From IMG/VR virus record IMGVR_UViG_3300046167_000591, positions 1 through 58,240 of that record: a stretch of 58,240 nucleotides of DNA. The stretch is one strand, 5' to 3'. The number at the start of each line of letters is the position of its first letter. Position 1 is the stretch's first letter. The notes beneath the pieces were generated by a model. That model saw nothing but the letters and a program-made list of their open reading frames with translations, searched no databases and was not told the origin of the DNA. Position numbers and translations under genes: made by a program. Shown here one piece after another: positions 1-58,240 of the stretch. The stretch comes from a virus (taxonomy: Duplodnaviria; Caudoviricetes).

Positions 1-664
1 TCAATTCATACTTTCCCGATGCCGATCAGGCTAATAGAAAAAATCAAAACAACACACAAAACGATACAGAGTTTTTTAACTCTTATATAAATGCTGAAAA
101 CAAGCTAACTCCGTTTATTACAGATGAAGGCGACTGGGGGCTAGGAGGTTCTACTAATGGCTATTCGCTTTGGAGGTGGAATGGAACAAGAACTATAGCA
201 AAAATTGGAATTGTTGAAGCAACATATAATGGGACTAATGGAGGAAGCAAAACTATTTCTATAGCAGATAGAATAGATAGAAAAGAATGGGCTAAAATAA
301 AAGGCAACAAATTAGTTGCTCCAAGTAAAAATGATCCAATATGGGTTACAGGTACCGGAAGATTAGGTGGTGCTGTTAGTGATACTAGTAATCCTTATAT
401 AATTATAGACCCAACACCAGTTGAAATTTATGTAAATGTAATTATTAAACCAAAAAACCCAAAATGGGGATATGATGTTGGAAGTTTAGGTCAATACGAG
501 TATACGCTGCTGCGTTTTCTACAAACTTTGAATTAATAGCAGAAGAACAAAATAAGTTAGTTATTGAAATACTTAAATATTGCGGTGTTGTTATAAAAGA
601 CCCACAAATTGTACAAATAGCTGCACAACAAGCACAACAAGAAGAAATTAACGAGAAAAGATAA
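1..664 (+). CDS. C-terminal part of a virion head-tail/ring protein that begins at 58120 (apparent frameshift near 505-520)
   Basis: Open frame from base 3 to ~535 (...KPKNPKWGY...). The C-terminus STNFELIAEEQNKLVIEILKYCGVVIKDPQIVQ...EKR* is in a shifted frame. Lies after the MCP cluster. Confidence 0.7.
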
Positions 665-670
665 TAAGTA

Positions 671-1881
671 ATGGCGCAAATAACAGAAAATAACGAACAA
701 TATTATTCAGGTTCTCAAACGTTTTTTGATGCCAGTAGTGCAACAACAACGTTTCAAACTACATTTAATACCGATTTGGTATTTTATTCTCATGACCCTA
801 GCAATATAAATTATCCTTTAAATAATTTTAAACTTTATACTAGTCCAGATGGTCAAACATGGACCGAGTATACTTCTTCATTTAGTGTAACAACTAATAA
901 AATTACAACAGGATCATCAATTCCAGCCGGTACTTATGTAGCAGTACAATTAAAAAGATTAGATGGCGGCGAATACGCTGATCAAGAACGCGTTTGGAAA
1001 CACTACAGAGAACAATTATGGTAGTTATCAATACATACCATTAAAAGAAATTATAGACAACTTTATGGTCGCTTATGTGGGTGATGGTAAATTAATACAA
1101 ACAGTTAAAAAAACAGATATATTATTTCATGCTAAAAGAGGTTTACAAGAATTTAGCTATGATACTTTAAAAAGTATTAAAAGCCAAGAATTAAGTGTGC
1201 CTCATAACTTATCTGTAATATTACCTCAAGGATTATGTTAACTATGTGCGCTTATCATGGATTGATGATTTAGGTGTGCGTAGAATAATACAACCTACAA
1301 GACTCACTAAAAGACCATCTGAAGCGCCTATACAAAGCGGTAATGGTATTCCATTACAAGATAACTTTTCAAGCAACATTGAAGGTACTTCGCAAATAAA
1401 TGAAAGATGGGCTAATGCTGATACTAAAAAAATTACAGGACAGTTTTCATCTACTGAACTTGATAATGGCTACAATGTTTTAGGATTTGAAAGTGGTTAT
1501 TATTTAGATGCTTACGGTAAAAGATACGGATTAAATCCTGAAACAACACAAACAAATGGTTGGTTTGTAATAGATGAAACACAAGGCAAAGTTAGTTTTT
1601 CAAGTGATTTAGTTGATAAGCTAATATTGTTTGAATACATATCTGATGGACTTGCGTATGACCGAGATACAAAAGTACCTAAGCTAGCTGAAGAGGCATT
1701 GTATAAATATATATTGTATAACGTTATTTATACAAGAGCTAATCAACCAGAGTACTTAGTACAAAGATTAAAAAGAGACAAAAGTGCTGCTCTTAGAAAC
1801 ACTAAAATAAGATTATCAAATATTAAACTAGAAGAAATTAGCCAAGTATTTAGAAACAAGGCTAAATGGATAAAACACTAG
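671..1881 (+). CDS. Tail tubular/ring-type structural protein, split into 3 ORFs by apparent frameshifts (~985, ~1230)
   Basis: ORFs 671-1024, 963-1241 and 1246-1881 read as one protein (...FHAKRGLQEFSYDTLKSIKSQEL...EYISDGL...PKLAEEALY...KAKWIKH). Immediately upstream of the tail stabilisation gene. Confidence 0.65.
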
Positions 1882-1887
1882 AATTAA

Positions 1888-4800
1888 ATGGCTGAAATTA
1901 AAAATACATTTTTAAAGTCTAAGATGAATAAAGACTTAGACGATCGTATTGTACCTAATGGTGAATACAGAGATGCTGTTAATGTAACTATTAGTCAATC
2001 AGAAGCAGGTGATGTTGGTGCAGTTGAAAATGTTAGAGGTAATATTGAAAAGCTACAAATAGATACTGATATTAATTTTATAGGCTCTTTAGCTGATGAT
2101 GTAAACAACGTTATTTATATATTTGGCACTGATAATACTTCTGAAGACGCTGCAACAGGAACTTGTGGTATATATAGATACAATGCAACTGCTAATACCG
2201 TTGTGCCTTTAGTTAAAGGTATTTTTCTTAATTTTTCTACGCTTTATCCAATGCACGGTATAAACTTGTTAGAAAATTTATTATTTTTTACAGACAATAG
2301 AAATCAGCCAAGAGTAATAGATGTTGATAAAGCACTTGCTAATCCTGCAACAGATCCATCACCATATTATACAAAAGAAGAACATTTATCAGTAGCAAAG
2401 TATGCACCATATGAAGCAATTGATGTTTATTATCAAACTACAGGAACAGCTAATGGTGCTACATCAGGAACTGGTTTTAATTTTGGAATAGCTGGCACTA
2501 CAACAGATATTCAAGTAGGTGATTATTGTGTTAATACTTCAACAGGGATATTTTTAGGAATTGTAAATAGCGTTGTAGTAACAACTAACGCTTCTGTAAT
2601 AGTTGATAGAGATATTTCAGCAGTTTTACCAGTAAATGGTAATGAAATACAATTTACAAGAACCACTATGAGCGACCAGTCTGGTAATGCTTCATGGGGT
2701 GGTGATCCTGATTTTATTGAAGAAAAGTTTATAAGACTAAGCTATAGATTTAAGTATGAAGACAATACTTACTCTTTAATAGCACCATATACACAAACTT
2801 TATTTATTCCTAAGCAAAGAGGTTTTTTTGGCGAAGACGATGAAGAAACAACTTATCAATCAACCATAGTTTCTTTTATGGAAAACTTGATTAATAACAT
2901 TGAGCTTTATGTTCCGCTGCCCTCCTCAAATATATCTATTGATTATAAAATTAAAGAAGTTGAACTTATATATACTGAATCTGATTCTAATATTGCAAAC
3001 GTATTACAGTCGGTACCAGTAGCAACAGTTCAAGCTAATATAGAAACAACTTATAAGCCAGAAAAAAATTACTTTAAGTTTGTTTATCAATCTCAAAAAC
3101 CTTTTAAAACTTTAACAACTGCTGAAACAACAAGAGTTGCAGATAAAGTACCAGTAAAAGCATTAGCACAAGAAATAATTAGCAATAGAGTTGTTTATGG
3201 TAATTTTGTAGATAGAAGAAACTCCCCGCAGTTTTTAGATTATAATATAGCTGCTCAAGAAAGAGATTTAACTGGAAGCCCTTTAGCTGCATCATACCCA
3301 CAGCATAGTTTAAAACAAAATAGAAATTATCAAGTTGGCGTAGTATTATCCGATAAATATGGTAGAGCATCAGATGTAATTCTTTCTGAAGATATTACTG
3401 GTATATCTGAGTTTCCAGCTTCTACATTATTTCATCTCTATAAAGAAGAAAGTTGGGCACCAGGTGTTGCTGATTGGTTAGGCGATTCATTAAGAATAAT
3501 ATTTAATACTGTAGTGCCTAGTGATGATTTATATGCAATACCACAAACATTTACATTAGCCGCAGCCCAAACGGGTACAACAATAGTTGGTACTACATAT
3601 ACTATAGTAGGCTTAGATGTTACATCAACCGTTGAGGCTGGTGAATATTTAAGAGCAAAGCAAAGAGATTTTACAAAAGTTGTCAGCTCAACTTTGGTTG
3701 GAAGTGATACTGTAATTGTTACTGAAGAAGAAATATCTAGTGTTTATTTATACACAGGTGGTTATCCAGCAACTACACCTGAAGAGCCAAAGTATGTTTA
3801 TACATTAGATCAAACCGGTTGGTATAGTTATAAAATAGTTATAAAACAAACCGAGCAAGATTATTACAATGTTTATCTTCCTGGTATACTAAATGGAAAT
3901 CCTATAGCTCCACTCGAACTTAATAGAGTAGCTAACATTGTATTACATTCTGATAATATAAATAAAATACCAAGAGATTTATCTGAAGTAGGACCTGACC
4001 AAGATAAGTATAGATCAAGTAGTGTAAGAATATATGGTAGAGTAAATAATACAACTACCGCGTTTTCTCCCACATATAATCAACAACTTTATTTAGGTAG
4101 AATTGATAATTTTGTAACACAAATAGCAACAGAAACAGACTTTTTTGCATCAGAATTTGGAGCTAGTGGTTATACTCCATTTGCTGGTTTTTATAATGTA
4201 AATTCTAACCCATTATTGGCTAAAATAGATATTTTTGAAAATAATGCAGCTATGAATATTCCGCCAAATATACCTCCTAACGTTGGCGTAAATGAGGCTG
4301 CATATACCGGTGATACTAATACTTTACCTCAATTAGCTGTGTTTGAAACGGAAGCTACTGAATCTAGGTTAGATATATATTGGGAATCATCAACAACAGG
4401 TTTAATAGCTGATTTAAATGAATTAATAGCTCAAAGCTTTGATGGCGTTGCTGGTGTTTCTTCGTTTAATAGTGTTTTTAACGAATCTAATAATTATGAT
4501 GGTACACCAAGCGGTTTACCTATAACAACTTCATTTAATCCAGTAGATGGTGCTGGAACAGCTATGTCAAGTACAACAGCGACAATTGACAACATTGTAG
4601 ATGGTAATGGCACTTCTGTTGTCAACGATAATAGTATTTTTGAACTTGATTTAATAAGTACAGGTCCAGACGTTTATAAAATTAATTGTAAACAAGACTT
4701 TGCTTATTTAGAAAGCAGCAGTACTTCAGATGTTTATACTTTTACTTTAAAATTTGTAGTTGGAACAACAATTTCTTATCATGATATATCTGTTGAATTA

Positions 4801-5928
4801 TTAAATGATAACCCAAGTTTAGGGTCTTCATTAGCTGATCAAACAATATTTTTAGGTGATACTGAAATTAGTGATACAATACAACCTATTTTAAATGGTG
4901 CAGCAACAAATACAGATGCTCAGTTAGTATTAGAAATTGATAGCCAAACAATGTTATCACCGAGTGCGGGTTCTTCTACAACTGCATTTGGTACTTCATT
5001 AACGGATGAAGGAAGTTTTCAAAGCGGTAAAATTACAGTTGTTGACGAAAGCCAACTTACTGCTGGTGACATTTATAGTGTAACTTATAAAGCATCTGAC
5101 GCTAATAAAGCAACTGGATTTTTAACAGATTCAGATACAGTACAAATAACCATAGCTGATCCTGTAACTTCACTTTCTACGAATACAGGAACTAACCAGT
5201 GGATTTACAAAGGTGGATTTGTAGCAAGTACAGGTAGTATATATCAAAAACCTATTATACCTTGTTCAAGTACTTATCCAGGAAAGGTAGGACATAGAAT
5301 ACAAGTAAACAATATTTATTCAGAGCAATCGAATATTCCTGGTTTAGGTCAAACAGGAGCGTTTACTTTAGCTATGCAAATTGTAACTGCTACAGGTGGT
5401 AGTAATAATGATTGGTTTGATCCAACTAGTACTGGAAGATACAGTAGTAACGTTCCATTTGTTGATTGGTTTGAATTTGATAGTGACGATTGTACTAGTC
5501 TTAACGGTACAACTAAAACCACTTACAACTCTGGTTCAGACCCTACAAAAAGAGGTATATTACTAGATGCAACTGAAATAACTGCTGGACAAAATATTAC
5601 TGCTTATATGCTTTTTGAAGACATCTTATTAAACAAAAGAGGTGCTTGGGCATTTGGAACTAGTGGTGCTTATAGCTACTCAGAAGGGTATGTGTCTATT
5701 AAATTTGTACTTAAGCCTTATGATCCAGTAGGAACTTATATTACTGATAGATGGGATGAAACTGATGGCTATCTTATAGCTAGCGGTACTTTGGATTTTG
5801 TTGGTTATCCTGAAAACGAAGATACTAATCCTTCGCCTACTACAGTATATGCTGGTTTAAATGACCCTAGTACAGTCATTGGAGTGGCTTGTGCTAGTGG
5901 AACTGGTAATCCTGGTACATCATGTTAA
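1888..5928 (+). CDS. Tail stabilisation/nozzle protein (P22 gp10-like, crAss-type) with a T/S/G-rich C-terminal extension
   Basis: N-terminus KMNKDLDDRIVPNGEYRDAVN...GDVGAVEN and LLFFTDNRNQPR, SLKQNRNYQVGVVLSDKYGR resemble crAss-like stabilisation proteins. 1346 aa. Confidence 0.75.
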   Translation: MAEIKNTFLKSKMNKDLDDRIVPNGEYRDAVNVTISQSEAGDVGAVENVRGNIEKLQIDTDINFIGSLADDVNNVIYIFGTDNTSEDAATGTCGIYRYNATANTVVPLVKGIFLNFSTLYPMHGINLLENLLFFTDNRNQPRVIDVDKALANPATDPSPYYTKEEHLSVAKYAPYEAIDVYYQTTGTANGATSGTGFNFGIAGTTTDIQVGDYCVNTSTGIFLGIVNSVVVTTNASVIVDRDISAVLPVNGNEIQFTRTTMSDQSGNASWGGDPDFIEEKFIRLSYRFKYEDNTYSLIAPYTQTLFIPKQRGFFGEDDEETTYQSTIVSFMENLINNIELYVPLPSSNISIDYKIKEVELIYTESDSNIANVLQSVPVATVQANIETTYKPEKNYFKFVYQSQKPFKTLTTAETTRVADKVPVKALAQEIISNRVVYGNFVDRRNSPQFLDYNIAAQERDLTGSPLAASYPQHSLKQNRNYQVGVVLSDKYGRASDVILSEDITGISEFPASTLFHLYKEESWAPGVADWLGDSLRIIFNTVVPSDDLYAIPQTFTLAAAQTGTTIVGTTYTIVGLDVTSTVEAGEYLRAKQRDFTKVVSSTLVGSDTVIVTEEEISSVYLYTGGYPATTPEEPKYVYTLDQTGWYSYKIVIKQTEQDYYNVYLPGILNGNPIAPLELNRVANIVLHSDNINKIPRDLSEVGPDQDKYRSSSVRIYGRVNNTTTAFSPTYNQQLYLGRIDNFVTQIATETDFFASEFGASGYTPFAGFYNVNSNPLLAKIDIFENNAAMNIPPNIPPNVGVNEAAYTGDTNTLPQLAVFETEATESRLDIYWESSTTGLIADLNELIAQSFDGVAGVSSFNSVFNESNNYDGTPSGLPITTSFNPVDGAGTAMSSTTATIDNIVDGNGTSVVNDNSIFELDLISTGPDVYKINCKQDFAYLESSSTSDVYTFTLKFVVGTTISYHDISVELLNDNPSLGSSLADQTIFLGDTEISDTIQPILNGAATNTDAQLVLEIDSQTMLSPSAGSSTTAFGTSLTDEGSFQSGKITVVDESQLTAGDIYSVTYKASDANKATGFLTDSDTVQITIADPVTSLSTNTGTNQWIYKGGFVASTGSIYQKPIIPCSSTYPGKVGHRIQVNNIYSEQSNIPGLGQTGAFTLAMQIVTATGGSNNDWFDPTSTGRYSSNVPFVDWFEFDSDDCTSLNGTTKTTYNSGSDPTKRGILLDATEITAGQNITAYMLFEDILLNKRGAWAFGTSGAYSYSEGYVSIKFVLKPYDPVGTYITDRWDETDGYLIASGTLDFVGYPENEDTNPSPTTVYAGLNDPSTVIGVACASGTGNPGTSC

Positions 5929-5935
5929 TATTAAT

Positions 5936-5958
5936 AAAAACACGTAATATTTAATAAT
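5936..5958 (+). promoter_or_regulatory. Putative late promoter (AAACACGTAA motif)
   Basis: AAAAACACGTAATATTTAATAAT directly upstream of ATG 5960. The same core occurs at 40681, 43313 and 58052. Confidence 0.6.
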
Positions 5959-5959
5959 T

Positions 5960-7355
5960 ATGGCGTCATTAGAAATAGCATTTTATAACACATATATACT
6001 TAAAAAGTTAACGGACAGCAGTAGTGCTAATACAAGTCCAGAATGGGCTGGTGGTAATCCTTCAAATACGCCTGACCCTGCTAATGATTCTGAATGGTGG
6101 TATTTAGAAGAAGCAAGAATACGTGGTGGATTTAACAATACTATTACTGACTTAGGTAAAAAAGCATATATAGTTGAAGAAGATGATGAATCACAGCAAA
6201 GAACAAATGCGTTAATATATTCAGGTATATATAATTCTAGAACAGGTTTTAATGGCACTAATGTGTTTTCTGTGGCTGAAAATATAACTAAAAGCGTTGA
6301 CCCTGCTTATGGTAGTATACAAAAACTATATGCTGAAGATACTAATTTAACAATATTTCAAGAAGAAAAAGTTAGTAGAGCATTAATAGACAAAGACGCA
6401 ATATACTCTGCTGAAGGTGGTGGAACAGTAACTTCAACAAACTTAGTTATTGGACAAATAGTACCTTACGCTGGTAACTACGGTATAAGCACTAACCCTG
6501 AGTCTTTTGCTGTTTATGGCTATAGAAAATACTTTACAGATAAAAGAAACAACGCGGTATTACGTTTATCAGCTGATGGTATTACAGAAATATCATCTTA
6601 TGGTATGAAAGATTGGTTTAGAGATAATTTAGAAGATAAAACTAAACTTGAAGGTGCTTGGGATATTTACAAAAAGAAGTATGTTATTTCTTTACAAGGT
6701 GATGAATCATATACACTTACTTTTGATGAAAGTATTAAAGGCTGGGTAAGTTTTTATACATACTACCCAGAAGATATGGTTAGCTTGCGTAATAATTTTT
6801 ACAGTTTAAAAGATAATAAATTATGGCAACATAATTCAGAGCTTGTTGAAAGAGGTAATTTTTATAACAACGGCGTTACAAAAAGTAGCATACAGTTTAC
6901 AATGAATGCGCAACCGTCTCTTGTTAAAAACTTTAAAACTATAAACTTTCGAAGGTACGAGTAACTGGAACATGGATAGCTTTGTTACTGATTATGAAAA
7001 TGCTAAGTCAGATGATATAGATTAGCTTGATAGACGGCGCGTATTTTCAAGCAGGTATTCAACAACCATTTCAGTGCTGGTTTTGATCAGAAAAGAAAAT
7101 AAATACTTTGCATACTTAATAGCTAACGATACATGTATCTCAGACTCCTAATATATCATGCTGGGAAGCCGTTACCATTAGACGGTGTAGGAATAACGCT
7201 GGATGCAAATGGCAACGCATCAAAAAGTCAGGAGCTTAAAGGTTTTTACTCCACTGTTACATTGTCTAGTGGCGATACAGATAAACAGGTGACTTTTCAA
7301 CCATGAGAATTATTTGCTGTTTCGCGCTGAGTATAACGTGGGCTCTTCGTATTAA
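5960..7355 (+). CDS. Tail protein (second part of the nozzle/stabilisation module); 3' end damaged by indels
   Basis: ORF 5960-6964 (YGSIQKLYAEDTNL, YGISTNPESFAVYG, YFTDKRNNAVLRLS, GWVSFY). Broken coding continuation (KNFKTIN-EG, KENKYFA, KGFYSTVT, ELFAV...SSY*) to ~7355. Confidence 0.65.
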
Positions 7356-7365
7356 ATTAAATTAA

Positions 7366-7809
7366 ATGGGTAGAACTTCAAAAAACAGTGCACAGGATTG
7401 ACAAGATTTTCTTGTGCAAAATAATGACTTAGAAGGTGTACACGGAGACGGTAAATCAATCGCTGTTGTTCCTGATATACCAATTACTAATTATTTTGCA
7501 GACGGTATATATTTAAGACAAATGGAAATGCCAGCTGATACTGTAGTTGTAGGAGCAATACACAATCATTTGCATGCGTGGTTTTTATTAACTGGCCGTG
7601 TGCTAATTAATAATAACGGTGAAATTATTGAACATATTGCACCTTGTTTTACTATTTCAAAACCAGGCGCAAAAAGATTAATATACGCATTGGAAGATTC
7701 TATTTTTGTAAACGTACATAAAAACCCTTCTAATACGCAAGATTTAAAAGAATTAGAAAAAGAAATTGTTTCAATGACAATAGACGAATTTAACGAAAAA
7801 TATAAATAA
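7366..7809 (+). CDS. Cupin-fold protein
   Basis: FADGIYLRQMEMPADTVVVGAIHNHLH...PGAKRLIYALEDSIFVNVH is a typical phage cupin pattern. The true start is probably ATG 7366, with indels before 7414. Confidence 0.65.
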
Positions 7810-7810
7810 T

Positions 7811-8563
7811 ATGAGTTTCATAGCAGTTGGTGTTTCAGCCGGTACAGCGATACTTGGCGGTATAATAGGCGGCGGTAAAGCTAGACGACAAAGAAGAGCA
7901 GCGGCAAGAAGAGCTAGAGCTTTAGAAAAGCAATTAGAAGCTATAAAAAAGACTAGACCGCCTGTACCAGATTTAGCGTCAAATATAAGCGACTTATCAG
8001 GTGTTGCGCAAGATTTATCAGGAATGATTACAAATCCATATGCTAATTTAGGTGTTGCTACTGGTGCTGCTGAAATACAAATGGAGCAATCTGACATTGC
8101 TTTAGCAAATACTTTAGATACATTAAGAGCAACAGGATCTGGCGCTGGTGGAGCTACCGCATTAGCACAAGCCGCTTTGCAAAGTAAGAAAGATGTTGCA
8201 GCAAACATTGAACAACAAGAAGCTCAAAATGAAAAATTAGCAGCTCAAGGTGAAGCTCAAATGCAACAAGCTAAAATGTCTGAGCAACAAAGACTACAAG
8301 GTATACAAATATCTGAAGGACAACGTGTACAGCAAGCAGAAATGATGGCTGATCAATTTGAGTTTGGTGCTACAGAAAAACGTGTAGATCAAGATTTAAA
8401 TAGAGTTGCAAGTCAATTAGGTCAGCAACAACAAGTTCAAGCACAAGCTGCATCAGCTGAAGGCGCTGCATGGTCAAGCGCTTTAGGTGGTGTAAGTAGT
8501 GCGTTTGCCGGAGCTATTGGTGAAATGAGTTGGGATAAGGGCAAATTAACAACAAATAACTAA
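7811..8563 (+). CDS. Putative internal virion/ejection protein 1
   Basis: Gly/Ala-rich hydrophobic ends and a Gln/Ala-rich helical core. First of three genes of increasing size after the tail genes. Confidence 0.6.
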   Translation: MSFIAVGVSAGTAILGGIIGGGKARRQRRAAARRARALEKQLEAIKKTRPPVPDLASNISDLSGVAQDLSGMITNPYANLGVATGAAEIQMEQSDIALANTLDTLRATGSGAGGATALAQAALQSKKDVAANIEQQEAQNEKLAAQGEAQMQQAKMSEQQRLQGIQISEGQRVQQAEMMADQFEFGATEKRVDQDLNRVASQLGQQQQVQAQAASAEGAAWSSALGGVSSAFAGAIGEMSWDKGKLTTNN

Positions 8564-8565
8564 AC

Positions 8566-10377
8566 ATGGGAGCATACGAAAATCCAGGACAATTTCAAAT
8601 ATACGACCCTACAGGAGATATAATGTTAGCACAGGCTTTTTCTCAAGTTGGTACTAACTTAATGAAGGCTTTGCAAGAAAGAAAACAAAAAGCAAAAGAA
8701 ACAATATTTAAAAGCTTTCAGTTAAATGAAAAAGAAAGAGAAGCACAAGCAAAACAAGATGCTGTTATTGCAAACGCAGCATTGGATGCTAACTTCGATG
8801 TTACCAAAATGCGTGATTTTATTGATGGGCTAAAAGACGAACAGTTTAAATTATCACAAAAAAGAAACTCATATATATCCAGAGGTGAAGTTCCACCGCA
8901 GGATTTAACAGACCAGTACGACCAAATTAGCAGTACTATTAGAATAGGTGTACCTACATTGTTAAATACTTATAAGCAATTTAACGAGGCTGGTAATCAA
9001 GTTACTCAAGGCGCTTTAGGAGATCAAGGTGGTACCTCTGCTTTAGTCAATTCAACAGCGATGGACTTGTTTGAGAAGTTTTCTTCATCGACAAAAGGTA
9101 AATACAAAATGGGCTGGATTACTGATTCAGATGGAAAACGTGAATTAGGTTTTATAGCTGAAGATGGTACGCAAGCTAGTTTTACAGGTTTATCTGAAGC
9201 AGCAAGCTACTACGGAAGAAAAGTACCTAATGCTGATCAAAACTTTGAAGACTCTGAAGTTATTAAACAACAACAAACAAAATACAAAGAATTATTTACA
9301 CCAGGCGCAATTCAAACAAAAATTGCAAATGATGGTATAGATGCAGCAAGAAAATTTTATAAAGACTACGGTAACTTTAGAACAGTGCAAAGCGGTAATA
9401 CCGTAAAAGAAATATTTGTATTAGATACTAATAAATTAGCTAATGTGGAGGCATCAGAATCAGCTTTAGATAATAGAGCAGCGGAAGTTGTGGCAAACTC
9501 TACGCCAGAACAGTTAGAAGATATTTACAATTCTGTATTAATGACAGTAACTAAAAAAGAAGAAACTGATCAATTTGGTAAAAAAACTACCAGAAATGTT
9601 TTTGTAAATGCTACTACAGGTGAAGAAGGAGATGTTATGTTATTTGATGGTAATACCACGCCTGAAGAAATAGAATCATTTAAAACAGCTTATAAAGATC
9701 ATTACAGAAGCGGCATATCTAGAGGTTTAGCTGAAACTATGACTTTTAATACTTACACTGTAAAACCAGATACTACCAAAGAAAAACCGATTGACACTAC
9801 AGGAGTTATAGTTGCTGAAAACTTGTTAGATTTACCTATAGCAAAACAATTTCAAGTTGTTGGAGGCGAAGGTGTAATGACTGAAGATCAAGAAGTAGAA
9901 ATGCTTGATAACTTTATAAAAACAGCAAATGCTGCTGGTAAAGGAATGCAGTATATTCCTGCATCAGCATTAGAAGAAACTATACTTAGTCAAAACGTGG
10001 ATGCTGGTGGTAATCCAACAACTTCAACAGACCCTAAAAAAGCAATACCAATACTAAAGTATTACGAAGATGAAAAAGGTGCTAAAAATCCAATAGATGC
10101 TAGGCAAATGATATTAGATGATTACAAAAATAAGTTTGGTGAGGCAGCTATTTACAAACTAGATAAAGGTGTCCCAAGAGAATTAACAACAGCAGAAAAG
10201 AAAAGATTAAAAACATATACAGGTAGATATGAACTTATAGGCGAGTCTGTTAATATTAATGATAGGACTAATGAAGTTTTGAAAGAAATATTTGGAAGAC
10301 TAGATAGCGGCAAAATAACTATAGAGCAATTAAATGCTGCAGGTGGTATAGACGCAATATTAAAACAATATAAATAA
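8566..10377 (+). CDS. Putative internal virion/ejection protein 2
   Basis: 603-aa ORF located between ejection protein 1 and the giant protein. Confidence 0.5.
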   Translation: MGAYENPGQFQIYDPTGDIMLAQAFSQVGTNLMKALQERKQKAKETIFKSFQLNEKEREAQAKQDAVIANAALDANFDVTKMRDFIDGLKDEQFKLSQKRNSYISRGEVPPQDLTDQYDQISSTIRIGVPTLLNTYKQFNEAGNQVTQGALGDQGGTSALVNSTAMDLFEKFSSSTKGKYKMGWITDSDGKRELGFIAEDGTQASFTGLSEAASYYGRKVPNADQNFEDSEVIKQQQTKYKELFTPGAIQTKIANDGIDAARKFYKDYGNFRTVQSGNTVKEIFVLDTNKLANVEASESALDNRAAEVVANSTPEQLEDIYNSVLMTVTKKEETDQFGKKTTRNVFVNATTGEEGDVMLFDGNTTPEEIESFKTAYKDHYRSGISRGLAETMTFNTYTVKPDTTKEKPIDTTGVIVAENLLDLPIAKQFQVVGGEGVMTEDQEVEMLDNFIKTANAAGKGMQYIPASALEETILSQNVDAGGNPTTSTDPKKAIPILKYYEDEKGAKNPIDARQMILDDYKNKFGEAAIYKLDKGVPRELTTAEKKRLKTYTGRYELIGESVNINDRTNEVLKEIFGRLDSGKITIEQLNAAGGIDAILKQYK

Positions 10378-10396
10378 TAATTTACAAAAATAATAT

Positions 10397-13300
10397 ATGG
10401 CAACTGATGTAAATTTATTCTTAGATAACATTTTTGGCGGTGATAACGACAAAAAGAAAGAAGAAGAAAAAAAGAAAAAAGAAGAACAAGCAAAGAAAAA
10501 AGACTCTGCAATGAGAGGTGTGGTTGCGGAGTCAACTGCAACTGCTGCACCTCAAATAAAAGATACGGCTTTACCTTCGGACGATGGTTTATCGGACTCA
10601 CAATCAGCTAAAAAACTTCTAGACGACTTATTTGCTGATTTAGACAAACCGGTTGAGCCTGCTGTAGAATACAAACCTATAGAAACTCAAAAAGCCCCAG
10701 CAATTGCTACTGTTAATTTAGAAAAACAATTAGCAGGAACTGGTTTTACAGTTAAAACAAAACAAGGGCTTAGAGGACAAACTGTAGAAATAACTTCACC
10801 TACAGGTAATACAAAAGATTTTCTTACACAAGACTATACTGTTTCGGCTACAGCGTTTGGCCCAGGGGCATCATACACTAATGACATTGAAGAAATGAAT
10901 TCATTTGTTAATAGTGAAATGCTTACAAAAAGCGCTAATGACTCAAGAAAACAAGAAGAAGACGATTTAAAACAAAACATTACCGAATACCTTGAAAAAG
11001 CAAAAGATTCAGGTGATATAATTAATTATGATTACTTTTTGCCAGAAATGTATGGCGGATCTGCAACAGCTTTAAGTCAAGAAAATTATGGTAATGTAAC
11101 ATTTGATAGCGTTTTAAAAGATTTTAAAAATTCTGAAGAGTATAAAAATTCTCAGTATGTCAATGAATTTAAGTTAGAAGATTTATTTATAACGCAAACT
11201 AAAACATTAGCTAATATAGATAAACAAGAGTTAAATACAGAACTTTTAGTAAGACAAGCCAACGCAGTTAAATTAACAGATGATCAGTTATTAGCAAACA
11301 AAGAAAAAGAATTACAAGGCACTAGAAATACTTTAGATAGAGAATATGTAGACTTAGTAGTTGAAATAGAAAGCTTAAAAGGTAAAACTGATCCTGAAAG
11401 TTTACAAAAACTTGAACAGCTACAAGAAAGACAAAAAAATCTTGTAGAAAACGAAGTAAAAATTCCATCATTTTTTGATTTATTTAAAGTAAACCCAGCA
11501 ACAGCTGGTTCAACTTATTTAGCAGCTTTATATACAAAAGCAACAAGTAAAGTAGGTGAAGAAGCTAAAATGTTATATGACTTAGATGGTAATTTACTTA
11601 TTGATACTAACCAAGATGCGGTAAGTACTTCCGATGCTGGTGTATCTGCTTCAAAATATGCTGGTAGCGATCAAGATTTTATTACTAATGAATATAACCG
11701 CAATTTAGTAAATTGGGGTAAAAGTGATATATTAGGAAGTGAAAAAATTAATGTACGTATTAATCAAGAATATGTACCATTTGCTTTTAACAAATATAAA
11801 GAAGAAGAGTTAGGAGTTTATAGCGTTCCTTTAAAAGAATTAGCTAAATACAGAAATAAACTTTTTTTAGGAGATAAAAATTTATTTGAAGTAATTCAAG
11901 ACCTTACTTCAGCTAAGCAAAGATTTGAAAACGAGGGTATAATACCTGAAGGTGAATTTGTATCTAACGAAGAAGAGTTATTTCAACTTGTAGATACTTA
12001 TGCTAGACAAAGAAAAGAAATAATATCTGATGCAACTGCATTAGAATCCATGCGTTATGGTTTTGATCCTGCTACTTTAGGTGATGATTCTTTAAACTTC
12101 ACTATGGATGTTACTAAAGAAGTTGTAGATAACTTTAAAAATTCTTTTGTTAAGACAGAAGATTTAGATAAGCCAATTACAACTACTATTCAAGTAAAGC
12201 AACAGTTAGCTGAAACAATACCCAATGATTTACAAGAATTAGGTATATCTGAAGAATATATTAAAACATTGAAACCAAGTTTAGCAGTAGGGGCTTTACA
12301 AGGTGTTGCTGGAATGTCTGAAGATTTAGTTGAGTTTGCATTATTTGATATAGCGGCAACCGCAGGCGAAGGCGCTATAGTCAAACTAGCTAGTAAAATG
12401 CCAAAAATAACAGCTGCATTAAAAGGCTCAAAACTTGTTTATAATGATAAGTTTAAAAATACCGCAAAAACAGCTTACGTTTTAGCAAAAGAAGAAGTTA
12501 AAATGAAAACTGTATTTGATGAAAACTATCACATGGGTGGTGGTGTTGCATTTGCTGGTATGGGTATGTTATCAAAAAAATACTTTCCGCTTAACTTTGG
12601 AGCAAATAGATTAAACACTTTAATGGGTGTACCAAAAGAAGGTGTAATATTTGCAACATCTTCTGAATTAGCTAAATTTACAGAAGGTGGTATTTCTTCA
12701 ATGGCTGGTGGTAAAACTTTTAAAAGACATTTAGATGAAAATTATTCTGACTTTGACGAAGTATCACGTGAATATTTAGGTAACATAATGTTTGGTAGTT
12801 TACTTAATATTAAAGGATTAAGTACAACAGCAGTAAAACGACTTTATAAAGGTGAAGCTCAATATGAATGGATGTCAACCAAGGCTATTGATAAACTAAA
12901 CAATACAGCTACAAAAAATATAAAATCGATTTCTGCTGAAATAAACGAAAGAGCAGAATTAGGAGATAAAGCAGAAGATTTAAAATCTCTTGAAGATAAT
13001 TTAATTAAAAACTGGAATGTATGGAATACAACCAGGTTTATACAAACAAACTTAAGAGATTTACAAGATTTAAGAAGCGGTGATGTAGAAAAAGTTACAA
13101 AATGGTATAAAAAATATCAAAAAGAAAATGTAGAAACATTAAGAAAAGTGTCTGGTAACGATGCTGCTCAAATTATTTATTCTACTGATGCTACTAGATT
13201 TCAACCAGGTGAGCAAGCTAAATATACATCAGATGGTAATATTGAGCTAAACATAAAAGCTATTGCCAATAAGAAAGAAGCTGCTGATCCAAATCTTGTA

Positions 13301-16300
13301 TCGCATGAAATGACGCATGCAATAACAGAAAGAATAAGTAAAAACAATCCTTTATTTTTAAAGAACTTTTACAACAAGTTAGAATCAGAGTTTCCTGAAT
13401 TAATTGCAGATATTAAAGAACAATATAAAGAAGAAATTGGAAAAGATCCTTCAATACTTGAAAAAGAGTTTATTTCTTTTGTTGCTCAAAGATTAGGTAA
13501 TAAAGAATTCTATAACAACTTTAGTGTTGTTTCTGAAGGTGAAACTACATTTTTCCAAAAAATAGCTAATTGGACAAAAAACTTTAATAAAGAAAATGTA
13601 GGATTCGACCCATCAATTGCATCTAAAAAAGATTTAGTTAAGTTTTGGGCTAATTTAAGTATAAAGCTAAATAAAAATACTTTAACCGCTTCTGACTTAA
13701 AAAAGCTTGAGCAATTAGGTTTATCTGAAGCATACGAAGTACCGGTTGAATCTAACGCTGAATCAAAAGATTTTAAAGCAAAAGATTTAGGTACTGATTT
13801 AGAACAAGCAAGAGACTTATTAGAAGTATATAGAGGTATAAAAGCAGCTGATACACCATTAGCAAAAAGAGCAATGGAAATTAGAGCTACTAATCCCGCT
13901 GTTGCTGAAAAAATGCTTGCTGACTCAAAAGATAAAGCTTTTGGTGAGTTAATAGTATCATTTGAACCAATGGTTAATAAAGAAGCTGGTCGTATTAATA
14001 CACAGTATGGTATTAGCAGAGAAGAAGCTGTTGCAGAAGTTCAAATAAACGCTATAGACTTAATTAATACATACAAGCCTTACTTAGCTATCATTGAAAA
14101 TGGAAAGTCTGTTAGCATCGCTGAAAAGGGTGTTAAAATGAAAAACATTATAGAAAGAGTTAATGCTGGTGAAATTTCATTTGATTTAAATAAACCAAAC
14201 CCTGTTGACCTTGCTGGTTATATTAGCAGAAACTTACCACTTAGAACAAATGCAATATACGCAAAGTATACAGAAGCAAACAAAGGCGGTGAGCTATTTA
14301 AAACAACTAGCATTGACGAAATACGTGAATTATCCGCTGATGATATTGCTGGATATGCTGGTGGCTCTGCTATGGAATCTACCGCCAAAGCTAATACAAG
14401 ATTGATTGAAGCTGTTGATGCACTTATTCCAGATGCTGTTAAAAGAAGCAATTACAATCAAGGTGTTATTGATTTAATGACTGAAGAAAACATTACAGAC
14501 TTTGGTTATCCTGCTGTAAAAGGAACTAATCCAGAAGCTATTATGGACGCTATGTCTGGTGGCAATCTTGTTGTTAAACCTAATGGCAAAATTAATAAAG
14601 CAAAAACTTTTGCAAACATTAGAGAATGGCTACGTAAAGATAACAATGCTAGTTTAATATATAAGTACTTTCCGCTTGGTGCTAAAAAACAAGCCGAAGG
14701 TTTAAAATCTGCTACTAAAGTAGCTAAGTCTATACTTAATAATTTTTATGAAAAAGGTGAAAGAGCTACTATGCTTGAAGGAACTGCCGCTGGTTTATCA
14801 GTACAAGAAAAAGTACCTTTTGATAGAAATAACTTTTTAGAAAAAGTAGGAGCTATAGGCAGCAAAGACAGAAACAAAGATACTTTACTTGAAGCAATAA
14901 TAAATGAAGTTGATAGATCAACAACAAATAGAGTTGTTAGAAAAGAACTTGAAATACAAGGTAAAGAAGATAAGCTATTACAAGAATTAGCAGATGGTAA
15001 GTCTGAAGATTTATTAGTAAAAGAACTTGACCCTGAATTTGAAAATTTAAGAATTCAATTAGCTGCTAACTTAGCTGTTGATAATATTGTCCTCAAAGCT
15101 TTTGATGAAGTTCTTGTAGATGCTAAAATGGACGACGCTATATTTAAAAAGTTTGCAAGTTTAAAAGGTGAAGAAAAAACAGCAGCTCAAGAAAAATATT
15201 TAAATGAGTTTGCAAAGCCTTTTGTAGCGCTTATGCCTAATGAATTTAAACAAGTATTAACTTCTCCTGGCGGAAAAGTACTAAATTCATTTATGGAAAA
15301 GTATTTATTGTATGGCAATAAAAGTAGAGGAGCCGGAGATTTAGGTACAAAAGGCGGACCTGGTTTTCAAAAGCAATTAAGAAATTTTTATGAAGATGCT
15401 AAAAAAGATACACAATTTCAAGAGCTTATTGACCCAAAAAGCAAAACTTACGATGTTGAGGTAGCCGAAGCTTGGAATGCTATCAAAGATAATTTAGAAG
15501 CATTTGAAGCAACTACAAGTACTCAAATAAATAAATATAACTTTGCTGGTGGAAAAGTTTTTGAAATAGCTGGTAAATCTAAAAATCCTGTTAAAGCTGG
15601 AAAAGAAATTGTAGCAGAACTTGATAGAATATATGGTGAAGGCAAAGGTGTTAAAACTTATGAAAAGTTAGGTAAGCTTACTCAAGATGTAGACTTTTTT
15701 ATGCAGCTTATGTTGAAAAAATGGTATGAAAGTGTGCCAGAAGGAGAATTAAAAGAAAAAGCTAAAGAAAACTTGTATTTATTAAAAACAGGCACTACAA
15801 ATGTATTAGAATCAGATAGAATTTTTGCACCATTAAGATATATTCAAGTTGGTGTTAAAAAAGCTTATTTAGAACATATAGTTTCATCTTTAGAAATATC
15901 TACAGCCAACTATATGGACATAATAAACGGTACTTTTAGCAAAGAATCTTTTGATGGTACCAGAAGCCTTTATTATACCGCTGCAATTAAACCGTCTAGT
16001 GCTAAATTGTTGGATAAAGTTTGGGGCAGTACTACAAATATAGCCTTGCATAGATTTTTTGCTGATCCTGAGTTAGCTAAAAATACTATAGACTTATATG
16101 CTCCTACAAAAAATAATACCCAGTTTAAAACTGTAGAAGAAAATTTAAATGCAATATACGGTAAACCGTTTGTAGAAAAACAATTTACTATAGCTAAAGA
16201 AGCAAAGTCATTGTATGAAAAGTCTATGGATTTGTCTTCAAAAGATTTAAGCAAAGACCCTATAAGTGATTTAGAATCTATAGCTCGTATGTCAAATGTA

Positions 16301-18784
16301 GATGTTGCTCATGATTTAGCAAGAATCAGAAACAAGAAAAATAAAGGTATTAGTGTTTTTGATTTTGATGATACACTTGCTAGAAGTAAATCTAATGTAT
16401 TATATACAATGCCTGATGGTAGAAAAGGGAAACTTAATGCAGAAGAGTTTGCTAAAAGAGGTGATGAACTATTAGCTCAAGGTGCTGTTTATGATTTTTC
16501 TGAATTTAAAAAAGTAATGCAAGGATCAAAAGGACCTTTGTTTGAGTTAGCTAAACAACGTGGTGAAAAGTTTACAACTAAAGATGTATTTGTATTAACA
16601 GCTAGGCCACCTGAAAGTGCGGTAGCAATACAAAAGTTTTTAAAAGAATCTGGTTTAGATATTCCTTTAGAAAATATTACAGGTTTAGGAAACTCTTCAG
16701 CACAAGCTAAAGCAGACTGGGTTGTAAATAAAGCTGCTGAAGGTTATAATGATTTTTACTTTGCTGATGATGCTATTAAAAATGTTAAGGCTGTTAAAGA
16801 TGCTTTAAGTGTTTTAGATGTTAAGTCCGATGTACAACAAGCATTTGCTGCTAAAGATTTAAACAAAGAGTTTAATAAATTAGTTGCATCAAAACTAGGT
16901 ATTGCTCCAAGTAAAAATATAAGTAAAGCTAGAGCTGAAATGTTGGGTAAAAAGAAAAAAGGCACCTGGTTTATTCCTTATTCCAATGAAGACTTTATGG
17001 GATTAATGTACCCTTTATTTGGCAAAGGCAAAAAAGGTGATGCTGATGTAGAATTTCTTAAAGATGCTTTAGTAAGACCTTTTGAAAGAGGTGAATATAA
17101 TATTTCAAAAGAAAGAGCCACGCTAGCTAGAGACATGTCAGCATTAAAAGATCAAACAAAAAAGTTAAACCCAGGCACAACTAAAAAACTAAAAAATACA
17201 GTTGACGAAGCTTTTACTGCAGAGCATGCTGTTAGAGTTTATATATGGGGTAGACAAGGTATGGAAGTACCTGGCCTTAATAAAAAAGATATACGTAAAT
17301 TAACAAACTACGTTAAAGCAGATAAAGATTTAGTTGAATATGCTGAAAACTTAATGTTATTAGGTAAAAGCAGCAAATACCCTGAGCCAACTAAGTATTG
17401 GGCCGGCGGCAATATATCAAATGACTTTAGAAACAGTTTATTAACTACAAGAAGAAAATATCATTTAGCTGAGTGGATTCAAAATAAAAATGAAATATTC
17501 ACGCCAGAAATGTATAATAAACTTGAAGCAACTTTTGGTAAAGGATATGTTGAAGCTTTAAAAGAATCTTTAGCTGCAATGGAAAGAGGTAAAAATAGAC
17601 TGCCTAGTAAAAATAAACAGTTTGATAAGTATTTAGATTTTGTTAATGGATCTGTTGGTGCTGTAATGTTTTTAAATACTAAATCCGCAGTGTTACAAAC
17701 ATTGTCAACATTAAACTATTTAAACTGGACAGATAACAATCCAGCTGCGGCTGCTAAACAATTTGCAAACATACCAAAGTTTTCAAAAACGTTTATGGAA
17801 TTATTCAATTCTGAATATTTAGTTAATAGACGTGATGGTTTAAAAATCAATGTAAGTGAAGCTGAACTTAACGATGTTTTTAAAGATAGAAATAAAGTTG
17901 AAGCATTTTTTAACTTAATGATTAGAAAAGGTTTTGCTCCCACAAGGTATGCTGATTCTTTTGCAATTGCATTAGGTGGTTCTAGTTTTTATTTAAATAG
18001 AATAGAAACTTATAAAAAGAATGGTTTATCTGAAGCTGAAGCTAAAAAAGAAGCATTTGTAGACTTTATGGAAACATCAGAACAAAGTCAGCAGTCTTCA
18101 AGAACAGATAAAATTAGTCAAGAGCAAAGAGGGCATTTAGGACGTCTTATTTTGTCTTTCGCTAATACACCAATACAATATAATAGATTAATGAAAAAAG
18201 CTATTATGGACATTAGAAATGGTCGTGGCGATGTTAAAACAAATGTTTCTAAAATATTGTATTACGGCGCTGCTCAAAATATTATATTTTCTACTTTGCA
18301 GTCAGCTTTATTTAGTATGTTTTTTGATCCAGATATGGACGAAGACGATAAAATGGAAAAATATGTAAAAGTTGTAAATAGCACTTCTGATTCTTTCTTA
18401 CGTGGTTTAGGTGTTGCTGGCGCTACTGCGGCAATGCTTAAAAATGTTGGAATCAAAATATACCAAGAGCATCAAAAAACAAGACCAGAATATGATAAAG
18501 CAGCTTTAGAAGTACTAAGTATTTCGCCGCCTTTAGATTCTAAGATCACTAAGTTAATGCAGGCTGGTAAAATATTCATGTATGAAAAAGATGCAATACA
18601 AGAAGAAGGGTGGTCATTAAATAACCCTGCTTGGCAAGCTGGTGCAAAAGTATTTGCGGCTGGTACTAACGTAGGTGTTGACAGGTTTTTTATTTTTAAA
18701 GAACAATATGAAAACCTTACGGATGATAATCTAGCAATGTGGAAAAGAATATCGCTGCTGGTGGTTGGCAGAATTACGAATTAG
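10397..18784 (+). CDS. Giant putative ejection/polyvalent protein: zincin (HEMTH), sigma-like segment, HAD domain, helical C-terminus
   Basis: 2795 aa. HEMTH at 13304-13318. FDFDDTL...VLTAR...YFADD HAD motifs at 16358-16770. The true end is probably ~18906 after a terminal frameshift. Confidence 0.75.
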   Translation: MATDVNLFLDNIFGGDNDKKKEEEKKKKEEQAKKKDSAMRGVVAESTATAAPQIKDTALPSDDGLSDSQSAKKLLDDLFADLDKPVEPAVEYKPIETQKAPAIATVNLEKQLAGTGFTVKTKQGLRGQTVEITSPTGNTKDFLTQDYTVSATAFGPGASYTNDIEEMNSFVNSEMLTKSANDSRKQEEDDLKQNITEYLEKAKDSGDIINYDYFLPEMYGGSATALSQENYGNVTFDSVLKDFKNSEEYKNSQYVNEFKLEDLFITQTKTLANIDKQELNTELLVRQANAVKLTDDQLLANKEKELQGTRNTLDREYVDLVVEIESLKGKTDPESLQKLEQLQERQKNLVENEVKIPSFFDLFKVNPATAGSTYLAALYTKATSKVGEEAKMLYDLDGNLLIDTNQDAVSTSDAGVSASKYAGSDQDFITNEYNRNLVNWGKSDILGSEKINVRINQEYVPFAFNKYKEEELGVYSVPLKELAKYRNKLFLGDKNLFEVIQDLTSAKQRFENEGIIPEGEFVSNEEELFQLVDTYARQRKEIISDATALESMRYGFDPATLGDDSLNFTMDVTKEVVDNFKNSFVKTEDLDKPITTTIQVKQQLAETIPNDLQELGISEEYIKTLKPSLAVGALQGVAGMSEDLVEFALFDIAATAGEGAIVKLASKMPKITAALKGSKLVYNDKFKNTAKTAYVLAKEEVKMKTVFDENYHMGGGVAFAGMGMLSKKYFPLNFGANRLNTLMGVPKEGVIFATSSELAKFTEGGISSMAGGKTFKRHLDENYSDFDEVSREYLGNIMFGSLLNIKGLSTTAVKRLYKGEAQYEWMSTKAIDKLNNTATKNIKSISAEINERAELGDKAEDLKSLEDNLIKNWNVWNTTRFIQTNLRDLQDLRSGDVEKVTKWYKKYQKENVETLRKVSGNDAAQIIYSTDATRFQPGEQAKYTSDGNIELNIKAIANKKEAADPNLVSHEMTHAITERISKNNPLFLKNFYNKLESEFPELIADIKEQYKEEIGKDPSILEKEFISFVAQRLGNKEFYNNFSVVSEGETTFFQKIANWTKNFNKENVGFDPSIASKKDLVKFWANLSIKLNKNTLTASDLKKLEQLGLSEAYEVPVESNAESKDFKAKDLGTDLEQARDLLEVYRGIKAADTPLAKRAMEIRATNPAVAEKMLADSKDKAFGELIVSFEPMVNKEAGRINTQYGISREEAVAEVQINAIDLINTYKPYLAIIENGKSVSIAEKGVKMKNIIERVNAGEISFDLNKPNPVDLAGYISRNLPLRTNAIYAKYTEANKGGELFKTTSIDEIRELSADDIAGYAGGSAMESTAKANTRLIEAVDALIPDAVKRSNYNQGVIDLMTEENITDFGYPAVKGTNPEAIMDAMSGGNLVVKPNGKINKAKTFANIREWLRKDNNASLIYKYFPLGAKKQAEGLKSATKVAKSILNNFYEKGERATMLEGTAAGLSVQEKVPFDRNNFLEKVGAIGSKDRNKDTLLEAIINEVDRSTTNRVVRKELEIQGKEDKLLQELADGKSEDLLVKELDPEFENLRIQLAANLAVDNIVLKAFDEVLVDAKMDDAIFKKFASLKGEEKTAAQEKYLNEFAKPFVALMPNEFKQVLTSPGGKVLNSFMEKYLLYGNKSRGAGDLGTKGGPGFQKQLRNFYEDAKKDTQFQELIDPKSKTYDVEVAEAWNAIKDNLEAFEATTSTQINKYNFAGGKVFEIAGKSKNPVKAGKEIVAELDRIYGEGKGVKTYEKLGKLTQDVDFFMQLMLKKWYESVPEGELKEKAKENLYLLKTGTTNVLESDRIFAPLRYIQVGVKKAYLEHIVSSLEISTANYMDIINGTFSKESFDGTRSLYYTAAIKPSSAKLLDKVWGSTTNIALHRFFADPELAKNTIDLYAPTKNNTQFKTVEENLNAIYGKPFVEKQFTIAKEAKSLYEKSMDLSSKDLSKDPISDLESIARMSNVDVAHDLARIRNKKNKGISVFDFDDTLARSKSNVLYTMPDGRKGKLNAEEFAKRGDELLAQGAVYDFSEFKKVMQGSKGPLFELAKQRGEKFTTKDVFVLTARPPESAVAIQKFLKESGLDIPLENITGLGNSSAQAKADWVVNKAAEGYNDFYFADDAIKNVKAVKDALSVLDVKSDVQQAFAAKDLNKEFNKLVASKLGIAPSKNISKARAEMLGKKKKGTWFIPYSNEDFMGLMYPLFGKGKKGDADVEFLKDALVRPFERGEYNISKERATLARDMSALKDQTKKLNPGTTKKLKNTVDEAFTAEHAVRVYIWGRQGMEVPGLNKKDIRKLTNYVKADKDLVEYAENLMLLGKSSKYPEPTKYWAGGNISNDFRNSLLTTRRKYHLAEWIQNKNEIFTPEMYNKLEATFGKGYVEALKESLAAMERGKNRLPSKNKQFDKYLDFVNGSVGAVMFLNTKSAVLQTLSTLNYLNWTDNNPAAAAKQFANIPKFSKTFMELFNSEYLVNRRDGLKINVSEAELNDVFKDRNKVEAFFNLMIRKGFAPTRYADSFAIALGGSSFYLNRIETYKKNGLSEAEAKKEAFVDFMETSEQSQQSSRTDKISQEQRGHLGRLILSFANTPIQYNRLMKKAIMDIRNGRGDVKTNVSKILYYGAAQNIIFSTLQSALFSMFFDPDMDEDDKMEKYVKVVNSTSDSFLRGLGVAGATAAMLKNVGIKIYQEHQKTRPEYDKAALEVLSISPPLDSKITKLMQAGKIFMYEKDAIQEEGWSLNNPAWQAGAKVFAAGTNVGVDRFFIFKEQYENLTDDNLAMWKRISLLVVGRITN

Positions 18785-18910
18785 ATATTGAAAGAGATGA
18801 AAGAAGATTACCACTTAAAAAGCCTTATAATCCATTTAAAATAAGATTAAAAGATGCTACTAAGCCAAAAATAAATTTAGATTTAAATATAAAACTTAAC
18901 TACTAATATT

Positions 18911-19051
18911 ATGGGAAAAAAAGATGCGTGTTATCACAAAGTAAAATCAAGGTATAGAGTGTTTCCATCTGCTTATGCTAGTGGAGCTTTAGCTAAATGT
19001 AGAAAAGTTGGCGCTGCTAACTGGGGCAATAAAAGTAAAAAGAAAAAATAA
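18911..19051 (+). CDS. Small basic protein (46 aa)
   Basis: Hand-translated MGKKDACYHKVKSRYRVFPSAYASGALAKCRKVGAANWGNKSKKKK*. TAATG overlap with the next gene. Confidence 0.75.
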   Translation: MGKKDACYHKVKSRYRVFPSAYASGALAKCRKVGAANWGNKSKKKK

Positions 19052-19326
19052 TGGCTGTGCGTAAAACAAAAAAAGGCGCAAACTTAAGACGTTGGTTTAA
19101 AGAAAAGTGGATTGATGTTCGCACTGGTAAACCATGTGGTAGAACCAAAGGCGAAAAAAGAGGTACACCTTATTGTAGACCTTCCAAAAGAGTATCAAGC
19201 AAAACACCTAAAACATCAGGTGAAATGTCTGCTGCTGAAAAGAAAAGAAAAATTGCTGAAAAGAAAAGGTTAGGACAACCAGCTGGCAAACCAAAAAGAG
19301 TTAAAAACGTTAAGCGTAAAAAATAA
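19051..19326 (+). CDS. Small basic conserved phage protein
   Basis: LRRWFKEKWIDV...CGR...PYCRPSKRVSSKTPKT. K/R-rich and translationally coupled. Confidence 0.75.
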   Translation: MAVRKTKKGANLRRWFKEKWIDVRTGKPCGRTKGEKRGTPYCRPSKRVSSKTPKTSGEMSAAEKKRKIAEKKRLGQPAGKPKRVKNVKRKK

Positions 19327-19613
19327 TGGCACCAGAAATAAACGAATCAACCAAAGTGACTGTGGATTTAAAAACAGTAGGATTAATAATTGGTGGAGCA
19401 ATTTCATTAGCTGCAATGTATTTTACTTTAAAAGCAGATATAGAATTAGCTAAAGAATTGCCGGAACCTACTATTAGCAGAACAGAATACGATTTAAAAG
19501 ATCAGCTTATTCGAGAAACCATTATAAATACGCAAGAAAAAGTTGAAGAAAATAGTGATAAATTAGACAAAATAGACGGAAAGCTATATGAAATAATTGA
19601 AAAAGGTAGATAG
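19326..19613 (+). CDS. Membrane protein with coiled coil (lysis-cassette candidate)
   Basis: One hydrophobic helix (VGLIIGGAISLAAMYF) followed by a coiled coil. Upstream of the endolysin. Confidence 0.5.
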   Translation: MAPEINESTKVTVDLKTVGLIIGGAISLAAMYFTLKADIELAKELPEPTISRTEYDLKDQLIRETIINTQEKVEENSDKLDKIDGKLYEIIEKGR

Positions 19614-19615
19614 TA

Positions 19616-19936
19616 ATGAAAAATTTAATTACTTTAATAATATTGTTATGTAGTACCTGGGTTTTTTCTCAAGATTATAAAATAGTACAGGTTAATGCTA
19701 AATGGAACACTGCAAATGACGTAAAACTTCCTGACTATATATCTGGAGTTAAAGTTATTTACATATATTTAGAAAATCAACAATCTAATTTAAAAAATCA
19801 AATAAAATATGTTCCAACTATTCTTTTATTTAAAAACAATAAACCAATAGTGCAATGGACATCTAATTTAAGCTTTAAGTTAATAATACCTAAAGATCAA
19901 TTAATAAATGAAATAAAATTTCATATAAATAAATAA
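19616..19936 (+). CDS. Exported thioredoxin-like-fold protein lacking CxxC
   Basis: Signal peptide, then VQVNAKWN and IKYVPTILLFKNNK, which are thioredoxin-fold-like. Confidence 0.5.
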   Translation: MKNLITLIILLCSTWVFSQDYKIVQVNAKWNTANDVKLPDYISGVKVIYIYLENQQSNLKNQIKYVPTILLFKNNKPIVQWTSNLSFKLIIPKDQLINEIKFHINK

Positions 19937-19944
19937 ATTAAATT

Positions 19945-20427
19945 ATGAATGTACCTAAATTTATTATAAGTGAACATATTACACTTAATGAAGCTGTTCA
20001 TTCTAATACCGCAAAAAGAAAAGGTATAGATAATACGCCAAACCCTGAAGCTGTATTAGCTATGAGTAAACTAGCTGAAAACGTGTTTGAGCCACTTAGA
20101 GCACATGTAGGTGGACCAATAAAAGTTAATAGTATGTTTCGCTCAGAAGAATTAAATAAAGCGATAGGGGGCTCTAAAACAAGTCAACACTGTAAAGGCG
20201 AAGCAATTGATATTGATGACATTTACGGTCATGCTACCAATGCTGAAATGTTTATGTTTATATGGGACAACTTAGATTTTGACCAACTTATATGGGAATT
20301 TGGTACTGATGAAAATCCATCATGGGTACACGTAAGTTACGTTTCACCTGAAGAAAATCGTAAACGTGTATTAAAAGCTGATAAAATAAATGGCAAAACA
20401 GTTTATAGTGTAATGCCAAAAGAATAG
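19945..20427 (+). CDS. Endolysin, peptidase M15A family
   Basis: SMFRSEELNKAIGGSKTSQHCKGEAIDI...WVHVSY Zn-peptidase motifs. Confidence 0.88.
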   Translation: MNVPKFIISEHITLNEAVHSNTAKRKGIDNTPNPEAVLAMSKLAENVFEPLRAHVGGPIKVNSMFRSEELNKAIGGSKTSQHCKGEAIDIDDIYGHATNAEMFMFIWDNLDFDQLIWEFGTDENPSWVHVSYVSPEENRKRVLKADKINGKTVYSVMPKE

Positions 20428-20473
20428 GAACAAGAAGAAAATGGGCGCCATACCCAAAGTTCCTGTAACCAAG

Positions 20474-20503
20474 AAGGGGAAGCTTAACGGCCTCCCCTTT
20501 TTT
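20474..20503. terminator. Intrinsic terminator at the convergence of the two arms
   Basis: AAGGGGAAGC-TTAACG-GCCTCCCCTT-TTTT between the endolysin (+) and nrdA (-). Confidence 0.75.
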
Positions 20504-20505
20504 AA

Positions 20506-22224
20506 TTATCCATCACATGCTATACATTCTTCCATAGCTTTACTCGCTATATCTCCACGTAGCACGGATTCAGTCCGCATGTAATACAAAGTTTTAATAC
20601 CTTGCTTCCATGCTTCCATGTGTACTTGGTTAATCCACTTAGGCGTAGCTTCCTTAGGAAACGCTAAATTCAAACTCATAGCTTGATCTATATATTGTTG
20701 CCTAACTCCAGCTTGCTTAACCAAATCTAATTGATTAATTTCTTTAAATGTTTTAAATACTTCTTTAAACGGTATTTCACCTGGTAGCATTATATCATTC
20801 AGTTCGTCGATACCTTGTACACTTCCGCCGTCTTCCAGGATCTTATCCCATATTTCTTTCGTGTTAAGTTTGAATTTTCTTAAGTACTTAACTAACGTCG
20901 GGTTTTTCCTAATGAAAGTACCTTTAGCGGTCTGCTCAGTAAATACATTGGCAGCCCAAGGCTCAATACCAGGACTAATGTTACCACTAAGCTTGCTGTT
21001 ACTGACAGTAGGAGCAACAGCCCTAAGATGCGTATTACGATAGCCAGTATCACGGCACCAAAGCGGCTCCCCGTAGGTTTCGGCCAAGGCTCTAGAAGCT
21101 CTTTCAGACTCAATCTTAATTTGCGAAAATATTTTCCTAGTCTCATACTGAGCCAATAAACCTTCGAAAGGAAGGCCATTCTCTTGGAGATATGTATGCC
21201 ATCCGAGGACACCCAAACCCAGTGCTCGCCCTTTTTCCGCAGATCGAACAGCGTTTTCAAATCCACGCATTCCTTTGGCCCTTTGAATAAATTCCTCAAG
21301 CACGCCGTCAAGAAACCATATGGCGTCATAGATAATATTAGTATCTTTCCATTCTTCATATTTTGCTAAGTTTAACGATGATAGACAACATACAAAGCTG
21401 TGACTTTCATCTGTGTGTAAAGTTATTTCAGAACATATGTTAGTCATATGCACTTTTAATCCATTCTTTTTATATGCAGCTGGATTAGCTTTATTAGTAT
21501 TTCCTTTATATAAGATATACGGTTGTCCAGTAGCTTTTCTTTTTCTAATAAGTTTAAGCCACTTAGATCTTGCTTCTGCATCTCCTTGATCAACTCTTCG
21601 CATAAACTTGTCGCCAACAACTGCGCACTGATTAAGATTAAGTGATTGTCTATTGACATCTCCTTTAGGTTCTCTAATTTCAAGCCATTCTTCAAAGTCT
21701 TCGTGTTCAATATTGAGATTAACAGAGGCAGCTCCTCTTCTAACATTTCCTTGGTTTGTTGCAAGAATTGTTGAGTCATAGATTTTACAAAAAGGGACCA
21801 CTCCGTCTGATGTTCCATTACCAGTAATTTTAGATCCGGCAGGTCTAATCATATTAATGCCTACACCAACTCCCCCGCCGTGTTTAGCTAGCAGCATCAT
21901 TTCTAAGTTTTTTCCACCAATCTCTTGTATACTATCACCAACATCGATACCAAAGCAGCTTATAGGTAAGCCGCGATCAGTACCAGTGTTAGATAATACA
22001 GGCGAAGCTAAGCATAGCCAGCCGTTCCATATATATTCAAAAAACCTTTCAGCTAATTCGGGTCTATATAATCTTCTAGCCACGCTAGTAGCAACCCTAT
22101 TATAAGCATCACGAGGACTTTCGCCAGGAAGTAAATAACCACCAGCGATTGTTTTTTTGTATATTTCATTATCACCCCATTTTGGATAGTCTTCACCTTT
22201 TACCCATTCATTATTCCACGCCAT
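20506..22224 (-). CDS. nrdA: Ribonucleotide reductase class Ia alpha subunit (no ATP cone)
   Basis: PISCF, GGGVG, TNICSEI, VCCLSSLNL, APTVSNS, KTLYY and C-terminal CIACDG. Confidence 0.95.
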   Translation of the reverse strand: MAWNNEWVKGEDYPKWGDNEIYKKTIAGGYLLPGESPRDAYNRVATSVARRLYRPELAERFFEYIWNGWLCLASPVLSNTGTDRGLPISCFGIDVGDSIQEIGGKNLEMMLLAKHGGGVGVGINMIRPAGSKITGNGTSDGVVPFCKIYDSTILATNQGNVRRGAASVNLNIEHEDFEEWLEIREPKGDVNRQSLNLNQCAVVGDKFMRRVDQGDAEARSKWLKLIRKRKATGQPYILYKGNTNKANPAAYKKNGLKVHMTNICSEITLHTDESHSFVCCLSSLNLAKYEEWKDTNIIYDAIWFLDGVLEEFIQRAKGMRGFENAVRSAEKGRALGLGVLGWHTYLQENGLPFEGLLAQYETRKIFSQIKIESERASRALAETYGEPLWCRDTGYRNTHLRAVAPTVSNSKLSGNISPGIEPWAANVFTEQTAKGTFIRKNPTLVKYLRKFKLNTKEIWDKILEDGGSVQGIDELNDIMLPGEIPFKEVFKTFKEINQLDLVKQAGVRQQYIDQAMSLNLAFPKEATPKWINQVHMEAWKQGIKTLYYMRTESVLRGDIASKAMEECIACDG

Positions 22225-22453
22225 CTTTTACCTCCTTTTCTGCTACAGCTTGAATAAGTTGAGCTTCAGCTTCTTTAAAACCTGGAAAGTACTTTAATAA
22301 TTCATAAGTACCAACACTCATTGTTTTAGTATTACTTGATTCTTTTAATAAATGGTCAATAACTCTTGTTATTGCATCTATCTTTTTTTCTAATAAGTCT
22401 AATCGACTTTGTTTTTGTCCTTTCATATTGTTAATTAAAATGCGTCGTCCCAA
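22211..22453 (-). CDS. Hypothetical protein (probable start 22426)
   Basis: ORF between nrdB and nrdA that overlaps the nrdA start. Confidence 0.65.
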   Translation of the reverse strand: MGRRILINNMKGQKQSRLDLLEKKIDAITRVIDHLLKESSNTKTMSVGTYELLKYFPGFKEAEAQLIQAVAEKEVKDGVE

Positions 22454-23412
22454 TCTTCTGACTCGCCTGGTTTAGAATAATCTGTTGGTCTTATTGCAAA
22501 GAAATCTGTGTGTGTATGTCCACCTGTTAAATGGTAAAACCAATCTAACTTATTTGCACTGTTTTCATCGTATGGAATATAGTTACCTAAATCTACATAA
22601 CCTAGCTCAACTAATTTTTCATTTGTACGTCGTTTAATAAAGTTTTTAAGATCAATAGCTTTAATACCTTCAATGTCACCCATTTCAAACATTTTGTCTA
22701 TATAATTCATTTCTAACTTTACCATTGTTTCTGCGGCGTCTATTACGTCTTCTCGACATAAATGTAGTAATTGTTCATTTTCACCGCACATGTCGCGGAA
22801 TAATTTACAACCCATACGACTATGCAAACTTTCATCACGTACACTCCATTTCATTTGTTGTCCAATACCTTTCAAAAGGTTTCTCATTTGAAAAGAATAT
22901 AAAACAGCAAATGCAGAATAAAGACTAACCCCTTCAGCAAAGGCAGAGAAAATAGCCAGACTACGAGCGACATCACGATCACTGTTTTCATTAGCGGCCA
23001 TAAGGTTTTCGAACCTAGCAGACGTTGCAGGCTCATGTAAAAATGCTTTAAAATCATCTAGTCCTAGTGTTTCGTTTAAATAACTGTAAGCTACTGCGTG
23101 TATGGTTTCTTGAGATCCAAACATCATAGCCATTTGTTGTATCTCGTGTTTAGGAAACCATTTTACTACCTGTTGAGTCCAGTAATCAGATACGGCACAT
23201 TCTGTTTGTGCAAAACCCAATAGTATATTTCCTACTAAGTTTTTTTCTTCTGGTGTTAATCTTTCGTTCCAATCTTTTACGTCACCACCCATTGGTATTT
23301 CGGTATGCAGCCAAAATGCTTGCGCTTGCGGTAACCAACCTTCTGTATAATATTCAGGATATTCAAAAGGTTTATATTCAACTCTTTCCTTTCTAATCGG
23401 TAGTTTGTTCAT
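22435..23412 (-). CDS. nrdB: Ribonucleotide reductase class Ia beta subunit
   Basis: QETIHAVAYS, AEGVSLYSAF, VRDESLH and HTDFF di-iron motifs. Confidence 0.95.
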   Translation of the reverse strand: MNKLPIRKERVEYKPFEYPEYYTEGWLPQAQAFWLHTEIPMGGDVKDWNERLTPEEKNLVGNILLGFAQTECAVSDYWTQQVVKWFPKHEIQQMAMMFGSQETIHAVAYSYLNETLGLDDFKAFLHEPATSARFENLMAANENSDRDVARSLAIFSAFAEGVSLYSAFAVLYSFQMRNLLKGIGQQMKWSVRDESLHSRMGCKLFRDMCGENEQLLHLCREDVIDAAETMVKLEMNYIDKMFEMGDIEGIKAIDLKNFIKRRTNEKLVELGYVDLGNYIPYDENSANKLDWFYHLTGGHTHTDFFAIRPTDYSKPGESEDWDDAF

Positions 23413-23575
23413 TCTCTAATAAATCTTTAATAGTTAATAATTGATGTCTTATAGCTTGCATATAAGCTAATAATGTTTGTTTAGTATGTTGTCCTTTAAT
23501 TGCAGCATCGGCTAATTCAAATGCTTCATTATTAGACCACTCTACATAATTAATTAATGCTTTTTGTTTATTCAT
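23393..23575 (-). CDS. Hypothetical protein
   Basis: 60-aa ORF overlapping its neighbours in the operon. Confidence 0.6.
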   Translation of the reverse strand: MNKQKALINYVEWSNNEAFELADAAIKGQHTKQTLLAYMQAIRHQLLTIKDLLENEQTTD

Positions 23576-23717
23576 CGTAATAAAGCGTTAAGCATAAATC
23601 TATAAACGGTAAATATAATACGTGATCCGACCTATCTTCACCTGTGTAAGTTCTGCCACCAATTAATATACCGGGATAAAGACCTATACCTAATTCCCAA
23701 TCTGTTACTTTTCTCAT
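23568..23717 (-). CDS. Small hypothetical protein (49 aa)
   Basis: Hand-translated MRKVTDWELGIGLYPGILIGGRTY...HVLYLPFIDLCLTLYYDE*. Confidence 0.6.
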   Translation of the reverse strand: MRKVTDWELGIGLYPGILIGGRTYTGEDRSDHVLYLPFIDLCLTLYYDE

Positions 23718-23844
23718 TTTGTTTCTACTTTAATATTATAATAATCTTGATACTCAACTAAATCTTTCCACCTTAAATAACCTTTTTGATTAATAGACCA
23801 TTTTATAAATTTATTAATTTGGCGTTCAGCGTATTTAGTTCTAG

Positions 23845-24288
23845 CTATTTCTTTAGAATCTCTTCTATTACTTTGTCGCATTCTGCTTGGTTTTGTGGTT
23901 TATACAATGTTGTACCTGGCATGGTTTCTTCTATATACTTTTTAAACATTTTGTATCGCAGAGGAAAACTTTCGTTAGCTCGACCTTTACATTCAATAAT
24001 AAAGTTTTTACCAACAAAATCCGGTGTGTATTTAATAGGCAGTATTTTTTTACGACCTCTATCTCTAAACTCACCTTTGCCATTTGCTTGTCTTTCATAT
24101 GCTTTACTTGTAAAGTTAAAACCTTCTTGCAAAACATATGTTTGTCCTTCGTATTCAGCTTTTATTTTAGCTTTCTTTAACGCCATATACATGTAACGTT
24201 CAAGACCTGAAGCAAAGTTAATACCATCATATGATACCTTCTTTGCTTGTACTGGTCCTTTCTTTCTTCTTTTAGTTCTTCTCATCAA
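23845..24288 (-). CDS. Endonuclease I-like Holliday junction resolvase (PD-(D/E)XK)
   Basis: FASGLE...YEG...KYTPDF...IIECKG, as in T7 gp3-type nucleases. Confidence 0.8.
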   Translation of the reverse strand: MMRRTKRRKKGPVQAKKVSYDGINFASGLERYMYMALKKAKIKAEYEGQTYVLQEGFNFTSKAYERQANGKGEFRDRGRKKILPIKYTPDFVGKNFIIECKGRANESFPLRYKMFKKYIEETMPGTTLYKPQNQAECDKVIEEILKK

Positions 24289-24493
24289 GTTTTTGAATTA
24301 TCCATTCAATATAATTGCAAGCATCCATAAGCTCTTCTTGATAATGAATTAATCTTGCTTTCATTGATTGATTGTCGTCAGCTAAAGTAACGCCGTACTT
24401 TTTAAAGCCTACTTCTGATCTACTAACGATTTTGTTTACAACCTTTTTAATTACAGGGTCTTGAATTTCTAATCTTACTATTTCTCTACTCAT
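24272..24493 (-). CDS. Small all-alpha NTP-pyrophosphohydrolase-like protein
   Basis: RSEVGFKKYGVTL...HYQEELMDACNY. Confidence 0.5.
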   Translation of the reverse strand: MSREIVRLEIQDPVIKKVVNKIVSRSEVGFKKYGVTLADDNQSMKARLIHYQEELMDACNYIEWIIQKLDEKN

Positions 24494-25284
24494 AATGTTT
24501 CTTTTACAAAAGTTCCATTCTTCATTTGACCTTTACGATTTTTAATTTCACCGTAAGCCGCATCAATACAATCTTCAATTCGAATATCAGTAGCTAAAGT
24601 AGTCAGGTTAGTAAGTACTACAACCATGTCACCAATAGCATCTACTATTTCTTTTTTATCATTTTTAAGTAATGCTTGAGCAAGCTCACCAGCTTCTTCC
24701 ATTAACTTAACATATTGAGTTCTAGCATCGCCTTTATCATATATGCCACGCTCAAGTGCCCATCTTCTTATGTTATTAAATACGCTTTCAGTTAGTATTG
24801 GTTCGTCACCAGTAGCTAAGTTGTTTAAATGCTCTTGTAAAGCTTTGTTGTATACATAACATCTAGTATTATTATACATTGATGTTACAGCATTCTTAGC
24901 TATCCATTCACATACTTCAGGCACTAGTGTTACTTCTGTACCATTCATATCAAAAGTTAAATCTAGCATATTAAATAATCTGCCTTTAAGTTTAGAAACG
25001 GGTACTGGAAATGTTGTAGTCATTTCTGTTACATTTAATTTCATTTGATTACGTTTTAAGTGTTTAAGATTTTTATAGAGTTGCCGGTCAACTTTATAGC
25101 CATATTCTTTTTGTAGTTCTAACTCTTTGTTAGATATATAGTCTATATCAGGGCTCGTCTCAAGAATTTCATATTCACCTTCTTGATAGCCCTGCATTAA
25201 AGTAACTCGGCGGTGAACATTAGTTGTTACACCTATTTTTTTACCGGGTATATGGTATATGTAATAATTACGTGTTTTCATCAT
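24490..25284 (-). CDS. mazG: GIY-YIG-like N-terminal domain fused to a MazG-like pyrophosphohydrolase
   Basis: N-terminal YYIYHIPGKKIGVT...RR...E. C-terminal KLMEEAGELAQ...VDAIGDMVVVL...AYGEIKNRKG. Confidence 0.75.
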   Translation of the reverse strand: MMKTRNYYIYHIPGKKIGVTTNVHRRVTLMQGYQEGEYEILETSPDIDYISNKELELQKEYGYKVDRQLYKNLKHLKRNQMKLNVTEMTTTFPVPVSKLKGRLFNMLDLTFDMNGTEVTLVPEVCEWIAKNAVTSMYNNTRCYVYNKALQEHLNNLATGDEPILTESVFNNIRRWALERGIYDKGDARTQYVKLMEEAGELAQALLKNDKKEIVDAIGDMVVVLTNLTTLATDIRIEDCIDAAYGEIKNRKGQMKNGTFVKETL

Positions 25285-25285
25285 T

Positions 25286-26104
25286 TTATACAGCTACTGG
25301 AGCAGTAATTACTGGTCCGTGTTTATAATTTATTAATTCAACTTTACCAAACTTAAGATTAACATCAACGCCATATTTGCCAGGTGTTAGATATTTAAAG
25401 TCCGGTGTGTCATATATAGAAGTTTTTAAGTAATCCATAACCGGTGCTAATTGATTTGTATATATATGAGCATCAATTATGTTCATATCTATTCTATTAG
25501 CTTTCAAACCAGTCATATGACTAATATACAATAAAATTTGTGAAAACAACGCAACATCGTAAGGAATTCCTAAAAATACATCGCCTGATCTTTGAAGTGC
25601 AAACATATTTAAGTTGTCACCATCTACAAAAAACTGAAAGTACAAATAGCACGGAGGTAGTTTCATTTCAGAAAGTTGCTCAACATTCCATAAACTAATA
25701 ATATGTCTACGACTATCTGGAAACGTTTTTATATTACGTATAACAGTCTTTAATTGATCTATATTAGTATTGTTCCAGTTTCTTAATTGATGTCCATAAA
25801 CAGGCCCTAAATCGCCATCATCATCAGCCCAAGCATCCCAGATTTTTACACCAGCATCGCGAAAGCGCTGTATATTAGTTTCACCATTCATAAACCAATT
25901 AAACTCAGTATCAAATGACTTAGGAAACATTTTGCGTCCAGTTATCATAGGGAAGCCATCGTTTAGATTCCAGGTTAAAGTTTTATTAAACGTAGAGTAA
26001 CAGCCAACACCTGTTCTATCATCACGTTTAACATTGTGCCTGAAAATTTCATTAAGCAATAATCTATATTGCTTTTCAAAATTATTTAGAATTATATTTC
26101 TCAT
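25286..26104 (-). CDS. thyA: Thymidylate synthase
   Basis: DDRTGVG, IWDAW, LGPVYGHQLR, DSRRHI, LPPC, QRSGDVFLGIPYD, DAHIY. Confidence 0.92.
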   Translation of the reverse strand: MRNIILNNFEKQYRLLLNEIFRHNVKRDDRTGVGCYSTFNKTLTWNLNDGFPMITGRKMFPKSFDTEFNWFMNGETNIQRFRDAGVKIWDAWADDDGDLGPVYGHQLRNWNNTNIDQLKTVIRNIKTFPDSRRHIISLWNVEQLSEMKLPPCYLYFQFFVDGDNLNMFALQRSGDVFLGIPYDVALFSQILLYISHMTGLKANRIDMNIIDAHIYTNQLAPVMDYLKTSIYDTPDFKYLTPGKYGVDVNLKFGKVELINYKHGPVITAPVAV

Positions 26105-26324
26105 AATAATATAAGTAAAATTTAAATATTGTTTTATATAAGTTTTTCCAATCGTAAGTTTCAGGTGATCTATGTTGTTTACCTTTGTTTACGATGTCAA
26201 TCCAATATCTAGTCTCGCTTTGTGCAAACGGGGATATTAGTATGTCATTATTAATACACCACTTATAAGCTGTGTATTCTTCGTCGTTAAACACGTAGTG
26301 TGTTACTTTCTTTTTTCTAGGCAT
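26082..26324 (-). CDS. Hypothetical protein
   Basis: 80-aa ORF coupled to the primase-helicase and thyA. Confidence 0.7.
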   Translation of the reverse strand: MPRKKKVTHYVFNDEEYTAYKWCINNDILISPFAQSETRYWIDIVNKGKQHRSPETYDWKNLYKTIFKFYLYYYEKYNSK

Positions 26325-28040
26325 TTATTCCCAAGGCATTTTATCATTGCCAACATCAGTTTCATAATGTGGTATGAAGCAACCACTTTTTGGCTCCCAC
26401 TGAAACCAGGCTTCAGCTTGATTCTGTCCTAAGTTTTGAAACTTAACCTTAAGCACTTTTGCTTTTACTAAATTACGTTCATAGTCTCTGTGTACTAGTA
26501 AACCGTGATAAGAAGCATCATACCATTCACCACCACCTTTAATGTTATACATGGTTGGCTCTTCTATTTTACCATCGGAGCCCTTATACATTTTAGTAGG
26601 GTGAGCAACTATAAATACAAGAACGTCGTACTTCTTACAGAATATTTCAATCTTCTGAAGATATTCCATCGTGTATTTATTAACATCGTCACTACCATCA
26701 ATATCACGTACTTTATTAAATGGATCGATAACTAATACTTTAATACCTTTGCGTTTTACTAGCTCAGCACCTTTCTTTAATACTGCATCTAATGTATAAC
26801 GTTCCATATCAATATGGAAAAAGTTATCTGAGCAATGCTCTTTAATTCTATTCCACTCTTCACTTCCAATATCATCTCTACTTGGCATACGTTGCCAAAC
26901 TTTACGCATTAGTTTATGGGCATGAAGATAAGTTGGAACATTTTCAGGTGAAGCGAATGCCGCCTTCCAAGCATACTTGTGGTTATAACCCACAACCATT
27001 TGGTCGACAAAATCACTCTTCCCGGAAGAAGGCACACCAGTGACAGTAATAAATTGACCGGTATAAGTTGAGAATATATCATCAAAGTTTTCCAAGCCAA
27101 TTTGAAATCCTGGTTTAAAACCATTTTTAACAAAGTCTTCGACTTCGCCTTCAATATCTCTGAACGTAATGACGTTTTCAAGCGGTACAGCTTTGGCTCT
27201 GGCAATACACTGACCCAGTCTTTCTTTTCCATGTTTTAATAAATATTCGTTAGCATCCTTACAATCTTCAAAGTCAACCATAAAACAAACTTCAGCACCA
27301 AGTCTTCTTACAAGTTCTTGTTGCAATGCTTGTCCAGCTTCGTCATTGTCTACAGCTAATATTACTTTTTCTTTATCATCAAAATAATCAATGCAATTAT
27401 CAAGATAATCGAGATTGTTCCTATTAAGTGTTGCACCGTTAGGTACACTAATCGCATTATGGATTCCTGCTTCATGTAGTGCAAGAACATCCATTTCACC
27501 CTCAGCAATGATACAATACTCATAACCAATAGTAGAATCAATATTATAGAAGACTTTTTCTGCGCCTTTAAAAAGTTTAAAATTCTTTCTAGCATCGCGG
27601 TATTTAATGTTTGTTAGTTTATTTCCAATGAAGTAATTAAACTGAATTGTGTGTTCAGCTTTTTGTGTTTGCGGCATCCACTCAGGGCCATCAGTAACAC
27701 GTAGTTCGTTTAAAGTTTGTTGAGATATACCTCGATCTAAAAACCATTTGATTATTTTTTCAGATTGTATACCACTTGCAACTTCTGTTTCTGGTCTTAC
27801 GTACTCTTTTTCTGCTTTACCTTTTCTTTTAAATGTATGTAGTTGAAATACACTATCACAGTTATGACAAGTGCCCATACCGAGCTTCCAGTCTAGTGAT
27901 GCACATTTCTTGGTTTCGTTACCTTTCTTTCTATTAGACGAGCAGAGGGGACAAGTGCTATCTTTTTTCCCCTCTTCAAGTCCATATTGATTAAATTGAT
28001 CGATTTCAAAACCATTTATCTCATACCTCTCTACTTGCAT
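26325..28040 (-). CDS. DNA primase-helicase (T7 gp4/Twinkle-like)
   Basis: Zn finger CPLC...CHNC. TOPRIM AEGEMD, SVPNGA, DNDEAG, KDANE. Walker A GVPSSGKS, then VIDP and VAHP. Confidence 0.93.
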   Translation of the reverse strand: MQVERYEINGFEIDQFNQYGLEEGKKDSTCPLCSSNRKKGNETKKCASLDWKLGMGTCHNCDSVFQLHTFKRKGKAEKEYVRPETEVASGIQSEKIIKWFLDRGISQQTLNELRVTDGPEWMPQTQKAEHTIQFNYFIGNKLTNIKYRDARKNFKLFKGAEKVFYNIDSTIGYEYCIIAEGEMDVLALHEAGIHNAISVPNGATLNRNNLDYLDNCIDYFDDKEKVILAVDNDEAGQALQQELVRRLGAEVCFMVDFEDCKDANEYLLKHGKERLGQCIARAKAVPLENVITFRDIEGEVEDFVKNGFKPGFQIGLENFDDIFSTYTGQFITVTGVPSSGKSDFVDQMVVGYNHKYAWKAAFASPENVPTYLHAHKLMRKVWQRMPSRDDIGSEEWNRIKEHCSDNFFHIDMERYTLDAVLKKGAELVKRKGIKVLVIDPFNKVRDIDGSDDVNKYTMEYLQKIEIFCKKYDVLVFIVAHPTKMYKGSDGKIEEPTMYNIKGGGEWYDASYHGLLVHRDYERNLVKAKVLKVKFQNLGQNQAEAWFQWEPKSGCFIPHYETDVGNDKMPWE

Positions 28041-28059
28041 AGGATAAAATTAAATTAAA

Positions 28060-28368
28060 TTAAAATGGTAAATCGTCGTCTTGTGGTTGACTAACCGCGG
28101 CTGGTTGCTGTTGACCATCACGTGGTGCAGCAGCTACATTATCGCCGTTGGTCCAAACAACTTTTACATTACCTAAATAAGTTTTAGCAGCTTTCGCTTC
28201 TCTTTCTTCTTTAGATTGTTCAACAATTATCGGTCCTTGGTTACCGAACTGATCAACTTCATCATTTAAAGTGATTACTAGGCTAAGATATTTACCCTTT
28301 TTTCCTTGGTATATCTTGTCTTTTGGGATTGCATCTAAGTTGATGCTAGTTTTAATAATACTTGCCAT
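28060..28368 (-). CDS. Probable single-stranded DNA-binding protein
   Basis: Small beta-rich protein with an acidic DDDLPF tail, in the replication/recombination cluster. Confidence 0.7.
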   Translation of the reverse strand: MASIIKTSINLDAIPKDKIYQGKKGKYLSLVITLNDEVDQFGNQGPIIVEQSKEEREAKAAKTYLGNVKVVWTNGDNVAAAPRDGQQQPAAVSQPQDDDLPF

Positions 28369-28369
28369 C

Positions 28370-29107
28370 TTACAATGTTTTGGTTAAAAAATAATTTTTA
28401 GGATTAAAATCCTCGTTTTCAAAAAATAATTTGTATTGCTCTTCAGCCTCTAATACTTTATTGGCGCCCCGCTCCAGAAATTCGTTGGAACAATCAAATA
28501 TTCCTATCTGGTGTGTATTCTTGTCAATAGCTATAAAAACCATTTCATAGCCAAATAACTTTTGATAGATATATGCTTGACTATCGTAGTTATATTTTCT
28601 TGCTGAGCTTGCGAACTGCTGGATATTTCCGGTGGTTTTCAAATCAATAATCAACCTGTCATCATGGTTAACTATATCAGCTTTACCTTTCCAATACATA
28701 TCACTAAGTATTTGACCAACAGCAGGCACTTCATACTCAACATTACCTTCTCTGATAAGACTGCGAACAACTTCATTATCTAACATTGTTTCAGTAAGTA
28801 ATTCTATCTTATCAACTTCGTGTTGTAATAAAGTTAACTCTCCACCACTTAGCTCTTTATACTTATTCGTATTTCGAGTTGTAGCATCAATAACTTTGAT
28901 TCTGTCTAATTTGTCAGGCTCAAGTATTGCTGTGTGAAAATATCCGCCAGTAAGGAGTGCCGGTGTTTTAGTTGTCGGCACCCCAAAGGCTAACGGATTC
29001 GAGAGTAAGACAGAAATATCAGAGTTGCTACGAAATTGCCTACCAAAGTCCCCATAATAATGTTCATCGTCTCGTAGCTTTTCTATAATTTCTTTAATAT
29101 TATCCAT
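28370..29107 (-). CDS. RecE/exonuclease VIII-like PD-(D/E)XK exonuclease
   Basis: GGYFHTAILEP, KGKADIV, IIDLKTT, YDSQAYIY. Adjacent to the ERF gene. Confidence 0.8.
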   Translation of the reverse strand: MDNIKEIIEKLRDDEHYYGDFGRQFRSNSDISVLLSNPLAFGVPTTKTPALLTGGYFHTAILEPDKLDRIKVIDATTRNTNKYKELSGGELTLLQHEVDKIELLTETMLDNEVVRSLIREGNVEYEVPAVGQILSDMYWKGKADIVNHDDRLIIDLKTTGNIQQFASSARKYNYDSQAYIYQKLFGYEMVFIAIDKNTHQIGIFDCSNEFLERGANKVLEAEEQYKLFFENEDFNPKNYFLTKTL

Positions 29108-29625
29108 TACAACAATTGTTTTTCAATTTCAGGAGTAACATTATACTTCTTTTTAATAGCATCTAATTTCCCACCATTCTTGATGTAGTCTTTAGCTTTC
29201 TTAATTTCAGCAGCTGTCATAGCTTTTCTATCATGGATATTTGTTGCGTCACTATCTTGTGTGTCGTCAATTAAAAACAAATTACCAAGCGCATATTTTT
29301 TGCCATAGCTACTTGCTGATCCAAATTGTTGTGGAACTTGCATACCTTTTTGAGCTAAATCAACACCGATAATTGCTACAGCATGTATAGCATCAGTGCC
29401 ATCTGTTATAATAGCTTTAGACTCTAAGATAGGCATAGGATCTGATGTAATTAATGATTCTTCAATTCTTACAGATACATCTAAATCTAATAAGAAAGGT
29501 TTAACTGCTTCAAGTATATCTTCAGCTGATCTGAAGTAATACTTACCAAACGCATTAAATCTACTCTTCTTTGATTTAAATTTAGTTTGGATTTCTGCTA
29601 ATTTCTGATTTAACGTCTTGCTCAT
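29107..29625 (-). CDS. ERF-family single-strand annealing protein
   Basis: YYFRSAEDILEAVKP and QQFGSASSYGKKYALGNLFLIDDTQDSD. Confidence 0.85.
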   Translation of the reverse strand: MSKTLNQKLAEIQTKFKSKKSRFNAFGKYYFRSAEDILEAVKPFLLDLDVSVRIEESLITSDPMPILESKAIITDGTDAIHAVAIIGVDLAQKGMQVPQQFGSASSYGKKYALGNLFLIDDTQDSDATNIHDRKAMTAAEIKKAKDYIKNGGKLDAIKKKYNVTPEIEKQLL

Positions 29626-29660
29626 ATAATACAAATATATAAAAAATAAATTAATTAATA

Positions 29661-30422
29661 TTAGAAATAATCTAAAACTTCAGCTGGATTTACATTATCA
29701 ATTAATTTTTGAACTGCTTGCTTTTTAATTTCAGATACTCTAACGTAGGCGCTAGCTCCTTGAATATCTAATCTTTCAGCAATAGCATTTGCACCGTGCT
29801 TATCGCAATCCAGTCCATAACTTAATCGTAATACTTCATACTCTCTGTAGTCTAAGTATTTCTTTAACAACCCCATGAGATACTTATTTAATATCCCAAT
29901 ATTATAGTTCTCAGATTTATCTTCAATCTGGTACATTGGTGAATCAAAGTCGTCTTCATCACCAATCCTTTCATCTATACTTAAGAACATAGAATTAAAA
30001 AACAAGCGCACCAGCTTTTTATCTTTGCCAGCATCTTTTCTTATTTGTAATAGCTTATGCTCTGGTATTTTAATATTACCCCTATTAATGTCAATAGCAC
30101 GTCTTATCGAGCCCTTAATTCTTTTTGATAGGAAACTCTTAATTGTTTTTTCAACGTCATCAGATCGATTTATTTCAGTCCATATAATTTTATCAACCGC
30201 TCTAACCAATCCAACATTACCTTCTTGTATTAGATCGTTAATACTTAATACCCCAGACGCTTGTTCACTAGTTGCAAACTTTCTTGCAATGTTTTCTACA
30301 AGTGGCATAAACTTTATTATAAGTTCATCTCTAGTATATTCTTGCCATTCATTATCTGCAGGCATACAGGTCTTAAGATCATCTTTATATCTTAGGTAAT
30401 TTTTAACATTATACTTTTTCAT
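29661..30422 (-). CDS. Phage RNA polymerase sigma70-family factor
   Basis: Region 2 LIIKFMPLVENIARKF...DLIQEGNVGLVRAVDK...RIKGSIRRAI, then LSID, and region 4 REYEVLRLSYGL...IAERL...VSEIKKQAVQKL. Confidence 0.9.
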   Translation of the reverse strand: MKKYNVKNYLRYKDDLKTCMPADNEWQEYTRDELIIKFMPLVENIARKFATSEQASGVLSINDLIQEGNVGLVRAVDKIIWTEINRSDDVEKTIKSFLSKRIKGSIRRAIDINRGNIKIPEHKLLQIRKDAGKDKKLVRLFFNSMFLSIDERIGDEDDFDSPMYQIEDKSENYNIGILNKYLMGLLKKYLDYREYEVLRLSYGLDCDKHGANAIAERLDIQGASAYVRVSEIKKQAVQKLIDNVNPAEVLDYF

Positions 30423-31038
30423 TAAGTTGACGATTTAATAATTCTTTTTCTTTTTTAAGCTCATTGCTCATATTTCTATGTATTGTTCTTGTAGAGCAAT
30501 ATAACAATGTAGCCAGTTTAGAAACAGTAATTTTATTATTATCGTCGTGCAACATAATCATGGCGTCATATATTTCAACATCACCAATTTTTTTACGACC
30601 TATTATACGACCAACAATACTTAGCTTTTCAGAAACAGTTAATCCACTGTTGTCTTTAAATATGATTTTTCTAAGTTTATTTTTAGGTGGTCTATCAAGA
30701 TCTTGCATGCTAACTTCATAGATTATATTCTCTAAAGTTAATTTAGGTATTGTGAATGTAATAAAACCATTTGACTTATTCACTATAAAATCCACTAAAT
30801 TTTCAAAATCAGTTTGATCAAGCTGTGGATTAAGATACCATAATACATATAAATGCCATTTCAATGACTTATAAGTATTAATCTTAGCTTTGCTGTTAAA
30901 TAAAGAATAACATTGATAAGTACCTTCTTCATAGTAATAACCCCAAGTATAAACCGTAGTAGGCTTATCAGTAGCTGGATCTCTTCTATAAATTATTCTG
31001 TTCTTAATTAAATATGTTAAATCTCTATTGTGTGACAT
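30409..31038 (-). CDS. DNA-binding protein with C-terminal HTH (possible replication initiator or regulator)
   Basis: KITVSKLATLLYCSTRTIHRNM HTH. Its start codon lies inside a 48-bp palindrome. Confidence 0.6.
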   Translation of the reverse strand: MSHNRDLTYLIKNRIIYRRDPATDKPTTVYTWGYYYEEGTYQCYSLFNSKAKINTYKSLKWHLYVLWYLNPQLDQTDFENLVDFIVNKSNGFITFTIPKLTLENIIYEVSMQDLDRPPKNKLRKIIFKDNSGLTVSEKLSIVGRIIGRKKIGDVEIYDAMIMLHDDNNKITVSKLATLLYCSTRTIHRNMSNELKKEKELLNRQLNEKV

Positions 31039-31078
31039 TAGCCCCTTACTAATAATTACTTAACGAGCTATTGTCGCA
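31031..31078. promoter_or_regulatory. Spaced palindrome, copy 1
   Basis: TGTGACATTAGC-N24-GCTATTGTCGCA. Confidence 0.65.
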
Positions 31079-31180
31079 TTCTAGCTCTTTAGTTTTCGCT
31101 TCGCTTATTTCTTCAATGCTTACTTGACTCATATACCATCTTATATATTCATCATAATACTTTTCTTTATAATATCCCAT
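31049..31180 (-). CDS. Small hypothetical protein (43 aa)
   Basis: Hand-translated MGYYKEKYYDEYIRWYMSQVSIEEISEAKTKELECDNSSLSNY*. Confidence 0.5.
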   Translation of the reverse strand: MGYYKEKYYDEYIRWYMSQVSIEEISEAKTKELECDNSSLSNY

Positions 31181-31291
31181 TACTTAAATAATTTACTTAT
31201 TGCAGGCAAAGCCCAAAATAATATTCCATAACTTAATGCCCATACTATGTGTAACATAAGCACTATACTTAACCAAAAAACATTACTTCTT

Positions 31292-31588
31292 TTATTCATA
31301 CTTTTTTAATTCTCTTTCAATTATATCTAACTTATCTTTTACTTCTTTAGCTTTTAAATATTTTTCATCAGCCTCGTAAGATAATAATAATTCTTGTAAC
31401 TTTTCTTTTTCTTGCAATAGAAAATCTTTTTCAGTACTAAAATTTATTTCTAAATTTTTATTACTACTAGCAAGCTCTTCAAGTTCTAATTTAAATTGCT
31501 CGTCATATTCTTTTTGTTTGTCTAATACTTTTTCAGCTATTAGTTCTGCTAGCTGTAGCAACTGTTCTTCGTTTAGTCTAAACTCCAT
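31292..31588 (-). CDS. Hypothetical coiled-coil protein (UVR-like C-terminus)
   Basis: E/K/L-rich, with EKYLKAKEVKDKL. Confidence 0.65.
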   Translation of the reverse strand: MEFRLNEEQLLQLAELIAEKVLDKQKEYDEQFKLELEELASSNKNLEINFSTEKDFLLQEKEKLQELLLSYEADEKYLKAKEVKDKLDIIERELKKYE

Positions 31589-31858
31589 TTATTTTTTATT
31601 TACTAATTTATAATATTCATATTCAAAGTCATACTTTATATCTCTACCGGCTCGGCTGTTAAAGTTGTAACTATGTGTATATAATTCTTGTATTGGTTCG
31701 TTCTCGATCATAAAATGAAAGACCTGTGATGGACTAACATTATATTTTTTAGCTATTAACCTACATGCGCTAACAAAAGCTTTTAAATCGTGTTTAATGG
31801 CTCCATAATTAGTTTGTAAGTATGATTTAGCTGTTTTAATTCCTAGTCTTTGTATCAT
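31589..31858 (-). CDS. Hypothetical protein
   Basis: ORF in a tightly packed operon. Confidence 0.7.
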   Translation of the reverse strand: MIQRLGIKTAKSYLQTNYGAIKHDLKAFVSACRLIAKKYNVSPSQVFHFMIENEPIQELYTHSYNFNSRAGRDIKYDFEYEYYKLVNKK

Positions 31859-32079
31859 AGTCTAATTTTTGCTAATAAATCTTGTACATTAAAATAAGCA
31901 TCTTTCTTGCCTTCATAAAATCTTTTTAGTTCATCACTACGATCATTGCCATCATTTAAAACACCTACAGTTGCAAATAATCTGTTATTAATATCTTTAT
32001 ATATAATATCTATAGCTTCTTCAACTTCAGGATTGATGTTGCATAATTGTTTAATTCTTTTTGTTTCTTCTGTATTCAT
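31855..32079 (-). CDS. Hypothetical protein
   Basis: ORF with ATGA overlap. Confidence 0.7.
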   Translation of the reverse strand: MNTEETKRIKQLCNINPEVEEAIDIIYKDINNRLFATVGVLNDGNDRSDELKRFYEGKKDAYFNVQDLLAKIRL

Positions 32080-32080
32080 A

Positions 32081-32554
32081 TTAAAAAGGTTTAGTAGTGT
32101 ATAGCAATTCTTTTTTAGTATTGCAACACGATTGTTTTTCGTTTATATAATAATTCCAGTAACCATCAACAGCGTCGTCAGATTTGTATTCGTCAGGCAT
32201 ACACTGAGGTGGTTGTTCAAAGCCGTTGTTAATTAGATCGCCGGGTGCAATACTTAATATATCTCGGCATTTAGCAATAGTTAAATGTTCACGCCCATAA
32301 CGCTTTTTATATTCAGCACCAAGTGCTAACATATGTTCATACAACCAAGCATAGTGCATTAAAGAACGTCTAGCCCATATTGCAGAAGGGTGATTGCGAT
32401 GTGTAGCTTTATATGGTACGTCAACATCAGATTGTAACTCGTGATGAGCAGTACATAATAATTGTGCTGATTCAAGTATCATTTTAACTACATGTTTATT
32501 GTATTGATACTGAGCTGCTTGTGCAGGATTGTTGGATAAATAAAATATATTCAT
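32081..32554 (-). CDS. Pyrimidine-dimer DNA glycosylase (DenV-like) family protein
   Basis: MNIFYL...KHVVKMILESAQLLCTAH...YKATHRNHPSAIWAR...EYKKRYGREH...PPQCMPDEYK. Confidence 0.8.
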   Translation of the reverse strand: MNIFYLSNNPAQAAQYQYNKHVVKMILESAQLLCTAHHELQSDVDVPYKATHRNHPSAIWARRSLMHYAWLYEHMLALGAEYKKRYGREHLTIAKCRDILSIAPGDLINNGFEQPPQCMPDEYKSDDAVDGYWNYYINEKQSCCNTKKELLYTTKPF

Positions 32555-32570
32555 TGTATTTGTTTTATAT

Positions 32571-32602
32571 TAATATCAATTTTAATTCGTATTAAGTTTG
32601 TA
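32571..32602 (-). promoter_or_regulatory. Early promoter-like motif, copy 1 of 11
   Basis: Sense consensus TACAAAYTAAATACGA-N7-TTGATATTA. Upstream of ATG 32554. Confidence 0.75.
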
Positions 32603-33043
32603 TTTTTTTATATTTTGTTGATCAAGCCAATATATTAATGCGTCTACTTCAACATATAAACGCTTTTCAAATATAAACACAAGACCATCAAAGCCATCTA
32701 GGTTTTCACCGTTATGTGTATGCCAGAACGGAAATTTACGTGGATCATACTTAATAGATACATAGTTGCCGTTTAAAAATTCATTTTCACTGTGCATTAG
32801 ATATTGATCGTTAGCACATGCTAAACCGTTAGTACTTGCAATCCAAGCACATACAGTTTTATTTTCACCGCTGTGTATTTTTTCAGCAACCTTACGATTG
32901 TTGTGTAGCTTACCTCTAATTATACCGTAGAAGTTTTCAGTAGGAAAGTATGTAACTGTTTTACCGTCAGCTTTACGATATTGCCACTTCATATAGTTTT
33001 CACCTCTAGCTAAGTGAAATCGTAGTTTGTGTTTAGTACTCAT
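32582..33043 (-). CDS. Hypothetical early protein
   Basis: 153-aa ORF (RFHLARGENYMKWQ...KTVCAWI). Confidence 0.75.
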   Translation of the reverse strand: MSTKHKLRFHLARGENYMKWQYRKADGKTVTYFPTENFYGIIRGKLHNNRKVAEKIHSGENKTVCAWIASTNGLACANDQYLMHSENEFLNGNYVSIKYDPRKFPFWHTHNGENLDGFDGLVFIFEKRLYVEVDALIYWLDQQNIKKYKLNTN

Positions 33044-33275
33044 CGTTGTGTATGTTTATTAATTCGTTTTCTAATTGTGTTACCATGTGGTTAGATAGTA
33101 GCTCGTATATACATTGAGCATCATTACCTACCGCTATCTTATGTATTTCAGCTATATCAGGTGAACCGGCATAATCATATGTTTGATCTTCGCCTTGCTC
33201 GAAATAGTATTGCACATTAAGTACAACACCATAAAACATTATTTCTCTCTCAAACTCGTTAGTATTTGTTGCCAT
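33033..33275 (-). CDS. Hypothetical acidic early protein
   Basis: 80-aa ORF. Confidence 0.7.
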   Translation of the reverse strand: MATNTNEFEREIMFYGVVLNVQYYFEQGEDQTYDYAGSPDIAEIHKIAVGNDAQCIYELLSNHMVTQLENELINIHNDEY

Positions 33276-33381
33276 CTGTTTTTTCTTTTTAATTCTGCAG
33301 CAGACTTTCTTGCTGACAGAGTGTTTTTATTTTCTATTTTATATCCTGTTATAGGATTTATACCGTGGTCCCAAAAGTTTT

Positions 33382-33651
33382 TTACCATCTTCCTTTGTTT
33401 TTCTTTTTTATTTTATTAATTATTTTAAGTGATTCAAATATATGTGGATCAAACATTTTTACTTCATCGTTTATATCGTAGTCATCATGTATAGGAAAGT
33501 TATAATAAAACTTAAATAGCTCTTCTATTTTTATAATGTTTTCTTGGTATAAGTGATCGTCAATCATACCTTCTTCCCATAAACCGTTATTAAGTCGAAG
33601 CCTGTCTAACAGTCTTACAAACTCGTTTTTAAAGTATACGTAGTCGTTCAT
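33382..33651 (-). CDS. Hypothetical early protein
   Basis: 89-aa ORF. Confidence 0.65.
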   Translation of the reverse strand: MNDYVYFKNEFVRLLDRLRLNNGLWEEGMIDDHLYQENIIKIEELFKFYYNFPIHDDYDINDEVKMFDPHIFESLKIINKIKKKNKGRW

Positions 33652-33653
33652 AA

Positions 33654-34259
33654 TTAATGAATAACTAGTCCGACGCGGTGATTATCGCTAAACCACTTTG
33701 TTGCATAAAGATCTGTCTTTGAAGCATTTACGTAGTTTGAATTTTGCAAATCTTCGAGGGAGCTGAATATTTTTGTATGACGGTGTATAGCATGGTCGAT
33801 TAAGTCGACTTGCTTACCACTATCGCTAAAAATAATATCGTAGTTGTCAGGAAGATCAGCATTAAGTAATAACTGAATAGAGTTGGTGTAACTGTAAAAC
33901 CGTACATTTGGATTGCTTTTAGCTATCTCGAGCCACTTTTTTAGATATGCTTTACTGTAATAGTCTCCGCTATCATGAACTCGAACATAGTTGGGTTTAG
34001 CTTTTTTAATTTCAGCATTCATTGCATCTATAAACTGATCTGTCTTACTTAGCTCATATCGCTTTTCAAATGCAGGTTTTACATTACCCCATATATAAGC
34101 ACCTTTACGTGCATAACAAAACTTGACACACTTATCAGCAAAGGGACATGTTAGTTTACCCGATGCGCTTTTATAAGCTGGTATGCCAAAGTTCATTACT
34201 TTAACACCAAGGGCTTTGCTAGTATTTTTTAATTTAGAGTTTTGTGTTAATAGTTTCAT
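33654..34259 (-). CDS. GP88-family Cys-motif (radical-SAM-like) protein
   Basis: LLTQNSKLK, TCPFADKCVKFCYA, VRVHDSGDYYS, FYSYT. Confidence 0.75.
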   Translation of the reverse strand: MKLLTQNSKLKNTSKALGVKVMNFGIPAYKSASGKLTCPFADKCVKFCYARKGAYIWGNVKPAFEKRYELSKTDQFIDAMNAEIKKAKPNYVRVHDSGDYYSKAYLKKWLEIAKSNPNVRFYSYTNSIQLLLNADLPDNYDIIFSDSGKQVDLIDHAIHRHTKIFSSLEDLQNSNYVNASKTDLYATKWFSDNHRVGLVIH

Positions 34260-34282
34260 AATATAATTATTTAATTCAGTTA

Positions 34283-34314
34283 TAATATCAATATACTTTC
34301 GTATTTAATTCGTA
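34283..34314 (-). promoter_or_regulatory. Early promoter-like motif, copy 2
   Basis: + strand TAATATCAATATACTTTCGTATTTAATTCGTA. Confidence 0.75.
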
Positions 34315-34449
34315 TTATCCAATACCAAAGTATTTAAGTTCTATATACTCAGATTCTTCTTGCAAACCTAAGTCTTGCATCATAGCCCAAACCCCATCGG
34401 GGTCTGAGATTTCTATGAGCTGATCTATCATTTCAGGTGTGTACTTCAT
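34315..34449 (-). CDS. Small acidic protein (44 aa)
   Basis: Hand-translated MKYTPEMIDQLIEISDPDGVWAMMQDLGLQEESEYIELKYFGIG*. Confidence 0.65.
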   Translation of the reverse strand: MKYTPEMIDQLIEISDPDGVWAMMQDLGLQEESEYIELKYFGIG

Positions 34450-34473
34450 TACTTATATGCTTCAGCTTCATCT

Positions 34474-34974
34474 TCACAATAAACATGTAGTTAAAATGAT
34501 ACTTGAATCAGCAGCTAACTCTTTTATAGCATCAGCTAATTTATTGAGTAATTTAGGTCTGAAGTCATCGATGTCTTCATCGGCAGCCATCAAACTTTTA
34601 AACTCTTCGTTGTCTGTTAAAAATTCTGTAGCTAAACTATGCATAAGTGGGAATACATCTTTTTCAACTGTTTGTGTAGTAAACTCGAGAAACATTTCAT
34701 CGATCTTTTCAGTACTAATACCATACCACATTTCTTGCCACTCAGGCTCAAGGTGTTCATCACATGAGAATGTGTGACCATTTTCAATTAAGTCTATTAC
34801 TTCATCTCTTGCACTTGCTTCATTCATAAATACTTTTACATATTGATGATTATCTGATACAGTATAGATGCCATAACCGTCTTCTGTTGTGTCTTCACAT
34901 ACATTGTAGTAGTGTGGATTAAACTCTTCTAATTTAGCTCCGTAGTAACTTAATACTTGGTTTTTGTGGTCCAT
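34474..34974 (-). CDS. Acidic early protein whose 3' end is interrupted by a 37-nt insertion
   Basis: D/E-rich. Without the insert the ORF would end ELAEDEAEAYK* at 34449. Confidence 0.75.
   Translation of the reverse strand: MDHKNQVLSYYGAKLEEFNPHYYNVCEDTTEDGYGIYTVSDNHQYVKVFMNEASARDEVIDLIENGHTFSCDEHLEPEWQEMWYGISTEKIDEMFLEFTTQTVEKDVFPLMHSLATEFLTDNEEFKSLMAADEDIDDFRPKLLNKLADAIKELAADSSIILTTCLL
34476..34513. repeat. Perfect 38-bp inverted copy of 32465-32502
   Basis: ACAATAAACATGTAGTTAAAATGATACTTGAATCAGCA is the exact reverse complement of 32465-32502. Confidence 0.95.
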
Positions 34975-35228
34975 TATCTTTCAATATTAAAAGTTATACC
35001 ATTACATTTTACAGACAGTACACTTGATTTATCAAATGATCTGTAAGCATTTGCATTCATATCAAACACAGTAATTAAATGATCAGGCTTTCGCACACCA
35101 CTACCTTTAAGGTTGTTTTGTACATTTAGTCTAGCATTCATGGTACGGATAGCACCATTCTTTTTAATGAATTCTACATTAAAGATTTTGTTGCCAACAA
35201 AGTCGGCTAAGAAATTTTTGTTAATCAT
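34974..35228 (-). CDS. Small SH3/WYL-like beta-barrel protein
   Basis: IFNVEFIKKNGAIRTMNARL...ITVFDMNANAYRSF. Confidence 0.6.
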   Translation of the reverse strand: MINKNFLADFVGNKIFNVEFIKKNGAIRTMNARLNVQNNLKGSGVRKPDHLITVFDMNANAYRSFDKSSVLSVKCNGITFNIER

Positions 35229-35257
35229 AATATTTAATTTAATTTGTTATACATTTA

Positions 35258-35289
35258 TAATATCAATACTGTTTCGTATTTAGTTTGTG
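35258..35289 (-). promoter_or_regulatory. Early promoter-like motif, copy 3
   Basis: TAATATCAATACTGTTTCGTATTTAGTTTGTG. Confidence 0.75.
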
Positions 35290-35294
35290 TTTTT

Positions 35295-35519
35295 TTATTT
35301 TAAATCTTGTTCTACTAACTCTTTTAAGTATAAGTATATATTAACTTGGTTTTTATAGTAATACAAAACTCTATCGGTATGATCTTTGCTTAAATCTGTA
35401 TACAAACCTTTGCTGTAGTTAACTTCATACTCTCTGAGTTCTCTCAAAGCATTTATATACTTTGACCATGCGTGAAAGAAGGCATCTTCTTTTATTTCTT
35501 TACTATAATCTAACAACAT
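35295..35519 (-). CDS. Hypothetical early protein
   Basis: 74-aa ORF. Confidence 0.65.
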   Translation of the reverse strand: MLLDYSKEIKEDAFFHAWSKYINALRELREYEVNYSKGLYTDLSKDHTDRVLYYYKNQVNIYLYLKELVEQDLK

Positions 35520-35790
35520 CTTTTACTTCGGTATTTAAAAATTCTTTGTACTCATCATTTGTAAGGAACCAGTAGGTACCATACAATAACTCAATTTGAT
35601 TGATTTTACTTAGTCTACTGTCAGTAAATGTAGCTAAGCAATGTACTTGGTGTACGGTTAGTCTGTCAAAGAAAGGTGTATCTCTTAACCAAACTTTGAT
35701 CTTGTTTACCATGTCGTCGTATTCAGCGTCTTGACTGTTAAGAGTTGCTGCAAATTCTGGCTTTAGTCTTTTTAATAAATTGTGTATCAT
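35503..35790 (-). CDS. Hypothetical early protein
   Basis: 95-aa ORF downstream of motif copy 4. Confidence 0.7.
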   Translation of the reverse strand: MIHNLLKRLKPEFAATLNSQDAEYDDMVNKIKVWLRDTPFFDRLTVHQVHCLATFTDSRLSKINQIELLYGTYWFLTNDEYKEFLNTEVKDVVRL

Positions 35791-35828
35791 AGTTAATAAT
35801 TTTAAGTTAATAATTTTTTGTTCATAAT

Positions 35829-35860
35829 TAATATCAATACAGCTTCGTATTTAATTTGTA
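35829..35860 (-). promoter_or_regulatory. Early promoter-like motif, copy 4
   Basis: TAATATCAATACAGCTTCGTATTTAATTTGTA. Confidence 0.75.
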
Positions 35861-35864
35861 AACC

Positions 35865-35891
35865 ACGGGGAGGAATTTCACCTCCCGAGTG
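35865..35891 (-). terminator. Possible hairpin/terminator
   Basis: GGGAGG-AATTTCA-CCTCCC stem in intergenic DNA. Confidence 0.45.
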
Positions 35892-35955
35892 ATCTACGAA
35901 CTAAAAAATAATAATTATGAAAACAACCGCAGTGTATAGCACCGCGAAAGTACGT

Positions 35956-36228
35956 TTATAGTATTTCTAATTTTTCTAATAATTCGCTTGATTTCTTTTT
36001 GACCATGTTTTCTAAAAACATATTTTTAAGTGAAAACATTAATTGGTTTCTAAATTCATGAGGTTGCATACATGTAGTACTTTTATCTTTGTCGAAACTA
36101 TAAAAGCTTTTATGACCATAGGTATCGGTTAATTTACCTAAATCGTTTTCAAATTTTTCTATAATTTGCATTAACTCTACAACTGCTTTGTCTCTGATCT
36201 TTTGTTCTATAATATTTAAGTTACTCAT
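35956..36228 (-). CDS. Hypothetical early protein
   Basis: 90-aa ORF. Confidence 0.7.
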   Translation of the reverse strand: MSNLNIIEQKIRDKAVVELMQIIEKFENDLGKLTDTYGHKSFYSFDKDKSTTCMQPHEFRNQLMFSLKNMFLENMVKKKSSELLEKLEIL

Positions 36229-36449
36229 AATATATTGTTTTGTTTATACATTTTTCTTTTGTTATCTAGTAGGTTGTTTAAACTTTTAAAAAGTTGTGAC
36301 TGAATGTCCATTATATACTCTGAACATTTATTATCGGTGGAATTAATTACATTTAGATCAAACAACTCATCAGTTATTAATTCGTAAGTTTCTGAGTATA
36401 CATAGTCAATTAACTTGTATACGATTTCTTCTTTTTGTCTCGGTGTCAT
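36225..36449 (-). CDS. Hypothetical early protein
   Basis: 74-aa ORF with ATGA overlap. Confidence 0.65.
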   Translation of the reverse strand: MTPRQKEEIVYKLIDYVYSETYELITDELFDLNVINSTDNKCSEYIMDIQSQLFKSLNNLLDNKRKMYKQNNIL

Positions 36450-36454
36450 AATTA

Positions 36455-36616
36455 TTAAGTTTTAGAAATATATAATTCTTGTTCAACATTTCTTTCAAGT
36501 ATTATTAATTCTTCGTTGTCTTTATAGAACTCTAACTCTGAGTCATAAGTTTCTTTCATTTGATCAGTGTAGAAAGTAATTAATTCTTGAATAGTGTTTA
36601 AATCTTGTTTAGTCAT
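36455..36616 (-). CDS. Small acidic early protein (53 aa)
   Basis: Hand-translated MTKQDLNTIQELITFYTDQMKETYDSELEFYKDNEELIILERNVEQELYISKT*. Confidence 0.6.
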   Translation of the reverse strand: MTKQDLNTIQELITFYTDQMKETYDSELEFYKDNEELIILERNVEQELYISKT

Positions 36617-36640
36617 AATTATTTATTTAATGTTCAGTTA

Positions 36641-36672
36641 TAATATCAATTTGATCTCGTGTTAAGTTTGTA
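36641..36672 (-). promoter_or_regulatory. Early promoter-like motif, copy 5
   Basis: TAATATCAATTTGATCTCGTGTTAAGTTTGTA. Confidence 0.7.
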
Positions 36673-36675
36673 TTT

Positions 36676-36879
36676 TTATAACTCATCTATAAAATTATAC
36701 AATTCTTCAGTTAAGTTTAGGTTACTGATCTCAGTACCATACCAGTCACTTAGTTCACTGAACACAGTCTCATAAGTTGAATCACTGATCCCACTGATAG
36801 AGTGTATAGCACGGTAACGATCTACTTTTTCTATTACAAATTCTACAATATGTTTTACTTCTAATTCTGTATAAGTCAT
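36676..36879 (-). CDS. Small acidic early protein
   Basis: 67 aa, E/D-rich. Confidence 0.65.
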   Translation of the reverse strand: MTYTELEVKHIVEFVIEKVDRYRAIHSISGISDSTYETVFSELSDWYGTEISNLNLTEELYNFIDEL

Positions 36880-36881
36880 AA

Positions 36882-37151
36882 TTACTGGATTTTAAATTTA
36901 TTTTTTACATTATTAATAAATTCTACTTCTTGTTCTTTAACAATATAGGTTTGATCTTTTTTACTTAATAGACTAAATACTTTTTCAATTAAGTCTTCAT
37001 ATTCTCTAACTACATAACCTTTAGTAAAGTAAGAATTTCTACCTGACTTTTCTATATTATTTACATAGTCAACATTAATTTCTAAACCACTAAGTAAGTT
37101 GTCTACAATAATGGTATATTCACGGTAATTCAATTTGTTTTTGTAATTCAT
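36882..37151 (-). CDS. Hypothetical early protein
   Basis: 89-aa ORF. Confidence 0.65.
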   Translation of the reverse strand: MNYKNKLNYREYTIIVDNLLSGLEINVDYVNNIEKSGRNSYFTKGYVVREYEDLIEKVFSLLSKKDQTYIVKEQEVEFINNVKNKFKIQ

Positions 37152-37153
37152 AA

Positions 37154-37330
37154 TTATTTATTTATAGTTAATGTATATTTTTGTAGTAACATAAGGTATG
37201 TATGATCGTGTAGTATTTGATGTAAAACATCGTCATTTACTTTGTCACAGTATTCACCAAATTCTTGTTGTGAAACTTCAAACTGGTCTTCGAAGTATTC
37301 TTTTAAATAGTCATTAAATGTTATTTTCAT
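37154..37330 (-). CDS. Small early protein (58 aa)
   Basis: Hand-translated MKITFNDYLKEYFEDQFEVSQQEFGEYCDKV... Downstream of motif copy 6. Confidence 0.6.
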   Translation of the reverse strand: MKITFNDYLKEYFEDQFEVSQQEFGEYCDKVNDDVLHQILHDHTYLMLLQKYTLTINK

Positions 37331-37355
37331 AATATATTTATTTTTGATTCATAAT

Positions 37356-37387
37356 TAATATCAATAAGGTATCGTATTTAATTTGTA
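37356..37387 (-). promoter_or_regulatory. Early promoter-like motif, copy 6
   Basis: TAATATCAATAAGGTATCGTATTTAATTTGTA. Confidence 0.75.
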
Positions 37388-37392
37388 ATACT

Positions 37393-37614
37393 TTATCTTC
37401 TAAATTCATTTTCGATCTCTTCTTCTACTTCCCACTCTTCGTACTGTCCATATTCTTTCCACCAATAATGTAGTACTTCACCGTAGGTCATTCTTGAAAC
37501 ATACTGATTACACTGAGCACGGTAAATACCATTTTCAAAAACTACATTGTCTGATAGTACCCAAGACATAAAACTGTTCATTTGGTCAATAGAGTATTCA
37601 TTGAAGTTTTTCAT
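37393..37614 (-). CDS. Small acidic early protein
   Basis: 73 aa, with an E-rich C-terminus. Confidence 0.7.
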   Translation of the reverse strand: MKNFNEYSIDQMNSFMSWVLSDNVVFENGIYRAQCNQYVSRMTYGEVLHYWWKEYGQYEEWEVEEEIENEFRR

Positions 37615-37659
37615 AATTTTTAAATTTTAATTATTATTATTATTATTTAAATTCATATA

Positions 37660-37691
37660 TAATATCAATATTCAATCGTATTTGGTTTGTA
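37660..37691 (-). promoter_or_regulatory. Early promoter-like motif, copy 7
   Basis: TAATATCAATATTCAATCGTATTTGGTTTGTA. Confidence 0.75.
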
Positions 37692-37818
37692 AAACCGTTT
37701 GACTAAAGGTTATAAAATATTTGGGTGAAGAAAGGGTATAGGGTGTTATAACGAGAGATCTCTAAGTACCTTACTCTCCGAAAGTTCACAGTGATATTTT
37801 TTTTTGGACTTAAAAAAC

Positions 37819-37867
37819 TGTGACAATAGCCTATTATAGGTTAATATAGTAGGGGGCTAACGTCGCA
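37819..37867. promoter_or_regulatory. Spaced palindrome, copy 2, in a ~325-bp non-coding region (candidate origin)
   Basis: TGTGACAATAGCC-N23-GGCTAACGTCGCA. Confidence 0.65.
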
Positions 37868-38018
37868 CTTTTCGAAGATGGTAATTTTGATCGGTTTTTC
37901 TTAGTTAACTTGATTCACCGTGTATAGCATGTATAGTAAAAGTAGGACGGAGTCTACTCTTCCGGTCTTATTTCAGAACCAGGCCGTGTACAGCATGTAT
38001 AGCACCGAAGTGCCTACA

Positions 38019-38126
38019 TTACTTTCTCAAAGCATAGCCAGCACCTTTTGCTAGCTCAGTCAAGACTACTTCTAGTCTGTTAAAAAATCTACGGATCTTG
38101 ATTGCTCGGATAACTTTTTTGTTCAT
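38019..38126 (-). CDS. Small basic peptide (35 aa)
   Basis: Hand-translated MNKKVIRAIKIRRFFNRLEVVLTELAKGAGYALRK*. Confidence 0.55.
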   Translation of the reverse strand: MNKKVIRAIKIRRFFNRLEVVLTELAKGAGYALRK

Positions 38127-38128
38127 AA

Positions 38129-38335
38129 TTATTGTTTTGTAAATGTTATTGGGCAGCAGTCTGCCATTCTCATTGCTAGTCTGTTACCAGCATTTGCTTG
38201 TCTTGCGATCAATGTTGCAAGGTCGTCTTGCATTACAGTTAATTCTTCTTGCCATATCATATCTGATAGGAAAAATTCATCGCCTAATATTTTTGCGATA
38301 GCTTGTACGAATTGTGTTTCTGGCATTTGTTGCAT
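38129..38335 (-). CDS. Hypothetical early protein
   Basis: 68-aa ORF with an A-rich leader. Confidence 0.7.
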   Translation of the reverse strand: MQQMPETQFVQAIAKILGDEFFLSDMIWQEELTVMQDDLATLIARQANAGNRLAMRMADCCPITFTKQ

Positions 38336-38398
38336 AATTATTTATTTTAAGTTATTATTTATTTTGTGGTGTATAGCACCCGAAGGTGAAACCTAAAT

Positions 38399-38734
38399 CT
38401 ACTTTTTAGTAGACTTAGATTTTTTAGGTTCAACAATTTCAATTACTGAATCAGAAGTTAATACTGATTTTGGTAGATTAGTTGATTGTGACCAATACTT
38501 TCTTTTTAACCAGTTTGGACTGAATTGTAATGTTGGTATCATTACTTCTAAAGCTTTGTCATGGTCATAAGTTATTGTTTGACCTTTTTTGTTGGTAAAA
38601 GTTATGATTTGATTTCGACCTAACCAACTTTCACGGATTACAAAATTCTTTCTATTCATCGGTGGAAATACTTTTCTTTTTTCTTCGATAGACATTGTTT
38701 TTAATGCTTGGGTAATTAATTCTTGTTTAGTCAT
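38399..38734 (-). CDS. Hypothetical early protein
   Basis: 111-aa ORF downstream of motif copy 8. Confidence 0.75.
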   Translation of the reverse strand: MTKQELITQALKTMSIEEKRKVFPPMNRKNFVIRESWLGRNQIITFTNKKGQTITYDHDKALEVMIPTLQFSPNWLKRKYWSQSTNLPKSVLTSDSVIEIVEPKKSKSTKK

Positions 38735-38781
38735 AATTATTAAATTTTAAGTTATTATTATTTTTATTTTAGTTACATTAT

Positions 38782-38813
38782 TAATATCGATTATACTTCG
38801 TATTTAGTTTGTA
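38782..38813 (-). promoter_or_regulatory. Early promoter-like motif, copy 8
   Basis: TAATATCGATTATACTTCGTATTTAGTTTGTA. Confidence 0.75.
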
Positions 38814-38817
38814 CTTT

Positions 38818-39042
38818 TTATTCAAGTACATCAACTGGAATGAAACCACTTTGAAGTTCATCTTCATTTATAAAAGTAAAACCTTTATAGTTGAACCAAT
38901 TTCTAATAGGATTTTCATGATCTAATGTTACAAACTTATTTGGTAATTCATGGATCTTGAAACCTCTATATATTTTGTTATTAATTCTAACAAATTGTTT
39001 AGTTTTATTTTTTGAAGAAATTTTAATTTTAATTAAATTCAT
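38818..39042 (-). CDS. Hypothetical early protein
   Basis: 74-aa ORF. Confidence 0.7.
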   Translation of the reverse strand: MNLIKIKISSKNKTKQFVRINNKIYRGFKIHELPNKFVTLDHENPIRNWFNYKGFTFINEDELQSGFIPVDVLE

Positions 39043-39084
39043 AATTTTTAATTTTTAAGTTGTTATTAATTTTAAATTCATATA

Positions 39085-39116
39085 TAATATCAAAGTTACC
39101 TCGTATTTAGATTGTA
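39085..39116 (-). promoter_or_regulatory. Early promoter-like motif, copy 9
   Basis: TAATATCAAAGTTACCTCGTATTTAGATTGTA. Confidence 0.75.
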
Positions 39117-39219
39117 TTTTTGGTGCACTGGTTTAGCGTTGGCGAGTGAGCAAAGCGAACGAGAGCATGAGCGCGACAGCGTCTCTGCTATACACGTTAT
39201 CCCCCGAAGGGGACACATG

Positions 39220-39396
39220 TTACGGCGTGATGTCAATCGGATCGTAATCACGGTCCTCGTAATCCAGTACACTGTGCAGGTCCTGGTAATTGTCACGTGC
39301 GAATCGTATTGCTTCGGCACGGGTTTCGAAATCGTAATGATCTTCGGTGTAGTCACCCTCGTCGTCGTGGCTACGTAATTCTACGGAGTATCTCAT
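39220..39396 (-). CDS. Highly acidic 58-aa early protein (missed by the ORF track)
   Basis: Hand-translated MRYSVELRSHDDEGDYTEDHYDFETRAEAIRFARDNYQDLHSVLDYEDRDYDPIDITP*. ATGA overlap with the upstream gene. Confidence 0.7.
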   Translation of the reverse strand: MRYSVELRSHDDEGDYTEDHYDFETRAEAIRFARDNYQDLHSVLDYEDRDYDPIDITP

Positions 39397-39542
39397 GGTT
39401 TAATGTGTTTAATTGTTTTTTCAATATCGTAGCTCAGTGCTACAAGTTCCAGCTGGTCATCGATCTGTATTAGTTCCTCTCGTGTCCAGGCTGTGGTCAG
39501 GTTCAGGATCCTGTTAATCGCTCTATCTCGCATTGTATTCAT
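39393..39542 (-). CDS. Small early protein (49 aa)
   Basis: Hand-translated MNTMRDRAINRILNLTTAWTREELIQIDDQLELVALSYDIEKTIKHIKP*. Confidence 0.6.
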   Translation of the reverse strand: MNTMRDRAINRILNLTTAWTREELIQIDDQLELVALSYDIEKTIKHIKP

Positions 39543-39551
39543 ATGTTATTG

Positions 39552-39764
39552 TTATTTGTTAAAGCTCCATTCCCAATTATCAGATTCGTTCTGACGTACG
39601 CCGCAGATTATACTGTTGTAAATTTCTGCGACTGTTTGTATTTCATCTGGTGTTGACCAGCAGGTCCATCGTTGTTGATTCGGGAAGTTACCTTCCGCCA
39701 TTAGGTACTGTTGTACGTTACTTTCTTTTGTCATGTTTGTTAATTGTTTGATGTACTTGTTCAT
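39552..39764 (-). CDS. Hypothetical early protein
   Basis: 70-aa ORF. Confidence 0.65.
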   Translation of the reverse strand: MNKYIKQLTNMTKESNVQQYLMAEGNFPNQQRWTCWSTPDEIQTVAEIYNSIICGVRQNESDNWEWSFNK

Positions 39765-39853
39765 ATTCCTGAGATGATTAAAAATTGTTGATACATTTCG
39801 TGTTCTGATTCTGGTGTGATTGTTTCGAACTCTAAGTTTTGGTGATCATTCAT
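39761..39853 (-). CDS. Small peptide (30 aa)
   Basis: MNDHQNLEFETITPESEHEMYQQFLIISGI*. First ORF after motif copy 10, with an ATGA overlap. Confidence 0.5.
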   Translation of the reverse strand: MNDHQNLEFETITPESEHEMYQQFLIISGI

Positions 39854-39876
39854 ATTTATTATTATTTATTTGTTAT

Positions 39877-39908
39877 TAATATCGATTATACTTCGTTTTT
39901 AGTTTGTA
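39877..39908 (-). promoter_or_regulatory. Early promoter-like motif, copy 10
   Basis: TAATATCGATTATACTTCGTTTTTAGTTTGTA, one mismatch to copy 8. Confidence 0.75.
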
Positions 39909-39919
39909 TTTTATATATT

Positions 39920-40114
39920 TTAAAATTCTGAAATATATAGTTTTAAATAATTATTTTTAGTTATTTTTTTAATTAGTTTTAAATCTTTTGAAGATATTAA
40001 AATGGAATTTTTAAATTTAATTGGACTTTTAGTTATATTATTATTATTTATAATTAAATTAAATAATATTGAATTAAAGTTTTTAGAAGTTGAAATTTTA
40101 ATTAATTTAGACAT
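39920..40114 (-). CDS. Extremely AT-rich basic ORF, first gene of the early arm
   Basis: 64 aa, K/I/N/S-rich, directly downstream of motif copy 11. Confidence 0.5.
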   Translation of the reverse strand: MSKLIKISTSKNFNSILFNLIINNNNITKSPIKFKNSILISSKDLKLIKKITKNNYLKLYISEF

Positions 40115-40140
40115 AGTTTATATATTTTTAAATTCAATAT

Positions 40141-40172
40141 TAATATCAAAAATACTTCGTATTTAGAGCGTA
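40141..40172 (-). promoter_or_regulatory. Early promoter-like motif, copy 11
   Basis: TAATATCAAAAATACTTCGTATTTAGAGCGTA. Confidence 0.7.
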
Positions 40173-40235
40173 TTTTTTGAATTATCAAGAGCCTCGCAGA
40201 GAGCAAGAGACAGCGTCTTTGCTATACATGTATTC

Positions 40236-40572
40236 CGTACGTAAACCGAACGTAACGAACGTAATAGGGAACGTACCAGACGTAACGAACGTAAACCAGA
40301 CGTAACAGACGTAACCTGAACGCACGAAACGTAAACGTAAACGTATCAAACGTACGAAACGTATTGGTAACGTAACAGATGTTTGGTGACGAACGTAACG
40401 AACGTACAGGTTTGGTCCATCGCATGTAGTGAGGTCAGGATCACGGCTGCAGGCACAGGATGCCGGCTGTAACGTGCGGAACGTAAACAGACGTAGCAGG
40501 TCGCGCGCTGGGAAAAGCTGAAACCTGGCCAGGAAAACGGACGAAACGTAAAACAAAACGCCCGAAACGTAC
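40236..40572. repeat. Phased ACGT(A) repeat array at the strand switch
   Basis: About 21 ACGT copies. The first ~15 units are spaced 9-12 bp. Confidence 0.9.
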
Positions 40573-40679
40573 AAAAACAGGGGGACTGGGTCGAAACGAA
40601 ACGGTTTTCGGATCCGAGCGCGGCTTCCAAAAATACAATATAACCCCCAAATCCTCTATATCTAATGTAAATTCACCTC

Positions 40680-40705
40680 AAAACACGTAAATATATCTAT
40701 TATAG
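40680..40705 (+). promoter_or_regulatory. Putative late promoter
   Basis: AAAACACGTAAATATATCTATTATA at the head of the + arm. Confidence 0.6.
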
Positions 40706-40720
40706 TAAAAATATACGTAA

Positions 40721-40966
40721 ATGGCTCAGAAATTAAGTAAAAAAGCCGCTACAGCTAAGAAAGTACGCGATTTAAAGACGGCAAATACGACTAGAAGAGC
40801 TACAATGCGAGCAGAAAACCAAAAAGCAAGGCGTGCAGCGATAAAAAAGCACGGTAAAGACTGGCTTAAGGGTAAAGATTACGACCATAACTGTAAATGC
40901 TTCGTATCTGTGAAGAAAAACAGGGGTGGTTATGGAAAAGGAACTAAAAAATATAATACAAAATAA
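40721..40966 (+). CDS. Small basic protein with a degenerate HNH-like motif
   Basis: GKDYDHN...FVSVKKNRG. K/R-rich. Confidence 0.6.
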   Translation: MAQKLSKKAATAKKVRDLKTANTTRRATMRAENQKARRAAIKKHGKDWLKGKDYDHNCKCFVSVKKNRGGYGKGTKKYNTK

Positions 40967-40975
40967 AAAAGTAAG

Positions 40976-42963
40976 ATGGCGATAATATACAGTTTTCCAA
41001 AAAAATCATCTTTAACCGGTAACGAGATTGTTTTAATAAGTGATGTTGATGCAGTTGGAAATCCTTCTAGGAACGCCACTATTAGCACGATAGCTTCTCA
41101 TACCATAGATGTTTTTTCCGACATTAGCGCATACAGAATACCTGTAGCAACTAGCGGATCTAAAATAGTTAACGGCTTGTTGTATCAAGATACAGCTCAA
41201 GCGTCTGGAACAACTCCTACGGGTTCTATTGTTTATTTAAACGATGGTTCAGGTAATGGTAGTTTAGAAGTAATACAGGCAATCTCTGCTGGTACTACAG
41301 TTGCAGTAGGTACTAACTTAACAGTTGGTGGTACAGCTACAGTTACAGGTGATGCTACAGTAAATGGTAAAACCACAACTAATGGTACATTGTCATTAGC
41401 AGGGCCCTATAAATGACTCTACAGACACAACAGGTGATACAGATCAGTTACTAAGTTCAAACGCATCAGGTGAAGTAATATGGAAAGATGAAGCGGATTT
41501 AAATGTACACTCTTCACAAAAAGTAATACAAACAGTAAGATTCAGTGAAGCGGTATCAAAAGGTGACCCTGTATATATAGATACGTATAATGTAGGTCAA
41601 GGCATACAAGTTGTAGGTAAAGCAGATGCTTCTGATCCAAACAAGATGCCGGCCTATGGTATTGCTAATGAGGACTATGGTATAAATACCAATGGCGAAA
41701 TAACCGCTATAGGATCATTCAATGGTACATTTGATACTTCAGGGCTTATTGAAAAATCAGTGGTGTATGTTTCACCAGGTGGTGGTCTTACATCAATAAA
41801 ACCTATAGGCACTAACTTAATACAAAACATTGGATTTTGTTCAAGATCAAATGCAAATAACGGTGAATTAGAAGTTGTTGCAGTTGGTAGAACAAATGAT
41901 TTGCCAAACCTGCAAGAAGGATATATATGGAAAGGTGATGCTAACGGTGTGCCACAAGCAGTATCTGAATTAGCTAACTCACCGTGGGAACAATCAGGAA
42001 CAGCTATTATTAAACAAGGACGTGATGAAGCGAACTACGGCACGCCAGGTGCTGATGCAATAGACGGTAGTAATTCTACAAGTGCTTCTGCAACTAAAGG
42101 TGCTACAGGCGCTGATTCTACAGCTTTTGGTAAAAATACAACAGCAAGCGGTATTGGTTCAACAGCTATAGGTAATTTTAGTGTAGCAAGTGGAGATTAC
42201 TCTACAGTTTTAGGTACCACACATACAGCTAGTGGTTATGCTGCTTTTGCTGCTGGTAATGCAAATACAGCTTCTGGTAACGAATCCATTGCAATGGGTA
42301 GAAACACAATAGCATCAGGAAATCAGTCTCTCGCAATAGGCGACAATGTTGAAGCTATTAGTACCGGCTCTATAGCAATAGGTGATAAAGATGTTGCTCT
42401 TAAAGGTATTTCTTCAGGGATTGTATTCATTAATGATTGGTAAAAATGGTTTAGCTAGCGGCAATTATTCTATAGCTATAGGTCTTGCAAATAACGCAAC
42501 AGCTAGCTATGCTTTAGCAACCGGTCAAAACTCTGACGCATCAGGCCTTCATGCTTTTGCTCACGGTCTTAACTCAACTGCATCCGGTTCTAGATCATTC
42601 AGTAATGGATGGGGTACTACAGCTTCAGGTGCTAACGCTTGGGCTGGTGGTAAAGATTCTACCGCTTCTGGAGACAGATCATTTGCTTTCGGTTTAGAAG
42701 TTAACGCGGATGATGCTAACATGGTTGCTTTTGGTAAATACAATAAACTAAACACAGGTAACAACTCTGTATTCCAGGTTGGTGTTGGCGCAAGTGATGT
42801 AGCAAGAGATAATGCTTTTGATATTCACCAAAACGGTACAATACTAATGTCAGTACTGCAGCAATCAACATCTTATGCAAACGATGGGGCTGCACAATCA
42901 GGAGGTGTTCCAATTGGTGGTTTATATAGAAATGGAAACGTTGTACAAATAAGAATTACATAA
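40976..42963 (+). CDS. Tail fibre/receptor-binding protein with YadA-head-like repeats (apparent frameshifts at ~41410 and ~42425)
   Basis: Repeats of ~14 aa, ASG-x-S-x-A-x-G-x-N (ASGIGSTAIGNFS, ASGNESIAMGRNT...). ORFs 40976-41416, 41646-42443 and 42382-42963 join, and 41415-41645 is open in a shifted frame. Confidence 0.8.
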
Positions 42964-42974
42964 ATAAACATATA

Positions 42975-43302
42975 ATGGGAAACTGGAAAATATTAGACAT
43001 GATACATACTGTAAGCACTGGAGAGGTTATAACAGTATATTCAGCTTACGAGGTTGAAGATGCAGTTACAGCTGTAAGAAAGGTATTTGAAAATGAGTTT
43101 TCAGCTGATCCATCAGATCCTGGATATATACCTTACGAAGATTTAACCGAAGCAATTGTTATTGGTTGGGTGAAAGACGCGTTAGGTGCAACCGTAGTAG
43201 CAGATACAGAGGCTGTGGTGCAAGCGGCATTTGATGTTAAAAAACAAGAAATAGAAAGCCCAGTAGAAGCAGGACGGACTTCCTTGGGTTGAAGAAGAGT
43301 AA
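42975..43302 (+). CDS. Conserved tail-fibre-associated protein
   Basis: YIPYEDLTEAIVIGWVKDALG. The C-terminus GLPWVEEE* follows a frameshift. Confidence 0.6.
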
Positions 43303-43310
43303 TATTGCGT

Positions 43311-43335
43311 AAAAACACGTAATAATACACATAAG
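43311..43335 (+). promoter_or_regulatory. Putative late promoter upstream of groEL
   Basis: AAAAACACGTAATAATACACATAAG. Confidence 0.6.
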
Positions 43336-43362
43336 TAATAATCTAATTAAATTTAATATAAT

Positions 43363-44916
43363 ATGGCAGATGCAATCGTAAAGCATCTTAACTTTGGCAG
43401 CGATGCTAAGGATAAGATATTTGAAGGTATAAGCAAACTTACAAAAGCCGTTAGTTCAACACTAGGTGCTAGCGGGCAGTGCGTGATAATGGAAGACAAT
43501 CAAGGTAAACCTATTATTACAAAAGACGGTGTTACAGTAGCAAACACAATAGTGCTACTAGACCCTGTAGAAAATATGGGTGCTACGCTAATTAAAGAGG
43601 CAGCTAGAAAAACTGTTGGCGAAGCTGGAGACGGTACGACGACAGCAACTGTTTTAGCCCATGCGATTATTGAATCCGCGCAGGAGGCGTTGAAAACAGA
43701 AAGCCCACGAGCGATAAAAGAAGGCATTAACAAAGCTGTTGATAGTGTTGTAAAATATTTGGAAAAAATTTCGGTACCTGTTACCGGTAAAATGATTGAC
43801 CAAGTTGCAACTATATCTGCCAACAATGATCCAGAGCTTGGTGAAATAATAGCTAACGCTTTTAAAGCTGTAGATGAAACCGGTGTAGTTATGATGGAAA
43901 CTACTGACGAAGCAGAAACATGGATCGATATAGTTGACGGTATGCAATATGACGCAGGATTAAAAGCCTCGCACTTTATTACAGATAAAATAAAAGGTAC
44001 AGCGGAACTTCACAATCCACTGGTATTAATTACTGAGTCTAATATACCGAACATAAGAAGAATACAGAACATACTTGAGTATGTGATTAAGAATAAAGAA
44101 TCATTGTTAATTATAGGTGATGTAGATATACAAGTGTTAAATACATTAGCTATGAATAACTTGCAAGGTAACATAAAAGTAAATGTAATAGATTTACCAA
44201 CATATGGTATTTCTCGTAAATCTATTATGGAAGACATTTCGCTTTTAACTGGAGCAAAAATATTTAATGAAGATTTAGGTGATGACATGGATGTTGTTAA
44301 TGAGTCTATGTTAGGTAGATGTATTAAGGCAACTACTAATGATGCTGAAACTATATTACAAGTTGAAAAAGATACTCCAGAAGTTAAAAAAGCTATAGAA
44401 GCTACAAAGAAAGAGCTGGAAAATAAAATGTTACCAGGACATAAAGTTAGACTAGAAAAAAAATTAGCTAGGCTATCCGCTAAAGTTGCAATAGTAAAAG
44501 TAGGAGCAAACTCTGAAGTTGAACTAAAAGAAAAGCGCGATAGAGTGGAAGATGCTATTTGTGCTACAAAAGCCGCTATTAAAGAAGGCATAGTTCCAGG
44601 GGGAGGCGTTGCATTACTAAATGCTTCAACTTTAACATCGTCAAAAACAAAAGGCGAAGAAGTTTTATTAGACGCAATAAAAGCACCTTACAAAACAATA
44701 CTTGCTAATGCAGGTTTTGATGAAGTTTATCCTCAGCATAAAGGCAAAGGATTAAACGTGGTTACAGGGAATATGGTAAATATGATTAAGTCTGGTATTA
44801 TAGATCCTTCACTTGTAACAAAAAGTGCTCTCAGAAATGCGGCTAGTGTAGCCACAACTATTTTATCAACTGATTGTGTAATTAATAACTTAAGAATTAA
44901 TGAAGGCAATAGGTAG
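43363..44916 (+). CDS. groEL: Chaperonin GroEL (phage-encoded)
   Basis: ITKDGVTVA, AGDGTTTATVLA, ATISANND, VEDAICATKAAIKEGIVPGGG, GIIDP. Confidence 0.96.
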   Translation: MADAIVKHLNFGSDAKDKIFEGISKLTKAVSSTLGASGQCVIMEDNQGKPIITKDGVTVANTIVLLDPVENMGATLIKEAARKTVGEAGDGTTTATVLAHAIIESAQEALKTESPRAIKEGINKAVDSVVKYLEKISVPVTGKMIDQVATISANNDPELGEIIANAFKAVDETGVVMMETTDEAETWIDIVDGMQYDAGLKASHFITDKIKGTAELHNPLVLITESNIPNIRRIQNILEYVIKNKESLLIIGDVDIQVLNTLAMNNLQGNIKVNVIDLPTYGISRKSIMEDISLLTGAKIFNEDLGDDMDVVNESMLGRCIKATTNDAETILQVEKDTPEVKKAIEATKKELENKMLPGHKVRLEKKLARLSAKVAIVKVGANSEVELKEKRDRVEDAICATKAAIKEGIVPGGGVALLNASTLTSSKTKGEEVLLDAIKAPYKTILANAGFDEVYPQHKGKGLNVVTGNMVNMIKSGIIDPSLVTKSALRNAASVATTILSTDCVINNLRINEGNR

Positions 44917-45160
44917 ATATATAGTTGTTACTCCTGAAAAGCAAGGAAAACAAAAAACAAAAGGTGGATTAATGCTAGCTGAAAATGCTAGAGACGATCT
45001 ACGATATAATATAGCCACAGTAAAATCTATAGGATCTGAAGTGTTAGGCATAAAAGAAGGTAGTAAAATATACTACGATAAGCATGCCGGCCACAGTATA
45101 GAAATAGATAAAGTCATATATAAAGTTATTCAACTACAAGATGTTGTTATAGTTTTATGA
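44900..45160 (+). CDS. groES: Co-chaperonin GroES
   Basis: KTKGGLML mobile loop and ATVKSIG...IKEGSKIYY. Overlaps groEL. Confidence 0.88.
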   Translation: MKAIGRYIVVTPEKQGKQKTKGGLMLAENARDDLRYNIATVKSIGSEVLGIKEGSKIYYDKHAGHSIEIDKVIYKVIQLQDVVIVL

Positions 45161-45600
45161 GAAGATTAGAGCCTAATGATTTACGTGCGCTTAATATTTT
45201 AAAGCATTACAGATTAATCAGAAGATGGGCTTGTAGAAATAATAACTTGCAAGACGCAGATTTAGAATTATTAATATATTTTGATTGTTTAGAACATTTT
45301 ACTAAGCAAGACTATAAGATCGGTACTTATGCTTATAGCTGGGATAAGTTGCGCTGGGACAGATTGTTAAAAGAAGGTTGGATAACTGTTTGGAGAAAAA
45401 GAAACAGGACCACACAATTGTATCATATTTATAAAGTCTCTTTTAAGTGTAAACAGCTAATAAGTAGAATATACCGTATTATGTTAGGCGAAGAAGATAT
45501 ACCTATGACAAAATCAAATAAGATAATGACTAATGACACGTATTCTGATAAAGTATTGCGCAAAGCAATAGATTATATGAATAAAGATAAAAACAGGTAA
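45157..45600 (+). CDS. Winged-helix-like hypothetical protein
   Basis: DLELLIYFD...WDRLLKEGWITVWR...YKVSFKCK. Confidence 0.5.
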   Translation: MRRLEPNDLRALNILKHYRLIRRWACRNNNLQDADLELLIYFDCLEHFTKQDYKIGTYAYSWDKLRWDRLLKEGWITVWRKRNRTTQLYHIYKVSFKCKQLISRIYRIMLGEEDIPMTKSNKIMTNDTYSDKVLRKAIDYMNKDKNR

Positions 45601-45602
45601 AT

Positions 45603-46058
45603 ATGAGTTTTATAACAGCAGGAGCTTCTTCAATGAACGCTCTTTATAATACAGATTCAAGCGGGTTATTTGGCATAGGTGGTATTGCAGGAAACTTACT
45701 AGGAAGAAGAAGAAGAGAAGCGGCTAGAAAAAGAAAAGAAGCAAGATCAATGTCTACAGCAGCTGGTGCTAATAATCAGATAGAAAGCAGACTTTCTGCA
45801 GTTGAAGGCGCTCTTGAAGAATTAAACACTGCTACTAGTGAGCCAGTTGTAGATACTCCATCTGAAGCACCTGTACCGCAAGTTTCAGCAGGTGCAACAA
45901 ATAATCTAAAAGCTTTAGGTACTATAGAAGGTGTATTTGGCGGACCAGAACAAAGAGACATTACAAGAGCACAAGTAATGGCAGAGCCTGTAGCACCCCC
46001 AACAGTACAAGAGTCATTACAAGATCAATTAGGTAAAACAATATTAGGAATACAATAA
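45603..46058 (+). CDS. Hypothetical (possible virion) protein
   Basis: 151-aa ORF. Confidence 0.65.
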   Translation: MSFITAGASSMNALYNTDSSGLFGIGGIAGNLLGRRRREAARKRKEARSMSTAAGANNQIESRLSAVEGALEELNTATSEPVVDTPSEAPVPQVSAGATNNLKALGTIEGVFGGPEQRDITRAQVMAEPVAPPTVQESLQDQLGKTILGIQ

Positions 46059-46069
46059 ACAAAAATATC

Positions 46070-46249
46070 ATGGCAACAAAAAACGGTAATTTAGGAGCAA
46101 ATACAATTTGGGACGGTCCTTTAAGTCAAGAAGGTAGACCACATAAAAAAGGGTCTAGCTCTGGACCAAATGGAATGCCAATAAGTAAATACCCATGCAA
46201 AAGTTATGAGCTTAACGGCCCGATTACTCAGCGTGCTAAAGGCAAGTAG
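46070..46249 (+). CDS. Small hypothetical protein (59 aa)
   Basis: Hand-translated MATKNGNLGANTIWDGPLSQEGRPHKKGSSSG...GPITQRAKGK*. Confidence 0.7.
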   Translation: MATKNGNLGANTIWDGPLSQEGRPHKKGSSSGPNGMPISKYPCKSYELNGPITQRAKGK

Positions 46250-46250
46250 A

Positions 46251-46403
46251 ATGGATGACATCAAAGTATATGGTTTAAATACTTTTGCTTTTTTTATGTC
46301 TATATTTGATAGAGTAGATGCAATATTAAAAGTAACGCTTCTACTTGTATCAATAGGATATACAATTGCTAAATGGTATCAGCTTCATAAAGGTAAAAAA
46401 TAA
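46251..46403 (+). CDS. Small membrane protein (holin-like)
   Basis: MDDIKVYGLNTFAFFMSIF...ILKVTLLLVSIGYTIAKW, with a basic tail. Confidence 0.55.
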   Translation: MDDIKVYGLNTFAFFMSIFDRVDAILKVTLLLVSIGYTIAKWYQLHKGKK

Positions 46404-46426
46404 TAATAACAAGTAATAATTATAAT

Positions 46427-46732
46427 ATGGCTTCACGATTAGATAAAGATAAAATGCCATGTAATAAACCACGTAAATCCCCTAAGAAAGATAAAAAGAA
46501 AGTGGTTAAAGCATGTCAGGGCGGTAAAGAAAAAATTATACATTTTGGACACAGTTCATATGGTCATAATTATTCTGCGGCTGCAAGAAAATCTTTTAAG
46601 GCTAGACACAAGTGTAGCACAGCTAAAGATAAACTAACTGCCAGATACTGGGCTTGTAAAAACCTATGGGCTGGTAAAGGCGGATCTAAAAAATCAAGCC
46701 CTAAAGGGGTAAGAGGAAAATATGGTAAATAA
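46427..46732 (+). CDS. Basic conserved phage protein
   Basis: KIIHFG...RKSFKARHKC...TARYWACKNLW. Confidence 0.75.
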   Translation: MASRLDKDKMPCNKPRKSPKKDKKKVVKACQGGKEKIIHFGHSSYGHNYSAAARKSFKARHKCSTAKDKLTARYWACKNLWAGKGGSKKSSPKGVRGKYGK

Positions 46733-46883
46733 ATCAAAAGGATTAGGGGATTCTATTGAAAAATTTACTAAGGCTACAGGAATTAAAACTGTAGTTGATA
46801 AATTGTCCGACGGGTTAAATATACCCTGTGGATGCGGGCAAAGGAAGGATTACTTGAACAAAAAGTTTCCATACAACAATTAA
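46722..46883 (+). CDS. Small CGC-motif protein (53 aa)
   Basis: Hand-translated MVNKSKGLGDSIEKFTKATGIK...PCGCGQRKDYLNKKFPYNN*. Confidence 0.7.
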   Translation: MVNKSKGLGDSIEKFTKATGIKTVVDKLSDGLNIPCGCGQRKDYLNKKFPYNN

Positions 46884-46894
46884 CTAACACTACA

Positions 46895-47254
46895 ATGAAA
46901 TTTATTTTAATCTTATTATTTCCACTGCTTACAATGGGGCAGATGGATCTTACAAAATCTTTAAAAGTAAATCAAGACTTTCAAGGATTTTGGATCGCAA
47001 AAGAAAGTAGCTATGTAAACGTATTTTTATGGAATGAAAAAGACGGCATTACAGCTTTTAACTTTAGTTTTATAAAAGGTAAAGTTTACAAACAAAAAGT
47101 TATTAAATCAATAAAGGGTTTGGTACAATCCGCAATAATACATCCCGACACAGGTTGGGCGGTTAATGTATCATACAGAATAAACGGTGAAGTTATCGTT
47201 GCTGATTACACAGGTGACTTCCAAGGAAAAATAGTATATAGAAAATTAAAATAA
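46895..47254 (+). CDS. Exported hypothetical protein
   Basis: Signal peptide MKFILILLFPLLTMG. Confidence 0.65.
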   Translation: MKFILILLFPLLTMGQMDLTKSLKVNQDFQGFWIAKESSYVNVFLWNEKDGITAFNFSFIKGKVYKQKVIKSIKGLVQSAIIHPDTGWAVNVSYRINGEVIVADYTGDFQGKIVYRKLK

Positions 47255-47553
47255 TGCCATTTAAAATAAAGCCACCTATAAACACAAATACTACTCCCAT
47301 ATATTATGTGAATGAAGAAGAAAATGTTTTAGGTAGAACTAATGCTAATGGTACTATTACAATAAACGAAAAAATTAAATCTCCGTTAGAAATAAGAAAA
47401 GTCATAAGACATGAAATGGTACATGTTGATCAAATTAAAAGAGGTGACTTAAGTTATGATAACGACAATGTATATTGGAAAGGTAAAACTTATCCGCGTT
47501 CTAAAATGAATGAAGGCGCTAAAAAATTACCCTTGGGAAAAAGAAGCATATAA
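47254..47553 (+). CDS. Small zincin metallopeptidase
   Basis: VIRHEMVHVDQ HExxH. The C-terminus LPWEKEAY is in a shifted frame. Confidence 0.7.
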   Translation: MPFKIKPPINTNTTPIYYVNEEENVLGRTNANGTITINEKIKSPLEIRKVIRHEMVHVDQIKRGDLSYDNDNVYWKGKTYPRSKMNEGAKKLPLGKRSI

Positions 47554-47568
47554 CAAAAAATAAATATC

Positions 47569-48085
47569 ATGGCTTATAAACAAGAACCTGGAAGAGGTAA
47601 ATCTACTCCGCTTAAAATGGCAGGCGAAAAAATGAAATCAACATCACCAATTATGAAAGCATTAGTTGGTAATCAAGATAAATTACCTGAGCATTTAAAA
47701 AAGAAAATACTAGATGCACCAGAAGATAGTCCAGTTAAAATGTATGGGTCTCCAGTTAAAATGGAAGGTGATAAAGGACCTTTAAAAATGTACAAGTCAC
47801 CAGTTAAAATGAACGGTGGACCTGGCGATGGCGACGACGACGACGATGACAAAAAGAAAGAAAAAACTGTTAAAGTTGGACGTTACATTTACAGAAGAAG
47901 GGTTTAATAAACTATTTGAAAAAGATATTCCTAAACCAAGTGTGCGTGCTAAAAAGCGTGACTATTCTAGAGCACACGCAAGTGGTTTAAGTTCTGAAAA
48001 AAGAGCAGAAAACTTAAAGAAAAGACTTGAAGCTGGTCAAATAAGTGAAGAGAAGTTTAACTCAATGATGAACAGAAATAAATAA
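47569..48085 (+). CDS. Protein with SPxKM repeats (apparent frameshift ~47880)
   Basis: TPLKM, SPIMK, SPVKM x3, GPLKM. Continues in ORF 47816-48085. Confidence 0.6.
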
Positions 48086-48537
48086 TGTCAAATCCAAAAA
48101 AGAAATTTAAAGACACAAAAGTCGGGAAGTTTCTTTTAGGTAAGTCCGGTCTTATTAATACGATCGGAGATGTATTACCAGACAAAGGTGTGTTTGGTAT
48201 TGTTAAAAATCTAATAGATAAAGACCCAGATTTACCACCTCAAGATAAAGAAACAGCTTTAAAGTTGTTAGAGATGGATATAATAGAAATGGAAAATGTT
48301 TCAAAGCGTTGGGATTCTGATATGAAATCAGATTCATGGCTTTCAAAAAACACAAGACCATTAACATTGATATACTTAACATTTATAACAACACTGTATA
48401 TTATACTTGATTCATTAGATATAGCTTTCGATATAGATAGCTCTTGGGTTGAATTATTAAAAACTTTATTAGTCACGATATATGTAGCGTATTTTGGTTC
48501 ACGCGGTTTTGAAAAGTACCAAACAATTAAAAAGTAA
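48085..48537 (+). CDS. Holin (3TM/GTA-type)
   Basis: RWDSDMKSDSWLSKNTRPL, transmembrane helices and AYFGSRGFEK. Confidence 0.7.
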   Translation: MSNPKKKFKDTKVGKFLLGKSGLINTIGDVLPDKGVFGIVKNLIDKDPDLPPQDKETALKLLEMDIIEMENVSKRWDSDMKSDSWLSKNTRPLTLIYLTFITTLYIILDSLDIAFDIDSSWVELLKTLLVTIYVAYFGSRGFEKYQTIKK

Positions 48538-48557
48538 AAACAATTAAATTAAATTCA

Positions 48558-48804
48558 ATGGCAAAAATTAGAGAACACCAACTAAAAAGAATTTTAGAGC
48601 AAATGTCTAGTAAAGACAAATTATTAATAGACATAGGTGATTTAGAAGCTAAAAAACATTCATTATTACATGCACTGCATACTGTTACTCAGGAAATGGA
48701 ACAATACAAAGTCTGAGATGGAAAACGAATACGGTGCAATCAATATAGATCTTTCAGACGGAAGCTATACTAAATTAGATGATAATGGAGAACAAAATTC
48801 GTAA
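48558..48804 (+). CDS. Small coiled-coil protein (apparent frameshift ~48712)
   Basis: MAKIREHQLK...IGDLEAKKHSLLH... then ENEYGAINIDLSDGSY. Confidence 0.6.
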
Positions 48805-49012
48805 GATAAGTATAGGAGCTGACTACAAAAATGAAGCCATGCACTATTCAGTAGGTCAATCCGTTTACGGTGGTCATACTATAAATGCAATATTGTTTGA
48901 GGACTATGATAGCTCATATAATATTTTTATAAAGAAAAACAATGAAGTATTGCCATGGAAAAAGTTTAACTGTAACATGGCTATTTCAGTTGAATACGAT
49001 TTAGAATACTAA
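48785..49012 (+). CDS. Conserved hypothetical protein
   Basis: IRKISIGADYKNEAMHYSVGQ...WKKFN...ISVEYDL. Confidence 0.75.
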   Translation: MENKIRKISIGADYKNEAMHYSVGQSVYGGHTINAILFEDYDSSYNIFIKKNNEVLPWKKFNCNMAISVEYDLEY

Positions 49013-49620
49013 TGAAAAGCGTATCAAGATTTATTGTAAAACCATATAATTCTTTATACAACAACGTAAAAAAAATAGGTGACAATAGCCTCTTATTAAA
49101 TACTAGTATAGAGAGCTTTCGTCACGTTAGTAAAGAAGCATTGGTATTAGCAACCCCAACTATTGATCCTGATTCACCAATAAAGGTAGGAGATATAGTT
49201 ATGATACATCATAACATATTTAGAAGTTATTATGATATTAAGGGTAAAGAGAAAAAAAGTAGCACGTATTTTAAAGATGATATGTACTTAGTATCACCTG
49301 ATCAAATATATGCTTATAAAAGTTTTGATAAATGGTGTGCACATTTAGATTATTGTTTCGTAAAACCTATAGTTGAAACAAGTAATCTAAAGACTCAAAA
49401 AGAGCAAAAGCATATTGGTATATTAAAAATTGGTAATAGTTCCTTAAATGAGCTTAAAATAAGCCCAGAAGACCTGGTAGGATTTAAACCATTTGGGGAG
49501 TTTGAGTTTATCATCGATGATGAGAGACTTTATTGTATGAAATCTAATGATATTGTTATTAAATATGAGCGTAAAGGAAACGAAAAAGAATATAATCCAA
49601 GCTGGGCGAAAAGCAGTTGA
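49012..49620 (+). CDS. Tandem GroES-like-fold protein
   Basis: Two units: FIVKP...ALVLATP...IKVGDIVMIHH, and CFVKP...GILKIG...DLVGFKP...FIIDDERLYCM. Confidence 0.55.
   Translation: MKSVSRFIVKPYNSLYNNVKKIGDNSLLLNTSIESFRHVSKEALVLATPTIDPDSPIKVGDIVMIHHNIFRSYYDIKGKEKKSSTYFKDDMYLVSPDQIYAYKSFDKWCAHLDYCFVKPIVETSNLKTQKEQKHIGILKIGNSSLNELKISPEDLVGFKPFGEFEFIIDDERLYCMKSNDIVIKYERKGNEKEYNPSWAKSS
49078..49126. promoter_or_regulatory. Spaced palindrome, copy 3 (intragenic)
   Basis: GGTGACAATAGCC-N22-GAGCTTTCGTCACG. Shares an exact 12-mer with copy 2. Confidence 0.45.
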
Positions 49621-49840
49621 GGAATTGATTAAAGTAGCTGAAGAGCCGATAGTAGATTCAGGCGATGATATTACGGCTGACAGATTAAAAAACGCAGCAG
49701 CTACAAAAAAGTTAGCAATCTTTGATGCTTTTGAAATACTACAACGTATACAAGACGAAGAAGATATGTTAAACAACAAACCTAAAGAAGAAACTAAAAA
49801 AGATACTTTTGCTGGGTTTGCTGAAAGTAGATCTAGGTAA
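49565..49840 (+). CDS. Putative terminase small subunit
   Basis: Small helical protein coupled (TAATG) to TerL. Confidence 0.5.
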   Translation: MSVKETKKNIIQAGRKAVEELIKVAEEPIVDSGDDITADRLKNAAATKKLAIFDAFEILQRIQDEEDMLNNKPKEETKKDTFAGFAESRSR

Positions 49841-52050
49841 TGTATCAACAAACGTTAATTGAAACATTAGAAGATTATATCAAGCCTCAGGTGGTGAAAC
49901 GCCTTAATAAGTCCAAGAAATGGCAATACGGTTATAACAAAGAACATGACGTTGTTATAATTAGTAAAAATGGATTACTTGGCAAAGTCGTTAAAATAGA
50001 AAACTTAGTTATAGGTTTACCACCTGCACAAGATGTAATTTCTAATAAACAAAAAACATGGGTACCAGCAGAGTACCCTAAAGAATTACAGCGAATAAAA
50101 AGTGTATTTGATTGGAAGCAATATCCAATAGACTTTAAAGAAAAGTGGTATGATTATATTAACGAAGAATTTAGGAGACGTGATGAGGGTATTCACTTCC
50201 TACAGAAAGACAAGCCTATTTATATTACTGGTACTCACTACATGTATTTGCAGTGGTCAAAGATTGATGTTGGGAAGCCAGATTATAGGGAAGCAAACCG
50301 AGTATTCTTTATATTCTGGGAAGCTTGCAAAGCCGATGCTAGATGCTACGGAATGTGTTACCTTAAAAACAGGCGTTCAGGATTCTCATTCATGGCTTCA
50401 GGTGAAGCAGTCAACATGGCAACCATATCCAGTGATTCAAGATTCGGGATATTGTCAAAATCCGGTAGCGACGCAAAAACAATGTTCACAGATAAGGTCG
50501 TACCTATTTCAGCCAACTACCCGTTCTTTTTCAAACCGATACAGGACGGAATGGATAGGCCGAAAACAGAGCTTGCTTACAGGGTACCGGCTTCAAAACT
50601 CACTAGAAGGAAACTGGATCAAAACGACACACCTGATGAACTCGAAGGACTTGACACGACAATAAATTGGAAAAATACAGGTGATAACTCTTACGATGGT
50701 GAAAAGCTTAAATTATTAGTTCACGATGAAAGCGGTAAGTGGGAAAGACCTGATAACATATTAAATAACTGGCGAGTTACTAAAACTTGTTTAAGATTGG
50801 GATCTAAAATTGTAGGTAAGTGCATGATGGGTTCAACATCAAACTCTTTAGATAAAGGAGGCGAAAATTTTAAAAAATTATATTACCAATCAGATGTTAC
50901 AGAAAGAAACCGCAATGGACAGACTAGTTCAGGATTATATTCTTTGTTCATTCCTATGGAATGGAACTACGAGGGATTCATTGATTCTTATGGAATACCT
51001 GTCTTCGATACACCAGAAAAACCAGTTAAAGGTATCGATGGTGAAGAAATAGAAGTTGGTGTAATAGAGCACTGGCAAAACGAAGCTGAAGGTTTAAAAG
51101 ATGATCAAGACGCTTTGAATGAATTTTACAGACAGTTTCCTAGAACAGAGGAACATGCTTTTAGAGATGAAGCAAAACAATCTTTATTTAATCTGACTAA
51201 GCTATATGAGCAAATAGATTATAATGGAGATTTAAGAAACACGGAAATAGTTACTCGCGGAAGTTTTCACTGGGTAGATGGTGTTCAAGATACACAGGTA
51301 CAATTTGTACCAAATAACAACGGAAGATTTTATATTTCTTGGATTCCACCTAAACATTTACAAAACCGTGTAATTATAAAGAATGGAGTTAAAGCTCCGG
51401 GTAATGAGCATTTAGGTGCGTTTGGTTGTGATAGTTATGATATTTCTGGTACAGTAGATAAAAGAGGATCTAATGGTGCATTGCATGGACTTACTAAGTT
51501 TAGTATGGAAGATGTGCCACCAAACAGATTTTTTTTAGAATATGTAGCTAGACCACAAACCGCAGAAATATTTTTTGAAGATGTACTTATGGCATGTGTA
51601 TTTTACGGTATGCCAATACTAGCAGAAAATAACAAACCTAGATTATTATATTATTTTAAAAGAAGAGGCTATAGAGGATTTTCTATGAATCGACCCGATA
51701 AAGTGTATAATAAATTATCTATAACAGAAAGAGATATTGGTGGTATACCAAACTCAGGTGAAGATATTAAACAAGCTCATGCTGCCGCAATAGAATCTTA
51801 TATAGAAACTTATGTAGGATTAAAACAAGATGGTTATGGTGATATGTACTTTAATAGGACATTAAATGATTGGGTAAAATTTAATATAAACAACAGAACG
51901 AAGCATGATGCTTCAATTAGTTCAGGGTTAGCTATAATGGCATGCAATAAACATATGTATACACCTGTAGCACCAAGACAAAGCAAACCTGTTAATTTAG
52001 GTTTAAAAAGATTTGATAACAAAGGATATAGTTCAAAAATAATTAAATAA
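49840..52050 (+). CDS. terL: Terminase large subunit
   Basis: Walker A LKNRRSGFS, Walker B LVHDESGKW, nuclease FGCDSYD...HDASISSGLA. Confidence 0.92.
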   Translation: MYQQTLIETLEDYIKPQVVKRLNKSKKWQYGYNKEHDVVIISKNGLLGKVVKIENLVIGLPPAQDVISNKQKTWVPAEYPKELQRIKSVFDWKQYPIDFKEKWYDYINEEFRRRDEGIHFLQKDKPIYITGTHYMYLQWSKIDVGKPDYREANRVFFIFWEACKADARCYGMCYLKNRRSGFSFMASGEAVNMATISSDSRFGILSKSGSDAKTMFTDKVVPISANYPFFFKPIQDGMDRPKTELAYRVPASKLTRRKLDQNDTPDELEGLDTTINWKNTGDNSYDGEKLKLLVHDESGKWERPDNILNNWRVTKTCLRLGSKIVGKCMMGSTSNSLDKGGENFKKLYYQSDVTERNRNGQTSSGLYSLFIPMEWNYEGFIDSYGIPVFDTPEKPVKGIDGEEIEVGVIEHWQNEAEGLKDDQDALNEFYRQFPRTEEHAFRDEAKQSLFNLTKLYEQIDYNGDLRNTEIVTRGSFHWVDGVQDTQVQFVPNNNGRFYISWIPPKHLQNRVIIKNGVKAPGNEHLGAFGCDSYDISGTVDKRGSNGALHGLTKFSMEDVPPNRFFLEYVARPQTAEIFFEDVLMACVFYGMPILAENNKPRLLYYFKRRGYRGFSMNRPDKVYNKLSITERDIGGIPNSGEDIKQAHAAAIESYIETYVGLKQDGYGDMYFNRTLNDWVKFNINNRTKHDASISSGLAIMACNKHMYTPVAPRQSKPVNLGLKRFDNKGYSSKIIK

Positions 52051-54475
52051 ATGGTTTATACTACAACTCAAAGTTCTTTTCCCGATCAGGTAGTACCAGA
52101 TGCAGAAAAAGATAGTTTAGATTATGGACTTCAAGTAGGCCGCGCTATAGAAGGTGAATGGTGGGATGGAGCTGGTAGCAATTGGGGTAATACCCGATAT
52201 GGATTTAACTACGCAAACTTTCATAGGTTAAGACTTTATGCAAGGGGTGAGCAATCTATACAAAAGTACAAAGATGAACTTGCTATAAACGGTGATCTTT
52301 CGTATTTAAACATTGACTGGAAGCCAATACCTGTTATACCAAAGTTTGTAGATATTGTGGTAAATGGTATGTCTCAAAGAAATCACGAGATAAAAGCATA
52401 CAGCCAAGACCCTGGATCAATAAGAGCTAAAACACAGTTTGCTTCTAATGTAATGCAAGATATGCAGCAACAAGAAGAAAATGCAATACTGGAACAAGCT
52501 ACTGGTATGAACTTTGCTAAAAGTCAATTAGGTAAAGAAAAAATATTACCAGAATCAAAAGAAGAGTTAGAGCTATATTTACAATTAAACTATAAGCAGC
52601 AAATTGAAATATCTCAAGAAGAATTAATAAATAACTTTTTAGATAAAAATAAATACCAGTTAATAAAAAGAAGATTAATAGAAGATTTAACTATTATAGG
52701 TATTGCTGCTACTAAAACAAGTTTTAATCAAGCTGAAGGTATTACTGTTGATTATGTAGACCCTGCTAATATTGTTTATAGCTACACAGAAGATCCAAAC
52801 TTTGAAGATTTATATTATGTGGGTGAAGTTAAAAACATTTCACTACCAGAACTTAAAAAAGAATTTCCTTACTTAACGGATGAAGATTTAAAAGAAATAC
52901 AATCATACAATAGTAATAATTATAATTATACACATAATTACGATTCTAATAATGATGATAATACTGTTCAGGTTATTTATTTTGAATACAAAACATTTAA
53001 AAACCAAGTATTTAAAATTAAACAAACTGATTTTGGTTTAGAAAAAGCAATTGAAAAAACCGACGAATTTAACCCACCAGAAAGCGACAACTTTAAAAAA
53101 GCGTTTAGAGCAATAGAAGTTCTTTATTCTGGTGCAAAAATATTAGGTCATAATAAAATGCTTAAATGGGAGCTTGCAGAAAATATGACAAGACCATATG
53201 CAGATACAACAAAAGTTCAAATGAATTATAGTATTTGTGCTCCTAAAATGTATAAAGGTAGAATTGAATCTTTAGTAGGCCGTATAACCAGCTTCGCTGA
53301 CATGATTCAATTAACACATTTAAAGCTACAACAAGTAATGTCAAGAATGGTGCCAGACGGTGTATATCTTGATGTTGATGGTTTAGCTGAAGTTGATTTG
53401 GGTAATGGTACTAATTACAATCCAGCGGAAGCACTTAATATGTATTTTCAAACTGGTAGTATAGTTGGTAGATCGTTAACACAAGACGGTGATTTAAACA
53501 GAGGTAAAGTACCTATTCAAGAATTACAAACATCATCTGGTCAAGCTAAAATAGCTTCTTTAATTAATACATACCAGTATTACTTACAGATGATACGTGA
53601 TGTGACGGGATTAAACGAAGCACGTGATGGTAGCACACCGGATAAAGATGCTTTAGTAGGTATTCAAAAACTTGCTGCTGCTAATTCTAACACAGCTACA
53701 AGACATATATTACAAGCTAGGTTTATATTTAACATTGAAAACTTGTGAAAATATATCGCTTAGAGTTTCTGATGCTATTAAGTTTCCATTAACTTATTCA
53801 TCTTTAATACACAGTATAAATCCTTTTAACGTTGAAGCGTTAGAAGAAATTAAAGATAAAAATATATTTGATTTTGGTATTTACTTAGAGTTAGAGCCAG
53901 ACGAAGAAGATCAAGCTAAGTTAGAACAAAACATACAAGTAGCACTGCAGTCAGGAAGTATAGACTTGGAAGATGCGATAGATATACGTAATATTAAAAA
54001 CGTTGACTTAGCTAATCAAGCTATCAAGTTAAAGCGTAGAAAGAAAGAAGAAAGAATGCAGGCTGCGCAACAAGCTAATATTCAAGCGCAGGCACAAGCT
54101 AATGCTCAAGCATCAGAAGCCGCTGCTCTTGCTGAAGTACAAAAACAACAAGCTCTTAACGCTAGTAAAGTTGAACTTGAAAAAGCTAAAGCTGGTTTTG
54201 AATTAGAAAAGCTTAGAACAGAAGCTAGTTTAAAACAACAATTAATGCAAGTTGAATTTGATTTTAACATGCAATTAACACAAGCTAGAGAAGGTGCTAA
54301 GAAAACTAATGAAGAATACAAAGAAGATCGTAAAGACGAAAGAACAAAAATACAAGCGACGCAACAATCAGAATTGATTGAACAAAGAAAAGGAGCTGGA
54401 GGGCCAAAGAATTTTGAATCTGCTGGCTTTGACACCATGGGTGGATTTGGCTTAGAACAATTCGATCCAAAGTAA
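52051..54475 (+). CDS. Portal protein (apparent frameshift ~53720)
   Basis: Directly after TerL. IPKFVDIVVNG and IRDVTGLNEARDG. ORFs 52051-53748 and 53672-54475 join. Confidence 0.85.
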
Positions 54476-54507
54476 AATAGTTTATTAATCTTATATTATA
54501 TTATATT

Positions 54508-55686
54508 ATGTCTGAAGTAAAAGAAGAAGGCACTTTTAAAATAAAAAAGAAGCCTAAATTAAAAAACATGGAGCAGCCAGAAGTTATTAAAGTTGACTTA
54601 GCTAATCCGCCAAAAAAAGAAGAAGATGCCGTTCAAGAGCAAATCACAGATGATAGCAATGATATTGTCGGACAACCCGAAAACGCGACAAACAGCGAAA
54701 AAGTGGTTGAAGAAGTACGGGACGCCGTTGAAGAAAAAGAAGAAAATGTAATTGAAGAAATTAGCGATGAAGCTACAGGTAGTACCGAAGGAACAGTGGA
54801 AGGCAGCAACGAGAGTGCCACCACCTTACAAGACAAAGAAGCAATATTGCAGGAAGCACAAGCACAAGCCCAACTTCCAGAAAACGTAGACAGTCTTGTA
54901 AAATTTATGAGTGAAACAGGCGGCAGCATAGAAGACTATGTTAGATTAAACGCCGATTACTCTAACGTTGATAGTAACGTATTATTACGAGAATACTATA
55001 AACAAAGTAAACCTCATCTAGATGCAGAAGACGTAAGTATACTTATGGAAGACTTTACTTACGATGAAGATGTAGATGATGATAAAGAAATACGCAAAAA
55101 GAAAATTGCGTATAAAGAAGAGGTAGCAAAAGCTAAAACCTTTTTGAATGGTTTGAAAGATAATTACTACAAGGAAGTGAAGTCACGACCTGGTGTATCT
55201 GGACAACAACAAAAGGCGATAGACTTTTTCAACCGATATAGTCAACAACAAGAAGTTGCAGAAAAACAGCATCAGGATTTTATTACTAAAAGTAACGAAA
55301 TCTTTTCAAATGAGTTTAAAGGTTTTGAATTCAATTTAGGTGAAAAGAAAGTAAATTATAAGTTATCAAATCCGTCTGCGGTAGCTGAAACACAATCTAA
55401 CATTGGCAATGTTTTAGGGAAGTTCCTTAACGAAGATGGCAGTGTAAAAGATCCAGTAGGTTATCACAAAGCTATGTATGCAGCTAGAAACGCTGACACT
55501 TTAATTAAACAGTTTTACGAACAAGGTAAAGCCGATGCTATTAAAGAGATCGAAGCTAAGTCTAAGAATATCTCAGGCGAGGCCCGGAAGTCTCTAGCAG
55601 GGCAAGACGTGTTTGTAAACGGTATAAAAGTAAAAGCTATTAATGGTGTTGACTCTAGTAAATTAAAAATTAAAAAGAAATTTTAA
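54508..55686 (+). CDS. Putative capsid scaffolding protein
   Basis: Acidic disordered N-terminus and helical core. Lies between portal and MCP. Confidence 0.6.
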   Translation: MSEVKEEGTFKIKKKPKLKNMEQPEVIKVDLANPPKKEEDAVQEQITDDSNDIVGQPENATNSEKVVEEVRDAVEEKEENVIEEISDEATGSTEGTVEGSNESATTLQDKEAILQEAQAQAQLPENVDSLVKFMSETGGSIEDYVRLNADYSNVDSNVLLREYYKQSKPHLDAEDVSILMEDFTYDEDVDDDKEIRKKKIAYKEEVAKAKTFLNGLKDNYYKEVKSRPGVSGQQQKAIDFFNRYSQQQEVAEKQHQDFITKSNEIFSNEFKGFEFNLGEKKVNYKLSNPSAVAETQSNIGNVLGKFLNEDGSVKDPVGYHKAMYAARNADTLIKQFYEQGKADAIKEIEAKSKNISGEARKSLAGQDVFVNGIKVKAINGVDSSKLKIKKKF

Positions 55687-55703
55687 CTTAAAACCGTATT
55701 ATT

Positions 55704-57134
55704 ATGGCTATTGCACCTACGTTTGGGACGTTAATCCCTACACTCGCCAAAGGCGCTATAACTCCAGGTTCTTACTTAGATTTTACAAGTGGAGCTGGAA
55801 ATGACTTCTCTCAGCAGTATTTACCTGAGATTTACGAACAAGAAATAGAAAGATATGGAAACCGTACGCTTTCTGGATTCTTAAGCATGGTTGGCGCTGA
55901 AATGCCAATGACATCTGATCAAGTTGTATGGTCTGAACAAAACAGACTACACATCTCTTATAACGCTTGTACTATTGCAGCTAATAACGATGCTACTATT
56001 ACTATCGAAGATAGTGCTGGTTCTATTGCTGCTGGTAAAAATCAAGCTATTAGACTTAATTCTTTAATTGTAGTTATTGATCCTGTTACTGGTACAGAAT
56101 CAAAAGCAATTGTAAAAGGAACTACAGCTACAACAGTTGAAGCACACCCATTTGGCGCTGCTACTTGGCCTGGTGCTCTTGTTGGTACTCCTTTAAAAGT
56201 ATTTGTATTTGGATCTGAGTTCAATAAAGGAACTGGCGGACAAGCAGATACTATTGATCCTCAATTTACTCAGTTTAGTAACTCACCTATTATCATTAAA
56301 GATAAATATGGAGTTAATGGATCTGACACTGCTCAAATTGGATGGGTTGAAATTGCTACTGAAGCTGGTGATTCTGGTTTCTTATGGTACTTAAAAGCTG
56401 AAGGTGAAACTCGTTTGAGATTCAACGATTACTTAGAAATGACTTTAGTTGAAGCTGAAAAAGCTGTTGCTGGTACTGGTGGTATTTCTGCTGATGCTCA
56501 AGGAGCTAAAGGTACTGAAGGTCTTTTTGCTGCTATTGAAGGCAGAGGTAACGTTGTTACTGGATATGGTGGAACTCTTCCTGAGTTTGATGATATTCTT
56601 AAGAACTTAGATTCTCAAGGAGCTATCGAAGAAAACATGCTTTTCTTAGACAGACAAACTTCTCTTGATATTGATGATATGTTAGCTGGTCTTTCTGCTG
56701 GTGCTAATGGTGGTACTGCTTATGGATTATTTGAAAACTCTGCTGATATGGCTTTAAATCTTGGATTTACTGGTTTCAGAAGAGGTTCTTATGATTTCTA
56801 CAAGACTGATTGGAAATACTTAAACGATGCTTCTACTCGTGGTGGTGACAATTCTTTTGCTGCTGGAGATTCTGATAACATCGACGGTGTATTAATTCCT
56901 GCTGGAACTTCTACTGTTTATGATCAAACTTTAGGAACTAACATCAGACGTCCATTCTTACATACTCGTTATAGAGCTTCTGAAGCTGACGATAGAAGAA
57001 TGAAATCTTGGATAACTGGATCTGTTGGAGGAGTTTATACTTCTGATGAAGATCAAATGAACGTACACTTCTTATCTGAAAGATGTTTATGTGTTCAAGG
57101 AGCTAATAACTTCGTACTTTTCAAAGCTAGCTAG
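55704..57134 (+). CDS. Major capsid protein
   Basis: 476 aa with strongly biased codons. QQYLPEIYE...ERYGNRT, WSEQNRLH, GTEGLFAAI, LGFTGFRRGSYDFYK. Followed by a terminator. Confidence 0.88.
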   Translation: MAIAPTFGTLIPTLAKGAITPGSYLDFTSGAGNDFSQQYLPEIYEQEIERYGNRTLSGFLSMVGAEMPMTSDQVVWSEQNRLHISYNACTIAANNDATITIEDSAGSIAAGKNQAIRLNSLIVVIDPVTGTESKAIVKGTTATTVEAHPFGAATWPGALVGTPLKVFVFGSEFNKGTGGQADTIDPQFTQFSNSPIIIKDKYGVNGSDTAQIGWVEIATEAGDSGFLWYLKAEGETRLRFNDYLEMTLVEAEKAVAGTGGISADAQGAKGTEGLFAAIEGRGNVVTGYGGTLPEFDDILKNLDSQGAIEENMLFLDRQTSLDIDDMLAGLSAGANGGTAYGLFENSADMALNLGFTGFRRGSYDFYKTDWKYLNDASTRGGDNSFAAGDSDNIDGVLIPAGTSTVYDQTLGTNIRRPFLHTRYRASEADDRRMKSWITGSVGGVYTSDEDQMNVHFLSERCLCVQGANNFVLFKAS

Positions 57135-57147
57135 ACTAGATTTATTT

Positions 57148-57180
57148 AAAGTCCCGGGTCTTCGGACCTGGGGTTTTATT
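57148..57180 (+). terminator. Intrinsic terminator after MCP
   Basis: CCCGGGTC-TTCG-GACCTGGG followed by GTTTTATT. Confidence 0.85.
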
Positions 57181-57210
57181 ATTTTTTAAATTATTTAATT
57201 ATATTATATT

Positions 57211-58053
57211 ATGGCAAAACAAGCTGCAAAAAAGCCTGCTGCAAAAACAGTTGAGGCACAAACTGAAATTTTAGAAACACCCGTTGCTGAGGTTAAAAAG
57301 TCAAAACCTAAAAAACCTGAATGGGAAATTAAAGATAGGCATTATTTTTTAAGTGGAAATAAAATGCCTTTAACATTTACATTACCATCAAGACATACAC
57401 GTAAATATCCTTTACTATGGTTTGATGAAAACAATGGAGTACAAAAAGAAATTAGATACGCTACTAATCAAAATTCTGTTTTTGTAGACGAACAAAAAGG
57501 TGAATGTACATTAGGACATATTATGTTTAAAAATGGTCACTTGCATGTTCCAAAAGAAAGACAACAATTACAAAAGCTTTTATCATTGTATCACCCTCAT
57601 AAAGGGCATAAGTATACTGAAAAAGATGAAGTATTAGAAGCTACAAATGAATTAGATTGGATTGAAGCAGAAATTGACGCTTTAATGGCTGCTAGAGATA
57701 TGGAAGTTGATCAAGCTGAGGCTATATTAAGAGTTGAGCTAGGATCTAAAGTATCTAGTATGTCTTCTAAAGAAATTAAACGAGATTTATTAATATTTGC
57801 TAAAAGAAATCCAATATTATTTATTGAATTAGCAAATGATGATAACGTACAGCTTAGAAACTTTGGTATCAAAGCCGCTGAGTTAGGACTTATTAAACTG
57901 TCTCAAGATCAAAGAACGTTTACATGGGGAGCTACAAATAGAAAATTAATGACTGTTCCTTTCGATGAAAACCCATACTCTGCATTCGCTGCATTCTTAA
58001 AAACAGACGAAGGCGTTGAAGTATATAGATCAATTGAGAAAAAATTGATATAA
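57211..58053 (+). CDS. Conserved protein following MCP (crAss-like structural cluster)
   Basis: 280 aa, with EIRYATNQNSVFVDEQ and LQKLLSLYHP. Confidence 0.7.
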   Translation: MAKQAAKKPAAKTVEAQTEILETPVAEVKKSKPKKPEWEIKDRHYFLSGNKMPLTFTLPSRHTRKYPLLWFDENNGVQKEIRYATNQNSVFVDEQKGECTLGHIMFKNGHLHVPKERQQLQKLLSLYHPHKGHKYTEKDEVLEATNELDWIEAEIDALMAARDMEVDQAEAILRVELGSKVSSMSSKEIKRDLLIFAKRNPILFIELANDDNVQLRNFGIKAAELGLIKLSQDQRTFTWGATNRKLMTVPFDENPYSAFAAFLKTDEGVEVYRSIEKKLI

Positions 58054-58072
58054 ACACGTAATAATAGTTATA
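58052..58072 (+). promoter_or_regulatory. Putative late promoter
   Basis: AAACACGTAATAATAGTTATA, followed by the hairpin TAGAGGTGGT-GCT-GCCGCCTCTA. Confidence 0.6.
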
Positions 58073-58119
58073 GAGGTGGTGCTGCCGCCTCTATACTCTA
58101 TTATTTAAAACAAATATAA

Positions 58120-58240
58120 ATGGCAGTAAACGTAAATACAGTATACAAAACAGTCCTTTACATACTTAATAAAGAACAAAGAGGATATATTACACCTGAT
58201 GAATTTAACAACATTGCTACTCAGGTGCAGTTAGATATAT
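58120..58240 (+). CDS. N-terminus of the head-tail/ring protein that continues at base 1
   Basis: 40 codons plus 1 nt, in frame with bases 1-535. Confidence 0.8.
   Translation, partial: MAVNVNTVYKTVLYILNKEQRGYITPDEFNNIATQVQLDI

Follow-up and report, generated by a model that had tools for sequence, protein, structure and literature searches.

The giant open reading frame that closes the structural gene block of this phage contains, at about aa 1176–1298, a domain resembling region 2 (sigma-2) of the sigma-70 family. The assignment is supported by four partly independent lines of evidence, namely a family member that passes the curated Pfam threshold, profile matches to sigma factors in the PDB, a structural search and a predicted co-fold with the beta' subunit of RNA polymerase (RNAP), and we regard it as very probable that the domain is a real sigma-2 homologue. 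Since the domain resembles the part of a sigma factor that binds core polymerase, the phage may bring along, with its DNA, a handle of its own on the host RNA polymerase. An initial annotation of the window (the whole 58,240-nucleotide stretch that was analysed, from IMG/VR record IMGVR_UViG_3300046167_000591) had read the segment as a candidate injected sigma factor. Of that reading, the sigma-2-like domain stands, as does the lack of a detectable RNA polymerase; the sigma-4 domain of a complete sigma was not detected.

Domain layout and family of the giant protein

The stop-free reading frame, here called P0001, covers positions 10397–18784 of the plus strand and encodes 2795 aa, with an endolysin gene next at 19945–20427. 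A zincin-like metallopeptidase core lies at aa 944–982 (13226–13342, plus strand), where the motif HEMTH at aa 970 (13304–13318) is the sole HExxH of the protein; the translated frame agrees with the protein length and motif position given in the initial annotation. Pfam matches to this region are weak (SprT-like, E 0.15; Peptidase_M4, E 0.084; both below cut-off), and the H, E and H of the motif are each at least 90% conserved in the family alignment (A2). The sigma-2-like domain follows at 13922–14290 (plus strand) and is built of three long helices and an insertion of 38–39 aa (aa ~1229–1267; 14081–14197, plus strand), which was delimited by the gap in a leave-one-out alignment, is missing in most relatives and has pLDDT blocks of 44–53 in the structure model (model residues 77–110). 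An acidic linker, predicted to be disordered (aa 1299–1338; 14291–14410, plus strand; pLDDT <50 at model residues 139–175), carries the motif F-T-x-[DS]-[IV]-x-E, which by alignment column counts is kept across the family and reads LFKTTSIDE in P0001; the SID within it, likened to sigma region 3.2 in the initial annotation, is a short acidic motif.

Beyond the linker lies an alpha/beta domain, domain B (aa 1339–1559; 14411–15073, plus strand; pLDDT ~90), in which four short helices are predicted to precede a small sheet and a long helix. It has no match among PDB sequences, and its comparison with the free-standing sigma factor of the phage by hhalign gave E 0.27. A HAD-type phosphatase domain (aa 1978–2143; 16328–16825, plus strand) is recognisable from its DxDxT motif, FDFDDT at 16358, and a later DD motif; it matches PHROG 415, ‘polynucleotide kinase’, at E 0.001, and its Pfam HAD match is weak. 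The C-terminal domain (aa ~2150–2795; 16844–18781, plus strand) is the most conserved part of the family, with 44–51% identity, numerous invariant columns in A2 and coverage in 118 of the 118 listed relatives, and has no match in PDB sequences or GenBank phages. The N-terminal 900 aa are poorly conserved, and it was in the N-terminal part that the whole-family profile gave its only matches to PDB sequences, weak beta-lactamase hits at E ~0.008.

P0001 belongs to a large family. The closest relative is 2835 aa long and 96% identical; 512 relatives were found at E ≤ 0.001 among 7987 scored candidates, and each of two collections holds more than 560 confirmed loci. Of 275 full-length family proteins, 177 yielded the sigma-2-like domain in a first profile round and 44 of the remaining 98 in a second, for at least 221 of 275, all of them from uncultured marine phages with kinship to Flavobacteriia podoviruses; in the other 54, two profile rounds found no significant domain. 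Among the 177, the domain is C-terminal to the HExxH motif in 162, at a median distance of 182 aa; the order of zincin, then sigma-2, is fixed across the family. Domain B was present in 123 of 306 family proteins. Some relatives additionally carry Zeta_toxin/AAA_33 kinase domains.

Sequence and structural evidence for a sigma-2 domain

The segment quoted in the initial annotation (~13937–14320) was located as described, with AFGELIVSFEPMV beginning at aa 1181 (13937), FDLNKPNPVDLAGY at aa 1262 and TTSIDE at aa 1303 (14303–14320). Its register, originally aligned by eye, was recovered by a family profile built without P0001, which places the 2.1-like helix at AFGELIV.., the 2.2-like helix at ..AVAEVQINAIDLINTYKP and the 2.3/2.4-like part at LAGYISRNLPLR, and which requires a 38-aa insertion at about aa 1229–1267. 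The register is not fully settled, because a jackhmmer alignment places the 2.1-like helix at AIDLINTYKPYLAII instead.

Against a profile of 47 relatives from which it had been left out, the P0001 segment reaches E 1e-16 (47.7 bits); for relative L075, this profile gives E 2e-19. L075 in turn scores 25.2 bits against Pfam Sigma70_r2 (PF04542; cut-off 24) over model positions 1–67 of 71, the only one of 55 family segments to reach the cut-off. When a domain profile of 48 sequences (A6) was searched against a PDB library of 177635 sequences, 23 matched at E ≤ 10, among them 11 sigma factors that each align on region 2, with FliA the best at E 0.011; the top PDB match of a whole-module profile (A3) was also a sigma factor (8x6g_H, E 0.0051). 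Comparison of the domain family with the family of the phage's own sigma by hhalign gave E 0.0031. The individual sequence E-values that link the domain to sigma factors are all weak, ranging from 0.003 to 0.08.

P0001 itself is a divergent member. Neither the whole protein nor its pieces matched Sigma70_r2 at E ≤ 10 in Pfam; NCBIfam, PHROGs and PDB sequences gave no sigma match to P0001; and a six-frame PF04542 search of the genome returned the free-standing sigma factor and nothing in P0001. A phmmer search of aa 1130–1560 against 1.84 billion proteins found 26 relatives, with no sigma factors among them and none covering the first 85 residues. The P0001 copy has lost region 2.2 residues common to the family and to sigma factors, with K and V-N-A in place of D and G-K-R. 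Across the family, the columns that we take to correspond to sigma-70 region 2.3/2.4 residues hold an aromatic residue in 91 of 96 sequences (Y in 52, F in 25, W in 14) and R or K in 75 of 98, but do not preserve the region 2.3 tryptophan pair. The domain thus resembles the sigma-2 of SigE, FliA, SigB and sigma-K, but its P0001 copy scores below every sigma model and carries the insertion. In addition, whereas sigma-70 family members are free subunits, the P0001 domain is embedded in a 2795-aa frame, and hence is no free dissociable subunit, and it stands without a detected sigma-4: Sigma70_r4 had no match in 55 family members, no other reader of a promoter −35 element was detected, and 4 of the 55 gave weak HTH_Tnp_Tc3_2 matches.

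A 401-residue structure model covering aa 1160–1560 predicts the helical core of regions 2.1–2.4, that is, a sigma-2 fold, within aa 1176–1298. Sigma-2 domains rank at the top of the structural search; Foldseek, which the initial annotation had proposed, gave no PDB match to the whole model at E < 0.4. Against BFVD, one match was significant (E 2.9e-6), to a fragment of a large protein, labelled ‘UDP-N-acetylglucosamine kinase’, from an uncultured virus, which we would guess to be a member of the P0001 family. The co-fold with a Bacteroidota RpoC suggested at the same time gave what appears to be the canonical region-2.2 interface. With residues 1–360 of RPOC_FLAJ1, a Flavobacterium beta' standing in for that of the host, the score was 0.64, compared with 0.10 for the best of three controls, a mark that 58 of 80 solved complexes attained, as did 2 of 110 mismatched pairs; the runs shared at least 63% of their contacts, and the partner pLDDT was at least 72. 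In the predicted interface, the region-2.2-like helix (aa 1209–1224) docks, in the manner of a sigma factor, on beta' residues 272–319, which from E. coli numbering we take to be the clamp helices, and aa 1301–1309 also contact beta'. The co-fold is a measure of likeness to a sigma–beta' complex, not of binding, and since this is a textbook pair, the score may reflect its likeness to solved holoenzymes.

Conserved upstream motifs and the free-standing sigma factor

The phage also encodes a free-standing sigma factor of 253 aa with sigma-2 and sigma-4 (29661–30422, minus strand), identified through Pfam Sigma70_r2 (E 4.4e-6, 26.8 bits, cut-off 24) and TIGR02937 (48.3 bits, cut-off 42.9, residues 31–239). 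It carries LSIDE, as the initial annotation had remarked, and has at least 8000 close homologues. Homologues occur in 8 of 10 near-complete relatives, four of the five that bear the embedded domain and four of the five that were domain-negative in the first profile round; with four of five on each side, the free-standing sigma does not separate the two groups.

On the same strand, with the sigma gene downstream of them, lie 11 copies of a conserved motif of ~46 nt (TACAAAyTAAATACGA-N6-8-wTyGATATTAw; 32557–40172, minus strand), each immediately upstream of a small minus-strand open reading frame. The minus strand has 11 occurrences of the core ACGA-N6-8-TyGATATTA (32590–40160) and the plus strand 0, in keeping with the 11 early motifs initially counted, and the copies are candidate phage-specific promoters. 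A Bacteroidota promoter consensus is not enriched (12 matches, compared with 7.6 ± 3.2 in shuffled sequences). None of the 10 near-complete relatives tested (five domain-bearing, five domain-negative in the first round) has the exact motif, so the comparison speaks neither for nor against a link between motif and domain, and co-variation lends that link no support.

As in the initial annotation, no RNA polymerase motif was found in the genome. Regular expressions for DxDxD-type and single-subunit polymerase motifs returned one unrelated DPDMD, and neither P0001 nor its family profile has an RNA polymerase match in Pfam, NCBIfam or PDB sequences. A cryptic RNA polymerase fold in the protein, named in that annotation as a result that would speak against its reading, did not appear in the folds predicted for aa 1160–1560. 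The 11 highly conserved, strand-specific motifs, the unenriched Bacteroidota consensus, the lack of a detected RNA polymerase and the position of the free-standing sigma gene were together counted as pointing to a need for an additional factor.

Probable delivery into the host and competing interpretations

The structural genes follow the same order as in Elemovirus, MW202828.1 and Cellulophaga phage phi13:2, whose own terminal giant genes (gp18, 3694 aa, in Elemovirus; gp127, 1990 aa, in phi13:2; 3859 aa in MW202828.1) hold the same place in the block as P0001 and are annotated ‘structural protein’ or ‘virion structural protein’. From this synteny, P0001 is probably packed in the capsid and expelled with the DNA into the cell. 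HExxH motifs are present in Elemovirus gp18 and the MW202828.1 giant. These two differ from P0001 in having no sigma-2-like domain, as profiles of the domain and of the module gave no match in either, and P0001 shares no detectable sequence similarity with the giant proteins of the cultured relatives. A tblastn search with P0001 and its C-terminal domain against 50,697 GenBank phage records likewise returned nothing beyond one weak HAD match.

P0001 is a giant multidomain ‘polyvalent’ protein. Polyvalent proteins, as characterised by Iyer et al. 2017 (PMC5512222), are very large and combine several unrelated domains around a zincin metallopeptidase hub, and P0001 has such a hub together with its sigma-2-like, B, HAD and C-terminal domains; the word ‘sigma’ occurs 0 times in the main text of that survey. 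The polyvalent-specific models in Pfam did not match P0001. Like P0001, polyvalent proteins and the virion RNA polymerases of N4-like and crAss-like phages (phi14:2 gp66) are giant, encoded in or beside the structural genes and fused to zincins, and delivery with the DNA, for early transcription or anti-defence, is presumed for all of them. The virion RNA polymerases, however, have a polymerase domain, whereas none was found in P0001, where a sigma domain would use the host enzyme. T4 gp55 is a sigma-2-like factor, made after infection as a small free protein that needs co-activators; it and the other minimal phage sigma-like factors would offer the nearest working model, a sigma-2-only protein that attaches to the clamp helices and recognises a −10-like element.

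In the proposed sequence of events, P0001 would enter the cell together with the genome, the zincin may release the sigma-2 module, and this module would capture host core RNA polymerase at the incoming DNA, so that early genes could be transcribed before any phage protein synthesis, the likeliest being those preceded by the 11 conserved, non-host-like motifs; the free-standing phage sigma would take over later gene classes. The whole chain, from a packaged polyvalent protein through capture of the host enzyme by sigma-2 at entry to early transcription, is a reading that we hold as plausible and somewhat short of probable. That the ejected giant, its sigma-2 freed by the adjoining zincin, programmes host core RNA polymerase onto phage early promoters, as a promoter-specificity or RNAP-capture subunit, is put forward tentatively, and it is likewise doubtful that the sigma-2 domain confers specificity for the 11 motifs.

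Another possibility, rather unlikely in itself, is that the domain binds host RNA polymerase without promoter specificity. It could then serve as a decoy, displacing host sigma and silencing host transcription at entry, or as a tether between RNA polymerase and the leading DNA end, through which transcription would help to pull in the genome. Such a role would suit a sigma-2 that comes without a detected sigma-4 and without the region 2.3 tryptophan pair, a co-fold that backs the core-binding face only, and a phage that already encodes a complete sigma, present in 8 of 10 relatives. It fits less well with the conserved aromatic (Y, F or W in 91 of 96) and basic residues at region 2.3/2.4-like positions and with T4 gp55, which functions with its sigma-2-like part alone, and the 11 motifs would still require a reader at time zero. 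A more sceptical interpretation of the domain, which we consider improbable, is that its likeness to sigma-2 reflects a shared helical arrangement with no RNA polymerase function, the segment serving the zincin or the ejection machinery as an appendage with a structural or regulatory role. This is opposed by the agreement of four different tests on one family and register, by the 11 sigma factors among the 23 sequence matches drawn from a library of 177635, and by L075, which passes a curated Pfam cut-off over nearly the full model.

The remaining alternatives concern P0001 as a whole. It is quite improbable that the protein is unpackaged, made late and active inside the cell that produces it, in a role such as late transcription or assembly; the dissimilarity in sequence between P0001 and the virion-annotated giants, together with packaging being read from synteny, leaves room for this, but the gene sits at the end of the structural block in the position of those giant genes, and a zincin joined to several unrelated enzyme-like domains is the make-up of polyvalent proteins as PMC5512222 presents them. 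Least probable is a cryptic RNA polymerase elsewhere in the 2795 aa to which the sigma-like domain would be an accessory: giant virion RNA polymerases are carried by N4-like and crAss-like phages, and ~2400 aa lie outside the modelled aa 1160–1560, but neither regular expressions nor Pfam, NCBIfam or PDB sequence searches revealed a polymerase.

To our knowledge, phages start transcription in two known ways, from promoters read by the host holoenzyme or with an injected complete RNA polymerase, as in N4-like, crAss-like and phiKZ-like phages. A virion-delivered sigma domain, if true, would be an intermediate and much cheaper route, in which a specificity subunit is combined with the host catalytic core. 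A full-text literature search found no report of such a domain; if packaging and RNA polymerase binding are confirmed, it would be new, the first virion-borne sigma factor and a third answer to the ‘first transcript’ problem. Part of the class of giant virion proteins labelled ‘hypothetical’ would also gain a concrete function that can be tested. Given the large family to which P0001 belongs and the at least 8000 homologues of the accompanying sigma, the mechanism, if real, would matter for common marine phages of Flavobacteriia.

Genome setting and the terminal giant gene

The IMG/VR entry is a whole virus record of 58,240 b with an estimated completeness of 91%. Its structural block lies on the plus strand, with terminase, portal and PHROG "virion structural proteins" at 49840-58053 and then 1246-6964, and ends with the giant gene (10397-18784, plus strand; 2795 aa), after which an endolysin gene follows at 19945. 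The minus strand carries genes for ribonucleotide reductase, thymidylate synthase, MazG, a primase-helicase, ERF and a free-standing sigma factor (29661-30422). As the terminase is related to those of MW202828.1, an uncultured podovirus (62.9% at the amino acid level), Flavobacterium Elemoviruses (44%), the Cellulophaga phages phi13:2, phi18:3, phi46:3 and phi38:1 (36-38%) and a Tenacibaculum phage, the host is likely a member of the Flavobacteriia.

Several other features of the genome were recorded. The portal is split into overlapping plus-strand ORFs (52051-53748 and 53672-54475) that both match PHROG 6547, covering positions 3-576 and 586-824 of its 827; relatives carry a single ~2.4-kb gene, and the split may reflect a frameshift, an error in sequencing or programmed recoding. 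The phage encodes a GroEL (43363-44916, plus strand; PHROG 5725, E 1e-132) and a GroES-like co-chaperonin (49012-49620, plus strand), genes common to MW202828.1 and phi13:2. Just before GroEL, five direct repeats of ~47 nt (41646-42963, plus strand, one of the five at 9575) encode a G-x-N-x-x-A-x-G-type repeat in ORFs with weak PHROG matches of unknown function.

The structural block is colinear with its counterparts in Elemovirus, MW202828.1 and phi13:2, which end in giant genes of 3694 aa (gp18, annotated "structural protein"), 3859 aa and 1990 aa (annotated "virion structural protein"), respectively, and from this synteny the giant protein is probably virion-borne. No sequence similarity was detectable between it and these three terminal giants (MW202828.1 741-12320, NC_055854.1 48851-59935 and NC_021803.1 66393-72365), and profiles of the sigma-like domain found no match in the two that were scanned, Elemovirus gp18 and the MW202828.1 giant. 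The syntenic giants (1990-3859 aa) have almost no sequence in common, mutually or with the protein studied here, the sole match observed linking MW202828.1 with Elemovirus over 150 aa; judged by sequence, this phage group has a hypervariable terminal giant gene.

All features of the giant protein named in the initial annotation were located at their positions on the plus strand: HEMTH, its only HExxH (aa 970, nt 13304), AFGELIVSFEPMV (aa 1181, nt 13937), FDLNKPNPVDLAGY (aa 1262) and TTSIDE (aa 1303, nt 14303-14320). A HAD domain (16328-16825, plus strand), with its DxDxT motif FDFDDT at aa 1988, resembles the phosphatase part of the PHROG "polynucleotide kinase", and the relatives P0038, P0044 and P0063 add Zeta_toxin/AAA_33 P-loop kinase domains in precomputed Pfam assignments; a Pnk-like kinase-phosphatase may thus be delivered by part of the family, perhaps to repair nucleic-acid ends. 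In joining a zincin to several unrelated domains, the giant protein resembles the polyvalent proteins treated in the main text of Iyer et al. 2017 (PMC5512222), where the zincin is proposed to act on the polyvalent protein as a processing enzyme, either within the capsid or once it has been injected, and where N4-like virion RNA polymerases (RNAPs) are described as always fused to such zincins; the word "sigma" does not occur in that main text. The initial annotation had seen no RNAP motif in the genome, and regex, Pfam, NCBIfam and PDB sequence searches likewise found no RNAP signature, with the fold model covering aa 1160-1560.

Likeness of the segment to sigma region 2

The segment after the zincin had been called sigma-like by eye alignment. 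For region 2 that alignment holds: against a profile of the sub-domain (aa 1176-1298) built without it, the window's segment is a secure family member (E 1e-16) and aligns in the same register once 38 aa at aa ~1229-1267 are treated as an insertion. What did not follow was a sigma match to the protein itself, as sigma models gave zero matches on it. Similarly, a HMMER scan of aa 1130-1560 against 1.84 billion proteins returned 26 relatives with no sigma factor among them, none covering the first 85 residues of the query.

L075, a locus whose protein is a secure member by the same profile (E 2e-19), scores 25.2 bits against the Pfam Sigma70_r2 cut-off of 24, aligning over model positions 1-67 of 71; none of the other members among the 55 passes. 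When the 48-sequence profile of the sub-domain (A6) was searched against PDB sequences, 11 of the 23 matches at E <= 10 were sigma factors, all aligned on region 2: FliA twice (E 0.011), the SigE N-domain (E 0.052), sigma-K, RpoS three times, WhiG, SigA1, SigA and one more. With a profile of the whole module, the best match was SigB (8x6g_H, E 0.0051), followed by six of NELF-C/D (E 0.12-1). Against the phage's own sigma, in which the previously noted LSIDE is indeed present, BLASTP reached no better than E 0.079, which counts against the likeness, though it sets ELIVSFEPMV.. opposite sigma residues 33-65 (region 2.1-2.2). On the supporting side, hhalign against 16 members of that sigma's family gave E 0.016 for the whole module (probability low, 2.9%) and E 0.0031 for the sub-domain (probability low, 10%). 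Each of these sequence scores is marginal; jointly they converge on a single family and a single register.

An AlphaFold2 model of aa 1160-1560 from 55 sequences (mean pLDDT 75.6, pTM 0.57) predicts three long helices (aa ~1180-1204, 1208-1233 and 1272-1296; pLDDT 80-92), the second and third separated by a poorly predicted insertion, then a disordered acidic linker (aa 1298-1334) and a confident alpha/beta domain, domain B (aa 1339-1559, pLDDT ~90). Foldseek of this model against the PDB gave no match at E < 0.4, with sigma-H entries ranked 6 and 30 and non-significant.

When the sub-domain was co-folded, using alignment A6, with beta' residues 1-360 from Flavobacterium johnsoniae, a stand-in host, the median score over three runs was 0.64, whereas the best control of three scored 0.10; in calibration, 58 of 80 solved complexes attained the pass mark, as did 2 of 110 mismatched pairs. 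The runs had at least 63% of contacts in common, with partner pLDDT of at least 72. The confident contacts join aa 1209-1224, in the second long helix, equated with region 2.2 by the sequence alignments, to beta' 272-319, which we take to be the clamp helices by E. coli numbering (~262-309). Further predicted beta' contacts involve aa 1179-1186 and aa 1301-1309, the latter being the conserved LFKTTSIDE stretch. This co-fold with a Bacteroidota beta', a check that the initial annotation had proposed, shows in the model a sigma-like core-binding face; as the pair is a textbook one, this speaks for likeness rather than binding.

Conservation of the module in the family

Among 7987 scored candidates, 512 relatives of the giant protein were found at E <= 0.001, with 120 listed relatives of 1649-3384 aa from marine metagenomes and none found in GenBank phage records. 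By BLAST, all 118 of 118 relatives aligned well only at aa ~1950-2795 (HAD and C-terminal domain), the middle being aligned in 3-18 of them. Via the C-terminal domain 160 loci were collected, and an iterated profile delineated aa ~1178-1550 as a single conserved module, whose N-terminal edge matches the segment first called sigma-like.

Separate profiles were run on a set of 306 proteins of the family (275 full-length), made up of database proteins and the largest ORFs from the loci, with duplicates kept. The sigma-2-like sub-domain was present in 187 of 306 (177 of the 275 full-length), domain B in 123 and both together in 99; a second profile round recovered the sub-domain in 44 of 98 full-length negatives, for a total of at least 221 of 275. 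HExxH precedes it in 162 of 177 proteins at a median spacing of 182 aa. After the linker, 13 of 55 aligned members, read by eye, show sequence unlike domain B, of the form ..LRKKLNIE..VKTFGTKLP.. (L088, L097, L113, L123, L087, L020, L108, L157, L009, L156, L155, L152 and L032), so that in sequence terms the sub-domain pairs with at least two different downstream partners. Taken with the counts and the HExxH spacing, this makes the sigma-2-like part seem the constant element beside the zincin. A sigma-4 domain was not detected: Sigma70_r4 matched none of the 55 members, the only HTH matches were weak, transposase-type ones at the start of domain B in 4 of 55, and domain B neither matched any PDB sequence nor resembled the C-terminal half of the sigma that the phage encodes.

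Candidate early promoters and possible roles

The eleven early motifs put forward initially do exist. Copies of a ~46-nt motif, TACAAAyTAAATACGA-N6-8-wTyGATATTAw, lie at 32557-40172 on the minus strand, each just 5' of a small minus-strand ORF, and that strand has 11 occurrences of the core ACGA-N6-8-TyGATATTA, the plus strand 0. Its TGnTATTAw stretch looks like an extended -10 element. A Bacteroidota promoter consensus, TTG-N17-21-TAnnTTTG, is not enriched (12 matches against 7.6 +/- 3.2 in shuffles). The gene for the free-standing sigma is on this strand too, downstream of the last copy, and so could itself depend on the candidate motif promoters. None of the 10 near-complete relatives examined has the exact core, which leaves no argument from co-variation; 8 of the same 10 carry the free-standing sigma. 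The motif set fits the initial annotation's idea of an injected sigma that reads these motifs and falls short of proof. Three direct repeats of ~41 nt, rich in AACGTAA, were also seen at 40249-40576, where the minus-strand and plus-strand gene blocks meet.

If injected, the sigma-2-like domain could give promoter specificity, capture RNAP for genome entry, or be a decoy that blocks host transcription. That a delivered, RNAP-capturing sigma domain starts early transcription is a tentative reading, to which we give a little less than an even chance, and specificity of the domain for the eleven motifs we regard as rather unlikely. Full-text searches of the main text of open-access articles gave no description of a virion-borne sigma. 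Across a large family of uncultured marine phages, the giant, probably virion-borne protein has a conserved sigma-2-like domain right after its zincin.
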